DNA of 64,000 bases from an uncultured Spirochaetota bacterium (GCA_963835575.1 CAWIGG010000002.1:1152001-1216000); one strand, 5' to 3'. Positions 1 to 64,000 are shown, counted from the first letter of the stretch. Notes: a model not told the origin generated them from the letters alone. Program-made: numbers and translations.

Positions 1-335
1 AAAGTAAAAGGAATATCAGTTCCCGTATATTTAGCTATAATGATCCTGCCTTCTTCATCAAATTCTTTAATACCGAAGCCTTTTTCTATTACTCCGGGTT
101 TGTTTTTAGAATAAAGCGCAGTACCGCTGTATCCGGGCCTTAGCGCAGAGTTCCAGATTGATACATAACCATTAGGATTAAGAATTTGAGGATTATCTTT
201 TTCAATCTGTTCCGGAGTTGCTTTAATTTCCTGGAGGCCGATGATATCAGCGTTCAGTTCTTTAAATGTTTTTTCAAATCCGTTTTTCACGCATGCGCGC
301 AGGCCGTTAACATTCCATGATAATATTTTTAACAT
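1..335 (-). CDS. xth: Exodeoxyribonuclease III (5' part; runs off the window start)
   Basis: Manual minus-strand translation from ATG at 335 gives MLKILSWNVNGLRAC...ADIIGLQEIKA...GYSGTA, the ExoIII/AP-endonuclease N-terminal motifs. Not in the ORF track. Confidence 0.92.
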   Translation of the reverse strand, partial: MLKILSWNVNGLRACVKNGFEKTFKELNADIIGLQEIKATPEQIEKDNPQILNPNGYVSIWNSALRPGYSGTALYSKNKPGVIEKGFGIKEFDEEGRIIIAKYTGTDIPFT

Positions 336-402
336 TAATTTATATCTCCAAAGGGTTAAATTTGCTTAAGAATATGCAATGATACATCATGGTAATATAA
401 CT

Positions 403-431
403 TTGACAATTCATCAAATCTTCATTAAACT
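403..431 (+). promoter_or_regulatory. Sigma-70-type promoter for tyrS-cobB
   Basis: TTGACA (403-408), 17 nt spacer, TAAACT (426-431), followed by AAGGAG RBS. Confidence 0.6.
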
Positions 432-469
432 AATTCTATAATGAGAAAGTAAAAGGAGACTGCACAAGC

Positions 470-1675
470 ATGATATCCAGATATTCTTTAGAAGAGCAAA
501 TGAAGATCCTCTCACGAGGCACAGTAGAGATCATTCCTGAGGATGAATTAAAAGAAAAGCTTAAAAAATCCATTTCGGAGAACAAACCTCTAAAAATCAA
601 ATTCGGAGCGGACCCTTCCGCTCCCGATCTTCATCTTGGCCACACAGTTCCTCTCAGAAAATTAAAGCAGTTCCAGGATCTCGGCCATGAAGTATATTTT
701 CTTATCGGCGATTTTACCGGGATGATTGGCGACCCGACTGGTAAATCCCAGACCAGAAAAAGGCTGACAAAAGAGGAAGTATTAATAAACGCTGAAACTT
801 ATAAATCGCAGATATTCAAAATTCTTGATCCTAAAAAAACAAAAATAGTGTTTAACAGCGACTGGTGCTCAAAAATGACCTTCGGAGATGTTCTCGAGCT
901 GACAGCACATTATACTGTCGCAAGGCTTTTGGAGAGGGATGATTTTAACAAAAGGTATAAAGACGGTAAACCTATTTCGATGATAGAATTTATGTATCCG
1001 CTTATACAGGGCTATGATTCCGTTTTCCTTCATTCCGATGTTGAGATCGGAGGTACCGACCAGAAGTTTAATTTATTGGTCGGCAGAGCTTTACAGTCTG
1101 AATATGGTCAGGAAGAGCAGATCGTATTTACTATGCCTCTTCTGGAAGGTACTGACGGCGTTAATAAAATGAGCAAGTCGCTCGGCAACTATATCGGCAT
1201 CAGCGAACAACCCGGCCAGATATTCGGTAAAATCATGTCCATACCGGATAAAATGATTTCAAAATACTTCGAGCTTCTCACCGATGTGTCAATAGATGAG
1301 ATAAAAAGTTTTGAAAATAAAATGAAACAAGGTCAGAACCCCCGGGATTATAAAGTGATGCTGGGTAAAACAATTGTATCCCAGTATTATAGTAATGAAG
1401 ACGCTGAAAAAGCTTTTGAAGAATTTGAAAGAGTTTTTAAAGAAAAGGGTCTGCCGGATGAAATTGAGGAATTTCCCCTGCAGAATGCTATGAATTTGAT
1501 TGATATATTAATTCAATCAAAAGTACTTCCTTCCAAAAGCGAAGTGCGCAGGATGCTCCAACAGAACGCAGTTTCAATTGACGGTCTAAAGATTCAGGAA
1601 GAAAACCTGCTGCTGCAGCCCGGAGAGGAAATAATTATTAAAATCGGCAAAAGAAAATTCCTTAAAGTTAAGTAA
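470..1675 (+). CDS. tyrS: Tyrosine--tRNA ligase
   Basis: [13 protein letters not shown] (HIGH), [14 protein letters not shown]-terminal S4-like domain. Confidence 0.97.
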
Positions 1676-1694
1676 ACACAGGAGTATTTATCTT

Positions 1695-2447
1695 ATGATA
1701 TTACAGGGAATGGATTTATTCATGGACCTCATTATGAAGTCCAGCTACATTGTGGCACTGACTGGAGCCGGTATTTCAACGCATGCCGGAATAACAGATT
1801 TCAGGGGACCAAATGGTCTTTATTCTAGAAAAGATATTCCGGCAGATAAGATCTTTGATATTAACTATTTTAAACAGGACCCTGCCCTATTTTACAATTT
1901 CATAAACGATTTATTAAACCTTTTTGAAAAGGCAAAACCGACTAAAGGTCATAAATTTTTAAAAAAACTGGAAACTCTCGGTAAATTAAAAGCAATTATA
2001 ACACAGAATATCGACGGTCTGCATAAAAAAGCCGGTAATTCAAATATAATCGAACTGCATGGGAATTTTGAAAAGTTTTATTGTATTGAATGCAATGATG
2101 AAATTTATCCTGACAGCCCGCCTTATAAAAAAATATTGTCTCTTATAAAGAGTAAAAAAGTCCCAAGATGCCAGAAATGCAATGGTATCATAAAACCTAA
2201 TATTGTATTTTTTGGCGAATATGTTCGAGATCTTGAGAAAGCTTTAACAGAAATACAAAAAGCTGATTTAATGATCACTATGGGCGCATCCCTTACTGTT
2301 TATCCCGCTTCTACGCTTCCTTCCTATCTTGCTGATTCATCGAAATTAGTAATTATCAATAATATGGAAACCCCTTTTGATACAAAAGCGAAAGTAGTTC
2401 TCCATGAAGATATTGATGATATTGTGGATAAACTTAAAATACTTTAA
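1695..2447 (+). CDS. cobB: NAD-dependent protein deacylase (Sir2 family)
   Basis: TGAGIS..GITDFRG, ITQNIDGLH, ELHG, two CxxC zinc pairs, KPNIVFFGE. Confidence 0.92.
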   Translation: MILQGMDLFMDLIMKSSYIVALTGAGISTHAGITDFRGPNGLYSRKDIPADKIFDINYFKQDPALFYNFINDLLNLFEKAKPTKGHKFLKKLETLGKLKAIITQNIDGLHKKAGNSNIIELHGNFEKFYCIECNDEIYPDSPPYKKILSLIKSKKVPRCQKCNGIIKPNIVFFGEYVRDLEKALTEIQKADLMITMGASLTVYPASTLPSYLADSSKLVIINNMETPFDTKAKVVLHEDIDDIVDKLKIL

Positions 2448-2556
2448 AAATATTTTTTGCAATATGAAAATTAATGATTATTTTATTTAATAGGATGTTT
2501 AATTATTACATTGATCATGTTTTCTTAGCAAATAAGTATTAACAATTGAGGAAAAA

Positions 2557-4062
2557 ATGCCGGAAGCTACAATACTAATCGTTGAAGATGAAATTTTATT
2601 TGCAAAAAACTTACAAAATACGCTTATATCTCAAGGTTACCAGGCGCCATTTATCTGCGACAATGGTAAAGATGCAATCGTTAAGGCGGAGGAAATTAAT
2701 CCCACTCTTGTACTTATGGATATTATGCTGAAGGGAAAAATGGACGGAATAGACGCCGCTGAATACCTTTATTTCAGATTAAATATACCTGTTATATTTA
2801 TCACCGCTTTTGCTGATGAAAAAACACTTAACCGTTCCAGAATAGCAGAGCCTTACGGCTATCTTTTAAAGCCGATTTCAGAAAGAGAGCTTCAAACAAC
2901 AATAGAAATGGCAATCCAAAAGCACAGATTGGAAAATAAATTAAAAGAAAAAGAAGAATGGCTTTCTTTTATTCTTGGTAATATAGAAGACGCCGTTTTT
3001 GTTACTAACAATAAATTGGAGATTAATTATATTAACCAGGCTGCCGAATCCTTAACAGGATTGACGCAAAAAGAAACCATTGGACTGCCGATAAAAGATA
3101 TTTTAATATTGCAGGAAATGGATAAAATTATAAATCTTGATAAAATTTTAAATAATGTAAAAAATAATAATAAAAAATTTGAAATAATGAGTGAATTTTC
3201 ATTAATTGATAAAGAACATAATAAAATACCTGTTAATGGAAGCATTTCACCTTTATGGGATGACAGGAATCTATTCATGGGCATTTTAATAGTTATTAGA
3301 GATATAACCTCACAAAAAAAAATAGAAAATGAAGTATTGAAATTGGAGAAATTAGAATCGCTCAGTCTTTTGGCCGGCGGAATCGCGCATGATTTTAATA
3401 ATATGCTGACAGCTGTTATCGGGAATCTATCGCTCTGCCGCCTCAATAATATAAAAAAAGATGAACTTAATTCATATCTCGAGGAATCTGAAAAAGCATG
3501 CCTGAGAGCAAAAGAACTTACTCAGCAGCTGATGACCTATGCAAAAGGAGGAACTCTTAACCTCAAAACTCATGATATACGTAATGTCATTCAATCAATT
3601 GTTTCATTTATAATACACGGGTCAAATATTAAACCGGTTTATGAATTTACAGATGATTTAAAATTAGTCAATATTGATTTGTCTCAAATCGAGCAGGTTA
3701 TACAAAACTTGGTAATTAATGCCAGAGAGGCGATGGCAGATGGAGGAATTTTAACAATAATAGCAGAGAATATAATTATTAATGATGAATCATTAATTAA
3801 ATCACCTGTGGAAAACATTCCATTAAAAAATGGAAATTATGTAAAAATTATTTTTAAAGATAACGGGAATGGAATTGCTGATAAAAACATCAAAAAAATA
3901 TTCGATCCTTATTTTACAACAAAACCTAATGGAACCGGGCTCGGATTACCCACAGCTTTTTCATTATTAAAAAAACATAATGGAGCTATTAGTGTTGAAT
4001 CAGAAATTGGGAAAGGTACAACTTTTATAATCTATCTTCCTGCTTCAAAGGAATCAAATTAA
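2557..4062 (+). CDS. Hybrid REC-PAS-histidine kinase
   Basis: N-terminal receiver (VEDE, LMDI, KP), PAS, AHDFNN H-box, NLVINA, DNGNG, FTTK..GTGLGL. Confidence 0.93.
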   Translation: MPEATILIVEDEILFAKNLQNTLISQGYQAPFICDNGKDAIVKAEEINPTLVLMDIMLKGKMDGIDAAEYLYFRLNIPVIFITAFADEKTLNRSRIAEPYGYLLKPISERELQTTIEMAIQKHRLENKLKEKEEWLSFILGNIEDAVFVTNNKLEINYINQAAESLTGLTQKETIGLPIKDILILQEMDKIINLDKILNNVKNNNKKFEIMSEFSLIDKEHNKIPVNGSISPLWDDRNLFMGILIVIRDITSQKKIENEVLKLEKLESLSLLAGGIAHDFNNMLTAVIGNLSLCRLNNIKKDELNSYLEESEKACLRAKELTQQLMTYAKGGTLNLKTHDIRNVIQSIVSFIIHGSNIKPVYEFTDDLKLVNIDLSQIEQVIQNLVINAREAMADGGILTIIAENIIINDESLIKSPVENIPLKNGNYVKIIFKDNGNGIADKNIKKIFDPYFTTKPNGTGLGLPTAFSLLKKHNGAISVESEIGKGTTFIIYLPASKESN

Positions 4063-4168
4063 ATAATTTATATGTTAGATTTATTATATACTTAATAATG
4101 AATACAATATTAATTAATTTTATACTTAAACTATCGAAGTAAAATTTATAAAAAAAAGGAGTATTTTA

Positions 4169-6601
4169 ATGGCTTTTTCAAAGAATGCGCTATTTATAAT
4201 GGATAAATTTTACTTAAAAAGAGATAAAGAAGGTCATCTGTTAGAAAATAACTATGAAGAAACATTCTCCCGTGTCGCTGATTTTGTAGCATCTGCTGAA
4301 AAGAATAAAGAATTGCAGAATAAAACTAAAAAACAATTATTCAACCTGATGATGGAACAAAAATTCATGTTCTCTTCACCTACTTTATTTAATGCCGGAT
4401 CTGATTTTCCCCTATCTTCCAGCTGTTTTGTAGGCGGATTAGATGATAATATGATTTCAATTATGAAGGCGGCTACGGATACGGCTATAACTTTTAAAGC
4501 CGGGGCAGGTATGGGATTAAACTTCGGGATTTTAAGACCGAAAGGAGCCCCTGTCGGCAGAGGCGGAACTTCAAGCGGCCCTGTCAGTTTTATGCATTTG
4601 TTTGATGAAGTCGGGGAAACCGTTAAAAGCGGCGGCGTACGCAGGGCCGCTTTTATGGCAATGATGGATATCAGCCACCCGGATATTGAAGAATTCATAA
4701 GCTCAAAAGACTTTATAGCGGGTTTAAAACTCAAATATCCCGATCTTTCAATAACCGATAATTTTGTTGAAAATATACTTCAAAGCGTTTCACAATGTCT
4801 TTCTTCTGAAATAAACGATTCTTCAATCATTCAAACTATTTATGCCGAATTAAGAAATAAATTATTTGAACCTCTCAGTAATATGAATATCAGTGTGGCC
4901 ATAACGGATGATTTTATGAAAGCGGTGAATGATGACGCCGAATTCTATCTAAAATATAATGAAACTAAAATTAAAATTATAGCCCGCGAGTTGTTTCATA
5001 AAATAGCGCTTTCCGCCTGGAGAACGGCAGATCCGGGTGTCTGGTTTATCGATAGGGCCAATGAATATGACACAGTCCCTTCACTTGGCAAAATACTATC
5101 TACCAATCCATGCGGAGAACAAAGTCTGCATAATTATACAAGCTGTAATCTTGGTTCTATCAATCTTACAAAATTTGTCATTAATGACAAATTCGATTAC
5201 AAATCTTTCCAGCAGGTAGTGGCTGTATTAGTTAGAGGACTGGATAATATAATTGATATTGCGGCATTCCCAACTGATGACTTTACAACCAACACCCGTA
5301 AAATCAGGCCGATAGGATTAGGATTTACGGGCCTGGCGGAAACAATGTATAAATTAAAAATCCCATATAATTCAGACAAAGGTTATGAATTTGCCGCGAA
5401 TGTGGCAAAAGCGATGACCCAGGTTGCAATAGAAGCTTCAATAGCGCTGGCGGAAGAAAAAGGGCCGTTTGAACTTTATAAATCAAATAAGAATAATGTT
5501 ATTGATGTTGTAAAAAAATTCTATGATACCGATGGAGAAAAAGATAAAATTGAGCAGATTATCAATAAATTCGGGATCAGAAACAGTAATTGGACAACCC
5601 TGGCTCCAACAGGCACAATCAGCCTCGTTCTGGATGCCTATACCTACTCTCTTGAGCCGCAATTCGCTCTCGCCTACAGTAAAAACTTAATTGACGGTGG
5701 AACTTTGACCTATGTTGATCCTGAATTTGAAAAAGCAGTGAAAAATAACAAGGAATTAATAATTAAAGTGATTGAAAATAATGGGAGCTGCCAGAATATC
5801 GATGAAATTCCTCAAGAAATTAAAGATATATTTGTAGTGGCGCATGATATTCACTATGAAGACAGGATAAAAATGCAGTCTTCTTTGCAAAAATATATTT
5901 CAAACAGCATTTCATCAACTATCAACCTTCCGAATATAATTACCGTTGAGGAAATTGAAAGCATATATTTGAAAGCCTGGGAATCCGGATTAAAAGGAAT
6001 TACCATATACCGTGACGGTGTAAAATATTTCCAGCCTATGACAACAGCTCAAAATACTGCCAATCAAAATAAAGAAAAAATGAATACATGCGGAAAATGG
6101 GCCCGCCCTAAAGCGCTGAAAGGTGAAATATTTAAAACAAAAACCGGAAGCGGCACGCTCTATACTTCTGTCGGTCTTGATGAAGAAGGATTCCCGGTAG
6201 AAATTTTCATAAATATCTCAAAACATGGTTCCGATGTATCTGCTTTTTCTGAAGCTCTGGGCAGGGTTATTTCAATTGCTCTGCAAAACGGTATTCCTGT
6301 AGAAAATATAGCCGAGACAATTATCGGAATCACCGGCGACTCATCAGCCTGGGATAATGGGAAACTCATTAAAAGCATTCCCGATGCCGTCGGCAGAATA
6401 TTGAAGGATTTCGCCGATAAAATAAATAAAACCGGTCAGGAACAGGAATTGTTTAAAATAGAAAATGTCAAATCAGACAGAGAAGAAAGGCCGGCAGTAA
6501 TAAAAGGAGCCCAAACCTGTCCAAACTGCGGTGAAAAGGCATATATCAAAACTGAAGACTGCAACAATTGTCTGTCTTGCGGCTTCTCTAAATGCAGTTG
6601 A
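4169..6601 (+). CDS. nrdJ: Class II (B12-dependent) ribonucleotide reductase with C-terminal TSCPD/zinc-ribbon region
   Basis: SSPTLFNAG, SSCF, TNPCGEQ, SCNLGSINL, APTGTIS, KGITIYRDG, SIPDAV, C-terminal CPNC...CLSCGFSKC. Confidence 0.93.
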   Translation: MAFSKNALFIMDKFYLKRDKEGHLLENNYEETFSRVADFVASAEKNKELQNKTKKQLFNLMMEQKFMFSSPTLFNAGSDFPLSSSCFVGGLDDNMISIMKAATDTAITFKAGAGMGLNFGILRPKGAPVGRGGTSSGPVSFMHLFDEVGETVKSGGVRRAAFMAMMDISHPDIEEFISSKDFIAGLKLKYPDLSITDNFVENILQSVSQCLSSEINDSSIIQTIYAELRNKLFEPLSNMNISVAITDDFMKAVNDDAEFYLKYNETKIKIIARELFHKIALSAWRTADPGVWFIDRANEYDTVPSLGKILSTNPCGEQSLHNYTSCNLGSINLTKFVINDKFDYKSFQQVVAVLVRGLDNIIDIAAFPTDDFTTNTRKIRPIGLGFTGLAETMYKLKIPYNSDKGYEFAANVAKAMTQVAIEASIALAEEKGPFELYKSNKNNVIDVVKKFYDTDGEKDKIEQIINKFGIRNSNWTTLAPTGTISLVLDAYTYSLEPQFALAYSKNLIDGGTLTYVDPEFEKAVKNNKELIIKVIENNGSCQNIDEIPQEIKDIFVVAHDIHYEDRIKMQSSLQKYISNSISSTINLPNIITVEEIESIYLKAWESGLKGITIYRDGVKYFQPMTTAQNTANQNKEKMNTCGKWARPKALKGEIFKTKTGSGTLYTSVGLDEEGFPVEIFINISKHGSDVSAFSEALGRVISIALQNGIPVENIAETIIGITGDSSAWDNGKLIKSIPDAVGRILKDFADKINKTGQEQELFKIENVKSDREERPAVIKGAQTCPNCGEKAYIKTEDCNNCLSCGFSKCS

Positions 6602-6767
6602 TTACTATCTCTTATTATTATAAAGAATTATAATCACTTCTGATTTTAAATAAAACTTTAACTTTATCTATTTCATCATATCTTAAATCTGCAATATCTT
6701 GAAAATGTTTTTTTATAACAATTGTTATATTAATTTCGATATCATATTATCCGATAATTCAATTAGT

Positions 6768-8006
6768 ATGAAAAGAATAATTGAAAAATTTATTGATTAT
6801 ATAACAAATTTAAAAAATGAACTGAAAGTATTTTACTATCTTTTTAAAAAAGAGAATGTGTTCAGATATTTTCTTATCATTTTTTTTCTGATGATTATAT
6901 CCGGAATTCTTTTTATATTTCTTGAATATGACCAGCTTATTGCGGCAAACGGAAACAACAATCTTTCATTTTTTAATAAAATAATAACAGCCATGTACTG
7001 GGCAATAGTGACAATTGCGACATGCGGTTACGGAGATATAACACCATCTACTCCTGCCGGAAGAATACTTGTTATTATTGTTCTTTATTTAAGCGTCGCT
7101 GCAGTATCTCTTTTTACTGCAAATTTAGCCTCCGCTTTAACAACCAAAAAAATGATGGAAAGGAGAGGTATCATGAATTTGGGAGAATTAAAAGATCATT
7201 TTATTATATGCGGGTGGAAAAACTCGATGAATCAGATCCTTTCTGAAATATTATTTCACAATCCTAAGCTTAATTTAAAAAAAATAATAATAATTGCCAA
7301 TGTTGAACCGGATACAATTGAATTGTTTTATCAGCAATACCCTGAGTTTCAGCAGATTATTATCCTGCGCGGCGAGCATTATAATGAAACTTTATTAAAA
7401 AAAGCAAACATTCAAAAAGCAAATAAAGTACTTATTCTTGCGGATGAAAGCACGCCGTCATCACCAACAGAAGTAGACTCAAAAAGTGTAATGACAGCAA
7501 TGACCATTTATTCTATTTCTAATAATATAAAAGTCAGCGCGGAACTTCTGGATATTAAATTTGAAAAATATCTTAAATCGGCTCATGTTGAAGAAATTAT
7601 TTATACAAATGAATACAATAAAGTGCTTATTGCCAATTCATTTACGCAAATTGGCATTACAAAAATAATAAATAATCTTCTTAACGCAAATATGCCCGGA
7701 TATATCGCGACTGAAAAGATCCCGCATTCATATGTAGGAAAATGTTTTTCCGATTTAAGAAATTATTTTAAGGATCATAAAAATTCCATATTAATCGGAC
7801 TTCTTGAGAATGTCGGTGGTTATATACAAAGAAAAAAAGAAGCTATTCGTGAGGCGCAAAAAACAGCCGATGTAAAGAAACTCATCAATAACTTGAAAGC
7901 TGCTAAAAACATGGAAAATAATCTGCCGAATATAAATCCTGATGATTCTTACATTATCCCTTTTAATTCTATGGCGGTTCTTATTGAGAGAGAGAAAAAT
8001 TTATGA
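6768..8006 (+). CDS. Two-TM potassium channel with C-terminal RCK (TrkA-N-like) domain
   Basis: TM helix, pore YWAIVTIATCGYGDITP, TM helix, then HFIICGW and KKANIQKANKVLILAD RCK motifs. ATG 6768 preferred over the TTG at 6699. Confidence 0.9.
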   Translation: MKRIIEKFIDYITNLKNELKVFYYLFKKENVFRYFLIIFFLMIISGILFIFLEYDQLIAANGNNNLSFFNKIITAMYWAIVTIATCGYGDITPSTPAGRILVIIVLYLSVAAVSLFTANLASALTTKKMMERRGIMNLGELKDHFIICGWKNSMNQILSEILFHNPKLNLKKIIIIANVEPDTIELFYQQYPEFQQIIILRGEHYNETLLKKANIQKANKVLILADESTPSSPTEVDSKSVMTAMTIYSISNNIKVSAELLDIKFEKYLKSAHVEEIIYTNEYNKVLIANSFTQIGITKIINNLLNANMPGYIATEKIPHSYVGKCFSDLRNYFKDHKNSILIGLLENVGGYIQRKKEAIREAQKTADVKKLINNLKAAKNMENNLPNINPDDSYIIPFNSMAVLIEREKNL

Positions 8007-8497
8007 ATATAATTGAAAGATTAAAAACAATCTCGCTTTTTTCAGAAATAAAAAATAACGATACGGCTTTAAAAAAAATCGGGAATATTATTAGAAAAGA
8101 AAATATCGCTGCCGGTTCATGCATAATAAAGGAAGGTGAAGTCGGCGACAAAATGTATATTTTAAACAAAGGAACGGTAAAAATAGAAAAAAAGACTCTG
8201 GCAAATGATAGTTTTACTGTAGATATTCTCCATGACAACATGAATATATTCTTTGGTGAAATCGCGCTTATGGATAATGATCTCCGGTCTGCATCAGTTA
8301 TCGCCGTTAATGATTGTGAATGCTATGTGATAAATAAAGATGATTTCGATAAATTATGTAAAAATAATCCTGAAATAGGTTATTATATTATAAAAGAGAT
8401 CGCTGTATCTCTTTCTTCTAAATTCAGGAAAATTACACAGGATAATGTTAATTTAATTGACGCTATTATTAGAGATGATAATGAGAATAGCAATTAA
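8003..8497 (+). CDS. Stand-alone cyclic nucleotide-binding domain protein
   Basis: IIKEGEVGDKMYIL..G and FFGEIALMDNDLRSASV phosphate-binding cassette; no HTH; ATGA overlap with the channel gene. Confidence 0.9.
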   Translation: MNIIERLKTISLFSEIKNNDTALKKIGNIIRKENIAAGSCIIKEGEVGDKMYILNKGTVKIEKKTLANDSFTVDILHDNMNIFFGEIALMDNDLRSASVIAVNDCECYVINKDDFDKLCKNNPEIGYYIIKEIAVSLSSKFRKITQDNVNLIDAIIRDDNENSN

Positions 8498-9732
8498 GAT
8501 TGTTTTTTAGTTTCAGTAATAGTAACATATTTAACATACTTTTTTATTAGATTTGATAAGTCATTCTTTTTAGAGTCTTCGTCATAGATAAATTCAAAAG
8601 CGACATTTAATCCGGCATTCTCCCCCGGCATATAATGATATCTGACTACTCTGGAAGGTATATCCAGATTTTTATCATCAGCTTTGAGATTGACAAGAAC
8701 AATATTATTCTCTTTTATTGAATGTGTGAGATAGATATTCTTGGTGTTTGCTAATATACCTCCGATAGACACATCAACAACTTTAAAATTTGTATTGGCA
8801 TTCTGAACTTCACCCTGGCTTTTTACAATCACTTCACCAAGTATATCTGCCAGACCTTTTATATAAAATATTTCATAAATAGTCAGCTTTTTATATGCCG
8901 GATCATTCGGTACTGAAACTTCAATAACCCCGACAACTCTTTCTCCGACAATTATAGGCACCATTGCGTATGAATCAATGCCTTTAGAAATATAATTTTG
9001 GCGTATTTGTTCCAATATATCAGGCGCCATTGCTTTTTTTATCAGCTCAAAATATTTTTCATAACCAATAATGCTGTATTTATCTCCTAAATGAAGATAA
9101 TTATTTAAATTATCCGTATCGCCTATCCAGAATGTTTTTTTATATATATTAACAACTTTTTCAATGGGTGATAAATTACTCATATCTTTAAATAGGTTAA
9201 TCCTGAAACGATTTGTATAGCGTGATAATTCATCTCCAATCATACCAATTATCTTTTTTAAATCAGGGGATTCAACCTGCAGTTCCAGATATATATTTCT
9301 GAGAGTAGCTGGAAGTTCATCAACATTAATATTAATATTTCCTTCCTGTGATTTTGATTCGACTTTTTTTATATTGAATTGAAGTATTTCAGCAACATCA
9401 ACCCTGGTAAACTTTCTGATAGAATGATAAAATAATTTTTCCGGTAATAAGATTTCTATATTTTTTAAAGGTATATTCAATTGTTTAACATTTGTAGTGA
9501 TTGAAGAATAAAAGTTCCTGTTATAGTCAAAGGATAATTTCAAGTTTTTCAAAGGAACAAAATCCGGAATTTGCTCAAAGAATATTGAAATGGAGTTTGT
9601 ATCAGCTTTTGTAACAAAACCTGAAGTGGAGAACTTTCTTTCTTTTTCCCTCAAAGCGACTGTCAAATGTTTTAAGCGGATGTTATTGAGAAGCGCAACG
9701 ATTTCATTTCGCTGCGTCACTTCTTTTTCCAC
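8494..9732 (-). CDS. PilZ-domain protein with central GAF-like domain (spirochete DUF1577-like)
   Basis: RKFTRV (RxxxR), SYAMVPIIVGERVVGVIEV (GAF-like), DVSIGG (DxSxxG). Confidence 0.7.
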   Translation of the reverse strand: MEKEVTQRNEIVALLNNIRLKHLTVALREKERKFSTSGFVTKADTNSISIFFEQIPDFVPLKNLKLSFDYNRNFYSSITTNVKQLNIPLKNIEILLPEKLFYHSIRKFTRVDVAEILQFNIKKVESKSQEGNININVDELPATLRNIYLELQVESPDLKKIIGMIGDELSRYTNRFRINLFKDMSNLSPIEKVVNIYKKTFWIGDTDNLNNYLHLGDKYSIIGYEKYFELIKKAMAPDILEQIRQNYISKGIDSYAMVPIIVGERVVGVIEVSVPNDPAYKKLTIYEIFYIKGLADILGEVIVKSQGEVQNANTNFKVVDVSIGGILANTKNIYLTHSIKENNIVLVNLKADDKNLDIPSRVVRYHYMPGENAGLNVAFEFIYDEDSKKNDLSNLIKKYVKYVTITETKKQS

Positions 9733-9748
9733 ATTGCCCCCACTAAAA

Positions 9749-10759
9749 TCATGGATTTATTTTCCATATTTTAATTGTTCTATCACGGGAACCGGATGCT
9801 AAAAAGGCATCATCAGAACTCAAGCTGAGAGTCATAACATCTCCTAAGTGTTCCCGCATTTTATAAATCAATTCTCCTTTTTCAATATCAAAAACATTAA
9901 TCATATCATCATTACCGCCGGAATAAATCAGCTTTTCATCTTTTGAAAATAGCGCAACTAAAACGCTTCCGATATGACCTTTCAGAAGACGATATGGAGC
10001 TGAATAATCCCCCCATTTCCATACGCTTATTGTTGAGTCGGCACTTGCACAGAGAATAAACTTCCCTGTCGACGATATATTTACATATTCAATTGGATAC
10101 TCATGAAATTTTACTTCTTTCTCTAATTCCAAACTTGGAAATTTCCAAATCTTGAAATACCCATCTTCACCGCCGCTTATTGCATAATTACCATCCGGTG
10201 ATATACATGCGCTCCATACCTCTTGATTATGGGCCTTTACATTCGTATAAAGAGCAAGGTTTGGCATTGTCCATACCTTTAACTGGCTGTCAACACCGGC
10301 AGAGATAATATACTGACTGTTTGGAGAAATATCAAGCGATTGTATTCCTTTTTTATGCGCGTAAACATTTGTAATTTCTTCAAAATTACCTACTGATATA
10401 ATTTTCAAAGTCTCATATGAGCCATAGACAAAGTACTTATTATCCTTTGAAAATTTCAAAGGTATACCCCATATATCATAATATTTTTCTTTAAAGACCT
10501 TAACCGGGCTCCAATTTAATGTATTCCAAATGATAACGCTTTTATCCGCACTGCCGGATGCTAAATACTTCATATCTTGAGAAAAATTCACATAAAAAAC
10601 ATAAAGTTTATGCTCTTTCAATTCTTTTATTATACTTAAATTAAAATTTCCATAATTGATATTTGTATCTTTGTTTTCGAGTTTAACTATATTTTTTTCG
10701 CAAGACAATATTGAAATAAAAACAATAGAAAAAAACAATATAATATAAAAATGTTTCAT
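9749..10759 (-). CDS. WD40 beta-propeller lipoprotein
   Basis: Signal peptide ending ILSC (lipobox), about 7 GH...SGSxD..IKIW repeats. Confidence 0.9.
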   Translation of the reverse strand: MKHFYIILFFSIVFISILSCEKNIVKLENKDTNINYGNFNLSIIKELKEHKLYVFYVNFSQDMKYLASGSADKSVIIWNTLNWSPVKVFKEKYYDIWGIPLKFSKDNKYFVYGSYETLKIISVGNFEEITNVYAHKKGIQSLDISPNSQYIISAGVDSQLKVWTMPNLALYTNVKAHNQEVWSACISPDGNYAISGGEDGYFKIWKFPSLELEKEVKFHEYPIEYVNISSTGKFILCASADSTISVWKWGDYSAPYRLLKGHIGSVLVALFSKDEKLIYSGGNDDMINVFDIEKGELIYKMREHLGDVMTLSLSSDDAFLASGSRDRTIKIWKINP

Positions 10760-10779
10760 TTTTATTCCTTCCAATAAGG

Positions 10780-10811
10780 AAAAAGGCTGAGAACCTCCTC
10801 AGCCTTTTTTT
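10780..10811. terminator. Intrinsic terminator downstream of the flaA pair
   Basis: AAAAAGGCTGAG-aacctc-CTCAGCCTTTTT. Confidence 0.75.
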
Positions 10812-10864
10812 AAATTAATAATTAATAGCGTAAAAATATAATTCAGTAAAATATTAGTTCTATA

Positions 10865-11584
10865 TTACCAGTTATCAAGCATGTCATCCGGATTCTGATT
10901 CTTTTCGCTGAAAAGATCCGTGTCTGCTGTTAAATAATCAAAATATGTAAAATAAGGCCTTCCCAGCAAATCATCAGGATCAAATTCTATTCTGAATCCT
11001 AAAAAAGTAATACCTCTATCTTCAGTAATTTTATAATTCTCCTGATCTATTGTATCCGGAATATTAATATTAACCTGTTTCCAACCTACCCAGATAAGCT
11101 TTTCCGCTTTTAGAAATTTAACATTATCCAAATAATCCTTTAAGACTAAAAACAACGTATGCTTAAAATTCCTCCCAACAACCCAAAGAGAAATAGTTTT
11201 AGTAATACCTTTAATCTTAATAGGTCTGGCAGGTGTAATACTGACCCAGCTCCAATCCCTTTTCATGAATTCAACTTTTATACCAAGGACATACTTGTTT
11301 TTATCAGAAACCAAATCTTTTGGTCCGCCTTCCCTTCTCATCGCAATGGCAACACCATAATCTCTGGGCATATAAGCGGCCCATTCTCCAGCTTCTTCAA
11401 AATCATCAACAAGGAGAGTCTGTACCAGTTCCGTTGCGACTTTTTTATCAGATGTTTCCGAAGCATTTGTATTTATCACTTCAAGCTCACCAGTTCTATT
11501 TAAATCGCTTTTACCCAATTGCTGTGAGTATGTTGTGCCGTATATCACTAAAAAGATAATAATAAATAAAACTTTCATCTTCAT
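10865..11584 (-). CDS. flaA: Flagellar filament outer-layer (sheath) protein FlaA
   Basis: Signal peptide, VDDFEEAGEW, YVLGIKVEF, KTISLWVVGRN, L.WVGWK, C-terminal DDMLDNW. Confidence 0.88.
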   Translation of the reverse strand: MKMKVLFIIIFLVIYGTTYSQQLGKSDLNRTGELEVINTNASETSDKKVATELVQTLLVDDFEEAGEWAAYMPRDYGVAIAMRREGGPKDLVSDKNKYVLGIKVEFMKRDWSWVSITPARPIKIKGITKTISLWVVGRNFKHTLFLVLKDYLDNVKFLKAEKLIWVGWKQVNINIPDTIDQENYKITEDRGITFLGFRIEFDPDDLLGRPYFTYFDYLTADTDLFSEKNQNPDDMLDNW

Positions 11585-11605
11585 ATTATTCTCCTCCATT
11601 TAAAT

Positions 11606-12427
11606 TTACCATCTGTTATTAGCCAGATCATCGCCGTTAAAGCGCTCAACATAGACATCCGTCTGAACTTGAAGATAATTAAAATAGCAATAAAATTGAT
11701 CTACTCTCTCCGACGGATAAGCCCAGAGCTTAATCATCTGGAGGCTCAAAGATTTTAAAAATGGAACATGATATTCAGCCTGCGGAATATAATCCGGGAT
11801 TTTAGTTCTAATGTTTTTCCATCCAATATAGGATATATCGCCAGCTGATAAGCGATGGAGGAAGCCTTTATAATCGGTTAAATAAAATTCAAGCCAGTAT
11901 TTATAATTTCCTCCCCAAACCCACATATCAAGACTTTTAATTTCTCCAGGCAGGATTAAAGGATTATTTTGACCTTTTTGAACAGTTTGATTTTGCACGC
12001 TATTACTTCCCGTGCTAACCTGGCTTTCGCTTCCTGCTTTTATTGGGAAAACCTCGATCCAGTTATATCCTTTTCTGATAAATTGAGCTTTTATTCCTAA
12101 TGACCATTTCTGCTTGGATTCAACATACTGCGGTAATCCAAGAGGCTTTGCCTGAATATAAGTCAGACCGCATGCATTTGTATCCGGTTCGCTCATTTCT
12201 TTATTTGGATCGGCTGGTTTTGCAAAACGTGAGAACTTTGAATCCCATTTAATATTATTTGATTGGTCAACATCATTACCAAAATCAGATACAACAAGAG
12301 TCTGTAAATTTACTGTTTCCTTCTCACCTGGTGAAAAAGTAAATGAATATAAACCTCCCGCACAAATAAATACTATCACTAAAAGCAAAAATAACCTTAT
12401 TAAACCAACATTTCCTTTGTATTCCAT
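11606..12427 (-). CDS. flaA: Flagellar filament outer-layer (sheath) protein FlaA paralogue
   Basis: SLGIKAQFIRKGYNWIEV, SLDMWVWGGNY, GDISYIGWKNI...IPDYIPQ, FNGDDLA. Confidence 0.88.
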   Translation of the reverse strand: MEYKGNVGLIRLFLLLVIVFICAGGLYSFTFSPGEKETVNLQTLVVSDFGNDVDQSNNIKWDSKFSRFAKPADPNKEMSEPDTNACGLTYIQAKPLGLPQYVESKQKWSLGIKAQFIRKGYNWIEVFPIKAGSESQVSTGSNSVQNQTVQKGQNNPLILPGEIKSLDMWVWGGNYKYWLEFYLTDYKGFLHRLSAGDISYIGWKNIRTKIPDYIPQAEYHVPFLKSLSLQMIKLWAYPSERVDQFYCYFNYLQVQTDVYVERFNGDDLANNRW

Positions 12428-12454
12428 AGACCTCTCCTTAGATCTTATTTTGCT

Positions 12455-12811
12455 TTATATAATCTGCTTCACTTTATTATCGTCATCCAGAGTGATAATC
12501 TTCGGTTTTATAACAGAAACTTCCTTTTCTTCAATCAGCCCGAATGATGCAATAATAACCCTGTCACCCACTCTGGTCAAATGAGCACCGGCTCCATTCA
12601 GACAAATTACCCCGCTTCCGGACTTTCCCGGAATAGCATAAGTAATCAGCCTGGTTCCATTTGTTAAATTCCATACATGAACCTGTTCATAAGGGTGAAT
12701 CAGTGCAGTCTTCATCAGGCTCTCATCTATGGTAATACTTCCTATATAATCCAAATTTGTTTCCGTTACAACAGCTCTATGTATTTTAGATCTTAAAATT
12801 GTCAGTTGCAT
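12455..12811 (-). CDS. panD: Aspartate 1-decarboxylase
   Basis: SKIHRAVVT, YIGSITID self-cleavage site, NGTRLITYAI, ICLNGAGAH. Confidence 0.95.
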   Translation of the reverse strand: MQLTILRSKIHRAVVTETNLDYIGSITIDESLMKTALIHPYEQVHVWNLTNGTRLITYAIPGKSGSGVICLNGAGAHLTRVGDRVIIASFGLIEEKEVSVIKPKIITLDDDNKVKQII

Positions 12812-12948
12812 CAGCAAATAAACCCACTCTTTATATTTATTTTAATATACAAAAAAATTTATGTAAAGGGTTTAAAAGTTATTTTTAGTTTTAATGCATC
12901 TTAATTATTTTTTTAATTTAAAAAGAAAAAATATAAATTTTTATTAAA

Positions 12949-13761
12949 TTAATTGAGTTTAATATAATATTTATCCGCCTTTAACCAATATCGGCCTTCT
13001 TTTTTTAAAACTTCAAACTTTGAATCTTTAAGTTTATAAGAGATATAAATATTGTAGTCATCCTTAGGCATAAAAATTTGTGAATTATTCATGCCATTCC
13101 AATATTTTGTAAACTGAGCCTGTCCATTGATAACATCAACATTTTTGACAGCTCCGATTAAATAATCATAACTCAATGGACTTTTTTTACCAACTGGAAG
13201 AGCATATATTTTAAAATCACAATATTTTACACTTTTTCCCTTTCCTAAAACGACAAAGGTCATTTTGATGTATTTTCTTGGAGAAGCTGTTTGATCAGTT
13301 AAATCATCTCCTATTTTTATTATTACATTTCCTTTTGTTGAAACTTTTGATTTTTCTTTTTCTGGAACTTCAATAGCTTCATCTTTAATTTCCTTTTCTT
13401 TATATACTTTATTTCCTTTTGAAGGAATGACTTTTTCATTCTTTTCAGGCTTTTTTTCAACTATTTGATTATCTTTTAAAGCATTCATTCCAACTTCAGG
13501 TTCAACCGGCAGTTTTGTGCTTTCTTTTACTTTTGGCTCTTCATTAGTCTGTATTTTATCTTTAATTGGTTCTGTTAAACTAATATTTGTATTGATAATT
13601 TCATTATTACTGATTGAATTCATATCATCTTTAATCAATTCGGTATAAATATCATTTGTTGCAGAGTTGATCTTTTTTCCAAAATTAAAGCTGAATTTCT
13701 TCTGACAGCCGCCGATAGTCATAAAAAGCAGTCCTATAAAAATGACTATAATTTTCTTCAT
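12949..13761 (-). CDS. Lipoprotein with Lys/Glu/Pro-rich linker and FlgD-Ig-like C-terminal domain
   Basis: Lipobox IGGC, low-complexity linker, WNGMNN...MPKDDY resembling the FlgD-Ig WDG...P.G.Y motif. Confidence 0.55.
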   Translation of the reverse strand: MKKIIVIFIGLLFMTIGGCQKKFSFNFGKKINSATNDIYTELIKDDMNSISNNEIINTNISLTEPIKDKIQTNEEPKVKESTKLPVEPEVGMNALKDNQIVEKKPEKNEKVIPSKGNKVYKEKEIKDEAIEVPEKEKSKVSTKGNVIIKIGDDLTDQTASPRKYIKMTFVVLGKGKSVKYCDFKIYALPVGKKSPLSYDYLIGAVKNVDVINGQAQFTKYWNGMNNSQIFMPKDDYNIYISYKLKDSKFEVLKKEGRYWLKADKYYIKLN

Positions 13762-13779
13762 GGATTCCTCCCAGGCTTT

Positions 13780-15078
13780 CTATAAGCCGATTTTTGAATA
13801 TCTATATGAATAAAGCATTGAGCCGCTCATCATTTTAGGATATATATTAATAGATTTATAGGGCATCCATTTCCCTTTATCAGCCAGTTCAAGAAGTTTA
13901 AACACATCAATGCTGTTAGTAAAAAAAGCCGCGGCATAAGAACCATTTTTTACTGCATTAAAAGCCTGATTATCTGAATAGCCATATCCGACTTCACTTT
14001 CGTATTGAGACTGGCTGATTCCCAGATATTTATTAAATATAGCCGAATCCAATATTTCCGTATCAGCGATATCATCTTTGACAGTTTGATCAAGGTTAAG
14101 AATAAAATATCTGTTTGTGAATCCTTTCATATAAATTCCATAAGAAATGGTTCCTCTGACTATACTGTCATTCAAAACCATCCTGATTTTTTTTCTGGCA
14201 AGTTTTTCTGTCTGTGCGTCGTTAAATGTAACTGCCGCTAATTTATATTGCTGACCGAGAGCTTTAATCAAATCAACAGGGTTTTTAATCAAATTCTTAA
14301 CAAGCCGGTTTACAGGATAAATACGCATTGCCTTATCATAAGCATTAAATAAAGTAACCATAATATAATTGAATTGTTCCTTTCCAGTATATTTTTCACC
14401 TTTTGCCGCCATCATTTCATTTTTATATTTTAAAGCGCTTTCATACCTGTATCCATCCATAACATAAAGTACTTTATCATTAAAATATTTTATAATTTCT
14501 TTATTTAAACTGCTATGCTCATACTTGTATATTTTATTTAAATTTCCATCACTGTCATTATACATAATCAAGCTGTTTTTCAATTCATTTTTTTTTGAAG
14601 TCAGCAATGAATTTATTTCATTTTTGCTATCTTTATAAAGGCAAACAACTGGCTCTAAATTAAATTGTGTTTCCTTTAAAAGAGCATAACTTTCTTCTGA
14701 ATATTTTTCGATTGTCTTTTCCTGCTTTTTTATCGTTCCATCATAATTTTCAATTTTTAACAATCCAATAATACCATATCTTTTATATTCAACCCCATCC
14801 AGCAATACAGTCTGCTCATTGATATAAAAAGAAGGTGATTTGTCAATAATCAATATATCCCTTAATAACCAGCCGAATAATTTGTGGACCGCATTCTTAT
14901 ATTTCCCGTTGTTTTCACCTTCAGAATATGTGATATTAGAAAAATTATTATTGCTTTCCCTGAGTTTCTTAACCAGGTCATCATTTAAATAATCTGTTGC
15001 GGGACATATTACTTCACTAATTTTATTTGTTTTTTCAGGATTATAGTAAACTCCGGAAAAAGTCGCAATTTCGGCCAT
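13780..15078 (-). CDS. DUF1015 family protein (divergent)
   Basis: MAEIATFSGVYYN start, LYVMDGYRYESA, MPYKSINIYPK.MSG C-terminus. Confidence 0.75.
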   Translation of the reverse strand: MAEIATFSGVYYNPEKTNKISEVICPATDYLNDDLVKKLRESNNNFSNITYSEGENNGKYKNAVHKLFGWLLRDILIIDKSPSFYINEQTVLLDGVEYKRYGIIGLLKIENYDGTIKKQEKTIEKYSEESYALLKETQFNLEPVVCLYKDSKNEINSLLTSKKNELKNSLIMYNDSDGNLNKIYKYEHSSLNKEIIKYFNDKVLYVMDGYRYESALKYKNEMMAAKGEKYTGKEQFNYIMVTLFNAYDKAMRIYPVNRLVKNLIKNPVDLIKALGQQYKLAAVTFNDAQTEKLARKKIRMVLNDSIVRGTISYGIYMKGFTNRYFILNLDQTVKDDIADTEILDSAIFNKYLGISQSQYESEVGYGYSDNQAFNAVKNGSYAAAFFTNSIDVFKLLELADKGKWMPYKSINIYPKMMSGSMLYSYRYSKIGL

Positions 15079-15334
15079 AATTACCCCTTCCAATAATAAA
15101 ATATTTCTTTTTTGATAAGCTGTTCAATTGAATTATTAATTCTTCTTAATTCCTTATCGGCAATTTATATATTATTGATTAACCGTTTCAATTTTTTCTT
15201 TGCTTTCACTATTTTTCAGTTATTATTATAATAAAAATTCATTAAAAAAACTATTTTATTTGTCATTTTTATTTCACTTGCAGATTTTTATAGAATGTGG
15301 CATACTATTTTACTAATTTTGCACAAGGTCTTAT

Positions 15335-15955
15335 ATGTTAAATATCATAGCGGCCACATTCAATGATGGTAAATTAAAAGAAATAAAACAGATATTAAAT
15401 TCAATAAATATAATTTCACTTAAAGATTTAGGATTTAACAAACCTTTAATAGAGAACGGAAAGACTTTTTATGAAAATGCACTGATCAAAGCTGAAATAA
15501 TACATGATTATTACAAAATTAAATATCAATATGCCTATGTTCTTTCCGATGATTCGGGTCTTGAAATTACAGCTCTTAACGGGAAACCCGGCGTCTATTC
15601 CGCGCGTTATGCCGGAGAAAATTCAACACAGGAAATGCTCATTGAAAAAGTATTAAATGAAATGAAAAATATTCCATCCGAAAGAAGAGAAGCGCGATTT
15701 GTCTGCTCTATGGTCTTATTTCCTCCAGAAAGAAAAATATATCACTCGGAAGGTTTTTGTGAAGGAAAAATAAGCGAAGTACCAAAAGGAACAAACGGTT
15801 TCGGATATGATCCCATATTTTTATTAAAAGAATATCATTACAATAAAACAATGGCGGAAATCTCCGATCAGGAAAAAAATAAACTTTCTCATAGAAAAAA
15901 GGCGCTTGACGGTATAAAAAAAATAATTAATCGGCAGGAAAATAATGGAAAGTAA
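15335..15955 (+). CDS. rdgB: Non-canonical purine NTP pyrophosphatase (RdgB/HAM1)
   Basis: GKLKEI, ENGKTFYENA, DDSGL..LNGKPGVYSAR, GFGYDPIF, SHR. Confidence 0.95.
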   Translation: MLNIIAATFNDGKLKEIKQILNSINIISLKDLGFNKPLIENGKTFYENALIKAEIIHDYYKIKYQYAYVLSDDSGLEITALNGKPGVYSARYAGENSTQEMLIEKVLNEMKNIPSERREARFVCSMVLFPPERKIYHSEGFCEGKISEVPKGTNGFGYDPIFLLKEYHYNKTMAEISDQEKNKLSHRKKALDGIKKIINRQENNGK

Positions 15956-16592
15956 AGATATACAGTTTCAAATAAATGCCTATCTTAAAGAGGAATGGGT
16001 TCAAATAAATTCAAATACTCATATTGGTCTTTCGGAGAAAGCCCTTAAATTAAAGGCCCTTGAAAATAATTGTTTAAAATGTACAAAATGCAATCTCTAT
16101 AAAACCGCGACGAATCTTGTATTTTCAGACGGCAGCCCTGAGGCCGGTCTTATATTTATCGGGGAAGCCCCGGGCGCTGATGAAGACGCTCAGGGAAAGC
16201 CTTTTGTGGGTAAGGCCGGTAAACTGCTTACTTCAACAATAGAGCAGTTCGGCTTACCGAGGAAAGCAGTTTATATCTGCAATATTCTTAAACACCGGCC
16301 CCCTGAAAACAGAAATCCTCTTCCTGATGAAATAACAGCCTGCACTCCCTATCTTGTCGAGCAGCTCAATATTCTTCAGCCGAAGCTTATTATTACATTG
16401 GGTAATTTTTCATCCAGATTTATTCTTAATACCGAGGAAGGCATTACCCGCTTAAGGGGAACAATAAAGCTTTCTCCTCTCGGTTATTCAGTCCTCCCTA
16501 CTTACCATCCGGCGGCCATCCTCCGTAATATGAATCTTCTAAAAGATTTTCAGAGCGACATTCAAACCGCTTTAAAATTCATCAATAATTAA
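15945..16592 (+). CDS. Uracil-DNA glycosylase family 4
   Basis: CTKC.L Fe-S cysteines, GEAPGADED, PFVGKAG, RPPENR, YHPAA. Confidence 0.93.
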   Translation: MESKDIQFQINAYLKEEWVQINSNTHIGLSEKALKLKALENNCLKCTKCNLYKTATNLVFSDGSPEAGLIFIGEAPGADEDAQGKPFVGKAGKLLTSTIEQFGLPRKAVYICNILKHRPPENRNPLPDEITACTPYLVEQLNILQPKLIITLGNFSSRFILNTEEGITRLRGTIKLSPLGYSVLPTYHPAAILRNMNLLKDFQSDIQTALKFINN

Positions 16593-16640
16593 TCTGTGTT
16601 TCAATTCTGATATGATGCTTGAATTACCTGTAAAACATCA

Positions 16641-18023
16641 TTATTCATTGATAATTTTCTGAAGAACAATAATATTTGTGTATTCTTCATATATTACCTG
16701 AAGAAAAGCAGTATTAGCCTGATAATAGGAAGCTTCCATGTCATTGACTTCAATTGAAGGCGAAGCTCCGGATTTATATCTCTTTTTCGAAAGTTCAAAA
16801 CCCAATTGCGCCTGGTTTTTAATATCCCGCTGACTTTCAATAATTATATTACCGTTACTTAACTGTTCTAATAAGTTTTTAACTTGAAAGGTGATAGTAT
16901 CCGTAGTCTGCTTTTTCAGCCATTCCAGTTTTTCAATATTATCCTGTGCTTCCTTTATGCTGTTCTCGGTTTTTGATATTGGAATCCAATCATCTATCGG
17001 CATCGTCAATTGGACACCGGTATTCCAGCCGGGGAGCCATTTACGGTCATTATCCATATAATTTTCTTTTTTTAAGTCATATTTATAGTTAAAAAAAGCG
17101 CTTACCACCGGAAGTCTTGATCCCTCAACTATCTTTTTATTCAGCTTTGCCATATCAATCGAATACTCAATAGTTTTAAATGTTAAATTGTTGGACAGGG
17201 CTTTTGAAAGAGCTGCGTTATAAGGAATATCCGTTTCAAGTGTATTTGTTATATTGAAAAAATTCCCTATGAATTCCACATCACCGGCATTATCAAAACT
17301 CAATTGCTCGCATAAGGCATTCATTGCTATTGACTCGGCATTATTCAATTTTAACAGCTTCGGGATATAAGTTTTATACTGGACTTCAGCTTTGATCTTA
17401 TCGTATTCGGATATATAGCCTCCTTTAAAATTTGATAAAATTTCATTATACCTTTCCTGAAAATGACTGACTAATTCTTCAGTCAGACGCACATTTTCCT
17501 TTAATAGAAATAGATTATAGAACAAAAGCTTTACGGCAGCCTCCACCTCATTTTGTTTGTCTTTCAGCCGGAGTTTCACCATTTCCAGATTCATTTTTTT
17601 AAGCTCCATTGAATTCCACAGCCTGAATCCTGAAAAGAGCGGTTTTGAAACGCCGAGGGTTACAGAATAGTTATCAAAAAAAGCATTTGTTATTTTATTC
17701 GTCTCTATAGTGATTTGAGGCGGGAAACCTGTGGCGGAAATATTCCCCGGAGAATCGATTATAGAACCTTCTATTGTAGTTGAATCTATATAATTCGCAC
17801 CCGCATTCAGGGCAATATCGGGTATCCAGAAATCGCCGACTGTCTGGGAATACTGCGCTTCGGCTATCTTTGCATCCGATTCATACTGCTTGATCTGCGT
17901 ATTATTCTTTAAAGCAATTTCCAAAGCGTTATCAAGAGTTATGGTGAGCGCTTCAGCCGAAATAAATTGATGAATGTCCAATAAGAATATAATAAAAATC
18001 ATATAAATTTTGATATATTTCAT
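16641..18023 (-). CDS. TolC-family outer membrane efflux protein
   Basis: Signal peptide, TLDNALEIALKNN, two OEP-like repeats; last gene of the exporter operon. Confidence 0.88.
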   Translation of the reverse strand: MKYIKIYMIFIIFLLDIHQFISAEALTITLDNALEIALKNNTQIKQYESDAKIAEAQYSQTVGDFWIPDIALNAGANYIDSTTIEGSIIDSPGNISATGFPPQITIETNKITNAFFDNYSVTLGVSKPLFSGFRLWNSMELKKMNLEMVKLRLKDKQNEVEAAVKLLFYNLFLLKENVRLTEELVSHFQERYNEILSNFKGGYISEYDKIKAEVQYKTYIPKLLKLNNAESIAMNALCEQLSFDNAGDVEFIGNFFNITNTLETDIPYNAALSKALSNNLTFKTIEYSIDMAKLNKKIVEGSRLPVVSAFFNYKYDLKKENYMDNDRKWLPGWNTGVQLTMPIDDWIPISKTENSIKEAQDNIEKLEWLKKQTTDTITFQVKNLLEQLSNGNIIIESQRDIKNQAQLGFELSKKRYKSGASPSIEVNDMEASYYQANTAFLQVIYEEYTNIIVLQKIINE

Positions 18024-18061
18024 ATACTGCTCCTTATAAAATACAGTTTGAATCAACTCAA

Positions 18062-18997
18062 TTAAACAAGTTTATCACTATGCTTCTTAACATTTGTTAC
18101 AAAAACATCTTCAAGGGTCGGATGGATCATATTCAGTTTGTATTTTTTAATATTTTTTTTATCAAGAGCCTCTTTTAACAGCGGATTAATTTTCAAGCCC
18201 TTTTTACAGAGAATATGAATATCGCTCCCAAAAATAGCGGATTCATCAATAAAGTCCAGCCTGCTGATAATATCAAAGACTTCTATAAAGTTATCTACTT
18301 TAACGGCATAAACATCAAAAGGCATATTGGACTTTAGATTTTCAGGAGAATCCAGGGCTATAATAACACCGCCCAATATCAGGGCTATTCTATCGCAATG
18401 TTCTGCCTCATCCATATAATGTGTAGTCACAAACACAGTCTTCCCTTCCTCTGCAAAAGAATAGATCAGGTCCCAGAAATTCCTGCGCATGATCGGGTCA
18501 ACACCTGAGGTCGGCTCATCAAGGAATAAAACTGGCGGATTATGTAGAATGGCTCCTCCCAGCGCCAGACGCTGTTTAATACCGAGCGGAAGGCTTTTGA
18601 CCATTTTATCTTTCACATCCTTCATTTCCGTCATTAAAGAAATTTCATCAATCCTTTTTTTTATATTACCTTCGCTTAATCCATAAATAGCTCCGAAGAA
18701 TTCCAGATTTTCCTTTACGGTCAGGTCATCATAGAGAGAAAACTTTTGCGACATATAGCCGATGCTTTTTTTAATACTGAACTGCTCTTTTACAATATCA
18801 AAGCCGTTGACATGCCCCCCGCCGGATGTCGGAGCGATAATACCGCAAAGCATTTTTATCGTAGTGCTTTTCCCGGCACCGTTCGGTCCGAGAAAACCGA
18901 ATATTTCCCCTTTATCAACAGAAAATGTAATATCATTGACGGCTGTAAAATGATCGAATTTTCTTGTTAAGTTATTTACATCCACGACAGCGTTCAT
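18062..18997 (-). CDS. ABC transporter ATP-binding protein (YbhF C-half-like)
   Basis: GPNGAGKSTT, LPLGIKQR, FLDEPTSGVDP, TTHYMDEAE. Confidence 0.95.
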   Translation of the reverse strand: MNAVVDVNNLTRKFDHFTAVNDITFSVDKGEIFGFLGPNGAGKSTTIKMLCGIIAPTSGGGHVNGFDIVKEQFSIKKSIGYMSQKFSLYDDLTVKENLEFFGAIYGLSEGNIKKRIDEISLMTEMKDVKDKMVKSLPLGIKQRLALGGAILHNPPVLFLDEPTSGVDPIMRRNFWDLIYSFAEEGKTVFVTTHYMDEAEHCDRIALILGGVIIALDSPENLKSNMPFDVYAVKVDNFIEVFDIISRLDFIDESAIFGSDIHILCKKGLKINPLLKEALDKKNIKKYKLNMIHPTLEDVFVTNVKKHSDKLV

Positions 18998-20148
18998 TAT
19001 TCAAGCCTCCTGTTGAACCTTCTCACACTCATGAAAAATAAAAAAAATCCGAGAATTGCCAGCGCGAGCAACTCCTTCCATAATTCAATAAATCCGGTGC
19101 CTTTTAAAAATATCCCTCTGACAATAGTCACAAAATATCTCATAGGGTTGATGAATGTAATATACTGCATCACATCCGGCATAGAATAAATGGGAAAAAT
19201 GAACCCGGAAAATAAGGTTGAGGGGAGAAAATAAAGAAAAGTTGAAAGAAGCGCTTCCTGCTGGCTTTTGGATATTGTTGATATATAAAGCCCGATGGAA
19301 ATGGTTGATAAAATGAAAAATAAAGAGGATATCAACATAAAAACATAATTCCCGTTAAAAGGAACTCTAAACCAGAAAATGGCGATGATTGAAATTATAA
19401 TAACATCAACAAAACTCACAATCATGAAAGGCAGGGTTTTTCCGGCTATCAGCTCAAAAGGCCGGAGCGGGGATACTATCATCTGTTCTATTGTGCCTGT
19501 TTCCCTTTCTTTTACAATTGACATTGCTGTCAGCACAATTGTAATAAGCGAGATCAATAACCCGAGTACGGCGGGCAGAAAGAAATTCCTGCTCGACAGA
19601 TCGGGATTGAATTGGATGCGTTCTTTCAAATCAATATTCTGCCTGAATTTAACTCCCCTGATATTCTTATTTAAAATAAGCAGTTTAATTCTATTATTAA
19701 AATAATTTAAAGAATACTGGGCCGTTATTTCATTGACATAAGAGACTATAACAGCAGCCCTGCTTGAATCTGTTCCGTCAACAATCAATTGAACCGTCGA
19801 AATCTTTCCGGCTTTTACCCTGGCTGAAAAGCCGCTGCTGATATGAAGAAAGACTTCCGCTTCGCCTTTATCCATGATTTCATTCAGCTCTTTCTGTGAA
19901 TTTAAATCCTTGTAAATATCGAAATAGCTGGAGCCTGTAAACTTGGATATCAGCTCCCGGCTCATAAAACTCATATCTTCATCCAGTATGACCATTTTCA
20001 CTTCTTTTACATCCGTACTGACGGCATAACCGAATAAAAGCAGAAGCAAAATAGGCGCCGCGAAAATCACAAGGCGCATCCTGAAATCGCGGAACATCTG
20101 CTTGAATTCCTTGATTAAAAAAGCTTTCAGTAAAGTTAATCGGATCAT
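18997..20148 (-). CDS. ABC-2 permease (YbhR-like)
   Basis: FGYAVSTDV, KERETGTIEQ, SGFIFPIYSMP. Confidence 0.93.
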   Translation of the reverse strand: MIRLTLLKAFLIKEFKQMFRDFRMRLVIFAAPILLLLLFGYAVSTDVKEVKMVILDEDMSFMSRELISKFTGSSYFDIYKDLNSQKELNEIMDKGEAEVFLHISSGFSARVKAGKISTVQLIVDGTDSSRAAVIVSYVNEITAQYSLNYFNNRIKLLILNKNIRGVKFRQNIDLKERIQFNPDLSSRNFFLPAVLGLLISLITIVLTAMSIVKERETGTIEQMIVSPLRPFELIAGKTLPFMIVSFVDVIIISIIAIFWFRVPFNGNYVFMLISSLFFILSTISIGLYISTISKSQQEALLSTFLYFLPSTLFSGFIFPIYSMPDVMQYITFINPMRYFVTIVRGIFLKGTGFIELWKELLALAILGFFLFFMSVRRFNRRLE

Positions 20149-20156
20149 ATTAAAAA

Positions 20157-21311
20157 CTAATCCTCCGGTAATTTCATTATTATATTTTTCAGACTGATAA
20201 GGCTTACTACCAGAGCAAAAATAAAAAGAAAAACGATCTGCGCCCAGAGGAGCGTATACCCTATCCCTTTTAAGGCAATGCCTTTCATGTAAATGATCAG
20301 ATACTTGGCCGGGATCAAATAAGTGATCATCTGGACAAAGAAAGGCATATTTTTAATGGGAAAAACATATCCGGATAATATTAAAGAAGGAAGATAAGTC
20401 AAAATGACCGCAGCCTGAACTGATAAAACCTGCGACCGTGTCGCCGAGGAAATCAATATGCCTAGGCTGGATGTACCGACTAAAAAGAGAAGAGCTACCA
20501 GGTATAATTCCACGAAACTCCCCCTGATCGGCGCTTGAAAAACAAAGTGGCCGATGCATACTGTCGCGATTAAATCAAAAAGAGCTATAAATACATAAGG
20601 AAATAGTTTTCCCAGGAATATTTCATGCCTGCGGAGCGGGGTTGTGATGAGGCTTTCCATCGTGCCCCTCTCCCATTCCCTGGAAATTGTAAGGGAAGTA
20701 ATAAGTGCGGAAATAATGGACATAATAATGACTATTATTCCAGGAACGATAAAATTCCGGCTTTTTAATTCTGAATTATACCAGATCCTGGCCCTCATAT
20801 CAACCGGCAAAGAAAGATCTGATATTCCATAAAGATTCATTTCACTGACTTTTTTAACCCTGTTAAACTCGAAAAGAATATTTTTTACATAACCGAGAGC
20901 GACCGTCGCTGAAGTCGCGTCAGAACCATCTACAATAAGCTGAACATCTGCTTTTTTTCCGGTTTTAAAATTTTTCTCAAAGTTCTCGGGTATGACCAGG
21001 GCCATAATGATATCGCCGTTATTGATCATCCTGTCTATTTCATTATAATTATTTACATAGGTATATAAAGTGAAGTATTCAGTATGGGAAAAATTATCCA
21101 GCAATTCCCTGGAAAGGGCCGTCCTGTCCTGATCATATACAGCCATACTCACATGTTTAACATCCATGGTGAGCGCATAACCGAATAGCAAGATCAGTAA
21201 AACCGGCAGAATAAGCGATAAAATCATGCTTCTGATATCCCGCCTGATCTGGATCCATTCTTTTTCGGCAATTACCAGTATCCGGCCTAATGATCTGATC
21301 AAACCCTTCAT
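20157..21311 (-). CDS. ABC-2 permease (YbhS-like)
   Basis: FGYALTMDV, REWERGTMESL; ATG 21311 overlaps the upstream stop (ATGA). Confidence 0.93.
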   Translation of the reverse strand: MKGLIRSLGRILVIAEKEWIQIRRDIRSMILSLILPVLLILLFGYALTMDVKHVSMAVYDQDRTALSRELLDNFSHTEYFTLYTYVNNYNEIDRMINNGDIIMALVIPENFEKNFKTGKKADVQLIVDGSDATSATVALGYVKNILFEFNRVKKVSEMNLYGISDLSLPVDMRARIWYNSELKSRNFIVPGIIVIIMSIISALITSLTISREWERGTMESLITTPLRRHEIFLGKLFPYVFIALFDLIATVCIGHFVFQAPIRGSFVELYLVALLFLVGTSSLGILISSATRSQVLSVQAAVILTYLPSLILSGYVFPIKNMPFFVQMITYLIPAKYLIIYMKGIALKGIGYTLLWAQIVFLFIFALVVSLISLKNIIMKLPED

Positions 21312-22234
21312 AATTTTTGCCTCGACGACAGTATTTCGACAAAACAATCTTCCAGCCCGGGTGAATTCTCCCGGAGTGAAATCACCTTAATATCTTCTTT
21401 ATTTAAAATATTTTTTATTTTATTTCCAGCGGATTGAGCGTCATCAACAAATAATTTAAGCGTCGCTCCGGTTATAATAACGCTGCTGAATTCATCATAA
21501 TTCTTTAAAACACGTTCGGCTTTACGCGAATCGGATGTAATTACCTCAATAAATTTTTTTATTAATTTTGTTTTAATAACCTGGGGATTTTCCTCCGCTA
21601 TGATCCGGCCGTTATGTAATAATGCGACGCGGTTGCATCTCTCCGCCTCATCCAGATAGGCTGTGCTTATGACAATTGTGACGCCTTCGCTTAACAGATC
21701 ATATAATATTTTCCAGAATTCCCTGCGGGAAATCGGGTCCACCCCGTTTGTCGGTTCATCCAGGAGTATAATGTCCGGATTATGAACCAGACAGCAGGCA
21801 AGTCCGAGCTTCTGCTTCATACCGCCGGATAATTTTCCTGCGCGTCTTTTCTTAAAAGGCTCAAGATTACTGAATTCATAGAGTTTAATTAATTTATTTT
21901 TTATTTCCTTATTTTTTACTCCGAATAATTTTCCAAAAAAGAATATATTCTCCTCGACAGTCAGGTCTTCATAAAGACCGAATTTCTGAGGCATATATGC
22001 AAGATGTTCCTTTAATAAATAGGTGTTTTTAAAAATACTCTCCCCATTTATTAAAATCGTTCCTTTATCCGGTATTAATATACCTGCCATCATGCGCAGA
22101 AGCGTGCTTTTGCCTGCCCCGTCAGGACCGACAATTCCGAATATCTCACTTTTAGACACTTGAAAAGAAACCCCGTCTATGGCTTTCTGCGCTTTAAAAG
22201 TTTTAATGATGTTCTTTACTTCAATCAATTTCAA
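21308..22234 (-). CDS. ABC transporter ATP-binding protein (YbhF N-half-like)
   Basis: GPDGAGKST, LSGGMKQKL, LLDEPTNGVDP, STAYLDEAE. Confidence 0.95.
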   Translation of the reverse strand: MKLIEVKNIIKTFKAQKAIDGVSFQVSKSEIFGIVGPDGAGKSTLLRMMAGILIPDKGTILINGESIFKNTYLLKEHLAYMPQKFGLYEDLTVEENIFFFGKLFGVKNKEIKNKLIKLYEFSNLEPFKKRRAGKLSGGMKQKLGLACCLVHNPDIILLDEPTNGVDPISRREFWKILYDLLSEGVTIVISTAYLDEAERCNRVALLHNGRIIAEENPQVIKTKLIKKFIEVITSDSRKAERVLKNYDEFSSVIITGATLKLFVDDAQSAGNKIKNILNKEDIKVISLRENSPGLEDCFVEILSSRQKL

Positions 22235-23028
22235 TTCTCCAGATAAATTACAGCATCAGCCGGCATTCCGGGCTTTAAGGATTGATCTGTGTTGTCCAGA
22301 ACAATTTTAACGGCAAACATCAGCTTTACCCTTTCATCCTTTGTCTGAATTGTTTTAGGGGTGAATTCGGCTTTGTTTGCGATAGCGGATACTTTTCCGA
22401 TAAAATCCTTTTTAGGAAAAGAATCCACATGGATGACAGCTTTCATGCCCAGCCGGACCAGGCCCAGTTTTTTTTCATCAACATATATCTTGATAAAAAC
22501 TTTTTTTAAATCAGCCATTGTCAGAATTGCCGATCCCGGGAATGCCATCTCGCCTATTTCCAGATTTCTTTCAAATATAGTACCGTCTATAGGCGAATAA
22601 ATAACAGCGTTTTCAATATTAGCGGTTATTAAATCATTATCAGCTTTAGCAACCCGGTAAACAGCTTCAGCATTATCCAGTTCCTTTTTTGAGACAGAAC
22701 CTATGCCGAACAATTCTTTAACCCTTTTCAAGTTCTGTTCGGCGTTTTCCAGGTTTGCCCTGGCAGAAAAACGCTCCGCTATCAGTTCATCATATTCCAG
22801 CTTGATGATCAGTTGCCCTTTTTTCACTTCGCTTCCTTCATCAAAAGGCAGTTCGGCAATCATTCCAGCGATTTTCGAGCTGATCTCTATCTCAGTTACT
22901 TCAATGGTGCCCGACCCTTCAATATTTTTATTGCTTATATTCAAATTCCTGAAAATTTCAAAATAAAGAGTCGCCAATATCAGGACAACAACTGCTGCAG
23001 CGATAGGAATTATTGCTTTGCTTTTCAT
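22231..23028 (-). CDS. HlyD-family periplasmic adaptor (YbhG-like)
   Basis: N-terminal TM, SGTIE..EIEISSKIAG, AEFTPKTIQTKDERVKL, LKPGMPAD. Confidence 0.92.
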   Translation of the reverse strand: MKSKAIIPIAAAVVVLILATLYFEIFRNLNISNKNIEGSGTIEVTEIEISSKIAGMIAELPFDEGSEVKKGQLIIKLEYDELIAERFSARANLENAEQNLKRVKELFGIGSVSKKELDNAEAVYRVAKADNDLITANIENAVIYSPIDGTIFERNLEIGEMAFPGSAILTMADLKKVFIKIYVDEKKLGLVRLGMKAVIHVDSFPKKDFIGKVSAIANKAEFTPKTIQTKDERVKLMFAVKIVLDNTDQSLKPGMPADAVIYLEN

Positions 23029-23058
23029 ATTCTCCTCCTTTCAATTTTACTATATCTA

Positions 23059-23222
23059 GGCAGTTCCAAAAACTCAATTATTTAGAACTGCCGACATTGT
23101 TTTGAATCATGCGACTGCTAAGTTCGCTTCGCGAACTCAACGCAGTAGCGTCATTTACATTAACCAAAAAGTTATTTAAATCCAGTGCAGTTCCAAAAAC
23201 TTAAGGTTTTTGGAACTGCACT
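23059..23222 (-). repeat. Dispersed structured repeat, copy A (MITE-like or ncRNA-like)
   Basis: Two hairpins with GCAGTTCCAAAAAC arms flanking a central nested stem-loop; colinear homologue at 58498-58701. Confidence 0.8.
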
Positions 23223-23837
23223 TTATTTAATTTCTTGATGAACAGTTCTTAGTAAACTATCAGAAAATTTCTCAATAAAAACCTTTTTAATTTTTTTCAT
23301 ATCAATTCCATAACCCATGCTGATCTCTTCAGAAAGGCTGTAAAACATAATAAGCGGAATACCCTGGAAAAAAAGCATTTTGACAATAAATTCTTCTTTA
23401 TCTTCATTATTCTGGACATCCCTTTTCATCATTTCAAAAATGGCATCATAAAAAGCTTTCAATAGACCCATTACAAGATTCGCATCGACATTTTTTCTCA
23501 AAACTTCTGAAAGAATTAAACGTATGAAAGCTTTTTCCTGTCCGATTGTTTCATCCAGCTTGGCAACAAGCAATTCCGGCAATATTTTCTTTTCATTTTT
23601 TAAACTCTCCAGAGCTTCACTTAACTTTATTTTAGCATTTTCTATTATCTTGCTTATTAATTCTTTTAAGATATTTTCCTTGCTTTTAAAATGATAATAA
23701 AGCATCACTTTGTTGACCTGCGCTTTCGCAGCGATATCATCCATTTTTGTTTTATCATAACCATTTTCAATAAAGATATCTCTGGCAGCCGTCAGTATTT
23801 TTTCTTTTGTATCAGCAGTTGACTGCTTTTTTCTCAT
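23223..23837 (-). CDS. TetR/AcrR-family transcriptional regulator
   Basis: ILTAARDIFIENGY..TKMDDIA..AQVNKVMLYYHFKSKE helix-turn-helix. Confidence 0.95.
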   Translation of the reverse strand: MRKKQSTADTKEKILTAARDIFIENGYDKTKMDDIAAKAQVNKVMLYYHFKSKENILKELISKIIENAKIKLSEALESLKNEKKILPELLVAKLDETIGQEKAFIRLILSEVLRKNVDANLVMGLLKAFYDAIFEMMKRDVQNNEDKEEFIVKMLFFQGIPLIMFYSLSEEISMGYGIDMKKIKKVFIEKFSDSLLRTVHQEIK

Positions 23838-23863
23838 GTTATACCCCTAATTTATACTCAGTA

Positions 23864-23882
23864 TTTAAACTCATAGTTTAAA
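23864..23882. promoter_or_regulatory. Putative TetR operator
   Basis: Palindrome TTTAAACT-CAT-AGTTTAAA between the tetR promoter and its start codon, flanked by an outer TTATACT/AGTATAA inverted pair. Confidence 0.55.
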
Positions 23883-23893
23883 GTAACAGTATA

Positions 23894-23922
23894 ATTATAA
23901 TTTAATTCTATTTGACTGTCAA
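23894..23922 (-). promoter_or_regulatory. Consensus sigma-70 promoter for the tetR-exporter operon
   Basis: Minus strand TTGACA-17 nt-TATAAT, exact consensus. Confidence 0.8.
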
Positions 23923-23986
23923 GGGTGGAAATAAAAATCTATCATTTTTTTTTTAACTGTTTTATAATAATAAAAAGAGGAATGAT

Positions 23987-26584
23987 ATGAACCCGTTAAC
24001 GACAGCCAGCTCCGGTATTGCGGGGTTTGATAATATAATAAATTTTCTCCGTATGGGGGACAATGTAGTCTGGCAGGTCGATGAGATCAGCGATTATAAA
24101 AATTTCGCTGTGCCGTTCGTCCAGAACGCGATCAAAGAAAATAGAAGGATTGTCTATATCCGTTTTGCAAAACATCCTCCTATTGTTCCAGAGAATTTCA
24201 ATATTCCCGTATATGAACTGGATATGAGCAGCGGTTTTGAAGGCTTCACTTCTCATCTGCATAAAATCATTAAAGAAGAAGGAAGGGATGTCTATTATGT
24301 ATTTGACTGCCTTTCTGATCTTCTTTCAGCATGGGCAACAGATTTGATGATCGGTAATTTTTTCATGATCACCTGCCCTTATCTTTTTGAACTCAATACA
24401 ATCGCTTATTTCGCCCTTTTAAGGAATTATCATTCTTTTAAAACCATAGCCCGTATCCGCGACACGACACAGCTGCTCCTGGATGTCTATAACATCAAAT
24501 CCAAAATTTATATACACCCGCTTAAAGTATGGAACCGCTATACTCCAACCATGTTTCTGCCGCATCTGGGCGATAAGGACCGTTTTACGCCATTAAAAAA
24601 CAGCGTCGATGCGGCCAAGCTATTTTCTTATCTTTCCAGGAAAGGCATTGAAAACGCGACCAGAAACCTGGATTATTGGGACCGCCTCTTTTTAAAAGTC
24701 GGTGAAATGATTGAAAATAAGGTTTCCGGTAATGAAGAATTTGAAATGATCCAGCAAATCTGTAAAATTATGATAGGCAGGGATGACAGGGTCATTAATC
24801 TATTCAGTAAATATTTTTCTTTATCCGATCTACTCCAGATTAAATCCCGCCTGATCGGTACCGGATTCATCGGCGGAAAAGCAGTCGGAATGCTTTTAGC
24901 GCGCAATATTCTTCAAAAAGATACTTCAGAAGACTGGCAGCAGCTTCTCGAACCGCATGATTCCTTTTATATCGGCTCGGATGTATTTTACAGCTACATA
25001 GTCCAGAACGGCTGGTGGAAGATGCGGATGGAACAAAAAACTGAAGCAGGGTATTTTGATACCGCACATATACTGAAAGATAAGCTCCTGCATGGCGAGT
25101 TTCCCGAGGAAATCAGGGAGCAGTTCATACAGATGCTGGAATATTTCGGCCAATCGCCCATAATAGTCCGTTCCAGCAGCCTTCTTGAGGACAGCTTCGG
25201 CAACGCCTTCGCTGGAAAATACGAAAGCTTCTTCCTTGTCAATCAGGGAACGCCCGATGAAAGATACGCTCAATTTGTCGAGGCTGTCAGGCAGATATAC
25301 GCCAGCACAATGAATGACGATGCGCTGGCATACAGGCTTCAGAGAGGTCTGGCCTTTATGGATGAACAGATGGCGCTTCTGGTTCAGAGAGTGTCAGGTT
25401 CATACCACCAGAAATATTTCTTTCCCGATCTTGCCGGTGTCGCCATATCTTACAATACTTTTGTATGGAAGGAAAATATGGATCCGAAAGCAGGCATGCT
25501 CCGTCTTGTATACGGCCTGGGCACAAGGGCTGTCAACCGAGTGGAAAATGACTATCCACGCATTGTCGCGCTGGATATGCCGCTTTTAAAACCCCATTCC
25601 GGTATGGACAATACAAGGCTTTTTTCACAGCATGAAGTTGATCTGCTGAATATCAAGGAAAATAAACTTGAAACAATCCCGTTCTTCAGGCTTATAAAGG
25701 AAGAAACCCAGTTAAAACTGGACCTTATTGCCGCCAGGGACTATGAAACAACACAGAGGATCAGGGATTCCGGTTCGCATGACGAAGCCTGGATAATAAC
25801 ATTTGACGAACTCTTTACTAAAACAAATTACACGGCATTGATGCAGAAAATACTCAAAATACTGGAAAATAAATATAATTATCCCGTTGATATGGAATTC
25901 ACCGCAAATTTTACCCAGGACAATGCGCTTCAGATAAACGTTCTGCAGTGCCGTCCTCTTCAAACACAGGGAAACTATAAGAAAATCGATATACCCGCTG
26001 ATATAGCTGAAAACAAAATCATTTTTCAGACTGAGGGCAACTTTATGGGCGGCAGCATCAATCAGCCGATTAAACGGATTATATATGTTGAACCGCAAAA
26101 ATACGGTGATCTCAATCTTTCTCAAAAATATGATGTCGCGAGACTGATCGGCAAAATAAACCGGCAGATTCAGGATAAAAACACTCTCCCTGCCCTTCTC
26201 CTGGGGCCGGGAAGATGGGGATCAACAACGCCTTCGCTCGGTGTGCCTATCAGTTTTTCTGAAATTAACAAAATAGCCGTACTGGTGGAAGTAGCCCATA
26301 CCATAGCCGGGCTTATGCCCGAACTTTCCTTCGGAACTCATTTTTTCCAGGACCTGGTGGAAACGGGAATTTTTTATGCTGCCATTTTCCCTGATAAGAA
26401 TAATGTGATTTATAATATTGAGCAGTTGAAGAACAATCAGAACCTTGTCGGACAATTAGTACCGGACATGAAGAGCTATGAAGAAACAGTAAAAGTTTAT
26501 GATTTTAATGACGATATTCCTCTTCTTCTCGCAGACCTGACTTCGCAGAAATTAGTTCTATACTTTAAAGAAGCAGAGGAATAA
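23987..26584 (+). CDS. PEP/pyruvate-binding (PPDK_N ATP-grasp) domain protein; putative dikinase of unknown substrate
   Basis: IGGKAVG, IVRSSSLLEDSFGNAFAGKYES, MALLVQR, GLGTRAV, PVDMEF, LQCRPL; no PEP-binding barrel. Confidence 0.82.
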   Translation: MNPLTTASSGIAGFDNIINFLRMGDNVVWQVDEISDYKNFAVPFVQNAIKENRRIVYIRFAKHPPIVPENFNIPVYELDMSSGFEGFTSHLHKIIKEEGRDVYYVFDCLSDLLSAWATDLMIGNFFMITCPYLFELNTIAYFALLRNYHSFKTIARIRDTTQLLLDVYNIKSKIYIHPLKVWNRYTPTMFLPHLGDKDRFTPLKNSVDAAKLFSYLSRKGIENATRNLDYWDRLFLKVGEMIENKVSGNEEFEMIQQICKIMIGRDDRVINLFSKYFSLSDLLQIKSRLIGTGFIGGKAVGMLLARNILQKDTSEDWQQLLEPHDSFYIGSDVFYSYIVQNGWWKMRMEQKTEAGYFDTAHILKDKLLHGEFPEEIREQFIQMLEYFGQSPIIVRSSSLLEDSFGNAFAGKYESFFLVNQGTPDERYAQFVEAVRQIYASTMNDDALAYRLQRGLAFMDEQMALLVQRVSGSYHQKYFFPDLAGVAISYNTFVWKENMDPKAGMLRLVYGLGTRAVNRVENDYPRIVALDMPLLKPHSGMDNTRLFSQHEVDLLNIKENKLETIPFFRLIKEETQLKLDLIAARDYETTQRIRDSGSHDEAWIITFDELFTKTNYTALMQKILKILENKYNYPVDMEFTANFTQDNALQINVLQCRPLQTQGNYKKIDIPADIAENKIIFQTEGNFMGGSINQPIKRIIYVEPQKYGDLNLSQKYDVARLIGKINRQIQDKNTLPALLLGPGRWGSTTPSLGVPISFSEINKIAVLVEVAHTIAGLMPELSFGTHFFQDLVETGIFYAAIFPDKNNVIYNIEQLKNNQNLVGQLVPDMKSYEETVKVYDFNDDIPLLLADLTSQKLVLYFKEAEE

Positions 26585-26601
26585 CATGAGAAATATGATC
26601 T

Positions 26602-27696
26602 TTATTGTTCAAGAAATCCGAAAACAGGCTCGCCCGCTGCCGGATGCCATACGCTGTCTAATTCAGGCTGTATAAGCCTTATAGCGCCTTCCTCACTCGA
26701 TACGAAAAGCGTTTTACCTTTTTTTGCCGCCACCAGAGGTCTGAGCTTAACCCTGTCCGAGAGGGCCATAAAACCGCCGTCAAAGCCGATGATAAAAGCG
26801 AAAGGCCCATTCAGAAGAAGGCTCCCATAGACAATCCTGAGCTGTGTATAGAGCTGTTTCGATTCTTCATCCATAGAATCAATATCCTTCCAGAACGGCG
26901 AGGCAAAAATCTTCGCCACTATATCCCAGGGCAGATTATGCCTTCGTTTTAAAAGATCGACCGCATAGGCGACCACTTCGGTATCAGTTCTCATCGTGCA
27001 TTCATATCCATAACTTTCAAGATATCTCCGGTTGATTCCATAGGATGATATTTCACCGTTATGAACAACGGAATAATTCAGCATGGTAAAGGGATGAGCT
27101 CCGCCCCACCAGCCGGGAGTATTTGTCGGAAAGCGGCTGTGCGCGATCCATGTATGGGCCTCATATTCCTCAAGCCTGAAAAAATCACCCAGTTCATGCG
27201 CTTCGCCGACGCCTTTAAAGGCCCCCATATTTTTCCCGCTGGAAACCACGAACACACCGTCGATTTTTTTATTGATAAACATGACTTTCGATACTACATA
27301 ATCATCCGGCTTTTCATGGACCAGCCTAGCGTCGGAAACATGGCAGAAATACCTGAAAAAAAGCGGCGGTTTCGGAATCTTAGGATTCTTTCTGGTCGGT
27401 ATCTGGTCTTCATAGATAATATCAAAATTTTGCTTAATATAATCCTTCCCCTGCTCCATGGCATAGCTGTCGTCATACATCACATGCAGGGCATAAAAAT
27501 CCTTATATGTATCATAGAGGCCGTAAACGGCAAAGCCTCCGCCCAGACCGTTGCCCCTTTCCTTCAGGTGCTCTATTCCCTTGATGATATCATTGCCGTT
27601 TATTTTCTTCCCATCCTGATTGATAAATCCGATCAATCCGCAGCCTGATATATCCTTTTCGTCGTAAGGAATGGCATCGGCATAATTATATGACAT
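26602..27696 (-). CDS. Class II (Ntn) glutamine amidotransferase, GltB1/GlxB-like
   Basis: DISG-CGLIG nucleophile, ERGNGLGGGF, HSRFPTNT, AHPF, HNGEISSY, TDTEV, DRVKLRP; ATG 27696 preferred. Confidence 0.9.
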   Translation of the reverse strand: MSYNYADAIPYDEKDISGCGLIGFINQDGKKINGNDIIKGIEHLKERGNGLGGGFAVYGLYDTYKDFYALHVMYDDSYAMEQGKDYIKQNFDIIYEDQIPTRKNPKIPKPPLFFRYFCHVSDARLVHEKPDDYVVSKVMFINKKIDGVFVVSSGKNMGAFKGVGEAHELGDFFRLEEYEAHTWIAHSRFPTNTPGWWGGAHPFTMLNYSVVHNGEISSYGINRRYLESYGYECTMRTDTEVVAYAVDLLKRRHNLPWDIVAKIFASPFWKDIDSMDEESKQLYTQLRIVYGSLLLNGPFAFIIGFDGGFMALSDRVKLRPLVAAKKGKTLFVSSEEGAIRLIQPELDSVWHPAAGEPVFGFLEQ

Positions 27697-27778
27697 AATT
27701 TTATTCCCCTTTATATATCTCAATATAATATTATAAAAATAAAACACAATAAAAACAACTTTTAAAAAATAAAAACAG

Positions 27779-27815
27779 AGGCGGCAAGATTAATCTTACA
27801 AAATCACTGCCGCCT
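27779..27815. terminator. Second hairpin between GSIII and the amidotransferase gene
   Basis: AGGCGGCA...TGCCGCCT inverted repeat with T-rich flanks. Confidence 0.45.
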
Positions 27816-27834
27816 TTTATTATATTATTCCAGG

Positions 27835-27866
27835 CCAAAGGCGATATTGTTCAATATCGCCTTTGG
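27835..27866 (-). terminator. Hairpin immediately downstream of the GSIII gene
   Basis: CCAAAGGCGATATTG-tt-CAATATCGCCTTTGG. Confidence 0.65.
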
Positions 27867-27875
27867 AAATGTTTT

Positions 27876-30074
27876 TTAGTATATGAACAGCATTTCCCTG
27901 TATTTAGGAAGCGTCCAGTACTCATCGCTGGTTATCTCTTCAAGATGGTCAACAATATCCCTCAGTTCAAACATAACCGGTAATACTTTCTTGCAGTATT
28001 CATGGGCCAGATCTTCCATATCAGAAACAGATTTTACTCCGTTCAGATTTTCCTCAAGCTGTTTTATTTTATTCTGCAGGTCAGATATTTTAGCCGCATA
28101 ACCGTTTAAAAATTCAACCTGTGTTTTTGAAGAAGCTTTATTAAAGCCGTCAACACTTAAAGCGGAACCGATCGATTGCGCGACAGAATTTTGATATTTC
28201 AGTACCGAGGGAAGGATCATCGTTTTAGCCATCGTTAATGCCGTTTCGGCCTCAATATTGACTATCTTTGAATACTGCTCCAGGTAAATGTGATATCTCG
28301 ATTCAATTTCCCTTGCCGATAAAACCCCTGTTTTAGTAAAAATCTCCTTGTTTTTCTTTGACACCAGGTCTTTAAGTGAATCAGGTGTATTTTTCTTATT
28401 CGGCAGGCCTCTTTTCTCCGCTTCTTTTTCCCATTCGGGATCATAATTATTACCTTCAAACCGGATGGCTTTTGTTTCTTTAATCGCTGGAACAATTGTC
28501 TCCATTACCGATTTGTTTAAATCCATTCCCTTTTTCATATTCGCTTCAATTGTGTCGGCAAATTCATTCAGCATTGTGGCTATGACCGCATTGAGCGTAT
28601 AATTTGCCGCCGCGATGGATTGCGATGAGCCGACTGCCCTGAACTCGAATTTATTGCCTGTAAAGGCAAAAGGGGATGTTCTGTTCCTGTCCGTTGTGTC
28701 TTTGCTGATTACCGGCAGCTTGCTGAGGCCCAGGTCGATAATCTGCTTGTCATCGTAATCCTGTTTTTTATTAGTTTCGATGCAGTCCAGAATTTGCGTC
28801 AGCTGTTCGCCGAGAAACACGGAAATAATAGCCGGAGGAGCTTCGTTGGCCCCCAATCTGTGGTCATTTGCAGCGGAAGCAATCGAAGATCTCAGTAAAT
28901 CGGCGTATTTGAAAACACCCTTTATTGTGGCTATTAAGAATGTCAAAAACTGGAGGTTTTCATGCGGCGTATTACCCGGCTCCAGAAGATTATTGCCTTC
29001 GGAATCTGATAACGACCAGTTATTATGCTTACCCGAGCCATTGATGCCGGCAAAAGGTTTTTCATGGATCAGCAAAGCCAGGTTATGCCGCGCCGCTATC
29101 TTTTTCAAAGTCTCCATTACCAGCTGATTATGGTCCGTTGCCACATTACTGTCCTCAAAAATCGGCGCTATCTCAAATTGAGCGGGAGCCACTTCATTGT
29201 GTCTTGTTTTTGAAGGAATCCCCAGTTTAAAAAGCTCCGTGTCCACATCCTGCATAAACGCGATGATTCTTTCCCTGATGCTGCCGAAATAATGGTCTTC
29301 CATCTGCTGGCCTTTCGGAGAACTTGCGCCGAAAAGGGTGCGTCCGGTGAGAAGCAGGTCTGGTCTTCTGTTATAATAAGCCCTGTCTATGAGAAAATAT
29401 TCCTGTTCAGGTCCTACTGTTGAATATACCCTTGTGGCTATATCATTTTTAAAAAGCTTTAACACTCTAAGGGCCGCTTTGTTGATTGCCTCCATTGAAC
29501 GGAGAAGAGGGGTTTTTTTATCAAGAGCCTCACCAGTATAAGAGAGAAATATAGTCGGTACGCAAAGTGTAGCCCCGGTGGCATTCTCTATAAGGAAAAT
29601 CGGTGATGTCGGGTCCCAGGCTGTATAACCCCGGGCTTCAAATGTCGCTCTGATGCCGCCGCTCGGGAAGCTGGACGCGTCCGGTTCTCCCTGGCTCAGG
29701 TTTTTTCCGGAAAAACGGTTGATCGGCATACCTTCTTTATCAAAACTGAAAAAGCTGTCATGTTTTTCAGCGGTCAGGCCTGTCATAGGCTGGAACCAGT
29801 GTGTAAAATGGGTAGCGCCCTTGCTGATCGCCCATTCCTTAACGCCATGCGCTACTTCTTCCGCCAGCTGGTCATCAATTTTTCCGCCTGACTTGATAAT
29901 GTTTTTTAACTTCTGATAGGCTGAATAAGGCAGGAATTTCCTCATTGCCGTATCATTAAACACATTCTGCCCGAAGATATCCGCCGGAGAAATACCTTTA
30001 ACTGTTTCACCATAACGGTACTTCAGGCTATTTTTTTCCACTATTTCCTTGATGGCATCTTCTCGACTATTCAT
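27876..30074 (-). CDS. glnN: Glutamine synthetase type III
   Basis: GATHFTHWFQP, AEKHDSF, EPDASSFPSGG, HEKPFAGINGSGKHNNWS, DRNRTSPFAFTGNKFEFRA; 732 aa. Confidence 0.96.
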   Translation of the reverse strand: MNSREDAIKEIVEKNSLKYRYGETVKGISPADIFGQNVFNDTAMRKFLPYSAYQKLKNIIKSGGKIDDQLAEEVAHGVKEWAISKGATHFTHWFQPMTGLTAEKHDSFFSFDKEGMPINRFSGKNLSQGEPDASSFPSGGIRATFEARGYTAWDPTSPIFLIENATGATLCVPTIFLSYTGEALDKKTPLLRSMEAINKAALRVLKLFKNDIATRVYSTVGPEQEYFLIDRAYYNRRPDLLLTGRTLFGASSPKGQQMEDHYFGSIRERIIAFMQDVDTELFKLGIPSKTRHNEVAPAQFEIAPIFEDSNVATDHNQLVMETLKKIAARHNLALLIHEKPFAGINGSGKHNNWSLSDSEGNNLLEPGNTPHENLQFLTFLIATIKGVFKYADLLRSSIASAANDHRLGANEAPPAIISVFLGEQLTQILDCIETNKKQDYDDKQIIDLGLSKLPVISKDTTDRNRTSPFAFTGNKFEFRAVGSSQSIAAANYTLNAVIATMLNEFADTIEANMKKGMDLNKSVMETIVPAIKETKAIRFEGNNYDPEWEKEAEKRGLPNKKNTPDSLKDLVSKKNKEIFTKTGVLSAREIESRYHIYLEQYSKIVNIEAETALTMAKTMILPSVLKYQNSVAQSIGSALSVDGFNKASSKTQVEFLNGYAAKISDLQNKIKQLEENLNGVKSVSDMEDLAHEYCKKVLPVMFELRDIVDHLEEITSDEYWTLPKYREMLFIY

Positions 30075-30181
30075 TTTTATCTCCTTTTATTTTAATAATC
30101 AATCAAATATTATAAGGACAATTATTATAACAAAAATCATATAAAAACTCCAGAAAATGTTATAATTCAACCTTCTTTCCA

Positions 30182-30210
30182 TTGATAATTTTGATTGATT
30201 TTCATATACT
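30182..30210 (+). promoter_or_regulatory. Sigma-70-type promoter for glnE
   Basis: TTGATA-17 nt-TATACT. Confidence 0.55.
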
Positions 30211-30252
30211 ATTGCTGATCAAAACTAATACTTCTTATTTAAGGAAGCCGGT

Positions 30253-33200
30253 ATGTTCAATATACAGGAAGTTAAAAAACAGATCCTGCAATCAAGCGAT
30301 TATCTCAGGCTGTTGCTTGAAAATAATCCTGATCTCTGGAAGGAAATTTATACTTTCCTCTCTCAATCCGATGAAAAAGTTCCTCAGGAATATACAAATG
30401 ATTATTATTATAAAAAACACTCTTTTCCTAAGGTTGATGAAGATCCTGAAAAGATGTTTTTAAACATCCGGAAAATCAAAAATAAAGAATTAGCGATCAT
30501 AGCTTTTAAAGACTTTCTTTTTAATAATTCTGTTTCAATGACTCTTATTTTCCTGTCCAGACTGGCTGATTTTTGTATTGATTGGTCAATCCGCAGCGTT
30601 CTAAATATTATGCATGAAAAAAATTACATCGGCTATGATAAATTGAAAAATAACATAATGATCATCGGGATGGGTAAACTCGGCGGGAATGAACTGAATA
30701 TCAGTTCCGATATCGACCTTATCTTTCTTGGAAAAGATGAAATCATTCAGGATGATGCCTTCAGGAAGGAACTTGAAACATTTCTTACACATTTTCTTGA
30801 TTTCCTGAACCGTACATCTCAAGAAGGATTTCTATACCGTGTCGATATGAGGCTAAGGCCGGAAGGTGAAATCGGGCCTCTTATTATGGGTTTTCAAAAT
30901 GCGCTGGAATATTATAAAGAAAGAGGCCGTCAATGGGAATTGCAGGCAATGATAAAAAAAAGGCTGCTATGGGGAAATGATTTGCTATATCAAGAGTTTG
31001 TTTCATCAATGGATAAACTAATTTATCAGCATCACCAGCCTCAAAAGATCCTCTTTGATATCTGGAATATCAAAAATGAAATTGAAAAACAATTTTTGAA
31101 TAAAAATACTGAATTCAATATCAAGCTTTCTCCCGGCGGCATCCGGGATATTGAATTTATAATACAATTTCTACAGCTTATCCATGGTATTAGATATCCT
31201 GAAATAAGGAATGCTAATTCTCTTTCAACCCTCAATTCTTTAAAAACTTTCAATATAATTACACCGGATGAATTCAATACCCTGAATTCCAGTTATATAA
31301 TTTTAAGAAAAATAGAAAATATCCTTCAGCTCATAAATAATACATCAGTACATTCTCTACCTGGGAAAAAAGGAATAATAGAAAAAGTTTTCAAACCATG
31401 GAAGATTGAGGGGTTTGACTTTCCCAATGAAGATTATGAAATTGAATTTAAAAATAAAGTAAATACAATTATGTCGAATGTCAGGACCATTTTTACGGCT
31501 CTATTCGATGAAACGATCAGGTATATAAAATTAAAAGATAATCTCCTGTCCCAATATCAGGATATTCCCGGAGAATTACTGGAAGATCATTTTCTAAGAA
31601 TGGACAGCGAATATTTTCTCCGTTTTCAGGAAATGGATATTTACAAACACATAAAAATGATAGAAAAGCTTAATCTAAATAATCTCGTTGAACTGGAAAT
31701 CAACAAAAATAAAGAGGAAATATGGTCTCTGACTATTGTTGCCTTTGATTATTATTATGAATTTTCAAAAATAGCCGGTTTGATCTCGGCTAATTTTTTA
31801 AAGATACTCAGCGGCGAATCATATACATACGGTGAGTATTCTTCACAAAAAGATGAGAAAGAGGAACCATTCTACAGACGGAAAAAAAAGCAGATTTATT
31901 TCTTTTCATCAGAAAAAAAAGCACCGTCACTCATTTACAGAAGAAAGATCGTATGTTATTTAAAAGTACAAATGCTTGAAACTATTCAAAAAAACGCAAC
32001 CCATTTTGATAATATACTTCCTGACTGGGACCAGTTTAAAAAAGAATTGAATTATATTCTTCATTGTCTTGAAACAAATCAAACGAGAAAATCTGAAGAA
32101 TTTTTAAATAATAAAATTCTGAGCCTTATATCAAAACTGCCGATTACCGATATAAAGCCTCTTTCACCTGTCGAAATTGAAGTGGATAATGAGAGCAGCC
32201 GGCAATATACTATCCTGAATATTTACTCAAAAGACAGCTTTGCATTTCTATATACTTTTACTAATGTTTTGGCTTTGAGAAATTATTATATCTATAAAAT
32301 TGAGATAGATACTCAAGATGATAAAGCTTTTGACCGGCTGTTCATATTGACCCGGGATGGAAAAAAGATAATAGAGGCAAATAATATAGAAAATTTAAAA
32401 ATAGCCGTCGCATTCATAAAACAATACTCATCTCTATTACAAAATGCCGTTAATCCTGATAATGCGCTCCGTTATTTTGACGAGCTTCTTTCCAGAATAC
32501 TGGAATCAAGTGAGAAAAAGGAACTGCCGATTTTGGGTCAGCAGGATGTACAGGAAAAACTTGCCACTATTTTCGGCATAAGCGATTATTTCTGGGAAGA
32601 CTTCATCCGTGTGCAGTATACAGACATGCTGCCCATACTTAATGATCCATCAATAGAGTATTCCTTTTCAAAGAAAGAATTAATTGATCGTTATAATCAC
32701 ATCCATTTGCTAAATGAGCCGATGCAAACTGTTAACCTGGATGATTTTAATATACGGATCAATGAATTCAAAGACAGGGAAATGTTCCGCATCGATCTTC
32801 GGCAAATCTTAAAAAAGATCGAAATGATACAATTTTCTATAGAGCTGACAGAACTGGCCGAAGCGGTTATTGAACTTGCCGTAAAAAAGATAGAAATTGA
32901 ATTGCTTAAAAAATATTCTTTCCGGCAAATTCCGCCCTGGGCCGTATTTGGTCTGGGCAAGTTAGGCGGCAGGGAGTTGGGTTATGCATCCGATATCGAG
33001 GTTATGCTGGTCTATGATAACCCCGGACAATTAAAGGATGCAATTGAAATTGATTCCTATTTTGAAAAAATGATGCAGATGCTTATTCATACGATCCATT
33101 CTAAACGGGAAGGTATTTTTGAAATCGATCTCAATCTGCGCCCATACGGTAAATCTGGAAATTTAGCCGTCTCTAAAGCCAATTTTAAAGAATATTTTTC

Positions 33201-33813
33201 ATTAAAGGGACGGGCATATTATTTTGAAAAACAGGCCCTTGTGAAACTGCGCCCGATAGTGAGCAATGAATCCGGTTATTATTTATTTCAGGAAATTGTT
33301 AATTACCGTGATCTTTTTGTCTTCAGCGGGGAAAAGCCTGATATTGAAGCCCTGCTCAATCTCAGGGAAAAACAAATCCAGACCTATATTAAAAATTCTC
33401 AGGATATTAATATCAAATATTCCCGGGGATGCCTTGTTGATATCGAATACCTTGTCCAAAGCTTTCAAATCGTTTATGGAAAAATTTATCCCGGCTTAAA
33501 AAATCCTTCTACAGTGGATGCTATTGACAGCCTATATGAATGCAAAATCATCGATGATTTTGAGCAGAAAACGCTTAAAGAAAGCTATCTTTTTTATAGA
33601 AACTTGATAAATATCCTCCGGATGGTAAAAGGCAACGCGAAGGACTTGACTATTTATCCGGAAAATACCATTGAATACGATTACCTGGTCAAAAGAAGCT
33701 TTTTTGTGGGAATTATTGAAAAAGAAGTGAAAGAATTACTCGCTGACAAAATAAGAGAATTCAGGAAATCCATCATATCAATTCTAGACATTGAAATGAG
33801 TAAACTTAAATAA
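30253..33813 (+). CDS. glnE: Glutamine synthetase adenylyltransferase/adenylyl-removing enzyme with internal GlnD-like ACT domains
   Basis: Two nucleotidyltransferase modules (GMGKLGGNELNISSDIDL, RVDMRLRPEG, GGIRDIEF; GLGKLGGRELGYASDIE, EIDLNLRPYG, GCLVDIEY) separated by an ACT-like insert. Confidence 0.9.
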   Translation: MFNIQEVKKQILQSSDYLRLLLENNPDLWKEIYTFLSQSDEKVPQEYTNDYYYKKHSFPKVDEDPEKMFLNIRKIKNKELAIIAFKDFLFNNSVSMTLIFLSRLADFCIDWSIRSVLNIMHEKNYIGYDKLKNNIMIIGMGKLGGNELNISSDIDLIFLGKDEIIQDDAFRKELETFLTHFLDFLNRTSQEGFLYRVDMRLRPEGEIGPLIMGFQNALEYYKERGRQWELQAMIKKRLLWGNDLLYQEFVSSMDKLIYQHHQPQKILFDIWNIKNEIEKQFLNKNTEFNIKLSPGGIRDIEFIIQFLQLIHGIRYPEIRNANSLSTLNSLKTFNIITPDEFNTLNSSYIILRKIENILQLINNTSVHSLPGKKGIIEKVFKPWKIEGFDFPNEDYEIEFKNKVNTIMSNVRTIFTALFDETIRYIKLKDNLLSQYQDIPGELLEDHFLRMDSEYFLRFQEMDIYKHIKMIEKLNLNNLVELEINKNKEEIWSLTIVAFDYYYEFSKIAGLISANFLKILSGESYTYGEYSSQKDEKEEPFYRRKKKQIYFFSSEKKAPSLIYRRKIVCYLKVQMLETIQKNATHFDNILPDWDQFKKELNYILHCLETNQTRKSEEFLNNKILSLISKLPITDIKPLSPVEIEVDNESSRQYTILNIYSKDSFAFLYTFTNVLALRNYYIYKIEIDTQDDKAFDRLFILTRDGKKIIEANNIENLKIAVAFIKQYSSLLQNAVNPDNALRYFDELLSRILESSEKKELPILGQQDVQEKLATIFGISDYFWEDFIRVQYTDMLPILNDPSIEYSFSKKELIDRYNHIHLLNEPMQTVNLDDFNIRINEFKDREMFRIDLRQILKKIEMIQFSIELTELAEAVIELAVKKIEIELLKKYSFRQIPPWAVFGLGKLGGRELGYASDIEVMLVYDNPGQLKDAIEIDSYFEKMMQMLIHTIHSKREGIFEIDLNLRPYGKSGNLAVSKANFKEYFSLKGRAYYFEKQALVKLRPIVSNESGYYLFQEIVNYRDLFVFSGEKPDIEALLNLREKQIQTYIKNSQDINIKYSRGCLVDIEYLVQSFQIVYGKIYPGLKNPSTVDAIDSLYECKIIDDFEQKTLKESYLFYRNLINILRMVKGNAKDLTIYPENTIEYDYLVKRSFFVGIIEKEVKELLADKIREFRKSIISILDIEMSKLK

Positions 33814-33815
33814 TT

Positions 33816-33848
33816 AAAGGCGGCATTATTAAATGCCGCCTTTTTTTT
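33816..33848. terminator. Bidirectional terminator between convergent glnE and glnA
   Basis: AAAGGCGGCATT-atta-AATGCCGCCTTTTTTTT. Confidence 0.8.
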
Positions 33849-33853
33849 ATCAT

Positions 33854-35272
33854 TTAAACATCATAGTAAAGGAAAAACTCATAAGGGTGCGGCCTCTGCT
33901 GAACAGCCCGCACTTCATTTACCATCTTGTAATCTATCCAGATTTCGATTACATCTTTTGTAAAAACATCGCCTTTAAGAAGCCATTCATGATCATTTTT
34001 CAAGTTATTCAGGGCTTCTTCCAATGAACCTGGAACATTTCCGACTTTTCCGCGTTCTTCAGGGGGCAGGTCATAAATATTTTTATCCAGAGGTTCACCC
34101 GGGTCAATTTTATTCTGGATTCCATCCAACCCGGCCATAAGCATCGCGGCAAAAGCAAGATAAGGATTGCAGCTCGGGTCAGGAGTCCTGAATTCCAGCC
34201 TTTTTGCAGCGGGACTGCTGGAGTACATAGGTATTCTGACTGCCGCGCTTCTATTACGGGCTGAATAAGCCAGGTTTATCGGCGCTTCAAACCCCGGAAC
34301 AAGCCTCTTGTAAGAATTCATCGTCGGGCATGTAATAGCAACTAAAGCATTAGCATGCTTTAAAATACCACCGATATACCAGAGTCCTTCCTGAGAAAAT
34401 CCGGCATATTTATTACCGACAAAGATGTTCTTGTCTTTTTTCCATATGCTCTGGTGGCAATGCATTCCACTGCCGTTATCGCCGAACAAAGGTTTAGGCA
34501 TAAAAGTAACTGTTTTGCCGTTTTTAACAGCGACATTCTTAGTCACATATTTATAAAGAAGCACCTGGTCTGCCATTTTAACAAGATCGGCAAATCGCAT
34601 ATCAATTTCAGCCTGACCCGCTGTTGCAACTTCATGGTGATGTGCCTCAATTCGGATACCGACCTTTTCCAGCATCTGTACCATTTCACTGCGGATATCC
34701 TGCAGAGAATCTGATGGCGGAACAGGGAAATAACCCTCTTTATGCCTGATCTTATATCCTTTATTTCCGCCTTCTTCGATCCTGCCGGTATTCCATACAC
34801 CCTCGTCAGAATCAATATAATAGTATCCTTCTTTTGCATTCTGGCCATATCGTACATCATCAAAAATAAAAAACTCAAGTTCGGGACCAAAATAAACTGT
34901 ATCGCCTATCCCCGTGCTTTTGAGAAAATTCACAGCTTTCTTTGCTATGTGCCTTGGATCTCTTGTGTAATCCTGAAGAGTAATCGGATCCTTAATATCC
35001 GCAATCATTATCAATGTCGGATATTTTGCAAAAGGATCAACTACTGCCGTTGATGGGTCTGGCATAAGAAGCATATCCGATTCATTGATCCCCTGCCAAC
35101 CGCGGATGGAAGATCCATCAAAACCCAAACCTTCTTCAAAAGGACTTTCATCCTTAAATTCAGATACGGGATAAGTACAGTGCTGCCACATTCCCGGGAA
35201 ATCCATAAAACGGAGATCAATCTGGACAATGCCTTCTTTTTTAATCAGTTCCAATACACTTTTAGCATCCAT
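33854..35272 (-). CDS. glnA: Glutamine synthetase type I (beta, adenylylatable)
   Basis: [39 protein letters not shown], adenylylation-site motif [11 protein letters not shown]. Confidence 0.97.
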
Positions 35273-35307
35273 ATATTATTACCTCCTTTTATATACTGGT
35301 ATATAAG

Positions 35308-35324
35308 TGCAACTCTTATGCCAA
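35308..35324 (-). promoter_or_regulatory. Sigma-54 (-24/-12) promoter of glnA
   Basis: Minus strand TTGGCAT-AAGAG-TTGCA, exact GG-N10-GC spacing, about 35 nt upstream of the glnA ATG. Confidence 0.85.
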
Positions 35325-35481
35325 TTAATCTATCATAAGCAATAAATTTATATCTTATTATATGACAAATATTTATATAGTTTTATTAATTCAATTATTG
35401 TCTTTAGTAAAATATTATTTGATTATATATTATTCATCTTTTATAATAGTGGTTAAATAATAGACATTTTGAGGTAAAACT

Positions 35482-37557
35482 ATGGATAATAATTATACTA
35501 AAGAATTGGAAGAGAAAATAAAACGGCTCAAGCTGATCCAATATCTCACCATCGCTATGAATGAAACTGCGGATTCACAGGATCTTTTAAAAATGATGCT
35601 GGATAAATGTATCACCCTGACAGGCGCTGACAGCGGATCCATAATGATTAAAGATCCCAATTCCAAACACCTCCGTTATGAAGTCTTTAAAGGCCTTGAT
35701 GAAGAAATGGTCATAAAGACACCTATTATTGTAGGAGAGGGGCTGACAGGCACTGTTTTTCAAGACGGCATCCCGCGCCTTGTCAATGATGTCGCCATGG
35801 AGCCGGTGTATATCCCTGTCCGTAAGGATATACAATCCGAGCTGGCCGTACCTCTCAGCGTGCATGGGAAAGTGATTGGAGTTGTCAATGTAGACAGCGC
35901 CGGGAAAAACGCCTTTACAGAGGACGATGTTGAGCTTCTTCAAACTATTTCAAACCAGGCCGCTCAAATACTAATAAGAACTAATCTTTACCAGGAACTG
36001 GAAAGAAAAATCAAATTTAAAGATCTCCTCCTCGACATAGCGCAGAGCATAGAAAAGATATTCGAATTAACGGATTCCTTCGAGATTGTCATGAAAAAGC
36101 TGGCGGACAGCTTCGGCATTTTCAGGGGAATGCTGGTCTTATTCGAAAAGGAAGAACCCAATAAACTCTCTGTATTCAGCGCGTATAATATTACTGATGA
36201 AGAGATGTCCCGCGGAATTTATCAAGTTGGTGAAGGCGTTGTCGGAAAAGTTGTGGAAACAGGAAAACCTATTTCCATCCCTGATATTATTAAAGATGAT
36301 TCTTTTCTGAACCGTCTTCAAATTAAAAGAGATAAAAACAGCCCAACCTCTTTTATAGCAGTCCCGATTAAAATTGAAGGTATTGTTGTCGGAGTTATGG
36401 CGATCGAAAAACATTTTGAAAATGAAAATATTCTTGAAGACGAAGAAGATATGATGACGCTCATCGCAAATATAATCGCCAATAAAGTAAAAGCATGGGA
36501 AAGGATTTTTAAGGAAAAGGAAAACCTGATCGCTGAAAATCTGAACCTTAAAAAGGAATTATTAAAAAATTTTGCTGTGGGCAATATCATCGGCAAGAAT
36601 AAAAGCATGATATCGGTATTCGAATTGATCAATACGGTTTCTGACAGCAATTCATCAATATTGATCCTTGGTGAAAGCGGCACCGGAAAAGAATTAGTCG
36701 CGCAGGCGCTTCATGTCGGCAGCGGCAGGAAGGATGCCCCGTTTGTCAGCATCAATTGCGCTTCCATACCTGAAAATCTTCTTGAATCGGAACTTTTCGG
36801 TTATAAAAAGGGCTCTTTTACCGGGGCAATCAGCGACAAAAAAGGTAAATTTCAGCTGGCTAACGGCGGGACTGTTTTTCTGGATGAAATCGGCGATATG
36901 CCCCTTTACCTTCAGGCAAAACTTCTCCGCGCCATCCAGGAGAGGGAAATCGAACCGCTCGGCAGCGAAGTAAAAGTGAAAATAGACATACGCATTGTCT
37001 CGGCAACTAATAAAGACCTGGATAAATTGATAAAAGACGGGAAATTCCGCGAAGACCTTTATTACCGTTTAAATGTTGTCGAAATACTCATTCCTCCTCT
37101 CCGTGAAAGAAAGGACGATATACCGTTATTAGTGAACCATTTCCTTAAAAAATACGCCCAAAGGGACAGTAAAAATGTCCATGGGATCTCCCAGGAAGCC
37201 CTAAGGCTTCTCCAGAGCTATAATTGGCCCGGGAACGTCCGTGAACTGGAGAATATCATTGAAAGGGCTGTTCTGCTCTGCCGCACTCAGACAATAGAAG
37301 TAAATAACCTTCCTCCTTTCCTGATGGATATTGAGGAAGTGCCGGATATTCATATCAGTAAATGGATAGAGGGTTTTATAAAAAATCCTTCTTTCAGCGG
37401 CAAGCTTTATGAAAAAATCATCGGTCATGTGGAAAAGGAATTGATAGCCAAATCGCTTATTTTTAATAACAGAAATAAAGTGAAAACTTCTGATTTTCTC
37501 GGGATTAACCGGAACACGCTGAGAAGTAAAATGGAAGATTATAACATTAAGATGTAA
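35482..37557 (+). CDS. Sigma-54-dependent activator (GAF-GAF-AAA+-Fis HTH), NifA-like
   Basis: Two GAF domains, GESGTGKE, ESELFGYKKGSFTGA, FLDEIGD, WPGNVRELEN, LGINRNTLRSK. Confidence 0.93.
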   Translation: MDNNYTKELEEKIKRLKLIQYLTIAMNETADSQDLLKMMLDKCITLTGADSGSIMIKDPNSKHLRYEVFKGLDEEMVIKTPIIVGEGLTGTVFQDGIPRLVNDVAMEPVYIPVRKDIQSELAVPLSVHGKVIGVVNVDSAGKNAFTEDDVELLQTISNQAAQILIRTNLYQELERKIKFKDLLLDIAQSIEKIFELTDSFEIVMKKLADSFGIFRGMLVLFEKEEPNKLSVFSAYNITDEEMSRGIYQVGEGVVGKVVETGKPISIPDIIKDDSFLNRLQIKRDKNSPTSFIAVPIKIEGIVVGVMAIEKHFENENILEDEEDMMTLIANIIANKVKAWERIFKEKENLIAENLNLKKELLKNFAVGNIIGKNKSMISVFELINTVSDSNSSILILGESGTGKELVAQALHVGSGRKDAPFVSINCASIPENLLESELFGYKKGSFTGAISDKKGKFQLANGGTVFLDEIGDMPLYLQAKLLRAIQEREIEPLGSEVKVKIDIRIVSATNKDLDKLIKDGKFREDLYYRLNVVEILIPPLRERKDDIPLLVNHFLKKYAQRDSKNVHGISQEALRLLQSYNWPGNVRELENIIERAVLLCRTQTIEVNNLPPFLMDIEEVPDIHISKWIEGFIKNPSFSGKLYEKIIGHVEKELIAKSLIFNNRNKVKTSDFLGINRNTLRSKMEDYNIKM

Positions 37558-37606
37558 AAAGCAGCGGTTTTGTCTTGTATTAAGGCCAATTTATTTAATC
37601 CGTTTG

Positions 37607-38344
37607 TTATTTGCTCAATCCAATAAATGACAGCATCCTTTCTATCTCTGTGCCGCTCCGGTATGAATAAAAAGCTTTTTCCTTACCGCATTTTGAGCAA
37701 GCCGGATAAGATAATATATTATCTTCCCGAATGCCTTCCATTATCAATTCGCTTTTTACCATCTCTTTTAAATCAAGATAATATTTACCATTTCTTAATT
37801 CATAATGAACTGTATTTAAACTATCTATTAATTCTTTCCCGACTTCATAACAGCACTTATTAATATGAGGACCAATCATTATCATTAATTTTTCTCTTTC
37901 AATCCCCAGTTCTTTATTAACTGAACTGATCATATTTAAATGGATCTTTTTATTAACACCTCTCCAGCCGGCATGAATAACTCCTGCGAAACTCCTTTTT
38001 TGATCCGTATAAAAAATCGGTATACAGTCAGCGGTCAATACTCCCAGAAGTATATCTTTTTGAGAAGTAAATAGACCATCACCCTCAATTAATGAATTAT
38101 TAACAAATTCTTTTAAATTTATGGAATTGATATAATGAATAATATCAGAATGGATCTGCTTTAATGTAATAAGGGAGGAGAATTTTAGATCTTGAATAAT
38201 TTTATTCCTATTTTCGTTTATTTCTTTAATTACTTTGGAATTTCCGGCCGTATGGACGGCATAATTCATTCCCTTTAATGTCGTTCCGCAGATAATCCCG
38301 CTTTTACAGAAATCCGAGTAAAGAATAAACCCGCTATTTATCAT
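37607..38344 (-). CDS. pgeF: PgeF/YfiH laccase-like protein
   Basis: KQIHS, EGDGLFT, TADCIP, IHAGWRG, GPHI..CCYEVG, FYSYR. Confidence 0.9.
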   Translation of the reverse strand: MINSGFILYSDFCKSGIICGTTLKGMNYAVHTAGNSKVIKEINENRNKIIQDLKFSSLITLKQIHSDIIHYINSINLKEFVNNSLIEGDGLFTSQKDILLGVLTADCIPIFYTDQKRSFAGVIHAGWRGVNKKIHLNMISSVNKELGIEREKLMIMIGPHINKCCYEVGKELIDSLNTVHYELRNGKYYLDLKEMVKSELIMEGIREDNILSYPACSKCGKEKAFYSYRSGTEIERMLSFIGLSK

Positions 38345-38349
38345 TTTTT

Positions 38350-39869
38350 GTAACTATCCAGCCGCATATTTAATAGCGGAGCCGTTCAACGCGTCAATAA
38401 GGGCTTGATAAACACTGACGCCCATCTTTTTTACTGTAGATATATAACCCCTGATTCTGCAAAAGGCAGCCGCTCCATTCCAGCTTCTGAATGTACCTGA
38501 TATTTTCTGCTGGACTTTTATCATTCTGATATCCCGTTCCGCCAAATTGTTGCTGAATGGAACATCTTTTTCCCGCATAAATAAAAGGACAGATTCTTTA
38601 TATTTTCTTAATCGGTCTAATAGGCATAAAACCTTGCCCCGCTTTTTTCTGCCGCGTTTAACAAGTCCTTCCGGCTTTTCAGGCGTTGGATTTACAGCAA
38701 ATCCTTTCGCGATGATCCGGTCATATTCCGTATCATATTCTATAATCCTTTCCGCCGGTATTGGAAAACTTGCCTCTTTATCATTCTTAATCCTTATAAG
38801 AAGATTACCCATCTCCTTAGCCCATTCCTGACCCATTTCCTCATGTATCCAGATTAGCTCTCTCAAATGGTGTACATTACACAATCCATGACGGCATAAG
38901 AATTCCAGATAACTTTTCCATCCATCGTGGATAATAATACCGGTAAATCTTGTGAGAATGTCCATCGCACGCATCGCCTCTGTGCCGCGTTTGTCATGAG
39001 AAAAATAATAGGTAAAACGTTCATTCGAGGCAACATGGAGCCATTTTAATAACCCTTTTATCCGAATACCGGTTTCATCACAGTGAAGAACCACTTCTTT
39101 TAGTATCAGTTCTATGACTTTCTGTTCATACTCTTCTAATTTATTGTAGGTCTCCCGGATAAATCCTTCAATCGTTGCCTTGCTGAGCGGCACTCCCAAT
39201 AAACATTCGGCGTATTCCGAAAGCCTTTCATAGGGTATCAACCCATATGTTTTCATATAGACCAGATGCGCTTTAATGTTTTTTCCATACTGTGCCTTAT
39301 TGGTTATGCCTTCCGGAAACTCCGCCGTTACTCTCGCACCGCAATGCGGACAATCTTTTACTTCCGAGCGATGTTCGGTAACTTCCACTTTTATCGGAGG
39401 TATATCGAACACCTGCCTTCTTTCCGTCCGCTTAACTGATTCGGAACTTAAATCAATTCCACAACAGGAACATTTTTCAACCTGATGTTCTATGATCTTA
39501 TCAGGGCTTTCTACTTTCTTCAGAGTATTTCCCTTATGTCCAAACTGGCCGCCTTGTTTTTTACCGCTCTTTTTCCGTAAATTCTTTACTGTATTTTGGA
39601 ATGGATTATCGGAAGACGGCGGTTTATTGCTGTTATGGCTGTCCTTATTAAGCTGTTCTTCCAATTTCTTAATCTTTTCCGCTTGTCTTTGAATGATTAA
39701 ACCCTGCTCCTTTATCTGGTTTTGTAAATCAGCAATGATGCCTTCAAATCGTTTTAAGCAGGCCGCACAGTCTTTTTCTCTTCTATCTTCATTCATGCTA
39801 TAGAATAGCATGGTTTCATGCTCAATGCAAATATTTCATGTGACTATTTTTTAGTGGCTGGATAGTTAC
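38350..39869 (-). mobile_element. IS66-family insertion sequence (single-ORF type)
   Basis: Perfect 14-bp TIR GTAACTATCCAGCC (38350-38363) / GGCTGGATAGTTAC (39856-39869); 8-bp target duplication CATTTTTT (38342-38349, 39870-39877). Confidence 0.95.
38354..39811 (-). CDS. IS66 transposase
   Basis: NSNKPPSSD, GGQFGHKG, zinc finger, HCDETG, CNVHHLREL, NNLAERDIR..KV.QKISG. Confidence 0.95.
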   Translation of the reverse strand: MLFYSMNEDRREKDCAACLKRFEGIIADLQNQIKEQGLIIQRQAEKIKKLEEQLNKDSHNSNKPPSSDNPFQNTVKNLRKKSGKKQGGQFGHKGNTLKKVESPDKIIEHQVEKCSCCGIDLSSESVKRTERRQVFDIPPIKVEVTEHRSEVKDCPHCGARVTAEFPEGITNKAQYGKNIKAHLVYMKTYGLIPYERLSEYAECLLGVPLSKATIEGFIRETYNKLEEYEQKVIELILKEVVLHCDETGIRIKGLLKWLHVASNERFTYYFSHDKRGTEAMRAMDILTRFTGIIIHDGWKSYLEFLCRHGLCNVHHLRELIWIHEEMGQEWAKEMGNLLIRIKNDKEASFPIPAERIIEYDTEYDRIIAKGFAVNPTPEKPEGLVKRGRKKRGKVLCLLDRLRKYKESVLLFMREKDVPFSNNLAERDIRMIKVQQKISGTFRSWNGAAAFCRIRGYISTVKKMGVSVYQALIDALNGSAIKYAAG

Positions 39870-39875
39870 CATTTT

Positions 39876-41630
39876 TTAAGGTATTTTAAAGACAAGCAAA
39901 GTCATATCGTCCCACTGGTCAACACCGCTTGACCATATGTCCAATTCCCTGAAAACAACATTGACGATAGTAGAGGCATTAAGTGAAGAGTATTCTTTAA
40001 TAATCTTTTTTAAGCGCTCAATTCCGAAATCATTTCCTTTATTATCAACTGTATCAACAATCCCGTCTGTTAAGCAGAAAACAACATCTCCCGAATCCAG
40101 CTGCATGCGCGAAGAAACGTATTTTTCGGTTTTAGAAATTCCAAGAGGAATTCCTTTTGTGGCCAGTGATAAAAACTGGTTTTTTGAAGGCTTATAAATA
40201 TATTGAAGGTTATGACCGGCATTTGAATATTCAAGGATTTTCTGGTTCAAATCCAGCGTACAGTAAAACATCGTTACAAACATCCCTACCCTTGAATCAT
40301 CAACAAGAATTTCATTGGAATACTCCAGAAGCTTATTCGGTTCTCTTGTATGATAAGCATACGCTTTGGCGACACTTCTTGAAACAGCCATATATAGCGA
40401 TGCCGGCAGGCCTTTACCGGAAACATCTCCTATAACAAAGCCGATTCTATTGGGCGTAATCGGATATATATCATAGAAATCGCCGCCGACAACTTCGGCA
40501 GCTTTCATTTTAGCGTAAATCGATATATTTTTAAAATTGCTGAAATCATCAATAAGAAGGGCATTCTGAAGGGTCTTCATGATATCAATTTCCTTTCTTA
40601 TCTTTTCATGCTCGATCCGGTCATTATAACTGAGAATGCTTTCATAGGTATGGCCTACCTGATTCGCTATCGTTTGCAGGGTTTTTATCATTTCCGGGGT
40701 ATACCTGTTGTTCTTATTCGGTTCTGAGATATTAATAACCCCGATAGATATATTTTTCAACTTAATAGGCGCGCAGATAAAACTGTTGTTTTTATACCGG
40801 AAGCGTTTATTCCTTCCAAGCCCGATTTTCTCTATATCATTCGCGTAAAGGGTTTTTCCCTGTTTCATCGTTTTGCTTGATATCTTTTCTATATCCAGAC
40901 TATGCTCCATTTTTCCCACAACTTCTTCAGGCATTCCGACCGCGCTTTCAATGTAAAGATTTCCAGTTTTTTCATTAATGAACATGATTGAAACCCGGCG
41001 AGAATAAAAAACCTTTGAAATTAAATCCACTATTTTTTTGAACAGATCTTTTTTGTCATATATCAGATTCGTGAGATTGCTGATTTGATAAAGGTATTCC
41101 AGCTCTTTAGCCCTGCTCTGCAAAGCTTTATAGAGAAGGGCATTCGCGATTGCCGTTGCCGCCTGCTCGGCAAACTGCTTTAAGAGCACAACATCATCAT
41201 CTGTAAAAATATCTTTTGCCGGATTCATTACTTCAATCACGCCGATCGCCTTTTCATTATGAATAAGCGGCATTGCCAGAAGGTTTCTTGTTTTTAAATT
41301 TGTTTTTTCATCTACAGCTTTATAAAACCTTCTATCATTCTGAGCGTTATAAACTATAACGTGCTGTTTGGTTTCCGCGGCATAACCGGCAATACCTTTG
41401 CCTTTTGGAACAACTACATCGTAGAGCGCGTCCACATTTTCACCGAAAGCCGCTTCAAAAAAGAGATTTCCTGTATCCGAATCAACCAGAAGAATTGAAG
41501 CTCCCTCGGCTCTTAATAGTATGCCGGCATAATGAGAGATATCATTGAGAATACTGCGGACATCTTCGATTGAATTTATTTTTCTATTAATGTCCAGAAC
41601 TGCCTGCAAATCCTTGATATTGAGCGCCAT
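39876..41630 (-). CDS. GAF-GAF-PP2C (RsbU/SpoIIE-like) serine phosphatase
   Basis: Two GAF domains, VGGDFYD, GDVSGKG, NAGHN, TDGI, DDMT. Confidence 0.93.
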   Translation of the reverse strand: MALNIKDLQAVLDINRKINSIEDVRSILNDISHYAGILLRAEGASILLVDSDTGNLFFEAAFGENVDALYDVVVPKGKGIAGYAAETKQHVIVYNAQNDRRFYKAVDEKTNLKTRNLLAMPLIHNEKAIGVIEVMNPAKDIFTDDDVVLLKQFAEQAATAIANALLYKALQSRAKELEYLYQISNLTNLIYDKKDLFKKIVDLISKVFYSRRVSIMFINEKTGNLYIESAVGMPEEVVGKMEHSLDIEKISSKTMKQGKTLYANDIEKIGLGRNKRFRYKNNSFICAPIKLKNISIGVINISEPNKNNRYTPEMIKTLQTIANQVGHTYESILSYNDRIEHEKIRKEIDIMKTLQNALLIDDFSNFKNISIYAKMKAAEVVGGDFYDIYPITPNRIGFVIGDVSGKGLPASLYMAVSRSVAKAYAYHTREPNKLLEYSNEILVDDSRVGMFVTMFYCTLDLNQKILEYSNAGHNLQYIYKPSKNQFLSLATKGIPLGISKTEKYVSSRMQLDSGDVVFCLTDGIVDTVDNKGNDFGIERLKKIIKEYSSLNASTIVNVVFRELDIWSSGVDQWDDMTLLVFKIP

Positions 41631-41663
41631 TCTTATACTCCGGATTATACTAAAACCGCAAGC

Positions 41664-42809
41664 TTATAACGCCGCTGAAAATATTTCATGAATTTCATTC
41701 CTGCCGGCTGGGCGCGGCACATAAGATAAAAAATCGTATTGAGAGCCTATCTTTGATGCTTTTTCGATAATTTCCTGATTCACCTGGTATTCAGTGAGCC
41801 TCTGCGGAATATGCAGGTCCATCATAAGCCTTCGTATCGATTCAATGGCCATAATAGCCGCTTCAATAACCGTTATATCCGCGACTTTTTCTCCAAGGGC
41901 CATGGCAACCTGGATAAACCTGTTGGCGGCGGCGGTCAAATTGAATTCCATAACATGGGGAAGAATAACTCCGGAGCTGATCTGCTGCGACAGCTCAGAA
42001 GCCGCGTCCAGACCCATCGCGCATGCCGCTGACATCCCAAGGGAAGAACCATAAATTGATAAAGAGGCCAATAATGTCCCGATACTCAGGTTCCCTTTTA
42101 TTTTTGTATTGGCAGGTTCCAGCACCAGCCTTTTTAAATTGACGCTGAGATACTCGATCGCTTTCAGACTGAGAGCGTCTGAAATAGGCGTCGCTTTCTT
42201 GGAAATATAGGCGTCAAATGAGTACGCGATTGCTTCCAGGCTGGAATAAATCAAATCGTTTAAAGGCACTTCTTCAGTAATGGATGGATCGATTATGAGC
42301 GCTTCCGCATAAGATTCTTTATCTACATACGGCTTTTTGATCTTATCCGTTTCATCAATAACATAGGTTATCGGTAATAATCCCCATGATACGACCTGAA
42401 TGGAAGGAATTTCTATATAACGAACTTTTTTGACGTTTAACTTTTTGGCAGTTTTCTGATCCTCTTTGGTAATTTCCTGTGTGCTGAATTGAGCGATGCA
42501 TTTTGCGACTGACAAAACATTTTCGCCCCCCACGCCTATCACCACATCAGCGCGGCTTGTTTTTGTAATATTAACCCCTTCGAATAATTCTTTTGTATTG
42601 GCATTGGAAGGGACTTCGTAAACTATAATATCATAAGCGTAGCCTTCAATTAATCTTTTAACTTTGCTGGTCAATCCTGTTTCCGATACTTTTTTTTCCG
42701 CTACTATGACGACTTTTTCGCTGTTCGGGCAGGCTATTTCAGAAAGCCTTTGCAGACTTTCCGCTCCGCAGAGTATGTTTGTGGGAACCTGAAACTCTAT
42801 TAAAGACAT
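41664..42809 (-). CDS. Iron-containing alcohol dehydrogenase-fold protein with degenerate active site
   Basis: FQVPTNILCG, IIDP, LPHVMEFN, IPQRL match the family; GGGS and the metal-binding His residues are replaced. Confidence 0.8.
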   Translation of the reverse strand: MSLIEFQVPTNILCGAESLQRLSEIACPNSEKVVIVAEKKVSETGLTSKVKRLIEGYAYDIIVYEVPSNANTKELFEGVNITKTSRADVVIGVGGENVLSVAKCIAQFSTQEITKEDQKTAKKLNVKKVRYIEIPSIQVVSWGLLPITYVIDETDKIKKPYVDKESYAEALIIDPSITEEVPLNDLIYSSLEAIAYSFDAYISKKATPISDALSLKAIEYLSVNLKRLVLEPANTKIKGNLSIGTLLASLSIYGSSLGMSAACAMGLDAASELSQQISSGVILPHVMEFNLTAAANRFIQVAMALGEKVADITVIEAAIMAIESIRRLMMDLHIPQRLTEYQVNQEIIEKASKIGSQYDFLSYVPRPAGRNEIHEIFSAAL

Positions 42810-43023
42810 GGAATTTCTCCCCTTCGAACATTATTATTTTATCATAACAGAACAGAATAATCTATTATAATAAAGGAATTTACAATATTTATCGGAAGTA
42901 TTTACAAGAAAATAAGAATACTTCTTAAAACTATTTTATATAAAGAGATATGAATAAACCAAAATCAATATTAATATAAGCTGATAACCAGAAAAATATT
43001 TCAACAAATAACAAGAGTGTTGA

Positions 43024-43933
43024 TCAGCCCCTGTTCAAAACAAAAATGATCCCGCTTAAGCTGATAATACTGAAAATGAGAGAAACGAATACAACTTCGC
43101 TTGCAAGTCCGGCATCGCTGTCAAAATGACTTGCAAGGATCGAGCAATAAATAGCTGAAGGCATGGCTATCTGTGTCAGCGTTACTTTAAAATCCAATCC
43201 CTGAATATTAAATAGAATAAGAATAATATAGGCCAGAACCGGCACAATAATCAATTTTATTAGACTGATGATGGAAACGGTAAAAAACTTCTTATCAATA
43301 CGGATTTCTGATAACGTAATCCCCACAAACAGCAGATTGAGCGGAATTACCGCTGTAACCCAGTGACCGTATTGGAAGTATAATCTGTTCAGGAATGGTG
43401 ATCTTAAAATAATTAAGAAAAAGAGCGGCTGAAAAAGCATAAAAAACAGGGACTCTAAGCATCTGCATAAAAGCCTTCTTTTTTGAGCTTTTATCGGAGG
43501 CCGCGACATAAATCCCTACAGTATGAGTATAAAAAATATAAGCTACCATGACAATGGTGCCGATTGTCAACCCTTCTTTGCCGAAAGCGTATTCAGTAAT
43601 AGGAAGCCCGAAATTTCCGGAATTGGTTAAAATCAGGGTCAGAGTCAGAATGACTTTAAAGCTTCTCTCAAAATGAAAGATTTTATCCAGTAACTCAATG
43701 ATTAATATAGTTAAAAAAATGACAAGAGTTATAACAATGAATATCTTAAATGTTGCTGCGGTAAAAAAATTCTGATATTCATATACGGCAACAAAAACAA
43801 GCGCGGGCGTCAGAATATAAATTGATATTATTGAAAAGGCCTTTTTATCCAATGGGAAAAGTTTCCCGATTATATAGCCGGCGGTAAATATAAAGAGAAC
43901 TGGGAATAATACGTTTATAAAAACAGTTATCAT
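43024..43933 (-). pseudogene. AEC (auxin efflux carrier/malate permease) family transporter, frameshifted
   Basis: N-half (PALVF, NSGNFGLP) in 43295..43933 and C-half (KLIIVP, AMPSA) in another frame; switch near 43352. Confidence 0.8.
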
Positions 43934-45265
43934 TTAAAATCTCTTTAAATTACTCTTATAATATTTCAAGACATTGGGCTCTTTTCTTATTTCTTTGCCG
44001 ATTCTGATGCTCTTGCAGATTAAGTCCTCAGCTCTTTTCTTTTCAAGCAGATGTATCATATCCGCGGCAAGCTTCTGGGGATGAATCGGATTAATATAGA
44101 TTTTTGTATTGCCTTCAAATCCGGCCGGAGTATGAATCCGGAGTTTTATGCAGATATGCCAGGGCAGATTATAGACTGTATCGATTGGAGCATAATACCA
44201 TTCTTCATTACAAGTTGTCTGGCTTGTAATGACACTATGGACCGCATGAACAAGATTGCTCATACCCCTGATTTCATCTATATTTTGATCAAATGGACGG
44301 CTTTTATCGCTTTTTGAGTAAATGACGATTGTCGGGAACCTATGCCCTATTTCCGCAACAGCGACAGCATAATCATTCTCAGCGATACAAAGTGAATGAT
44401 AAAGACCGAAATTAATTGAAAACTCATTATAAAGATTGGGATTTTTAACGAACTCAGCTATCTCTCTTTCCATCTGGACGCCCCATTCATCCAGACTGAC
44501 CAGCTGTTTATGCAGGTGGTCGAAAGAAGCCCCGGCCGGCCGCAGCCAGTTCTGAAATACGCTGATATAACGGATAAAAGGGTTTTGTTCATAAATATCC
44601 CTTATGCTTTCCACAGTAAAAAGAATATATTGAAAATGTTCATCTTCCGATAATTCGCCTGAAGAACAGAGTTCATGGGAATAAAGCGCGCCTTCCTTGT
44701 AATGCCGCCGGCCGATAATAATATCATGACAGCCGCCGAAAAAAGGGTTCAATTTTTCCAGTTTTTCTTCTAAGGAATAAGAATTGAAATCGATATTGAT
44801 CTTGTTAAATTTATATTCCAGCATAAACAGGGCATGTTCAAGTCCAATGGAAGAATGAAGATACCGGTCCTTCCAGTCCTTGTTTTCTTTAGTCATTTTA
44901 TAGTGATAATTTTTTGTCCAGTAGTCATAAGTAACAATTTCAAAAAGATTACCGAGCCTGCGGAAATCCGCATAAGTTTTATTCATTTCCTCTGGAGCTA
45001 TCTGGTAAATCTTCTGCCAGTTTCCTTTTTCGTCTTTAAAAATCCTCGCTTTTTCAGGAGTGCATAAATGATAATTTACGCTGCAGAAATCACAGTAGTT
45101 TTCAGGCGAGCTGCGCTGAATAGGAACCGGGTTTTCAGGCACGTTATTGATCAGAGGCCCTCTTTTCCTCTCTTCGACGCACCAGACTTCAGTCCCATTA
45201 TACGGATTGATCTGTTTAAGAGTGCCGTCCGGCATTTTGTAATAATATTTATCATAAATCGACAT
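43934..45265 (-). CDS. DUF4921-like protein, GalT/HIT superfamily
   Basis: MPDGTLKQINP, CDFC, FQNWLRPAGASFDHLHKQ (HxHxQ), AGFEGNTKIYINP. Confidence 0.8.
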   Translation of the reverse strand: MSIYDKYYYKMPDGTLKQINPYNGTEVWCVEERKRGPLINNVPENPVPIQRSSPENYCDFCSVNYHLCTPEKARIFKDEKGNWQKIYQIAPEEMNKTYADFRRLGNLFEIVTYDYWTKNYHYKMTKENKDWKDRYLHSSIGLEHALFMLEYKFNKINIDFNSYSLEEKLEKLNPFFGGCHDIIIGRRHYKEGALYSHELCSSGELSEDEHFQYILFTVESIRDIYEQNPFIRYISVFQNWLRPAGASFDHLHKQLVSLDEWGVQMEREIAEFVKNPNLYNEFSINFGLYHSLCIAENDYAVAVAEIGHRFPTIVIYSKSDKSRPFDQNIDEIRGMSNLVHAVHSVITSQTTCNEEWYYAPIDTVYNLPWHICIKLRIHTPAGFEGNTKIYINPIHPQKLAADMIHLLEKKRAEDLICKSIRIGKEIRKEPNVLKYYKSNLKRF

Positions 45266-45362
45266 GGCTTCAATCCTTATTTTATAAATTTAATAAAGAA
45301 GGAAAATTATAAATATGATGCAAAAATAAATCAAAAATAGAGAAAGGCCTGAATTATAAAAT

Positions 45363-45392
45363 AAAGGCGGCGGTTCAAACCGCCGTCTTTTT
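45363..45392. terminator. Terminator downstream of the TonB-dependent receptor gene
   Basis: AAAGGCGGCGGTT-ca-AACCGCCGTCTTTT. Confidence 0.7.
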
Positions 45393-45419
45393 AGAAAAAT
45401 AATATGTAAAAATCATTAT

Positions 45420-47771
45420 TTAAAACTCAACCCTCATCCCTCCAAGTACCATAAATGGAAAATCCCTGACGGCAACTTTAGACAATTCTCCGTTTTTGAC
45501 CCAGTAAAAGTAATTAATGGTGTTATCATAATTCAGAGAATTGATAAATGATATATAGGATGTGGATTTCACATTCATTCCCAGAAGATTCAGAAGAGAG
45601 AAAAGTGAATAAGGGATTGTTACCGTTAGATCCAGCCTGACTTCCCATGGAGTCAGATCACTATTATATTCCCCATTAAAATAATGATACTGAGTGCCCG
45701 CCTCAGGCGTATCATAGGAAATGAAATTCGTTACAGGGGTGTAAGGCTCTCCGCTCAAAACGCTTAAATCCATGGACAGTTTCCATTCGTTCAAAAAATC
45801 AAGAAATAAAGGTTTATCAGGATTCCTATAATAAGTCATCTCCATTACTGCTGACAACGTATGGCTTCTAAGCCATTCGGGTGTAATCCATTGATTAAGC
45901 GGCGGATTTGATTCATAATCAAATAGAGATGTTGCCGGCGACCTGTCTAATACCTTTGAAGCTAAGTAAACATATGTGTATGAAATCCAGCCCGAAAGCC
46001 AATCTCCCTTCTGCGCTTTCTTCTGTAAATAGATATCACCGCCGTAAGCGTTTCTTATTCCATTGTTATTCCATGTAAGCTGGGAATCATTTTCCCACAT
46101 ATCATAATAATACTTGTAAAAACCCTCCAGGCGGAAAGAATATGCATTGTCGGAATAGTCCATGCCTGTAATCAGGTGATTAACTTTTTGACTCCGGAGG
46201 TTCGGGTTTCCATACTGGCTGTCAACCATCGTAATATCAAGAGGAAACAGGTGATATTCTCCACCTCTCAGGTACAGGTCAAATTCTTTCGTAATCTCCC
46301 ACTTAATGCCTGCCTGAGGATTGAAAGCATATTCATTATTCAGCGAGAAATATTCCTCACGAACCCCAAGTTCCAGGATAAGAGATGGAATAATTTCCCA
46401 GTTATCCTCAATATAGACGCCTCCGTATGTTAGTTTTGTAGAATTGTAAGTCTTAACCATAGAAGTATTCGTCCAAACACCATCTTTTGAAAGGAAATAG
46501 TCATGGTAATCGATGCTGGTTTGCGGATCATCATAGACAATGGTACCTCCAAACTGGATCTTATGCCCTATCATGGAATTCAGATAATAATTGGCGCCGG
46601 ATTGAAATAAATTTTCATTAACACTATCATCAAATGACTGTACCGGGCTTCCGCTTTGTGTATATTGCCCGTAATGGGGTGTGTAGCCTAAAACTGCGTC
46701 AAATGCGTCGCCCGATTCGAAGCGATGGGAGTATCTGGCACTGCCGATAACATTGATGTCCTGGTAAACAAAACGGCCGCTCATGTTTCCTTCCTGTTCG
46801 GGGCCATTGGGATCACCGCTCATGCTCATTTTCATCCCTTCTATTGAACCATAGCCCTCAAAGGTTAAACAATCCCATGGTGTTACATCCCAGTTAATCT
46901 TCAATATTCCATCCATAAGATAAGGATACTGTACTCCTGCCCTCTGGTCCGGCGGCAGGAAATAAGGCATAATGAAGTCATAAAATGTTCGTCTAATATC
47001 AAAAAACACAGTTAAATTGGAGGCAGCCGGCCCTTCCAGCTGTATCTCGGATGTTGCTGTAGACATGTCGATAAACCCTTTCCACTTCTCATTATTACCC
47101 TTTTTTGTTTCCACAGTTACAATTCCCGATAGGCCCTGGCCGTATATGGCAGGATAACCCGCAGTATAAAGATCGATTTCTTCAATGGTATAAGGATTAA
47201 ACATTGATATTCTTCCACCCCAGCGGTTGGGATTCATAATGAACAGCCCGTCCATTTCAGCTACCCATTCATTGTTTTTACCCCCCTGAATATACATACT
47301 GCTGTCGAACATGCTCCCGCTTCCTGACACACCCGGCATCGATTGAAGGGTTTTAACCGCATCCTGAATATAGCCCTGTGAATTTGCCTTTAGTTCTTCC
47401 TGTCTGACAGTCGATTGGGTTGTTACTTTTCCTTTGTTCCTTTTCGACTTAACGGTAATTTCACCCATACTGAATGTCACTTTGTTAATCCTGATCGAGA
47501 CATTTTGATGGCCGCTGTTTATTTCGACCGGCGCGCTGTATTTTTCATAACCAGCCAGAACAGCAATTATAGTGTATTTTCCGTCTGGAATGTTTTTAAA
47601 TATAACCTGCCCATTTTCATCGGCGAGTAAATTTAATTTTAATTCCGTTATCGCAACCGTGGTGTCCGGCAGGGAAATTCTTCCGTCTGTGATTTTTACG
47701 GTCAAATCCCCGGCAAAAAACAATACAGTGCAGCTGAAGTTCAGCAAAAAGATTAGTAATATTTTTCGCAT
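45420..47771 (-). CDS. TonB-dependent receptor with N-terminal carboxypeptidase-regulatory-like domain
   Basis: Signal peptide, GKYTIIA..GYE, plug LQSMPGV...YGQGLSG, GNPNLRSQ, C-terminal Phe. Confidence 0.85.
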   Translation of the reverse strand: MRKILLIFLLNFSCTVLFFAGDLTVKITDGRISLPDTTVAITELKLNLLADENGQVIFKNIPDGKYTIIAVLAGYEKYSAPVEINSGHQNVSIRINKVTFSMGEITVKSKRNKGKVTTQSTVRQEELKANSQGYIQDAVKTLQSMPGVSGSGSMFDSSMYIQGGKNNEWVAEMDGLFIMNPNRWGGRISMFNPYTIEEIDLYTAGYPAIYGQGLSGIVTVETKKGNNEKWKGFIDMSTATSEIQLEGPAASNLTVFFDIRRTFYDFIMPYFLPPDQRAGVQYPYLMDGILKINWDVTPWDCLTFEGYGSIEGMKMSMSGDPNGPEQEGNMSGRFVYQDINVIGSARYSHRFESGDAFDAVLGYTPHYGQYTQSGSPVQSFDDSVNENLFQSGANYYLNSMIGHKIQFGGTIVYDDPQTSIDYHDYFLSKDGVWTNTSMVKTYNSTKLTYGGVYIEDNWEIIPSLILELGVREEYFSLNNEYAFNPQAGIKWEITKEFDLYLRGGEYHLFPLDITMVDSQYGNPNLRSQKVNHLITGMDYSDNAYSFRLEGFYKYYYDMWENDSQLTWNNNGIRNAYGGDIYLQKKAQKGDWLSGWISYTYVYLASKVLDRSPATSLFDYESNPPLNQWITPEWLRSHTLSAVMEMTYYRNPDKPLFLDFLNEWKLSMDLSVLSGEPYTPVTNFISYDTPEAGTQYHYFNGEYNSDLTPWEVRLDLTVTIPYSLFSLLNLLGMNVKSTSYISFINSLNYDNTINYFYWVKNGELSKVAVRDFPFMVLGGMRVEF

Positions 47772-47920
47772 TTAAAACTCCTATAAAATACATTGATTTT
47801 ATATGAGCAACTATTATACCAAAATAATATTTATATGTAATTCATTATAATATAGATATTTATGATAATATGTTAAGTATAACTAATTGAAAATATCACT
47901 TTTGATATATCAGTAAGGAT

Positions 47921-47962
47921 TAAGGGCAGTTCCAAAAACCATGGTTTTTGGAACTGCCCTTA
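47921..47962. repeat. Perfect 42-bp palindrome; minimal member of the GGGCAGTTCCAAAAAC repeat family
   Basis: TAAGGGCAGTTCCAAAAACCATGGTTTTTGGAACTGCCCTTA. Confidence 0.9.
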
Positions 47963-48032
47963 TATTAATTTGTTTATTTTCGCTTATTTTGATACAATAC
48001 TATTTAAATAATTTTATAATACAGGTAACAAG

Positions 48033-50009
48033 ATGTTATATGCTGAAGTGGCAATAAATATACCTCTCGATGACAATTTTTATTATCTCATTCCAGAAGA
48101 TTTAAATGTAAAAAGACTTCAGAGAGTTTTAGTTAATTTTTCAGGAAGGCAGGAAACAGGTTTTGTAATTCAAGTTCATACTCAAGATGAAATCTGTGAA
48201 AAAATAAAAGATATTAACATTAAACCGGTCCTTGAAATTATTGATGAGGACCCTATAATCAATGAGTCGACCCTGGAAATCGCAAGCTGGATGAGTAATT
48301 ACTATTTCTCCACATTTGGTGAAACTCTTTTTGCAATCACTCCTTCGGCAAAAAGATGGAAAAAGTACCGACATTCCTTTCAGTACACCGGCCACCTGGC
48401 GCATCTAAACGATGAGCAGAACTCTGCTCTACAGGAAATCGAATCCGGTCTGGGAAAAAACAAGACTTTTCTTATTCAAGGCATAACAGGCTCCGGTAAA
48501 ACAGAAATCTATAAACATCTTGTTAAAAAAATGCTTTCTCTTGGAAAATCATCCATCATATTAATTCCTGAAATATCCTTGACGCCCCAGACGCTTGAAC
48601 GTTTTTATCAGACCTTCGGCGAAGAGGTCTCGATTTATCACAGCAAGCTCACGCAAAATGAAAAGCTCGGCGAATGGCTGCGCGCATTGCATGGCGAAGC
48701 CAAAGTTGTTATCGGACCCCGGTCCGCCGTATTTATGCCAGTTATCAATTTGGGGCTTATCATCATTGACGAGGAACATGAAACATCCTATAAATCCAAT
48801 AATTCGCCGCGCTATCATGCCCGGCAGGTCGCTTATCACAGAGCGAAAAAAAATAAAGCTGATCTTATCCTGGGATCGGCGACGCCGCAGCTGGAAAGTT
48901 ATTACTATGCCAGAAACAATGTTTTTCATTTAATTGAACTGAAGAAGCGCTACGGCGGGAGTAAATTACCGTCGGTTGAAATAGCCGATTTAAAAAACGA
49001 AGAAAACAAAAATTTTATCACGGAGAAATTCCTTAAAAAAATAATAGAAACGGTAAATCAAAAAAAACAGGTCCTGATTTTTTTAAACCGCCGCGGATTT
49101 TCTCCAGTTCTGATCTGCCGGGACTGCGGCCATACTTTTTTATGCCCGAACTGCAATCTCTCCCTCACCTATCATAAAAGCATCCGGAAAATAACCTGCC
49201 ATCACTGCGGACATGCGGAGTCAATACCTGATATCTGTCCGAATTGCGGCAGTTCCAATTTGAAAGAACTGGGCAGCGGAACCGAAAAGATTGAAAGCAT
49301 TTTATCCAGCCAGTTTCCAGCATACCGTATTGATAGGATGGACCTGGATACTACAAAAAAAAGGGACAGTTATCTTACAATACTTCAAAAAGTCAAAAGA
49401 AAAGAAGTGGATATTCTCATCGGCACACAAATGGTAGCAAAAGGTCATGATATAGCGGGCATACAATTTGTCGGTGTCATTCTTCCAGATATTATGCTCA
49501 ATATTCCTGATTTCCGCTCAGTCGAAAGGACATTTGTTCTTCTTACTCAGGTCATCGGAAGAGCGGGAAGGCGCGATATCCGCGGCGAAGCGATGATCCA
49601 GACCTATCTTCCGGATCATTACGCGATCACTCTGGCCGCCGAACAGAACTACCTTGCTTTTTATCAGAGGGAAATTGAGGTCAGAAAAGCTTTTCTCTAT
49701 CCGCCTTTTGTCAGATTGGGCAGGATTGTTTTCAGGAGCACAAATATTGATAAATTAAAAGCCTTTGTTGAAGAAACTAAAATATGGCTGAAGAAAAATC
49801 CGGCAAACAAAAAGCTGATAATATTCGGCCCTATCAGCTGTCCGCTGGAAAAGTTGAAAAATAATTACAGGTATCATATAATAATTAAATCTCAGGATAT
49901 CAATGAGATAAGTAAATTTATCCAATTAATAAAGACGTTTTTCAAAAAGCTTCCTTATTCCCGTTTTCTTTATATGGAAATTGATATTGATCCTCTCTCG
50001 ATCGTTTAA
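48033..50009 (+). CDS. priA: Primosomal protein N'
   Basis: GITGSGKTE, DEEHETSYK, LGSATP, NRRGFS with four CxxC pairs, QVIGRAGR. Confidence 0.96.
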   Translation: MLYAEVAINIPLDDNFYYLIPEDLNVKRLQRVLVNFSGRQETGFVIQVHTQDEICEKIKDINIKPVLEIIDEDPIINESTLEIASWMSNYYFSTFGETLFAITPSAKRWKKYRHSFQYTGHLAHLNDEQNSALQEIESGLGKNKTFLIQGITGSGKTEIYKHLVKKMLSLGKSSIILIPEISLTPQTLERFYQTFGEEVSIYHSKLTQNEKLGEWLRALHGEAKVVIGPRSAVFMPVINLGLIIIDEEHETSYKSNNSPRYHARQVAYHRAKKNKADLILGSATPQLESYYYARNNVFHLIELKKRYGGSKLPSVEIADLKNEENKNFITEKFLKKIIETVNQKKQVLIFLNRRGFSPVLICRDCGHTFLCPNCNLSLTYHKSIRKITCHHCGHAESIPDICPNCGSSNLKELGSGTEKIESILSSQFPAYRIDRMDLDTTKKRDSYLTILQKVKRKEVDILIGTQMVAKGHDIAGIQFVGVILPDIMLNIPDFRSVERTFVLLTQVIGRAGRRDIRGEAMIQTYLPDHYAITLAAEQNYLAFYQREIEVRKAFLYPPFVRLGRIVFRSTNIDKLKAFVEETKIWLKKNPANKKLIIFGPISCPLEKLKNNYRYHIIIKSQDINEISKFIQLIKTFFKKLPYSRFLYMEIDIDPLSIV

Positions 50010-50038
50010 CTTTCCGCTAAAAAAGAGGTAAGGTTTTC

Positions 50039-51871
50039 ATGCAGGAACTGGCCTATAAGACTAAAAATAGACTTCTAATCATTTTTATTGTGATATATTC
50101 ACTCGCCGGACTGATTTTCCTCAGGCTGATTTACATTCAGTTGATCCGCGGAAGGGAATATTATAATCAGGCAATGGAAAACAGGACCCAGATCATTAAA
50201 ATTCCCGCCTACCGCAGCGTTATATTTGACAGAAACGGCCAGAATAAGCTGGCTTTCAATAGAAAATCGCTCAGCATCATTGCCACACCGGCATATCTTC
50301 CGGATAATCCGGCTCAAAAATCACAGGTCATTTCCAATACTTCCAAACTTCTTAAGATGTCCATTAATGATATTGAAAGCACTTTAAAAGAAGAGGCTCT
50401 CGATAAATATACCCCCGTAATCCTGAAATATGATGTTGACACAAAAGTGCTTATCCAATTTAAGGAACATTATGAGCTCTATCCCGGTCTGGATTGTGAA
50501 AATAGGCCCAGAAGAATTTATCCTTTAAGAGAAAAAACGGCTCAGCTCATAGGATATACCGGTATTATCAGTAAAGAGGAATTAAAAAAATTAAAATTAA
50601 ATAAAGAATTTCATTTCGGCAGTACAGTCGGAAAAATGGGAATAGAAAAATATTATGACAATATTATAAGAGGCAAAGAAGGTATTCTTGAAAGAGTTGT
50701 CGATGTCAGCGGGAATGTTCTGGAGCAGAATATTGACAAGGAAGCAGTTTCAGGAAATGCGGTATTTTTGACAATTGACCAGGATATCCAGGAATTATGT
50801 TATGATCTTCTTGGGGACAAAACCGGCGCTATAATCGTATCAAAACCGGCCACAGGCGAAATTCTTGCCCTTGTGAGCAAGCCTTCTTTTGATCCGAATA
50901 TTTTTACCGACCGGTTTACCCTGGATGAATTTTTTGTATTAAAAAATAATATTGATAAACCATTCCTCAACAGGGCTATTCAGGGAACATATCCCCCAAG
51001 TTCCATATTTAAACTCATTACGGCTTCAGCGGCTTTAAAAACCGGAGTTCCAATAAATAAAGGGATCAATTGCCCCGGCTATATGCAGATAGGCAACAGG
51101 ATTTTCAAGTGCTGGAATGTGCATCATTATATCAAAAATCTGGTTTCAGGCATTGCTAATTCCTGCGATGTCTATTTCTATACAACCGGATTGACAGTCG
51201 GAAGGGACGAAATTATGTATTTTGCTCAAAATTACGGGATCAATAAAAAAACAGATATAGACCTGCCCGGGGAAAACACAGGACTTCTTCCTGAAATGGA
51301 ATGGTTTAAGAAAAAATATAACCGCCCCTGGCAGAAAGGAGACACGGCTAATATTTCAATCGGTCAGGGCGACCTTCTCATCACTCCTGTTGAAATGAAC
51401 GCGCTCACAATGGCTATCGCAAATGACGGTGTGGTTATGCGGCCTCATATCCTTGAAAAAATTGTCTCATTGTCTGATAATAAAGTGATTACAAACATTA
51501 ACAGTGAGGTCCTCAGGACTATTAATCTGTCAGGCGAGCAGATTGATATACTTAAACAGGGAATGTTCGGCGTGACGACATTCGGTACCGCGCGTTGGCT
51601 GAAATATGCCTCTCCGGTACCGATCGCGGGTAAAACAGGAACCGGCGAAGCGGGCAAGGAACAGGAAACGCACGCCTGGTTTACGGCATTCGCGCCTTAC
51701 GGGGAAACAAACAAGGACGATATGATCGCTGTCACAGTTGTTGTGGAACATGGCGGCGGCGGTTCAGGAGTAGCCGCGCCGATAGCTCTTGAAATCATAA
51801 ATTATTATTTTAAAAATAAAGTGATTTATAAAGTCAAAAAAAATAAAGGTGCCAATAATGCTGAAGGATAG
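50039..51871 (+). CDS. mrdA: Penicillin-binding protein 2
   Basis: N-terminal TM, YPPSSIFK (SxxK), SCDVYFY, AGKTGTGE; directly upstream of rodA. Confidence 0.93.
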   Translation: MQELAYKTKNRLLIIFIVIYSLAGLIFLRLIYIQLIRGREYYNQAMENRTQIIKIPAYRSVIFDRNGQNKLAFNRKSLSIIATPAYLPDNPAQKSQVISNTSKLLKMSINDIESTLKEEALDKYTPVILKYDVDTKVLIQFKEHYELYPGLDCENRPRRIYPLREKTAQLIGYTGIISKEELKKLKLNKEFHFGSTVGKMGIEKYYDNIIRGKEGILERVVDVSGNVLEQNIDKEAVSGNAVFLTIDQDIQELCYDLLGDKTGAIIVSKPATGEILALVSKPSFDPNIFTDRFTLDEFFVLKNNIDKPFLNRAIQGTYPPSSIFKLITASAALKTGVPINKGINCPGYMQIGNRIFKCWNVHHYIKNLVSGIANSCDVYFYTTGLTVGRDEIMYFAQNYGINKKTDIDLPGENTGLLPEMEWFKKKYNRPWQKGDTANISIGQGDLLITPVEMNALTMAIANDGVVMRPHILEKIVSLSDNKVITNINSEVLRTINLSGEQIDILKQGMFGVTTFGTARWLKYASPVPIAGKTGTGEAGKEQETHAWFTAFAPYGETNKDDMIAVTVVVEHGGGGSGVAAPIALEIINYYFKNKVIYKVKKNKGANNAEG

Positions 51872-53174
51872 TTTTAAGAACGTCTCCGCGGTTTTTATTA
51901 TCATCCCGGTCGTTTTATCCATTCTCGGGCTTGTTTTTATTTTCAGCACCGGCGTCAACCCTGACGGCACAAACAATAACCATTATTTAAAACAGCTGAT
52001 CTGGATCATAATCGGTATCGGCCTTGCGCTGCTGATCATCAATATTGATTATTACAGACTGGTGGAAACGTCTCTCTATTATTATATTGCCGGGATACTG
52101 TTCCTTATTATAACTCTCATATTCGGAAAAGAAATCAGGGGCTCAAAAAGCTGGCTTGGCATTGCCGGATTGGGGATCCAGCCTTCCGAAATCATGAAAA
52201 TCTGCTACATTCTCTTCTTCGCGCGTTATTTGTCCAATGCGCCGGTCAATGAGAAAAAAACAAAAGTTTTTTTTGTTTCATTACTTATCATGATCATTCC
52301 GTTTGGCCTTATCATGCTCCAGCCAAATTTAGGTACTGCAATCGTTTTTATTGCCATTTTTACAATCATGGCATATCTGGGAATGGCTGACGACACTTAT
52401 GTCCGCTATTTTATATTCAGCGGCCTCATCAGCGCCGTTATTATATTCGGGATCGGTTTTTATAAAAATTATCTTGAAAAAGGGGGAAGTTCCCTGGAAG
52501 TACTGGATATATTATTGAGCTTTAATACGCTCCTGATTGTTTCTATAACCATGTTTCTTTATTCTATAATTTCCCTCTTTATTGACTTCTTTTCACCCGT
52601 TCCGATTATTAAAAAACTGCTGCCTGTAACGTTCATAATAGGTATTTCTTTCTTATTTTCAGCTGTCGCAGTAAAGATTTTGAAAACTTATCAGTGGAAA
52701 AGAATTCTGGTTATGATAAGCCCGGAATTTGATAAAAAAGGCTCCGGTTATAATATTATTCAATCAAAAATAGCCATAGGCTCGGGAGGATTTTTTGGGA
52801 AAGGCCTGTTCAGAGGAACTCAGAATATTCTGGGCTTCCTTCCGGAAAAACACACCGATTTTATTTATTCCATAATAGGAGAGGAACTGGGATTTTTCGG
52901 CGGCAGTATTATCATTATTCTTTTTATCATATATTTTTATTATATCACTAAAACAATACAAAGCGCCAAAGATAAGGAAGGCATGCTGATAGCGAGCGGA
53001 ATACTGGCGATGTTTTTTACTCACTTTTTTATTAATATCGGAATGACGCTGGGTATCATGCCTGTCACCGGCCTTCCTTTACCTTTTATAAGCTATGGTG
53101 GATCTTCTTATATTGCATGTATTGCGGCTGCCGCTCTTCTATCAAATATTTATTCGAGAAGATTTGTACATTAA
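51858..53174 (+). CDS. rodA: Rod shape-determining SEDS protein RodA
   Basis: IQPSEIMK, QPNLGTA, GYNIIQSKIAIGSGG, LPEKHTDFI, PVTGLPLPFISYGGSS. Confidence 0.93.
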   Translation: MLKDSFKNVSAVFIIIPVVLSILGLVFIFSTGVNPDGTNNNHYLKQLIWIIIGIGLALLIINIDYYRLVETSLYYYIAGILFLIITLIFGKEIRGSKSWLGIAGLGIQPSEIMKICYILFFARYLSNAPVNEKKTKVFFVSLLIMIIPFGLIMLQPNLGTAIVFIAIFTIMAYLGMADDTYVRYFIFSGLISAVIIFGIGFYKNYLEKGGSSLEVLDILLSFNTLLIVSITMFLYSIISLFIDFFSPVPIIKKLLPVTFIIGISFLFSAVAVKILKTYQWKRILVMISPEFDKKGSGYNIIQSKIAIGSGGFFGKGLFRGTQNILGFLPEKHTDFIYSIIGEELGFFGGSIIIILFIIYFYYITKTIQSAKDKEGMLIASGILAMFFTHFFINIGMTLGIMPVTGLPLPFISYGGSSYIACIAAAALLSNIYSRRFVH

Positions 53175-53227
53175 TCAATAAAATCTAATATCTTCAGTAT
53201 TTCAACTGGACAACTTCACATTGCCTT

Positions 53228-54319
53228 TTAAATATTTTCACCGATTATGCGGGCATATTCCTTTAAAAGGTCTTTTTCTTTCTGTTTTAAATTTTTCGGG
53301 ACATCAATAAACACTTCATAATAAATATCGCCCCTGATTTTTGTACGGATATCAGGAATTCCTTCATTCTTTAACCGGATTTGATGATTTGACTGAACGC
53401 CGGCCGGAATATTTATTTTTTTCTTTCCTTCCAATGAATCTACCTCTATCTGGCCGCCGAATACCGCTCTGGGATAACTGATATTAAGTTTATTATAAAG
53501 ATCAGTGCCTTTTCTCTCAAAGCTTGTATTATTCCTGATGTGTATGAGTACATAAAGATCCCCTCTCTGACCCCCGTTCTTCCCCGCGTCCCCTTCATCA
53601 GCAACCCTGAGGCGCATCCCGTCATCAACACCGGCCGGAATTTTAACATTGATCAAAGAATCTTTGTCTATAACACCTGAACCCCGGCAGTTCGAACAGG
53701 GGTCGGTAATAACAGTACCTGTACCATGACAGGCAGGGCATGTTGTGGAAATGCTGAAAAAACCCTGTGTTGTCCTTACCGAACCTCTTCCGCCGCATGT
53801 CGGGCATGTCCCTGCTTTACCTCCGCTCCGGCTGCCTGTTCCATGACAAACTTCGCAGGCTTCATTCCGTCTGACTTTTATTTTCAGGCTCTTGTCAGAT
53901 AGAACGTCCTCAATATTGAGAGAAATATCCGCACGGATATCGGACCCCCTGACAGAAGCGCTTCTCGCGCGCGACCGCCTGGAAGTCCCTCCCCCAAAAA
54001 AAGTATTGAAAATATCTTCAAACCCTGACCCTCCGAAAATATCTTCGAAATCAAAAGAAGTCCCTCCGCCCTGACCGCCGAAACCTCCCTGGCTGAAAGC
54101 GGAATGTCCGAACTGGTCATACATTCTTCTTTTTTCAGGGTTGGATAAAACTTCATAGGCTTCGTTTATTTCTTTAAATTTTTCTTCGGCGACCTTATCT
54201 CCCGGGTTTCTATCAGGGTGGTACTGCATGGCCAGTTTTCTATACGCCTTTTTCATCTCTTCATCCGACGCGCTTCTCGATACGCCGAGTAATTCGTAAT
54301 AATCTTTTTCTGTCGCCAT
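53228..54319 (-). CDS. dnaJ: Chaperone DnaJ
   Basis: HPD J-domain, G/F-rich region, four CxxCxGxG repeats. Confidence 0.97.
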
Positions 54320-54336
54320 CTTTTTACCTCAATTAC

Positions 54337-54366
54337 AAAAAGCGACGATTTAAATCGTCGCCTTTT
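54337..54366 (-). terminator. Hairpin between dnaK and dnaJ
   Basis: AAAAAGCGACGATTT/AAATCGTCGCCTTTT; on the minus strand the stem is followed by a T-run, just before the dnaJ RBS. Confidence 0.6.
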
Positions 54367-54432
54367 GATTTGAATTTATTAAATTTACTTTCATATTATC
54401 AGTATTAATATCATCCGTTAATGCGTTTGAAT

Positions 54433-56385
54433 CTATTTCTTCTTATTATTTTTATCTTTATCCTTATTATTATCTTCAACCACCTCAGCGTCAACAACTT
54501 TTTCCTCGCCTTTGGTTCCGCCTTCGCCTTCCTTTCCTTCCGCTCCGCCGGCAGCACCCTGTCCCTGCTGGCTCTGCTGATAGGCGGTATTTTTATAAAG
54601 AGCTTCGGAAATCTTATGCGATATTTTATTAAGATCATCCAGAGCGGATTTGATCTTAGCTTCATCATCGCCTTTAATCGCTTCTTTTACATCTTTTATC
54701 TTCTGTTCGACTTCAACTTTATCTTTAGGATCGATCTTATCGCCATGTTCACGGACTGTTTTCTCCATGGAATAGGCTAAATTATCCGCCTGATTTTTAA
54801 GTTCGATCAGTTCCTTCACTTTTCTATCAGCTTCGGCATTCTTTTCCGCTTCCTGCTGCATCCTCTTAATTTCCTGTTCATTCAGACCGCTTGACGCTTC
54901 AATGCGGATCTTCTGTTCTTTTCCTGTGCCCATATCCTTAGCAGAAACATGAAGAATTCCATTCGCGTCAATATCAAATGTTACTTCAATTTGAGGAACT
55001 CCGCGCGGGGCAGGCGGTATTCCTTCAAGCATAAACATGCCCAGAGTCCTGTTGTCTCTAGCCATCGGTCTTTCACCCTGAAGGACATGTATCTGGACCG
55101 CCGTCTGATTTTCTTCAGCAGTTGAAAAGATTTGCGACTTCTTGGTAGGTATAGTTGTATTTCTCGGAATGAGAACCGTGCCTACACCGCCGAGAGTCTC
55201 GATCCCCAATGAAAGCGGAGTGACATCCAGCAAAAGCAGATCTTTCATTTCCCCGGTTAAAACCGCGCCCTGTATTGCCGCGCCTACTGCCACAACTTCA
55301 TCCGGATTGACACCCTTGGAAGGTTCTTTTCCGAAAATACTCTTGACAGTCTGTACAATCAGCGGCATTCTTGTCATACCGCCGACAAGTATCACTTCAT
55401 CAATTTTTTCCTTTGATAAATTCGCGTCCCGTAATACATTCAAACAAGGCTGTATAGACCTTTCAACAAAAGAACGGGCTATATTTTCGAGCTGGCTTCG
55501 CGTAATATTCATCTGCAGGTGTTTGGGACCGCTTGAATCCGCGGTAATATAAGGCAGATTAACCTGTGTTTCCATCTTTGATGAAAGCTCTATTTTGGCT
55601 TTTTCAGCAGAATCTTTCAGCCGCTGAATCGCCATCGGATCTTTAGAAAGATCGACGCCTGTATCCTTTTTGAATTCCTGAATCATATACTCCATGACGG
55701 CATGGTCAACATCATCGCCGCCGAGATGTGTATCGCCGTTTGTCGCTTTTACTTCAAAAACACCGTCGCCGATTTCAAGGATAGAGATATCAAAAGTCCC
55801 TCCTCCAAAATCATAAACAGCGACAATGCCTTCTTTCTTTTTGTCCAGTCCGTAAGCAAGAGCGGCGGCTGTAGGCTCATTAATAATACGTTCTACCTTA
55901 AGTCCGGCTATTGTGCCGGCATCTTTTGTCGCCTGACGCTGGGAATCGTTAAAATAAGCGGGAACTGTTATAACCGCCTTTTCTACTTTTTCACCCAGAT
56001 AATCCTCGGCAGCCTGTTTTAATTTCATCAAAACACGGGCTGATATTTCCTGAGGACTGAAATCACCGGCCCTGGTCGCAAACCGGATATCATTATGAGG
56101 CCCCGATTTTACTTTAAAAGGCACCATTTTGACTTCTTTTTCCGATTCCTCAATTCTTCTCCCGATAAATCTTTTTGCCGAATAAATCGTATTATCGTGA
56201 TTCGTTATCATCTGGTTTTTTGCCGGCTGGCCTACTACCACTTCGCCTTTATCAGTATAGGCAACTATGGATGGAGTAGTCCGGGAACCTTCCTGGTTTG
56301 GTATAACGGCAGGCTGGCCGTTTTCAACAATAGATACAACAGAATTTGTCGTACCCAGATCGATTCCTATAATTTTCCCTGGCAT
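54433..56385 (-). CDS. dnaK: Chaperone DnaK
   Basis: [36 protein letters not shown]. Confidence 0.98.
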
Positions 56386-56401
56386 ATCTATCTCCTTACT
56401 A

Positions 56402-57019
56402 TTACTTTTTTTTCTTTTTTGCCACTTTTACCTTGCTGTGGCGGATGACGGCATCGCCCAGCATATACCCTTTCTCCAGTTCTTCAACAACTGTTGTCTC
56501 ATAGGGCAAGTTTTCTCTTTCTTCCATAAAAACGGCTTCATGAAGATTTGGATTAAATTCCTGCCCGATTACTTCCATTGGTTTTACGCCAATATGACCA
56601 AAGAAATGAAGAATACCATTATAAGTGATTTTTAAACCGTCATATAACTGATTAAAATCCTTATTATTCTCGGAGTTTTTCAGGGCCCTGCCGAAATTAT
56701 CAAATATCGGCAGTATATCCGATGCAAATTTCTTAATTGATTCGGCTGCGGAATCTTCCATCTGTTTCAGGACCCGTTTTCGGTAATTATCAAACTCGGC
56801 AACTTTTCTTTTATATGAATCATCCAGATTTGCATTTGCATCTTTGAGTTTAACCATTTCTCCTTTCAATATATCTAATTCTTCTTTCAGCTTCCTGCAT
56901 TCCTTGCATTCCTTCCGATGCTCATGATGGGAAGCATCATGAGCTTTTTCATGCTCTTTTGTTTCATATACTTTTTCTTCCTTTAAATCGCCATCATTAT
57001 GCTCAATATGATTTTCCAT
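56402..57019 (-). CDS. grpE: Nucleotide exchange factor GrpE
   Basis: [23 protein letters not shown]...[11 protein letters not shown] 57019 has a GGGAG RBS. Confidence 0.95.
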
Positions 57020-57059
57020 TAATAATTCTCCCTGGAATTTATACGATTTATTTGAAATA

Positions 57060-57088
57060 AATTTAATCATTTCTGTTAGAAACGTCAA
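57060..57088 (-). promoter_or_regulatory. Putative sigma-70 promoter of grpE-dnaK-dnaJ
   Basis: Minus strand TTGACG-17 nt-TAAATT. Confidence 0.5.
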
Positions 57089-57118
57089 GTATATGGAAAT
57101 AAGATTGCATTAATTATA

Positions 57119-58402
57119 GGGCGGTTTTAAAAACCGCCTAATTTATCAACACTTCCCTGATAATAGAAAATATTTTCAAAATATTTCTGCCAACAGGTTA
57201 AAAACTGTTTCTATTACCAAAATTCAGCCAAACACGGGCAATATTATCCATATCTTCTGTATTTTAAGCCGCACAAGACGCAATTCGACCTTTTACCACA
57301 ACATACCGTGCTAAATTATAAACCAGATTCATCAGCCCGATTTGGCTCTCTGCCCTTTCTTTTCCTATCGATCGTATTGTACTGCCGTTCATACTATTTT
57401 CAACAAAACCAAAAACATGCTCAACACGAACTCGGATGCGGCTCTTTCTTCTATTTTTTTCTTTCTGCTTCTCCGTCAATGGCTTATTTCTGTATCCTTT
57501 TTCGTGAATCCGGTTTTTCATCTCAAATTTTTCTAATATTCCTGCTACCGTTGGGCCAACATATGCGCTGTCCGCGTAAAACGGCTTCCCTTTGTCTTTC
57601 TCATTCAATAGAGGTTCAACTACCTGTGAATCGTGAACGCTCGCATCTGTCGTGACATAAGAACGAATAAGTTTTGACTTCACATCAACCTTTGTATGGT
57701 TTTTGTATCCGTAATGCCTCTCTTTATTCTTGGTCATCCAGCGCGCATCCGTGTCTTTATGGGAAAGCTTATGCGTATTATCTTTCCAATCTTCCGGAAC
57801 CTCGCCTTCTTTTATTTTCTTGTTTTCTTCGCGGCTGTTCCTCTGCCGGGGAACATCCACAAAACTTGCGTCTACCATAACGCCCGCTTTCCCTATCACA
57901 CCTTTATTCTCAAGATTCTCATCGAATATTTTAAAAAGTTTCTCTATTGCTTTCGCTTTCGTCAGTTTTTCCTTGAATTCCCAGATTTTACTGTAGTCCG
58001 GAACTTTGTCCGAAAGTGTTATCCCAAGATATCGCTGAACGGATAACCTGTCATTGATCTGAAATTCCGCTTGCTCATCGGAAAGATTGTAATACCTCTG
58101 GAATATCAGTATCTTGAACATGAAAACATAGTCATAATGTGGCGCTCCACCCGGCGCCTTCTGCTCTTTCGGCGCCAAAATCTCTGTTAACAGCGGCCGG
58201 AACATCTCAAAGTCTACAACTCTGTTAAGCTTATCCAGCGGTGTTTTTACGCCGCTTAGCTTTTCCATCCGCTCCTGATATTCAAACAAGTTACGGTCTT
58301 TCCGCTTAATTTTTGTCATAGCCTTACCTCTGTTTTCTTTGACTATGATTATATGTTTTTATATACTATTTGTATATGATACGTGGGTTTTTCAAACCGC
58401 CC
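57119..58402 (-). mobile_element. IS5-family insertion sequence
   Basis: TIRs GGGCGGTTTTAAAAACC (57119-57135) and GGTTTTTCAAACCGCCC (58386-58402), 16/17 match; flanked by TATA on both sides. Confidence 0.9.
57264..58319 (-). CDS. IS5 family DDE transposase
   Basis: YNLSDEQAE, VDASFV, HKDTDARW, YGYKNH, ADSAY, RVRVEHVFG. Confidence 0.95.
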   Translation of the reverse strand: MTKIKRKDRNLFEYQERMEKLSGVKTPLDKLNRVVDFEMFRPLLTEILAPKEQKAPGGAPHYDYVFMFKILIFQRYYNLSDEQAEFQINDRLSVQRYLGITLSDKVPDYSKIWEFKEKLTKAKAIEKLFKIFDENLENKGVIGKAGVMVDASFVDVPRQRNSREENKKIKEGEVPEDWKDNTHKLSHKDTDARWMTKNKERHYGYKNHTKVDVKSKLIRSYVTTDASVHDSQVVEPLLNEKDKGKPFYADSAYVGPTVAGILEKFEMKNRIHEKGYRNKPLTEKQKEKNRRKSRIRVRVEHVFGFVENSMNGSTIRSIGKERAESQIGLMNLVYNLARYVVVKGRIASCAA

Positions 58403-58440
58403 TATATTTATTTCCCCGAAAATATTCAAAATTATCGGTC

Positions 58441-58478
58441 AATAAAAAATCCGCCAGAAAATTGGCGGATTTTTTATT
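58441..58478. terminator. Terminator of the FtsX/LolA-like operon
   Basis: AATAAAAAATCCGCCA-gaaaat-TGGCGGATTTTTTATT. Confidence 0.75.
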
Positions 58479-58497
58479 CCGTATTCAAATATCTTTA

Positions 58498-58701
58498 GGG
58501 CAGTTCTAAAAACTCAAATATTTAGAACTGCCGCTATTGTATGAGTTCATGCTACCGCTCGAGTTCGCTGTCTGAAAAGAAAGCCGACCAGCGAACTCTA
58601 TACGGTAGCGCCATTTGCATTCACAAAGAATTTTTTAACCGGGGCAGTTCCAAAACCTGTTGTGGAAATATCTGATAAATTTTTAGTTTTTGGAACTGCC
58701 C
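58498..58701 (-). repeat. Dispersed structured repeat, copy B
   Basis: Colinear with 23059-23222, with the same three-hairpin layout and longer loops. Confidence 0.8.
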
Positions 58702-58709
58702 TTTATATA

Positions 58710-60074
58710 TTAAAAAAGTAATGAGGCGCTCATACCGACAGCCAGCGCATTTCCGGTGAAAGTATATTCTGTATTATCATCCCCGATATAAGCATAAAGG
58801 AATAAACTGATATTAAAATCGTATATCGGATTCCAGACAATAGTCGGGTTGAGCGCAAAAGAATTATCGACAAAATTACCGATAGCATTCAGAAATAATG
58901 TCAAATTAGGATTAAGGAATTCATTGATGCTCGTCAAAAGGGCCCAGTTGTAAGCGTAAAAATCACTCTGGACAAAGTAGCTTACCCCTCCATAAGGAAA
59001 AGCAAACATTAATTTATCACTATCATTCTTCAATAAATTCTCCGTATAACCGTCCGACTTGTAATAAAATTGAGCCGTAACCGAAATCCTGTCCTTGAGT
59101 TCCCAGTCAAATGTTTTTGTTATGCCGAGCGACACTTTTGTGACGAACTGATTTGTCACGCTGTAGGGGACCGCATAATTAGAGGTAACAAAAGTATTTG
59201 ATAATTTTTGGCCCATATCGTAATCGGCAAAGCTGGCTTCCCCCGTCACATCGAACATGCTGAAGAGCCGCAGATAAAATTCGCAGGCATAAACCGGATG
59301 GAAATCCTTTTTAGCCCAGATCGATCCGGAAAATTGAAAAGCATCTATTAAAAATTCCGCTTTTCCGGCAAAGGCCGTATCGTCCAATTTGGTTATTCCG
59401 GTCATATTAAGAAAGCTGTATAAATTAACTGCCGTCCCGAACGGGATATGCATTTTAAGCCCGTAGCTTCCCTCTAAATAATTATTGTAGGCATTCAGAG
59501 TAAAGAAAGACTGTTTCTGTATATTGATCAAATCGCTGGGAGTCCAGAAATTGACCGTGCCCCATTGAAGCACCTGTTTTCCCACGCGGAAGTATACCGC
59601 ATTATTTATATTGGCATCCAGGAAAAATTCCTGCAAAGTCAGTGTAGTATTGTTAGTCTCATATAAGGTTTCATTATAGGGCGGCGTACTACTAAAGAAA
59701 TTATGCTGGACTGGAATACCCGTTGGCGTATAAGTCGCCTGAATATTTCCGAAGGCCTTTACCCCCTGTGTCAGGCGGATATCCAGGAACAGGTTCCCCT
59801 GCATTGCCGGAGTCCATTGATTTAAATCCGAATTTGTGCTTCCCTGAAGATATTTCCTCGTCATTCCATAAATCGCTATACTCTGGATATTCCCGGTGAG
59901 AGACACGCTCTTCTGGTTTACATTACTGGTTATGGTGTTATTGATAACCTTATTGGTATCAACCATAGTATCGCCGGAAAACATACTGCTTTCATCTGTA
60001 TTTAAATCTTCTGCGGATAGTACTGCCGCTGTCAGGAAAACTGCGCTGATAATAAAAATGATTCTTTTAATCAT
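58710..60074 (-). CDS. Putative outer-membrane beta-barrel protein
   Basis: Signal peptide, FRVGKQVLQWG...PSD motif, aromatic-rich amphipathic strands, C-terminal Phe. Confidence 0.65.
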   Translation of the reverse strand: MIKRIIFIISAVFLTAAVLSAEDLNTDESSMFSGDTMVDTNKVINNTITSNVNQKSVSLTGNIQSIAIYGMTRKYLQGSTNSDLNQWTPAMQGNLFLDIRLTQGVKAFGNIQATYTPTGIPVQHNFFSSTPPYNETLYETNNTTLTLQEFFLDANINNAVYFRVGKQVLQWGTVNFWTPSDLINIQKQSFFTLNAYNNYLEGSYGLKMHIPFGTAVNLYSFLNMTGITKLDDTAFAGKAEFLIDAFQFSGSIWAKKDFHPVYACEFYLRLFSMFDVTGEASFADYDMGQKLSNTFVTSNYAVPYSVTNQFVTKVSLGITKTFDWELKDRISVTAQFYYKSDGYTENLLKNDSDKLMFAFPYGGVSYFVQSDFYAYNWALLTSINEFLNPNLTLFLNAIGNFVDNSFALNPTIVWNPIYDFNISLFLYAYIGDDNTEYTFTGNALAVGMSASLLF

Positions 60075-60140
60075 AACTCTCTCCTAAAATATAAGGACAG
60101 CCGGGCATATCTTACCCGGCTGTTATCTATTATTAATGAA

Positions 60141-60914
60141 TTACTTACTGAGATTTTCAAGATAAGCTTTTGTAAAAAGCGAATCGCTGAGCCCCGCCAA
60201 TGAAATACCAGAAAGCTCAACAATGGATTTATTGCCTTTTTCAAATTCATCGACAAATATGGACTGGACCCAGATGTATTTTCCTTCAATTGTTGTCCAT
60301 TTCGGTGTATAGCTTGAGGCCATCAATGTACCGGATAATGAAAAACTTTGTATTTTTAGAGGCAGAAATGTGTCTTTTTCCACCCAGTAGATCTGCTTGG
60401 GATATGTGACATCATTCACCTTGGCGATCAAGATGATTTTATAGACATCCTTTATGCCCAGCTTTTCCTCCTCAACGATCTCTTTTCCATTTGCGTTAGT
60501 CTCAGCCTGGTAAAGATCATACAGCTTCCGTTTTTCAAAGTCGCCGGCCTTGGCGTCGGTCCCGCTGATGCTTTCATCCCGGTTGATTGTCTGGAAAGTG
60601 CGCGTATTCTGTCTGTATAAGAAGTTATTATTTCCGACACGGAGATAGCCGTTTCCTTTTTCAGCGTCAGGAGCTAAAAATACCATCAAGAAGGAGTCGG
60701 TTTTGTCTTTTCTGTAAAAGAGCATCTCATAGTTTTTAATCCCCTGTCCGACTTTCTGCTGTACAATATTCACTTTGCATGTTATATCCGAAGCCTGGTC
60801 CTGCATATAGTCTATTTTCTTTATGATTTCCGTAGCTGTCGGCAGTCCCCATAAACTCACGCCTGAAAGCATGATAAGCCCTGTCATTAAAATTAAGATT
60901 ATTCTTTGTTTCAT
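60141..60914 (-). CDS. Outer membrane lipoprotein-sorting (LolA-like) protein
   Basis: FLAPDAEKGNGYLR, ISGTD...DF, YPKQIYWV, FTKAYLE. Confidence 0.85.
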   Translation of the reverse strand: MKQRIILILMTGLIMLSGVSLWGLPTATEIIKKIDYMQDQASDITCKVNIVQQKVGQGIKNYEMLFYRKDKTDSFLMVFLAPDAEKGNGYLRVGNNNFLYRQNTRTFQTINRDESISGTDAKAGDFEKRKLYDLYQAETNANGKEIVEEEKLGIKDVYKIILIAKVNDVTYPKQIYWVEKDTFLPLKIQSFSLSGTLMASSYTPKWTTIEGKYIWVQSIFVDEFEKGNKSIVELSGISLAGLSDSLFTKAYLENLSK

Positions 60915-60955
60915 ATTATTTCTCCTATTATATCTAAACAATACTTATTCTTTCT

Positions 60956-62847
60956 TTATTCATAATGCCTGAGCGCAGAAGCCGCAGACATACCGGCCGC
61001 TCTTTTCGCCGGGAAATAAGCGATAGCCACAAGCATCTGAAGTATTAAAATCAGATAAGTCAATATGCCGTTGCCGGAAGCGCTTGTAAAAAATCCAATC
61101 AATACAAACAGGATAAGAAAAGGATTGACAATCCATTTCGGTAATATCCTGTCCAGATTGATCAGTAATACTTCAATACCGAAAAACACCAGGAGTATTA
61201 CATTTACATACCATCTGCCCAGAGATGGCGTGAAATTCAAATGTTTCTCATAAAGTAGTATGCTGAAAACACTGTCGGTATCTATTTTTATCAGTGAAAT
61301 AATACCGATAACCATTAATCCCAAAACAATGCCTGCAAGACAACCCAGGAGCGTTAAATTAAATGTTTCCATAACAAATGAGCTCAACACATCCTTTTTC
61401 TGCATACCGATGGCCCGTATTGTTCCGATTTCCCTTGTTCTTTCGCGGATAGTCATTCTGAGTGTGTTTATTACCCCGATTAATATAACAAAAAAGAGTA
61501 TCAGGACTGCGATAAGGGAGACTAAATTTAAAGCCGATTCCATCTGAAGAATGAAGCTGGCCACTTCATACATCGTGCTGACATCAAGATAAGCACCTTC
61601 CCATTTTTCCTTGTATACGGTTCTCATTTTATCACGGTATGCATCAGAGTTTGGCGTTCTTTTTAGAAGCTTCCATTCCGTCGCAAGGGCCGGATAGAGT
61701 ACGCTGTTTGTAGCCGGCATGTAAGCCGTTTTATAATTTGTGATATCCTGCGGCATGGTTTTATAATAGCCGGGATAAAAATTATTTTCGCTGATCAGAA
61801 TAACATTTTCGCCGAGTACATTCCCGGATTTAAAGATTGCCGATACTGAGTAAGTATTGGTAGTGCTTCCTTTTTCAAATTTATTCTGATAAATGCCGGT
61901 TATTTTTGAACCGACAGCCGTGCCTATCTTTTTCGCCAATACAGAACTGATTAAGATAGTATTGGAATTTGTCGCGTTCTCCCATTTGCCGGCTGACAGC
62001 GCCAATTGATTTGTCAACACCGTCATGGCATTGGTATTGGAAAAAAATGAGAGTACTGTAGCCTCTGTTTTTGGGCCGGATGAGTAAAAATCACCGTAAT
62101 AAGCGGCCAGATTCGGTTTCAGAAGCTTATGGATCTGTTCAGCCACTACGAGAGCCGCCTGTGGACTATCCATTTTATTGAGAATAACCTGGAGAGGCCC
62201 GGTTTCATAAGAGCGGTATCCTAAAATCTTTTTCATGTTTCATGCGGAATATAAAAAGCAGTGCTCTGCATAAGATTACCCGCTTTCATGATGCAGACAA
62301 GCGTCAGTTTTGCCGTCTGGACCTGACCTGTCACGGTTGTCAGACGCACATTCAGCGCATCGCCGATTTTTACATTGAGGTCCTTGGCTTTATTTTCCGC
62401 CATAACAACCGGATTTTCAATCGATGTATTGGTGAAATCATATATATTGCCGGCTTTTGATTCGCTTTTGAAATATTCCAGTCCCCGATCAACCGGCATT
62501 CCGACAAGGGCCATCATTTCCGCCTTTCCGTTGCCGATAACCCGCGTATAGGAAGCCATATACTGATTCACTTCCTTTATGCCCTTGACGCTTTTAATAA
62601 TATTGATGATCCTATCCTTATCCCTGTTTATATTAGGCTGACGCTTGCCGTTTTCAGTAAAGGTTACGCTGACATGGCCGAATGAATAGACCAGCATTTT
62701 ATTGAGTATCATATCTGTGAGACCCCGCGTAAACGAGCTGGTCACAACAAGGATCATCATACCGATCGCTATCGCCAGGCCGAGAAAGAAGCTTCTTTTT
62801 TTCTGCCTTAATAGATTCCTTAAACTTATTTTAAAAATTAATCCCAT
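60956..62847 (-). pseudogene. FtsX/LolE-like ABC permease split by a frameshift (or two coupled ORFs)
   Basis: N-part (ISLRNLLRQKKRS, TM1, periplasmic domain) stops at 62233; C-part from 62236 has RERTREIGTIRAIG and the remaining TMs. Confidence 0.7.
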
Positions 62848-62857
62848 ATCATTCTCC

Positions 62858-64000
62858 TTATTCCCGGGCAATCGCTTCTAAGGGCGTAATATGCCTGGCT
62901 ACAAAAATAGGATATAGCACGGCAAATAAAGTAACAATTAACAATAGAAAGATGCAGAAAATAATATCGCCCGAATGCAGGATGGGTTTGAATATATCAC
63001 CTCCGAACAAAAGCTGAAGCGCTTCATTTGTACCGCCGCTGATCTTTAAAGTGTAGAGAATTTGAGAAGTTATACCAGCCGCCAGAATCCCAAAACCTCC
63101 GAAGACGGCGGATAAGAGGAATGTTTCACCCACAAACATTCCTGATATAAAATTCCTGTCGGCTCCGACAGCGCGCATCATCCCTATTTCAGTTGTTCTC
63201 TCAAGGGCCGCCATTGAAAGCGTATTCGTTATGATGATGACAGCCACAAAAAAGAGCAGAACCACAAAAACTATCAATATTATTTTCATAATCGTAGCGG
63301 TATCGCCGATTGTACCCGCCGCTTTCTTCCATGTAATAGCTTTAACGCTTAACTGGTTATTGCTGATAACCTTATTTAATTCAATTAAATTCTTTTCAAT
63401 CTTTTTACCGTCTTTCAGTTTAATAAAGACTATATTATAAATACCCAAGTCTTCATCCATTTTGACCAGGGCTTTCTTTTCTGTCCTTTTTAAACTGCCC
63501 AGCCTGTATACTTGTTTACCAGTTTCAACTCCTTTAACAACGGTTTGTTCGCCGAATAGTTTATCAAGGTTCTCGTCTTCACTTAATATAGCCTTCTTTT
63601 CCTGGGAGATATTAACAGCGGTATCCTCTGTAGTAACATATCCAAAACATTCGCGGAATGAATCCAGGTCAAGAAGGTTGTATGATTCCCAGAAATTATT
63701 GAGATATTTGTATTTAAAAACGCCTCTGACAGGCGTCCTGATATCCATCTGATTTCCATCGGCGCTCATACCCATTAGAACAACATTGGACTGAATATTC
63801 AAACCGTCCCTGTTTGACATGGCGTCCGGAGATAAATGTGTCTCTATGAACGGGCTGTCTGCCGGCGTCAGCCAGATACCCATATCCCTGTACATATTTT
63901 TTCTTGAGCCGGTAGAGACTAGCGATCCTCTTTCGGCTACGGATAACGTTCTGCCTTCCTCTACGACTATATTTGTCAGAAAAAACTTCTGGTATTTATC
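62858..64000 (-). CDS. FtsX/LolE-like ABC permease (5' end outside the window)
   Basis: LERTTEIGMMRAVGA, C-terminal TM helices, ITPLEAI. Confidence 0.88.
   Translation of the reverse strand, partial: DKYQKFFLTNIVVEEGRTLSVAERGSLVSTGSRKNMYRDMGIWLTPADSPFIETHLSPDAMSNRDGLNIQSNVVLMGMSADGNQMDIRTPVRGVFKYKYLNNFWESYNLLDLDSFRECFGYVTTEDTAVNISQEKKAILSEDENLDKLFGEQTVVKGVETGKQVYRLGSLKRTEKKALVKMDEDLGIYNIVFIKLKDGKKIEKNLIELNKVISNNQLSVKAITWKKAAGTIGDTATIMKIILIVFVVLLFFVAVIIITNTLSMAALERTTEIGMMRAVGADRNFISGMFVGETFLLSAVFGGFGILAAGITSQILYTLKISGGTNEALQLLFGGDIFKPILHSGDIIFCIFLLLIVTLFAVLYPIFVARHITPLEAIARE

Follow-up and report, generated by a model that had tools for sequence, protein, structure and literature searches.

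The six neighboring open reading frames at positions 23987..37557 of the window, the 64-kb stretch of DNA analyzed here, probably constitute a loose ammonium-assimilation cluster centered on an EbpA-type GAF-GAF sigma-54 activator, the likely substitute for NtrBC; PII and GlnD are encoded elsewhere in the same genome. Profile matches within the window assign all six to the families named in a preliminary description of this DNA: a PPDK_N protein, a GltB1-like class II glutamine amidotransferase, a type III glutamine synthetase (GSIII), GlnE with an ACT-like match, a type I glutamine synthetase (GSI), and a GAF-GAF-AAA+-HTH activator. The same description treated them as a single island, which does not hold. 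The genes lie in strand order + - - + - + (5' to 3'), hairpin terminator-like sites occur in the gap between GSIII and gltB1 (27835..27866) and between the convergent glnE and glnA (33816..33843, detected on both strands), and the mixed strands and internal terminators rule out one operon. Nor are the six genes conserved together: among 41 related genomes searched, the full block was found only in the present one (G000), with five of the six genes adjacent in G006 and four together in G001-G004. No RNA holder was found between 29000 and 37600. The present genome is 4.39 Mb and 94% complete; relatives were compared in the 41-genome set, and a 401-genome set was used for the wider survey.

An EbpA-type activator probably in place of NtrBC

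The activator gene (35482..37557, plus strand) encodes a protein of 691 residues orthologous to Leptospira EbpA. It is the reciprocal best match of the L. interrogans GAF-GAF activator (44.6% identity over 691 residues), with which it shares an identical LGINRNTL recognition helix, and in a quick tree the window and Leptospira activators form one clade apart from the other activators of the genome (SH-aLRT 99). The name EbpA is adopted because, according to a review (PMC12655853), L. interrogans has two activators, one of them with two GAF domains; the review describes EbpA, with its two GAF domains, as required for amtB transcription. An ESM Atlas search with the activator returned generic sigma-54 activator clusters. 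Assignment as NifA was rejected on the basis of a score of 484 bits against a TIGR01817 cut-off of 529, the presence of two GAF domains rather than one, and the lack of sites with the NifA consensus TGT-N10-ACA upstream of the genes scanned.

Nitrogen genes (glnA, GSIII, gltB, or amtB-glnK-glnA) adjoin the activator in 21 of the 27 relatives examined, and in the other six no nitrogen gene is next to it. Sequence comparison supports the view that the GAF-GAF activator behaves as a nitrogen activator, and it likely stands in for NtrBC. No NtrC ortholog was found in the genome. None of its activators reaches the NtrC or NtrX cut-off; four receiver-type activators were found genome-wide, none over a cut-off and none beside nitrogen genes, and the one neighboring kinase checked as NtrB gave no match at 1e-30.

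The glnA promoter and predicted enhancer sites

The glnA gene (33854..35272, minus strand) encodes a GSI of 472 residues that scores over the TIGR00653 cut-off and carries the adenylylation-site tyrosine, Tyr400, within NIYDL, the pattern used here and present in 14 of 15 GSI sequences. The exact -24/-12 promoter described earlier is confirmed as TGGCATAAGAGTTGCA on the minus strand (35308..35323), about 50 nt before the gene. The 4.39-Mb genome, which also contains rpoN (sigma-54), has 17 strict matches, this site among them, and the site is kept in 5 of 5 relatives examined. Two predicted enhancer sites of the 17-bp palindrome class TGATTAA-n3-TTAATCA lie further upstream: about 112 nt separate site 1 (35420..35436, 14.2 bits) from the -24 element, and site 2 (35450..35466, 12.5 bits) is 30 nt from site 1.

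Sites of this palindrome class are also predicted to precede the sigma-54 promoters of gdhA and of the two amtB-glnK operons, one of which includes glnD. With a matrix whose training left out the present genome and its six closest kin, the gdhA, glnA, and both amtB promoters fall within the top 5 of 181 sigma-54-like sites, and the motif score is 384 versus 208 ± 5 in 12 shuffles. The motif is AT-rich, with 405 sites of at least 9 bits across the genome; a loose pattern has 9 matches in the window versus 2.2 expected, a number reached in 1 of 100 shuffles, and the second-ranked enhancer and promoter genome-wide (C2:678281) has no sense open reading frame behind it. Leptospira-like genomes show a strong palindrome match at one of the five amtB promoters having a sigma-54 site. 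No sigma-54 site was found upstream of the divergent gltB of G013 and G017, and no NifA-type or NtrC-type sites were found upstream of 15 genes scanned.

Judging by synteny, by the motif, and by orthology, the GAF-GAF activator likely binds the palindrome upstream of these promoters. When nitrogen is limiting, it would bind the paired palindromes and open the sigma-54 promoters of glnA, gdhA, amtB-glnK-glnD, and amtB2-glnK2, and the gdhA transcript would read through to gltB3-B2 if co-transcribed. Site 1 overlaps, and site 2 follows, a sigma-70-type promoter of the activator gene (TTGATT-17-TATAAT, 35419..35447, plus strand), a match that is one of 70 in the region, where shuffles give 46, and that lies in a promoter region conserved in kin. 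On the same three grounds the activator is predicted to repress its own sigma-70 promoter through these sites.

The arrangement resembles the glnAp2 enhancer of the enteric NtrB-NtrC system in its paired 17-bp palindromes about 30 bp apart, located 110-145 nt upstream of the sigma-54 glnA promoter and overlapping a sigma-70 promoter, and in its targets glnA and glnK-amtB, whereas here there is no receiver domain, no NtrB was found, the input is a one-component GAF input, and the site sequence is another. The Leptospira EbpA-RpoN pathway (LIC_10132; Hu et al., 2017, as described in PMC12655853 and PMC5243855) has the same two GAF, AAA+, and HTH domains, and amtB is likewise placed behind a sigma-54 promoter, with activator sites that are predicted in the present genome; G135, a Leptospira-type genome, also has the palindrome before its amtB. 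In contrast to that pathway, the activator gene and glnA are divergent here, and glnA, gdhA, and glnK-glnD all belong to the predicted regulon. The present genome also has GlnE, which a search of five Leptospira-like genomes found in none.

GlnE with a GlnD-type ACT pair

GlnE (1186 residues; 30253..33813, plus strand) consists of an N-terminal nucleotidyltransferase module, a GlnD-type ACT pair, and a C-terminal module. The nucleotidyltransferase motifs are intact (GKLGGNELNISSDID at 141, GKLGGRELGYASDIE at 902), and the protein scores below the equivalog cut-off (412 versus 487). The first module, with an SDID motif, is AR-like, scoring 178 bits to 1v4a, against 98; the second, with SDIE, is adenylylating by position and not clearly AT-like by sequence, scoring 98 bits to the AR structure and 90 to the AT structure (E. 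coli GlnE 1v4a and 3k7d, respectively). Residues 437-719 (31561..32409, plus strand) form an insert homologous to the GlnD linker, ACT1, and ACT2. The earlier call of ACT domains in GlnE is thereby upheld on profile comparison: the insert corresponds to the GlnD tandem ACT module (hhalign probability 99.8, E 2.6e-29, 231 columns) and is also matched by TIGR01693 and PRK05092, whereas plain BLAST finds no significant match between the insert and the GlnD of this genome, the likeness being detected by profiles only.

Canonical GlnE (E. coli, PDB 1v4a and 3k7d; H. seropedicae, bioRxiv 10.64898/2026.09.02.748916) has the same two nucleotidyltransferase modules with GKLGGxEL..SDxD/E motifs, and as in that case a Tyr-bearing GSI accompanies GlnE in 18 of 18 genomes, GSI and GlnE occurring in the same 18 of the 41. 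The window GlnE differs in about 290 extra residues, corresponding to the GlnD linker and two ACT domains, and in the D-x-E motif of its second module, and the ACT-GlnE family includes permuted and one-module forms. A related-loci search with GlnE as query found nothing; in the top 150 GlnE representatives the ACT pair is present in 143 and precedes the second module in all 141 holding both. Literature searches found no report of a GlnE adenylyltransferase with an ACT domain and glutamine synthetase, and titles and abstract openings on spirochete glnE, PII-independent adenylylation, Brevinematales, and gdhA/PEP synthase did not contain these architectures.

Among the spirochaetes surveyed, a GlnD was found in 8 of the 32 carrying ACT-GlnE and in 11 of the 18 carrying ordinary GlnE (2 of 14 and 6 of 8, respectively, when counted by family), and Fisher values overstate this difference because the genomes are related and not independent. 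Outside family f1, GlnD is undetectable in 24 of 25 ACT-GlnE spirochaetes, and two ACT-GlnE genomes, G069 (98% complete) and G139 (95%), have neither GlnD nor PII. Ordinary GlnE also occurs without GlnD, in family f7 (GlnD in 0 of 6) and in G059. In these counts seven short GlnEs are taken as ordinary because of their length (944-1024 residues) and because none gave an insert match, G166, G120, and G068 are confirmed ACT-GlnE forms, G151 (partial GlnE) is left out, and G025 and G009 are taken from the 41-genome rather than the 401-genome set.

The glutamine response of GlnD requires its ACT domains, according to PMC11190351 (citing Zhang, 2010). Glutamine sensing by ordinary GlnE is possible without ACT domains. 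Because GlnD is rarer with ACT-GlnE and two genomes lack both GlnD and PII, the distribution supports a built-in glutamine sensor in GlnE at the family level. Judged by its domains, GlnE bearing the sensor module of GlnD may read glutamine directly: it would adenylylate GSI Tyr400, with the ACT pair binding glutamine and gating the adjacent adenylylating module. GlnD would then not be strictly needed for the adenylylation step, and here the GlnD/PII relay would run beside it.

PII, GlnD, and the input to the activator

Genome-wide searches placed no PII or GlnD gene in the window, and the earlier statement that glnB/glnK, glnD, and ntrB/ntrC do not occur in the window stands for PII and GlnD. 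Three PII genes, all over the Pfam cut-off and two of them encoding Tyr51, lie elsewhere in the genome, as does a full-length GlnD (882 residues with NT, HD, and ACT parts, covering model positions 15-842 of 850 at 418 bits, below the cut-off of 519), so that the gap is an effect of the window. The glnD gene sits behind amtB-glnK in an amtB-glnK-glnD operon with the same sigma-54 site and predicted enhancer type as glnA. The cluster is therefore not the PII/GlnD-independent circuit that had been proposed, because the genome also has these standard sensors. All six relatives with ACT-GlnE likewise carry GlnD and PII, glnD being split in three pieces in G009.

The signal would enter the activator at GAF2. 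This domain is closest to the GAF structures of Aquifex Nlh1 and Nlh2 and of NifA (4g3k, 4g3v, 9qq6, 8jrc), and its Phe275 (F275), which 43 of 47 orthologs retain, is aligned with F119 of NifA, a residue that binds 2-oxoglutarate; a GEGxxGxV motif is present as well. Unlike NifA/AnfA and Nlh1/Nlh2, the window activator has an extra N-terminal GAF1. Two candidate inputs are nearly tied, direct 2-oxoglutarate binding, which is possible and marginally favored, and PII binding, and the remainder falls to both or to another ligand.

An unlikely alternative, close to the circuit of the preliminary description, is that GAF2 binds 2-oxoglutarate and the ACT pair binds glutamine, PII and GlnD serving only AmtB gating and other targets, with GS control and transcription PII-independent. 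The conservation of F275 and the motif, the lack of GlnD in most ACT-GlnE spirochaetes outside family f1, and the two nearly complete genomes without PII all favor it, as does the presence of the activator in G014 and G018, relatives without GlnD whose amtB-linked PII is without Tyr51. However, PII is present in all 28 activator-bearing genomes among the 41, the predicted regulon includes glnK-glnD, and PII controls the GAF domains of NifA and AnfA in several diazotrophs, as described in PMC3854208 and PMC12093980. Moreover, G008, G013, G017, and three of four Leptospira-type genomes keep GlnD without GSI or GlnE; GlnD must therefore act on something else as well, and the activator is a candidate target. 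The activator was also not found in G069 and G139, and the full relay-free circuit is thus seen in no genome.

It is rather improbable that the relay is canonical throughout, with GlnD-PII controlling both GlnE and the activator through direct contact with PII and the ACT pair here ligand-blind, docking PII or spacing the modules. Although all seven family-f1 genomes with ACT-GlnE retain GlnD and a Tyr51 PII, and the window GlnE has other residues at some of the consensus glycines of ACT1 (Y502, F515), the conserved ACT aspartates are kept (D499, D661, D694), the insert is 60-71% identical across family f1, and the ACT-GlnE family thrives without GlnD.

The PPDK-like protein, GltB1, and GSIII

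The uncharacterized ATP-grasp protein of 865 residues (23987..26584, plus strand) has a PPDK_N domain (294-673), a conserved His785 in its C-terminal domain, and an N-terminal domain with no Pfam match. Identity as PEP synthase or PPDK was rejected, the scores being far below model cut-offs and the full three-domain architecture lacking. It shares the PPDK_N ATP-grasp domain and the conserved C-terminal histidine with PEP synthase/PPDK and rifampin phosphotransferase-type dikinases, but only about 110-330 residues align, the PEP-utilizer C-terminal domain is not matched, and it has the extra N-terminal domain and a tie to gdhA. The gene and gdhA occur in the identical 7 of 41 genomes, and it is immediately upstream of gdhA in four of six kin loci. 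By distribution, the protein is a putative partner of GdhA and not PEP synthase; it would be an ATP-dependent partner of glutamate dehydrogenase, brought into the block by rearrangement of a gdhA-glt cluster.

GltB1 (26602..27747, minus strand; likely start ATG 27696, 364 residues) is a subunit of a split glutamate synthase whose remaining subunits adjoin gdhA (G000:C2:638516-642733), and the whole glt string is intact in G006 and G012. GSIII (732 residues; 27876..30074, minus strand), assigned by family match, has a weak sigma-54-like site and no enhancer found upstream in the present genome; a search of five kin recovered it in none, and it is present in G006.

That the six genes make up a single dedicated and conserved island, with the dikinase-like protein modifying GS or GlnE, is highly improbable and already largely refuted by gene distribution: the genes are adjacent here and G006 keeps five side by side, but the dikinase-like gene was not found in any of the six ACT-GlnE relatives, pairs one to one with gdhA, has neither a sigma-54 site nor an enhancer found upstream, and occurs in G005, which is without GSI and GlnE, tail-to-tail with gltB1 within a gdhA-glt cluster. 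The same absence and exact tracking of gdhA dispose of the suggestion that a dikinase adds a layer to the GlnE/activator circuit.

Implications

The EbpA activator family, Spirochaetota-wide, now has a predicted binding site and regulon, and its input signal can be tested through a single residue (F275) and a single partner (GlnK). Both routes are present in this genome, and therefore one organism supplies all parts for side-by-side reconstitution. A broader possibility, offered tentatively and on balance doubtful, is that in spirochaetes and several little-studied phyla the sensors have moved into the effectors: GlnE would read glutamine through a captured GlnD ACT pair, with most lineages dropping GlnD and some PII, and EbpA would read 2-oxoglutarate through GAF2 as a phylum-wide one-component replacement of NtrBC acting at a conserved TGATTAA-n3-TTAATCA enhancer. 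Among the sampled spirochaetes, the commoner form of GlnE has the sensor module of GlnD and is mostly unaccompanied by GlnD itself, which suggests a shortcut in a well-studied bacterial signaling cascade.

Organization and conservation of the six-gene block

An ORF check of the window confirms the six nitrogen-assimilation ORFs of the preliminary description together with their coordinates, and profile searches match them to the families proposed there (PPDK_N, class II amidotransferase, GSIII, GlnE, GSI, and GAF-GAF-sigma54-HTH models). The -24/-12 promoter before glnA is likewise borne out (35308-35323, minus strand), and the genome, G000, carries rpoN; the names given to its closest protein homologs point to Spirochaetota. 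The strand order of the six ORFs (+ - - + - +) and terminator-like hairpins at 27835-27866 and 33816-33843 indicate several transcription units. Conserved linkage of the six genes is not supported, the full set occurring in G000 alone among 41 genomes. The related genome G006 has five of the six (activator, glnA, glnE, GSIII, and gltB1), with the other subunits of the split glutamate synthase following gltB1, and G001-G004 have four, interrupted by other genes; GSIII was not found in any of five related genomes searched. The remaining glutamate synthase subunits of G000 lie behind gdhA (contig C2:636939-642733), and gltB1 is therefore parted from its operon.

An IS66 transposase (38354-39811) is inserted between pgeF and a GAF-GAF-SpoIIE phosphatase gene (39876-41630), which are neighbours in related genomes without IS66 between them; a second transposase is at 57264-58319. 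In G001-G004, G006, and G009 the phosphatase gene keeps its synteny with the activator, and it is also close to the activator in some Leptospira-like genomes.

The sole domain match of the dikinase-like protein (23987-26584, plus strand) is PPDK_N, and it falls far under PEP synthase cut-offs; His785 is conserved in all seven sequences from related genomes. Its gene and gdhA occur in exactly the same 7 of 41 genomes, with the dikinase-like gene immediately upstream of gdhA in four, and in G005 it is tail-to-tail with gltB1 within a gdhA-glt cluster. The protein is most readily interpreted as a partner of GdhA, and a guess would be that it modifies or controls GdhA in an ATP-dependent manner.

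PII, GlnD, and NtrC in the genome

The block had been proposed to act independently of PII, GlnD, and NtrBC. A search of the whole genome (4.39 Mb, 94% complete) upholds this for NtrC, which was not found, and contradicts it for the other two: three PII genes are present, as is a GlnD of 882 aa that spans model positions 15-842. The four receiver-type sigma-54 activators all score below the NtrC and NtrX cut-offs, and nitrogen genes adjoin none of them. The central idea of an island independent of PII and GlnD fails in this genome. One PII gene belongs to an amtB-glnK-glnD operon (contig C5:80624-85045) and the second is placed behind another amtB, both products having Tyr51. GlnD and PII are both found in 6/6 related genomes with the long GlnE; in G009 (57% complete) glnD is in three pieces.

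The third PII (contig C4:894819-895133, locus L003) is divergent in sequence and lacks Tyr51, and its gene is divergently oriented from genes labelled from their sequence as PTS-IIA-like and membrane protein. Open frames of ~630-650 aa with a C-terminal PII-like domain (e.g., L055:5896-7797) stand beside further PII genes in G001, G002, G004, G006, and G009.

GlnE containing the ACT pair of GlnD

Motifs are intact in both nucleotidyltransferase modules of the window GlnE, Tyr400 is present in the window GSI, and the two proteins co-occur in an identical 18 of 41 genomes. In a profile alignment GlnE residues 437-719 align with the linker, ACT1, and ACT2 of GlnD (probability 99.8, E 2.6e-29). 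The ACT module is present in 143 of the best 150 GlnE representatives, in the order of the window protein in 52, permuted with ACT first in 73, with a single catalytic module in 16, and as fragments in 2. Members named by taxon (7 of 20 looked up) belong to Spirochaetia, Anaerolineae, Calditrichota, Margulisbacteria, Abditibacteriales, and Nitrospirota. No publication on this form was found by title and abstract, and this widespread GlnE variant is apparently unstudied.

GlnE occurs in 49 of 401 spirochaete genomes (31 ACT form, 17 ordinary, 1 partial). With the partial case left out and two genomes of the 41-genome set added, GlnD is found in 8/32 ACT-GlnE genomes versus 11/18 ordinary-GlnE genomes, and outside family f1 in only 1/25 of the former. 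Weak TIGR01693 matches to the insert itself, or to frames of 450-520 aa covering only model positions 328-558, were not scored as GlnD. Counted per family, GlnD is found in 2/14 versus 6/8 (Fisher p 0.008, overstated by kinship). PII is present in 19 of 21 ACT-GlnE genomes searched and was not found in G069 and G139; G069 has neither PII nor GlnD. The glutamine response of GlnD is reported to require its ACT domains (PMC11190351), and the distribution of ACT-GlnE fits a built-in glutamine sensor. GlnEs that lack ACT domains, do not depend on PII, and sense glutamine directly are described from H. seropedicae and S. coelicolor (bioRxiv 10.64898/2026.09.02.748916), in a preprint that makes no mention of ACT.

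The window glnE (30253-33813) has 34% G+C, against 41-44% in adjoining nitrogen genes. The one-module ACT-ACT-nucleotidyltransferase proteins (P0228, P0253, and 14 others) are of ~740 aa, and the G139 glnE (L126:6540-10352) is in two frames, with the ACT pair and the second module on either side of the break. Two Leptospira-type genomes encode stand-alone ACT proteins of 203-205 aa that resemble the GlnD C-terminus, at a distance of ~4-5 kb from ebpA (L075:12107-12724, L076:1809-2420).

The activator as an ortholog of EbpA

Full-length orthologs of the GAF-GAF activator (691 aa, 35482-37557, plus strand) are found in 28 of 41 related genomes, all 28 with PII, and both are absent from all 12 family f6 genomes; in G038 PII is present and the activator was not detected. 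An assimilation gene adjoins the activator in 21 of 27 related genomes examined (all 28 but G021) and none does in six. In these 21 the activator is divergent from glnA (13), GSIII (4), or gltB (2), or upstream of amtB-glnK-glnA (2); nitrogen genes are near 7 of 20 more distant loci. In a phylum search 80/80 genomes of family f15, Leptospira by named records, match with 32-39% identity over the GAF pair. The window activator and an L. interrogans protein are each other's best hit (44.6% over 691 aa) and have the helix LGINRNTL in common; in a quick tree they form a group separate from the other G000 activators (SH-aLRT 99). L. interrogans is described as having two activators, of which EbpA has two GAF domains (review PMC12655853), and amtB transcription as needing EbpA (PMC12655853, in agreement with PMC5243855).

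Among activator orthologs GAF2 is more conserved than GAF1, and its nearest structures are the GAF domains of Aquifex Nlh1/Nlh2 and NifA. Residue F275 aligns with residue 119 of NifA in 9qq6, presumably the A. vinelandii protein, and 43 of 47 orthologs retain Phe there. Binding of 2-oxoglutarate by A. vinelandii NifA is reported to be abolished by F119S (PMC9866876), and PII is reported to target the GAF domains of NifA and AnfA in A. brasilense and R. palustris (PMC3854208, PMC12093980). GlnD is retained without GlnE in G008, G013, G017, and three of four Leptospira-type genomes, and the activator occurs without GlnD in, e.g., G014, G018, and family f7. Direct binding of 2-oxoglutarate by GAF2 and control through PII are about equally probable as the activator's input.

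Sigma-54 promoters and a predicted enhancer

High-scoring sigma-54 sites lie upstream of 18/19 amtB genes and of 11/11 glnA genes heading a unit; scores are low, with few exceptions, upstream of glnE, gltB1, glnD, and the dikinase-like gene, and no site was found upstream of gltB in G013 and G017. A Gibbs search of 36 upstream regions recovers the palindrome TGaTTAA-n3-TTAAtCA (score 384; 12 dinucleotide shuffles reach 208 +/- 5). With G000 and its six closest relatives removed, 14 regions remain and yield an identical consensus. When the matrix from these 14 is scanned over G000, the top five of 181 sigma-54-like sites are those of gdhA, an unassigned site, glnA, amtB-glnK-glnD, and amtB2-glnK2, below which the score falls from 20.0 to 14.4; the palindrome is AT-rich, with 405 sites of at least 9 bits in G000. 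In four distant genomes strong sites lie ahead of the glnA, gdhA, or GSIII gene next to the activator; a strong site was also found before amtB in G135 and not at four other Leptospira-like amtB promoters. EbpA sites are reported by Hu et al. 2017 and Zhang et al. 2018, and these studies may already define the palindrome.

Of all predicted enhancer pairs in the genome, the strongest is that of gdhA (C2:636800), which would therefore be induced by nitrogen limitation; the enteric gdhA pattern differs from this. At the unassigned, second-ranked site (C2:678281, minus strand) a strict sigma-54 match is accompanied by two strong enhancer sites (15.3 and 12.3 bits); no sense ORF of at least 90 aa was found behind it, it reads into a 565-aa gene in the antisense direction, and it is a candidate for a nitrogen-regulated antisense or small RNA. 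The two predicted sites of the glnA/activator region (35420-35436 and 35450-35466) overlap and follow the activator promoter TTGATT-17-TATAAT, which, by analogy with NtrC, suggests that the activator gene may be autorepressed. From position and co-occurrence we infer that the activator binds the palindrome. The picture that remains is of a predicted EbpA-type regulon with a putative enhancer, likely in place of NtrBC.
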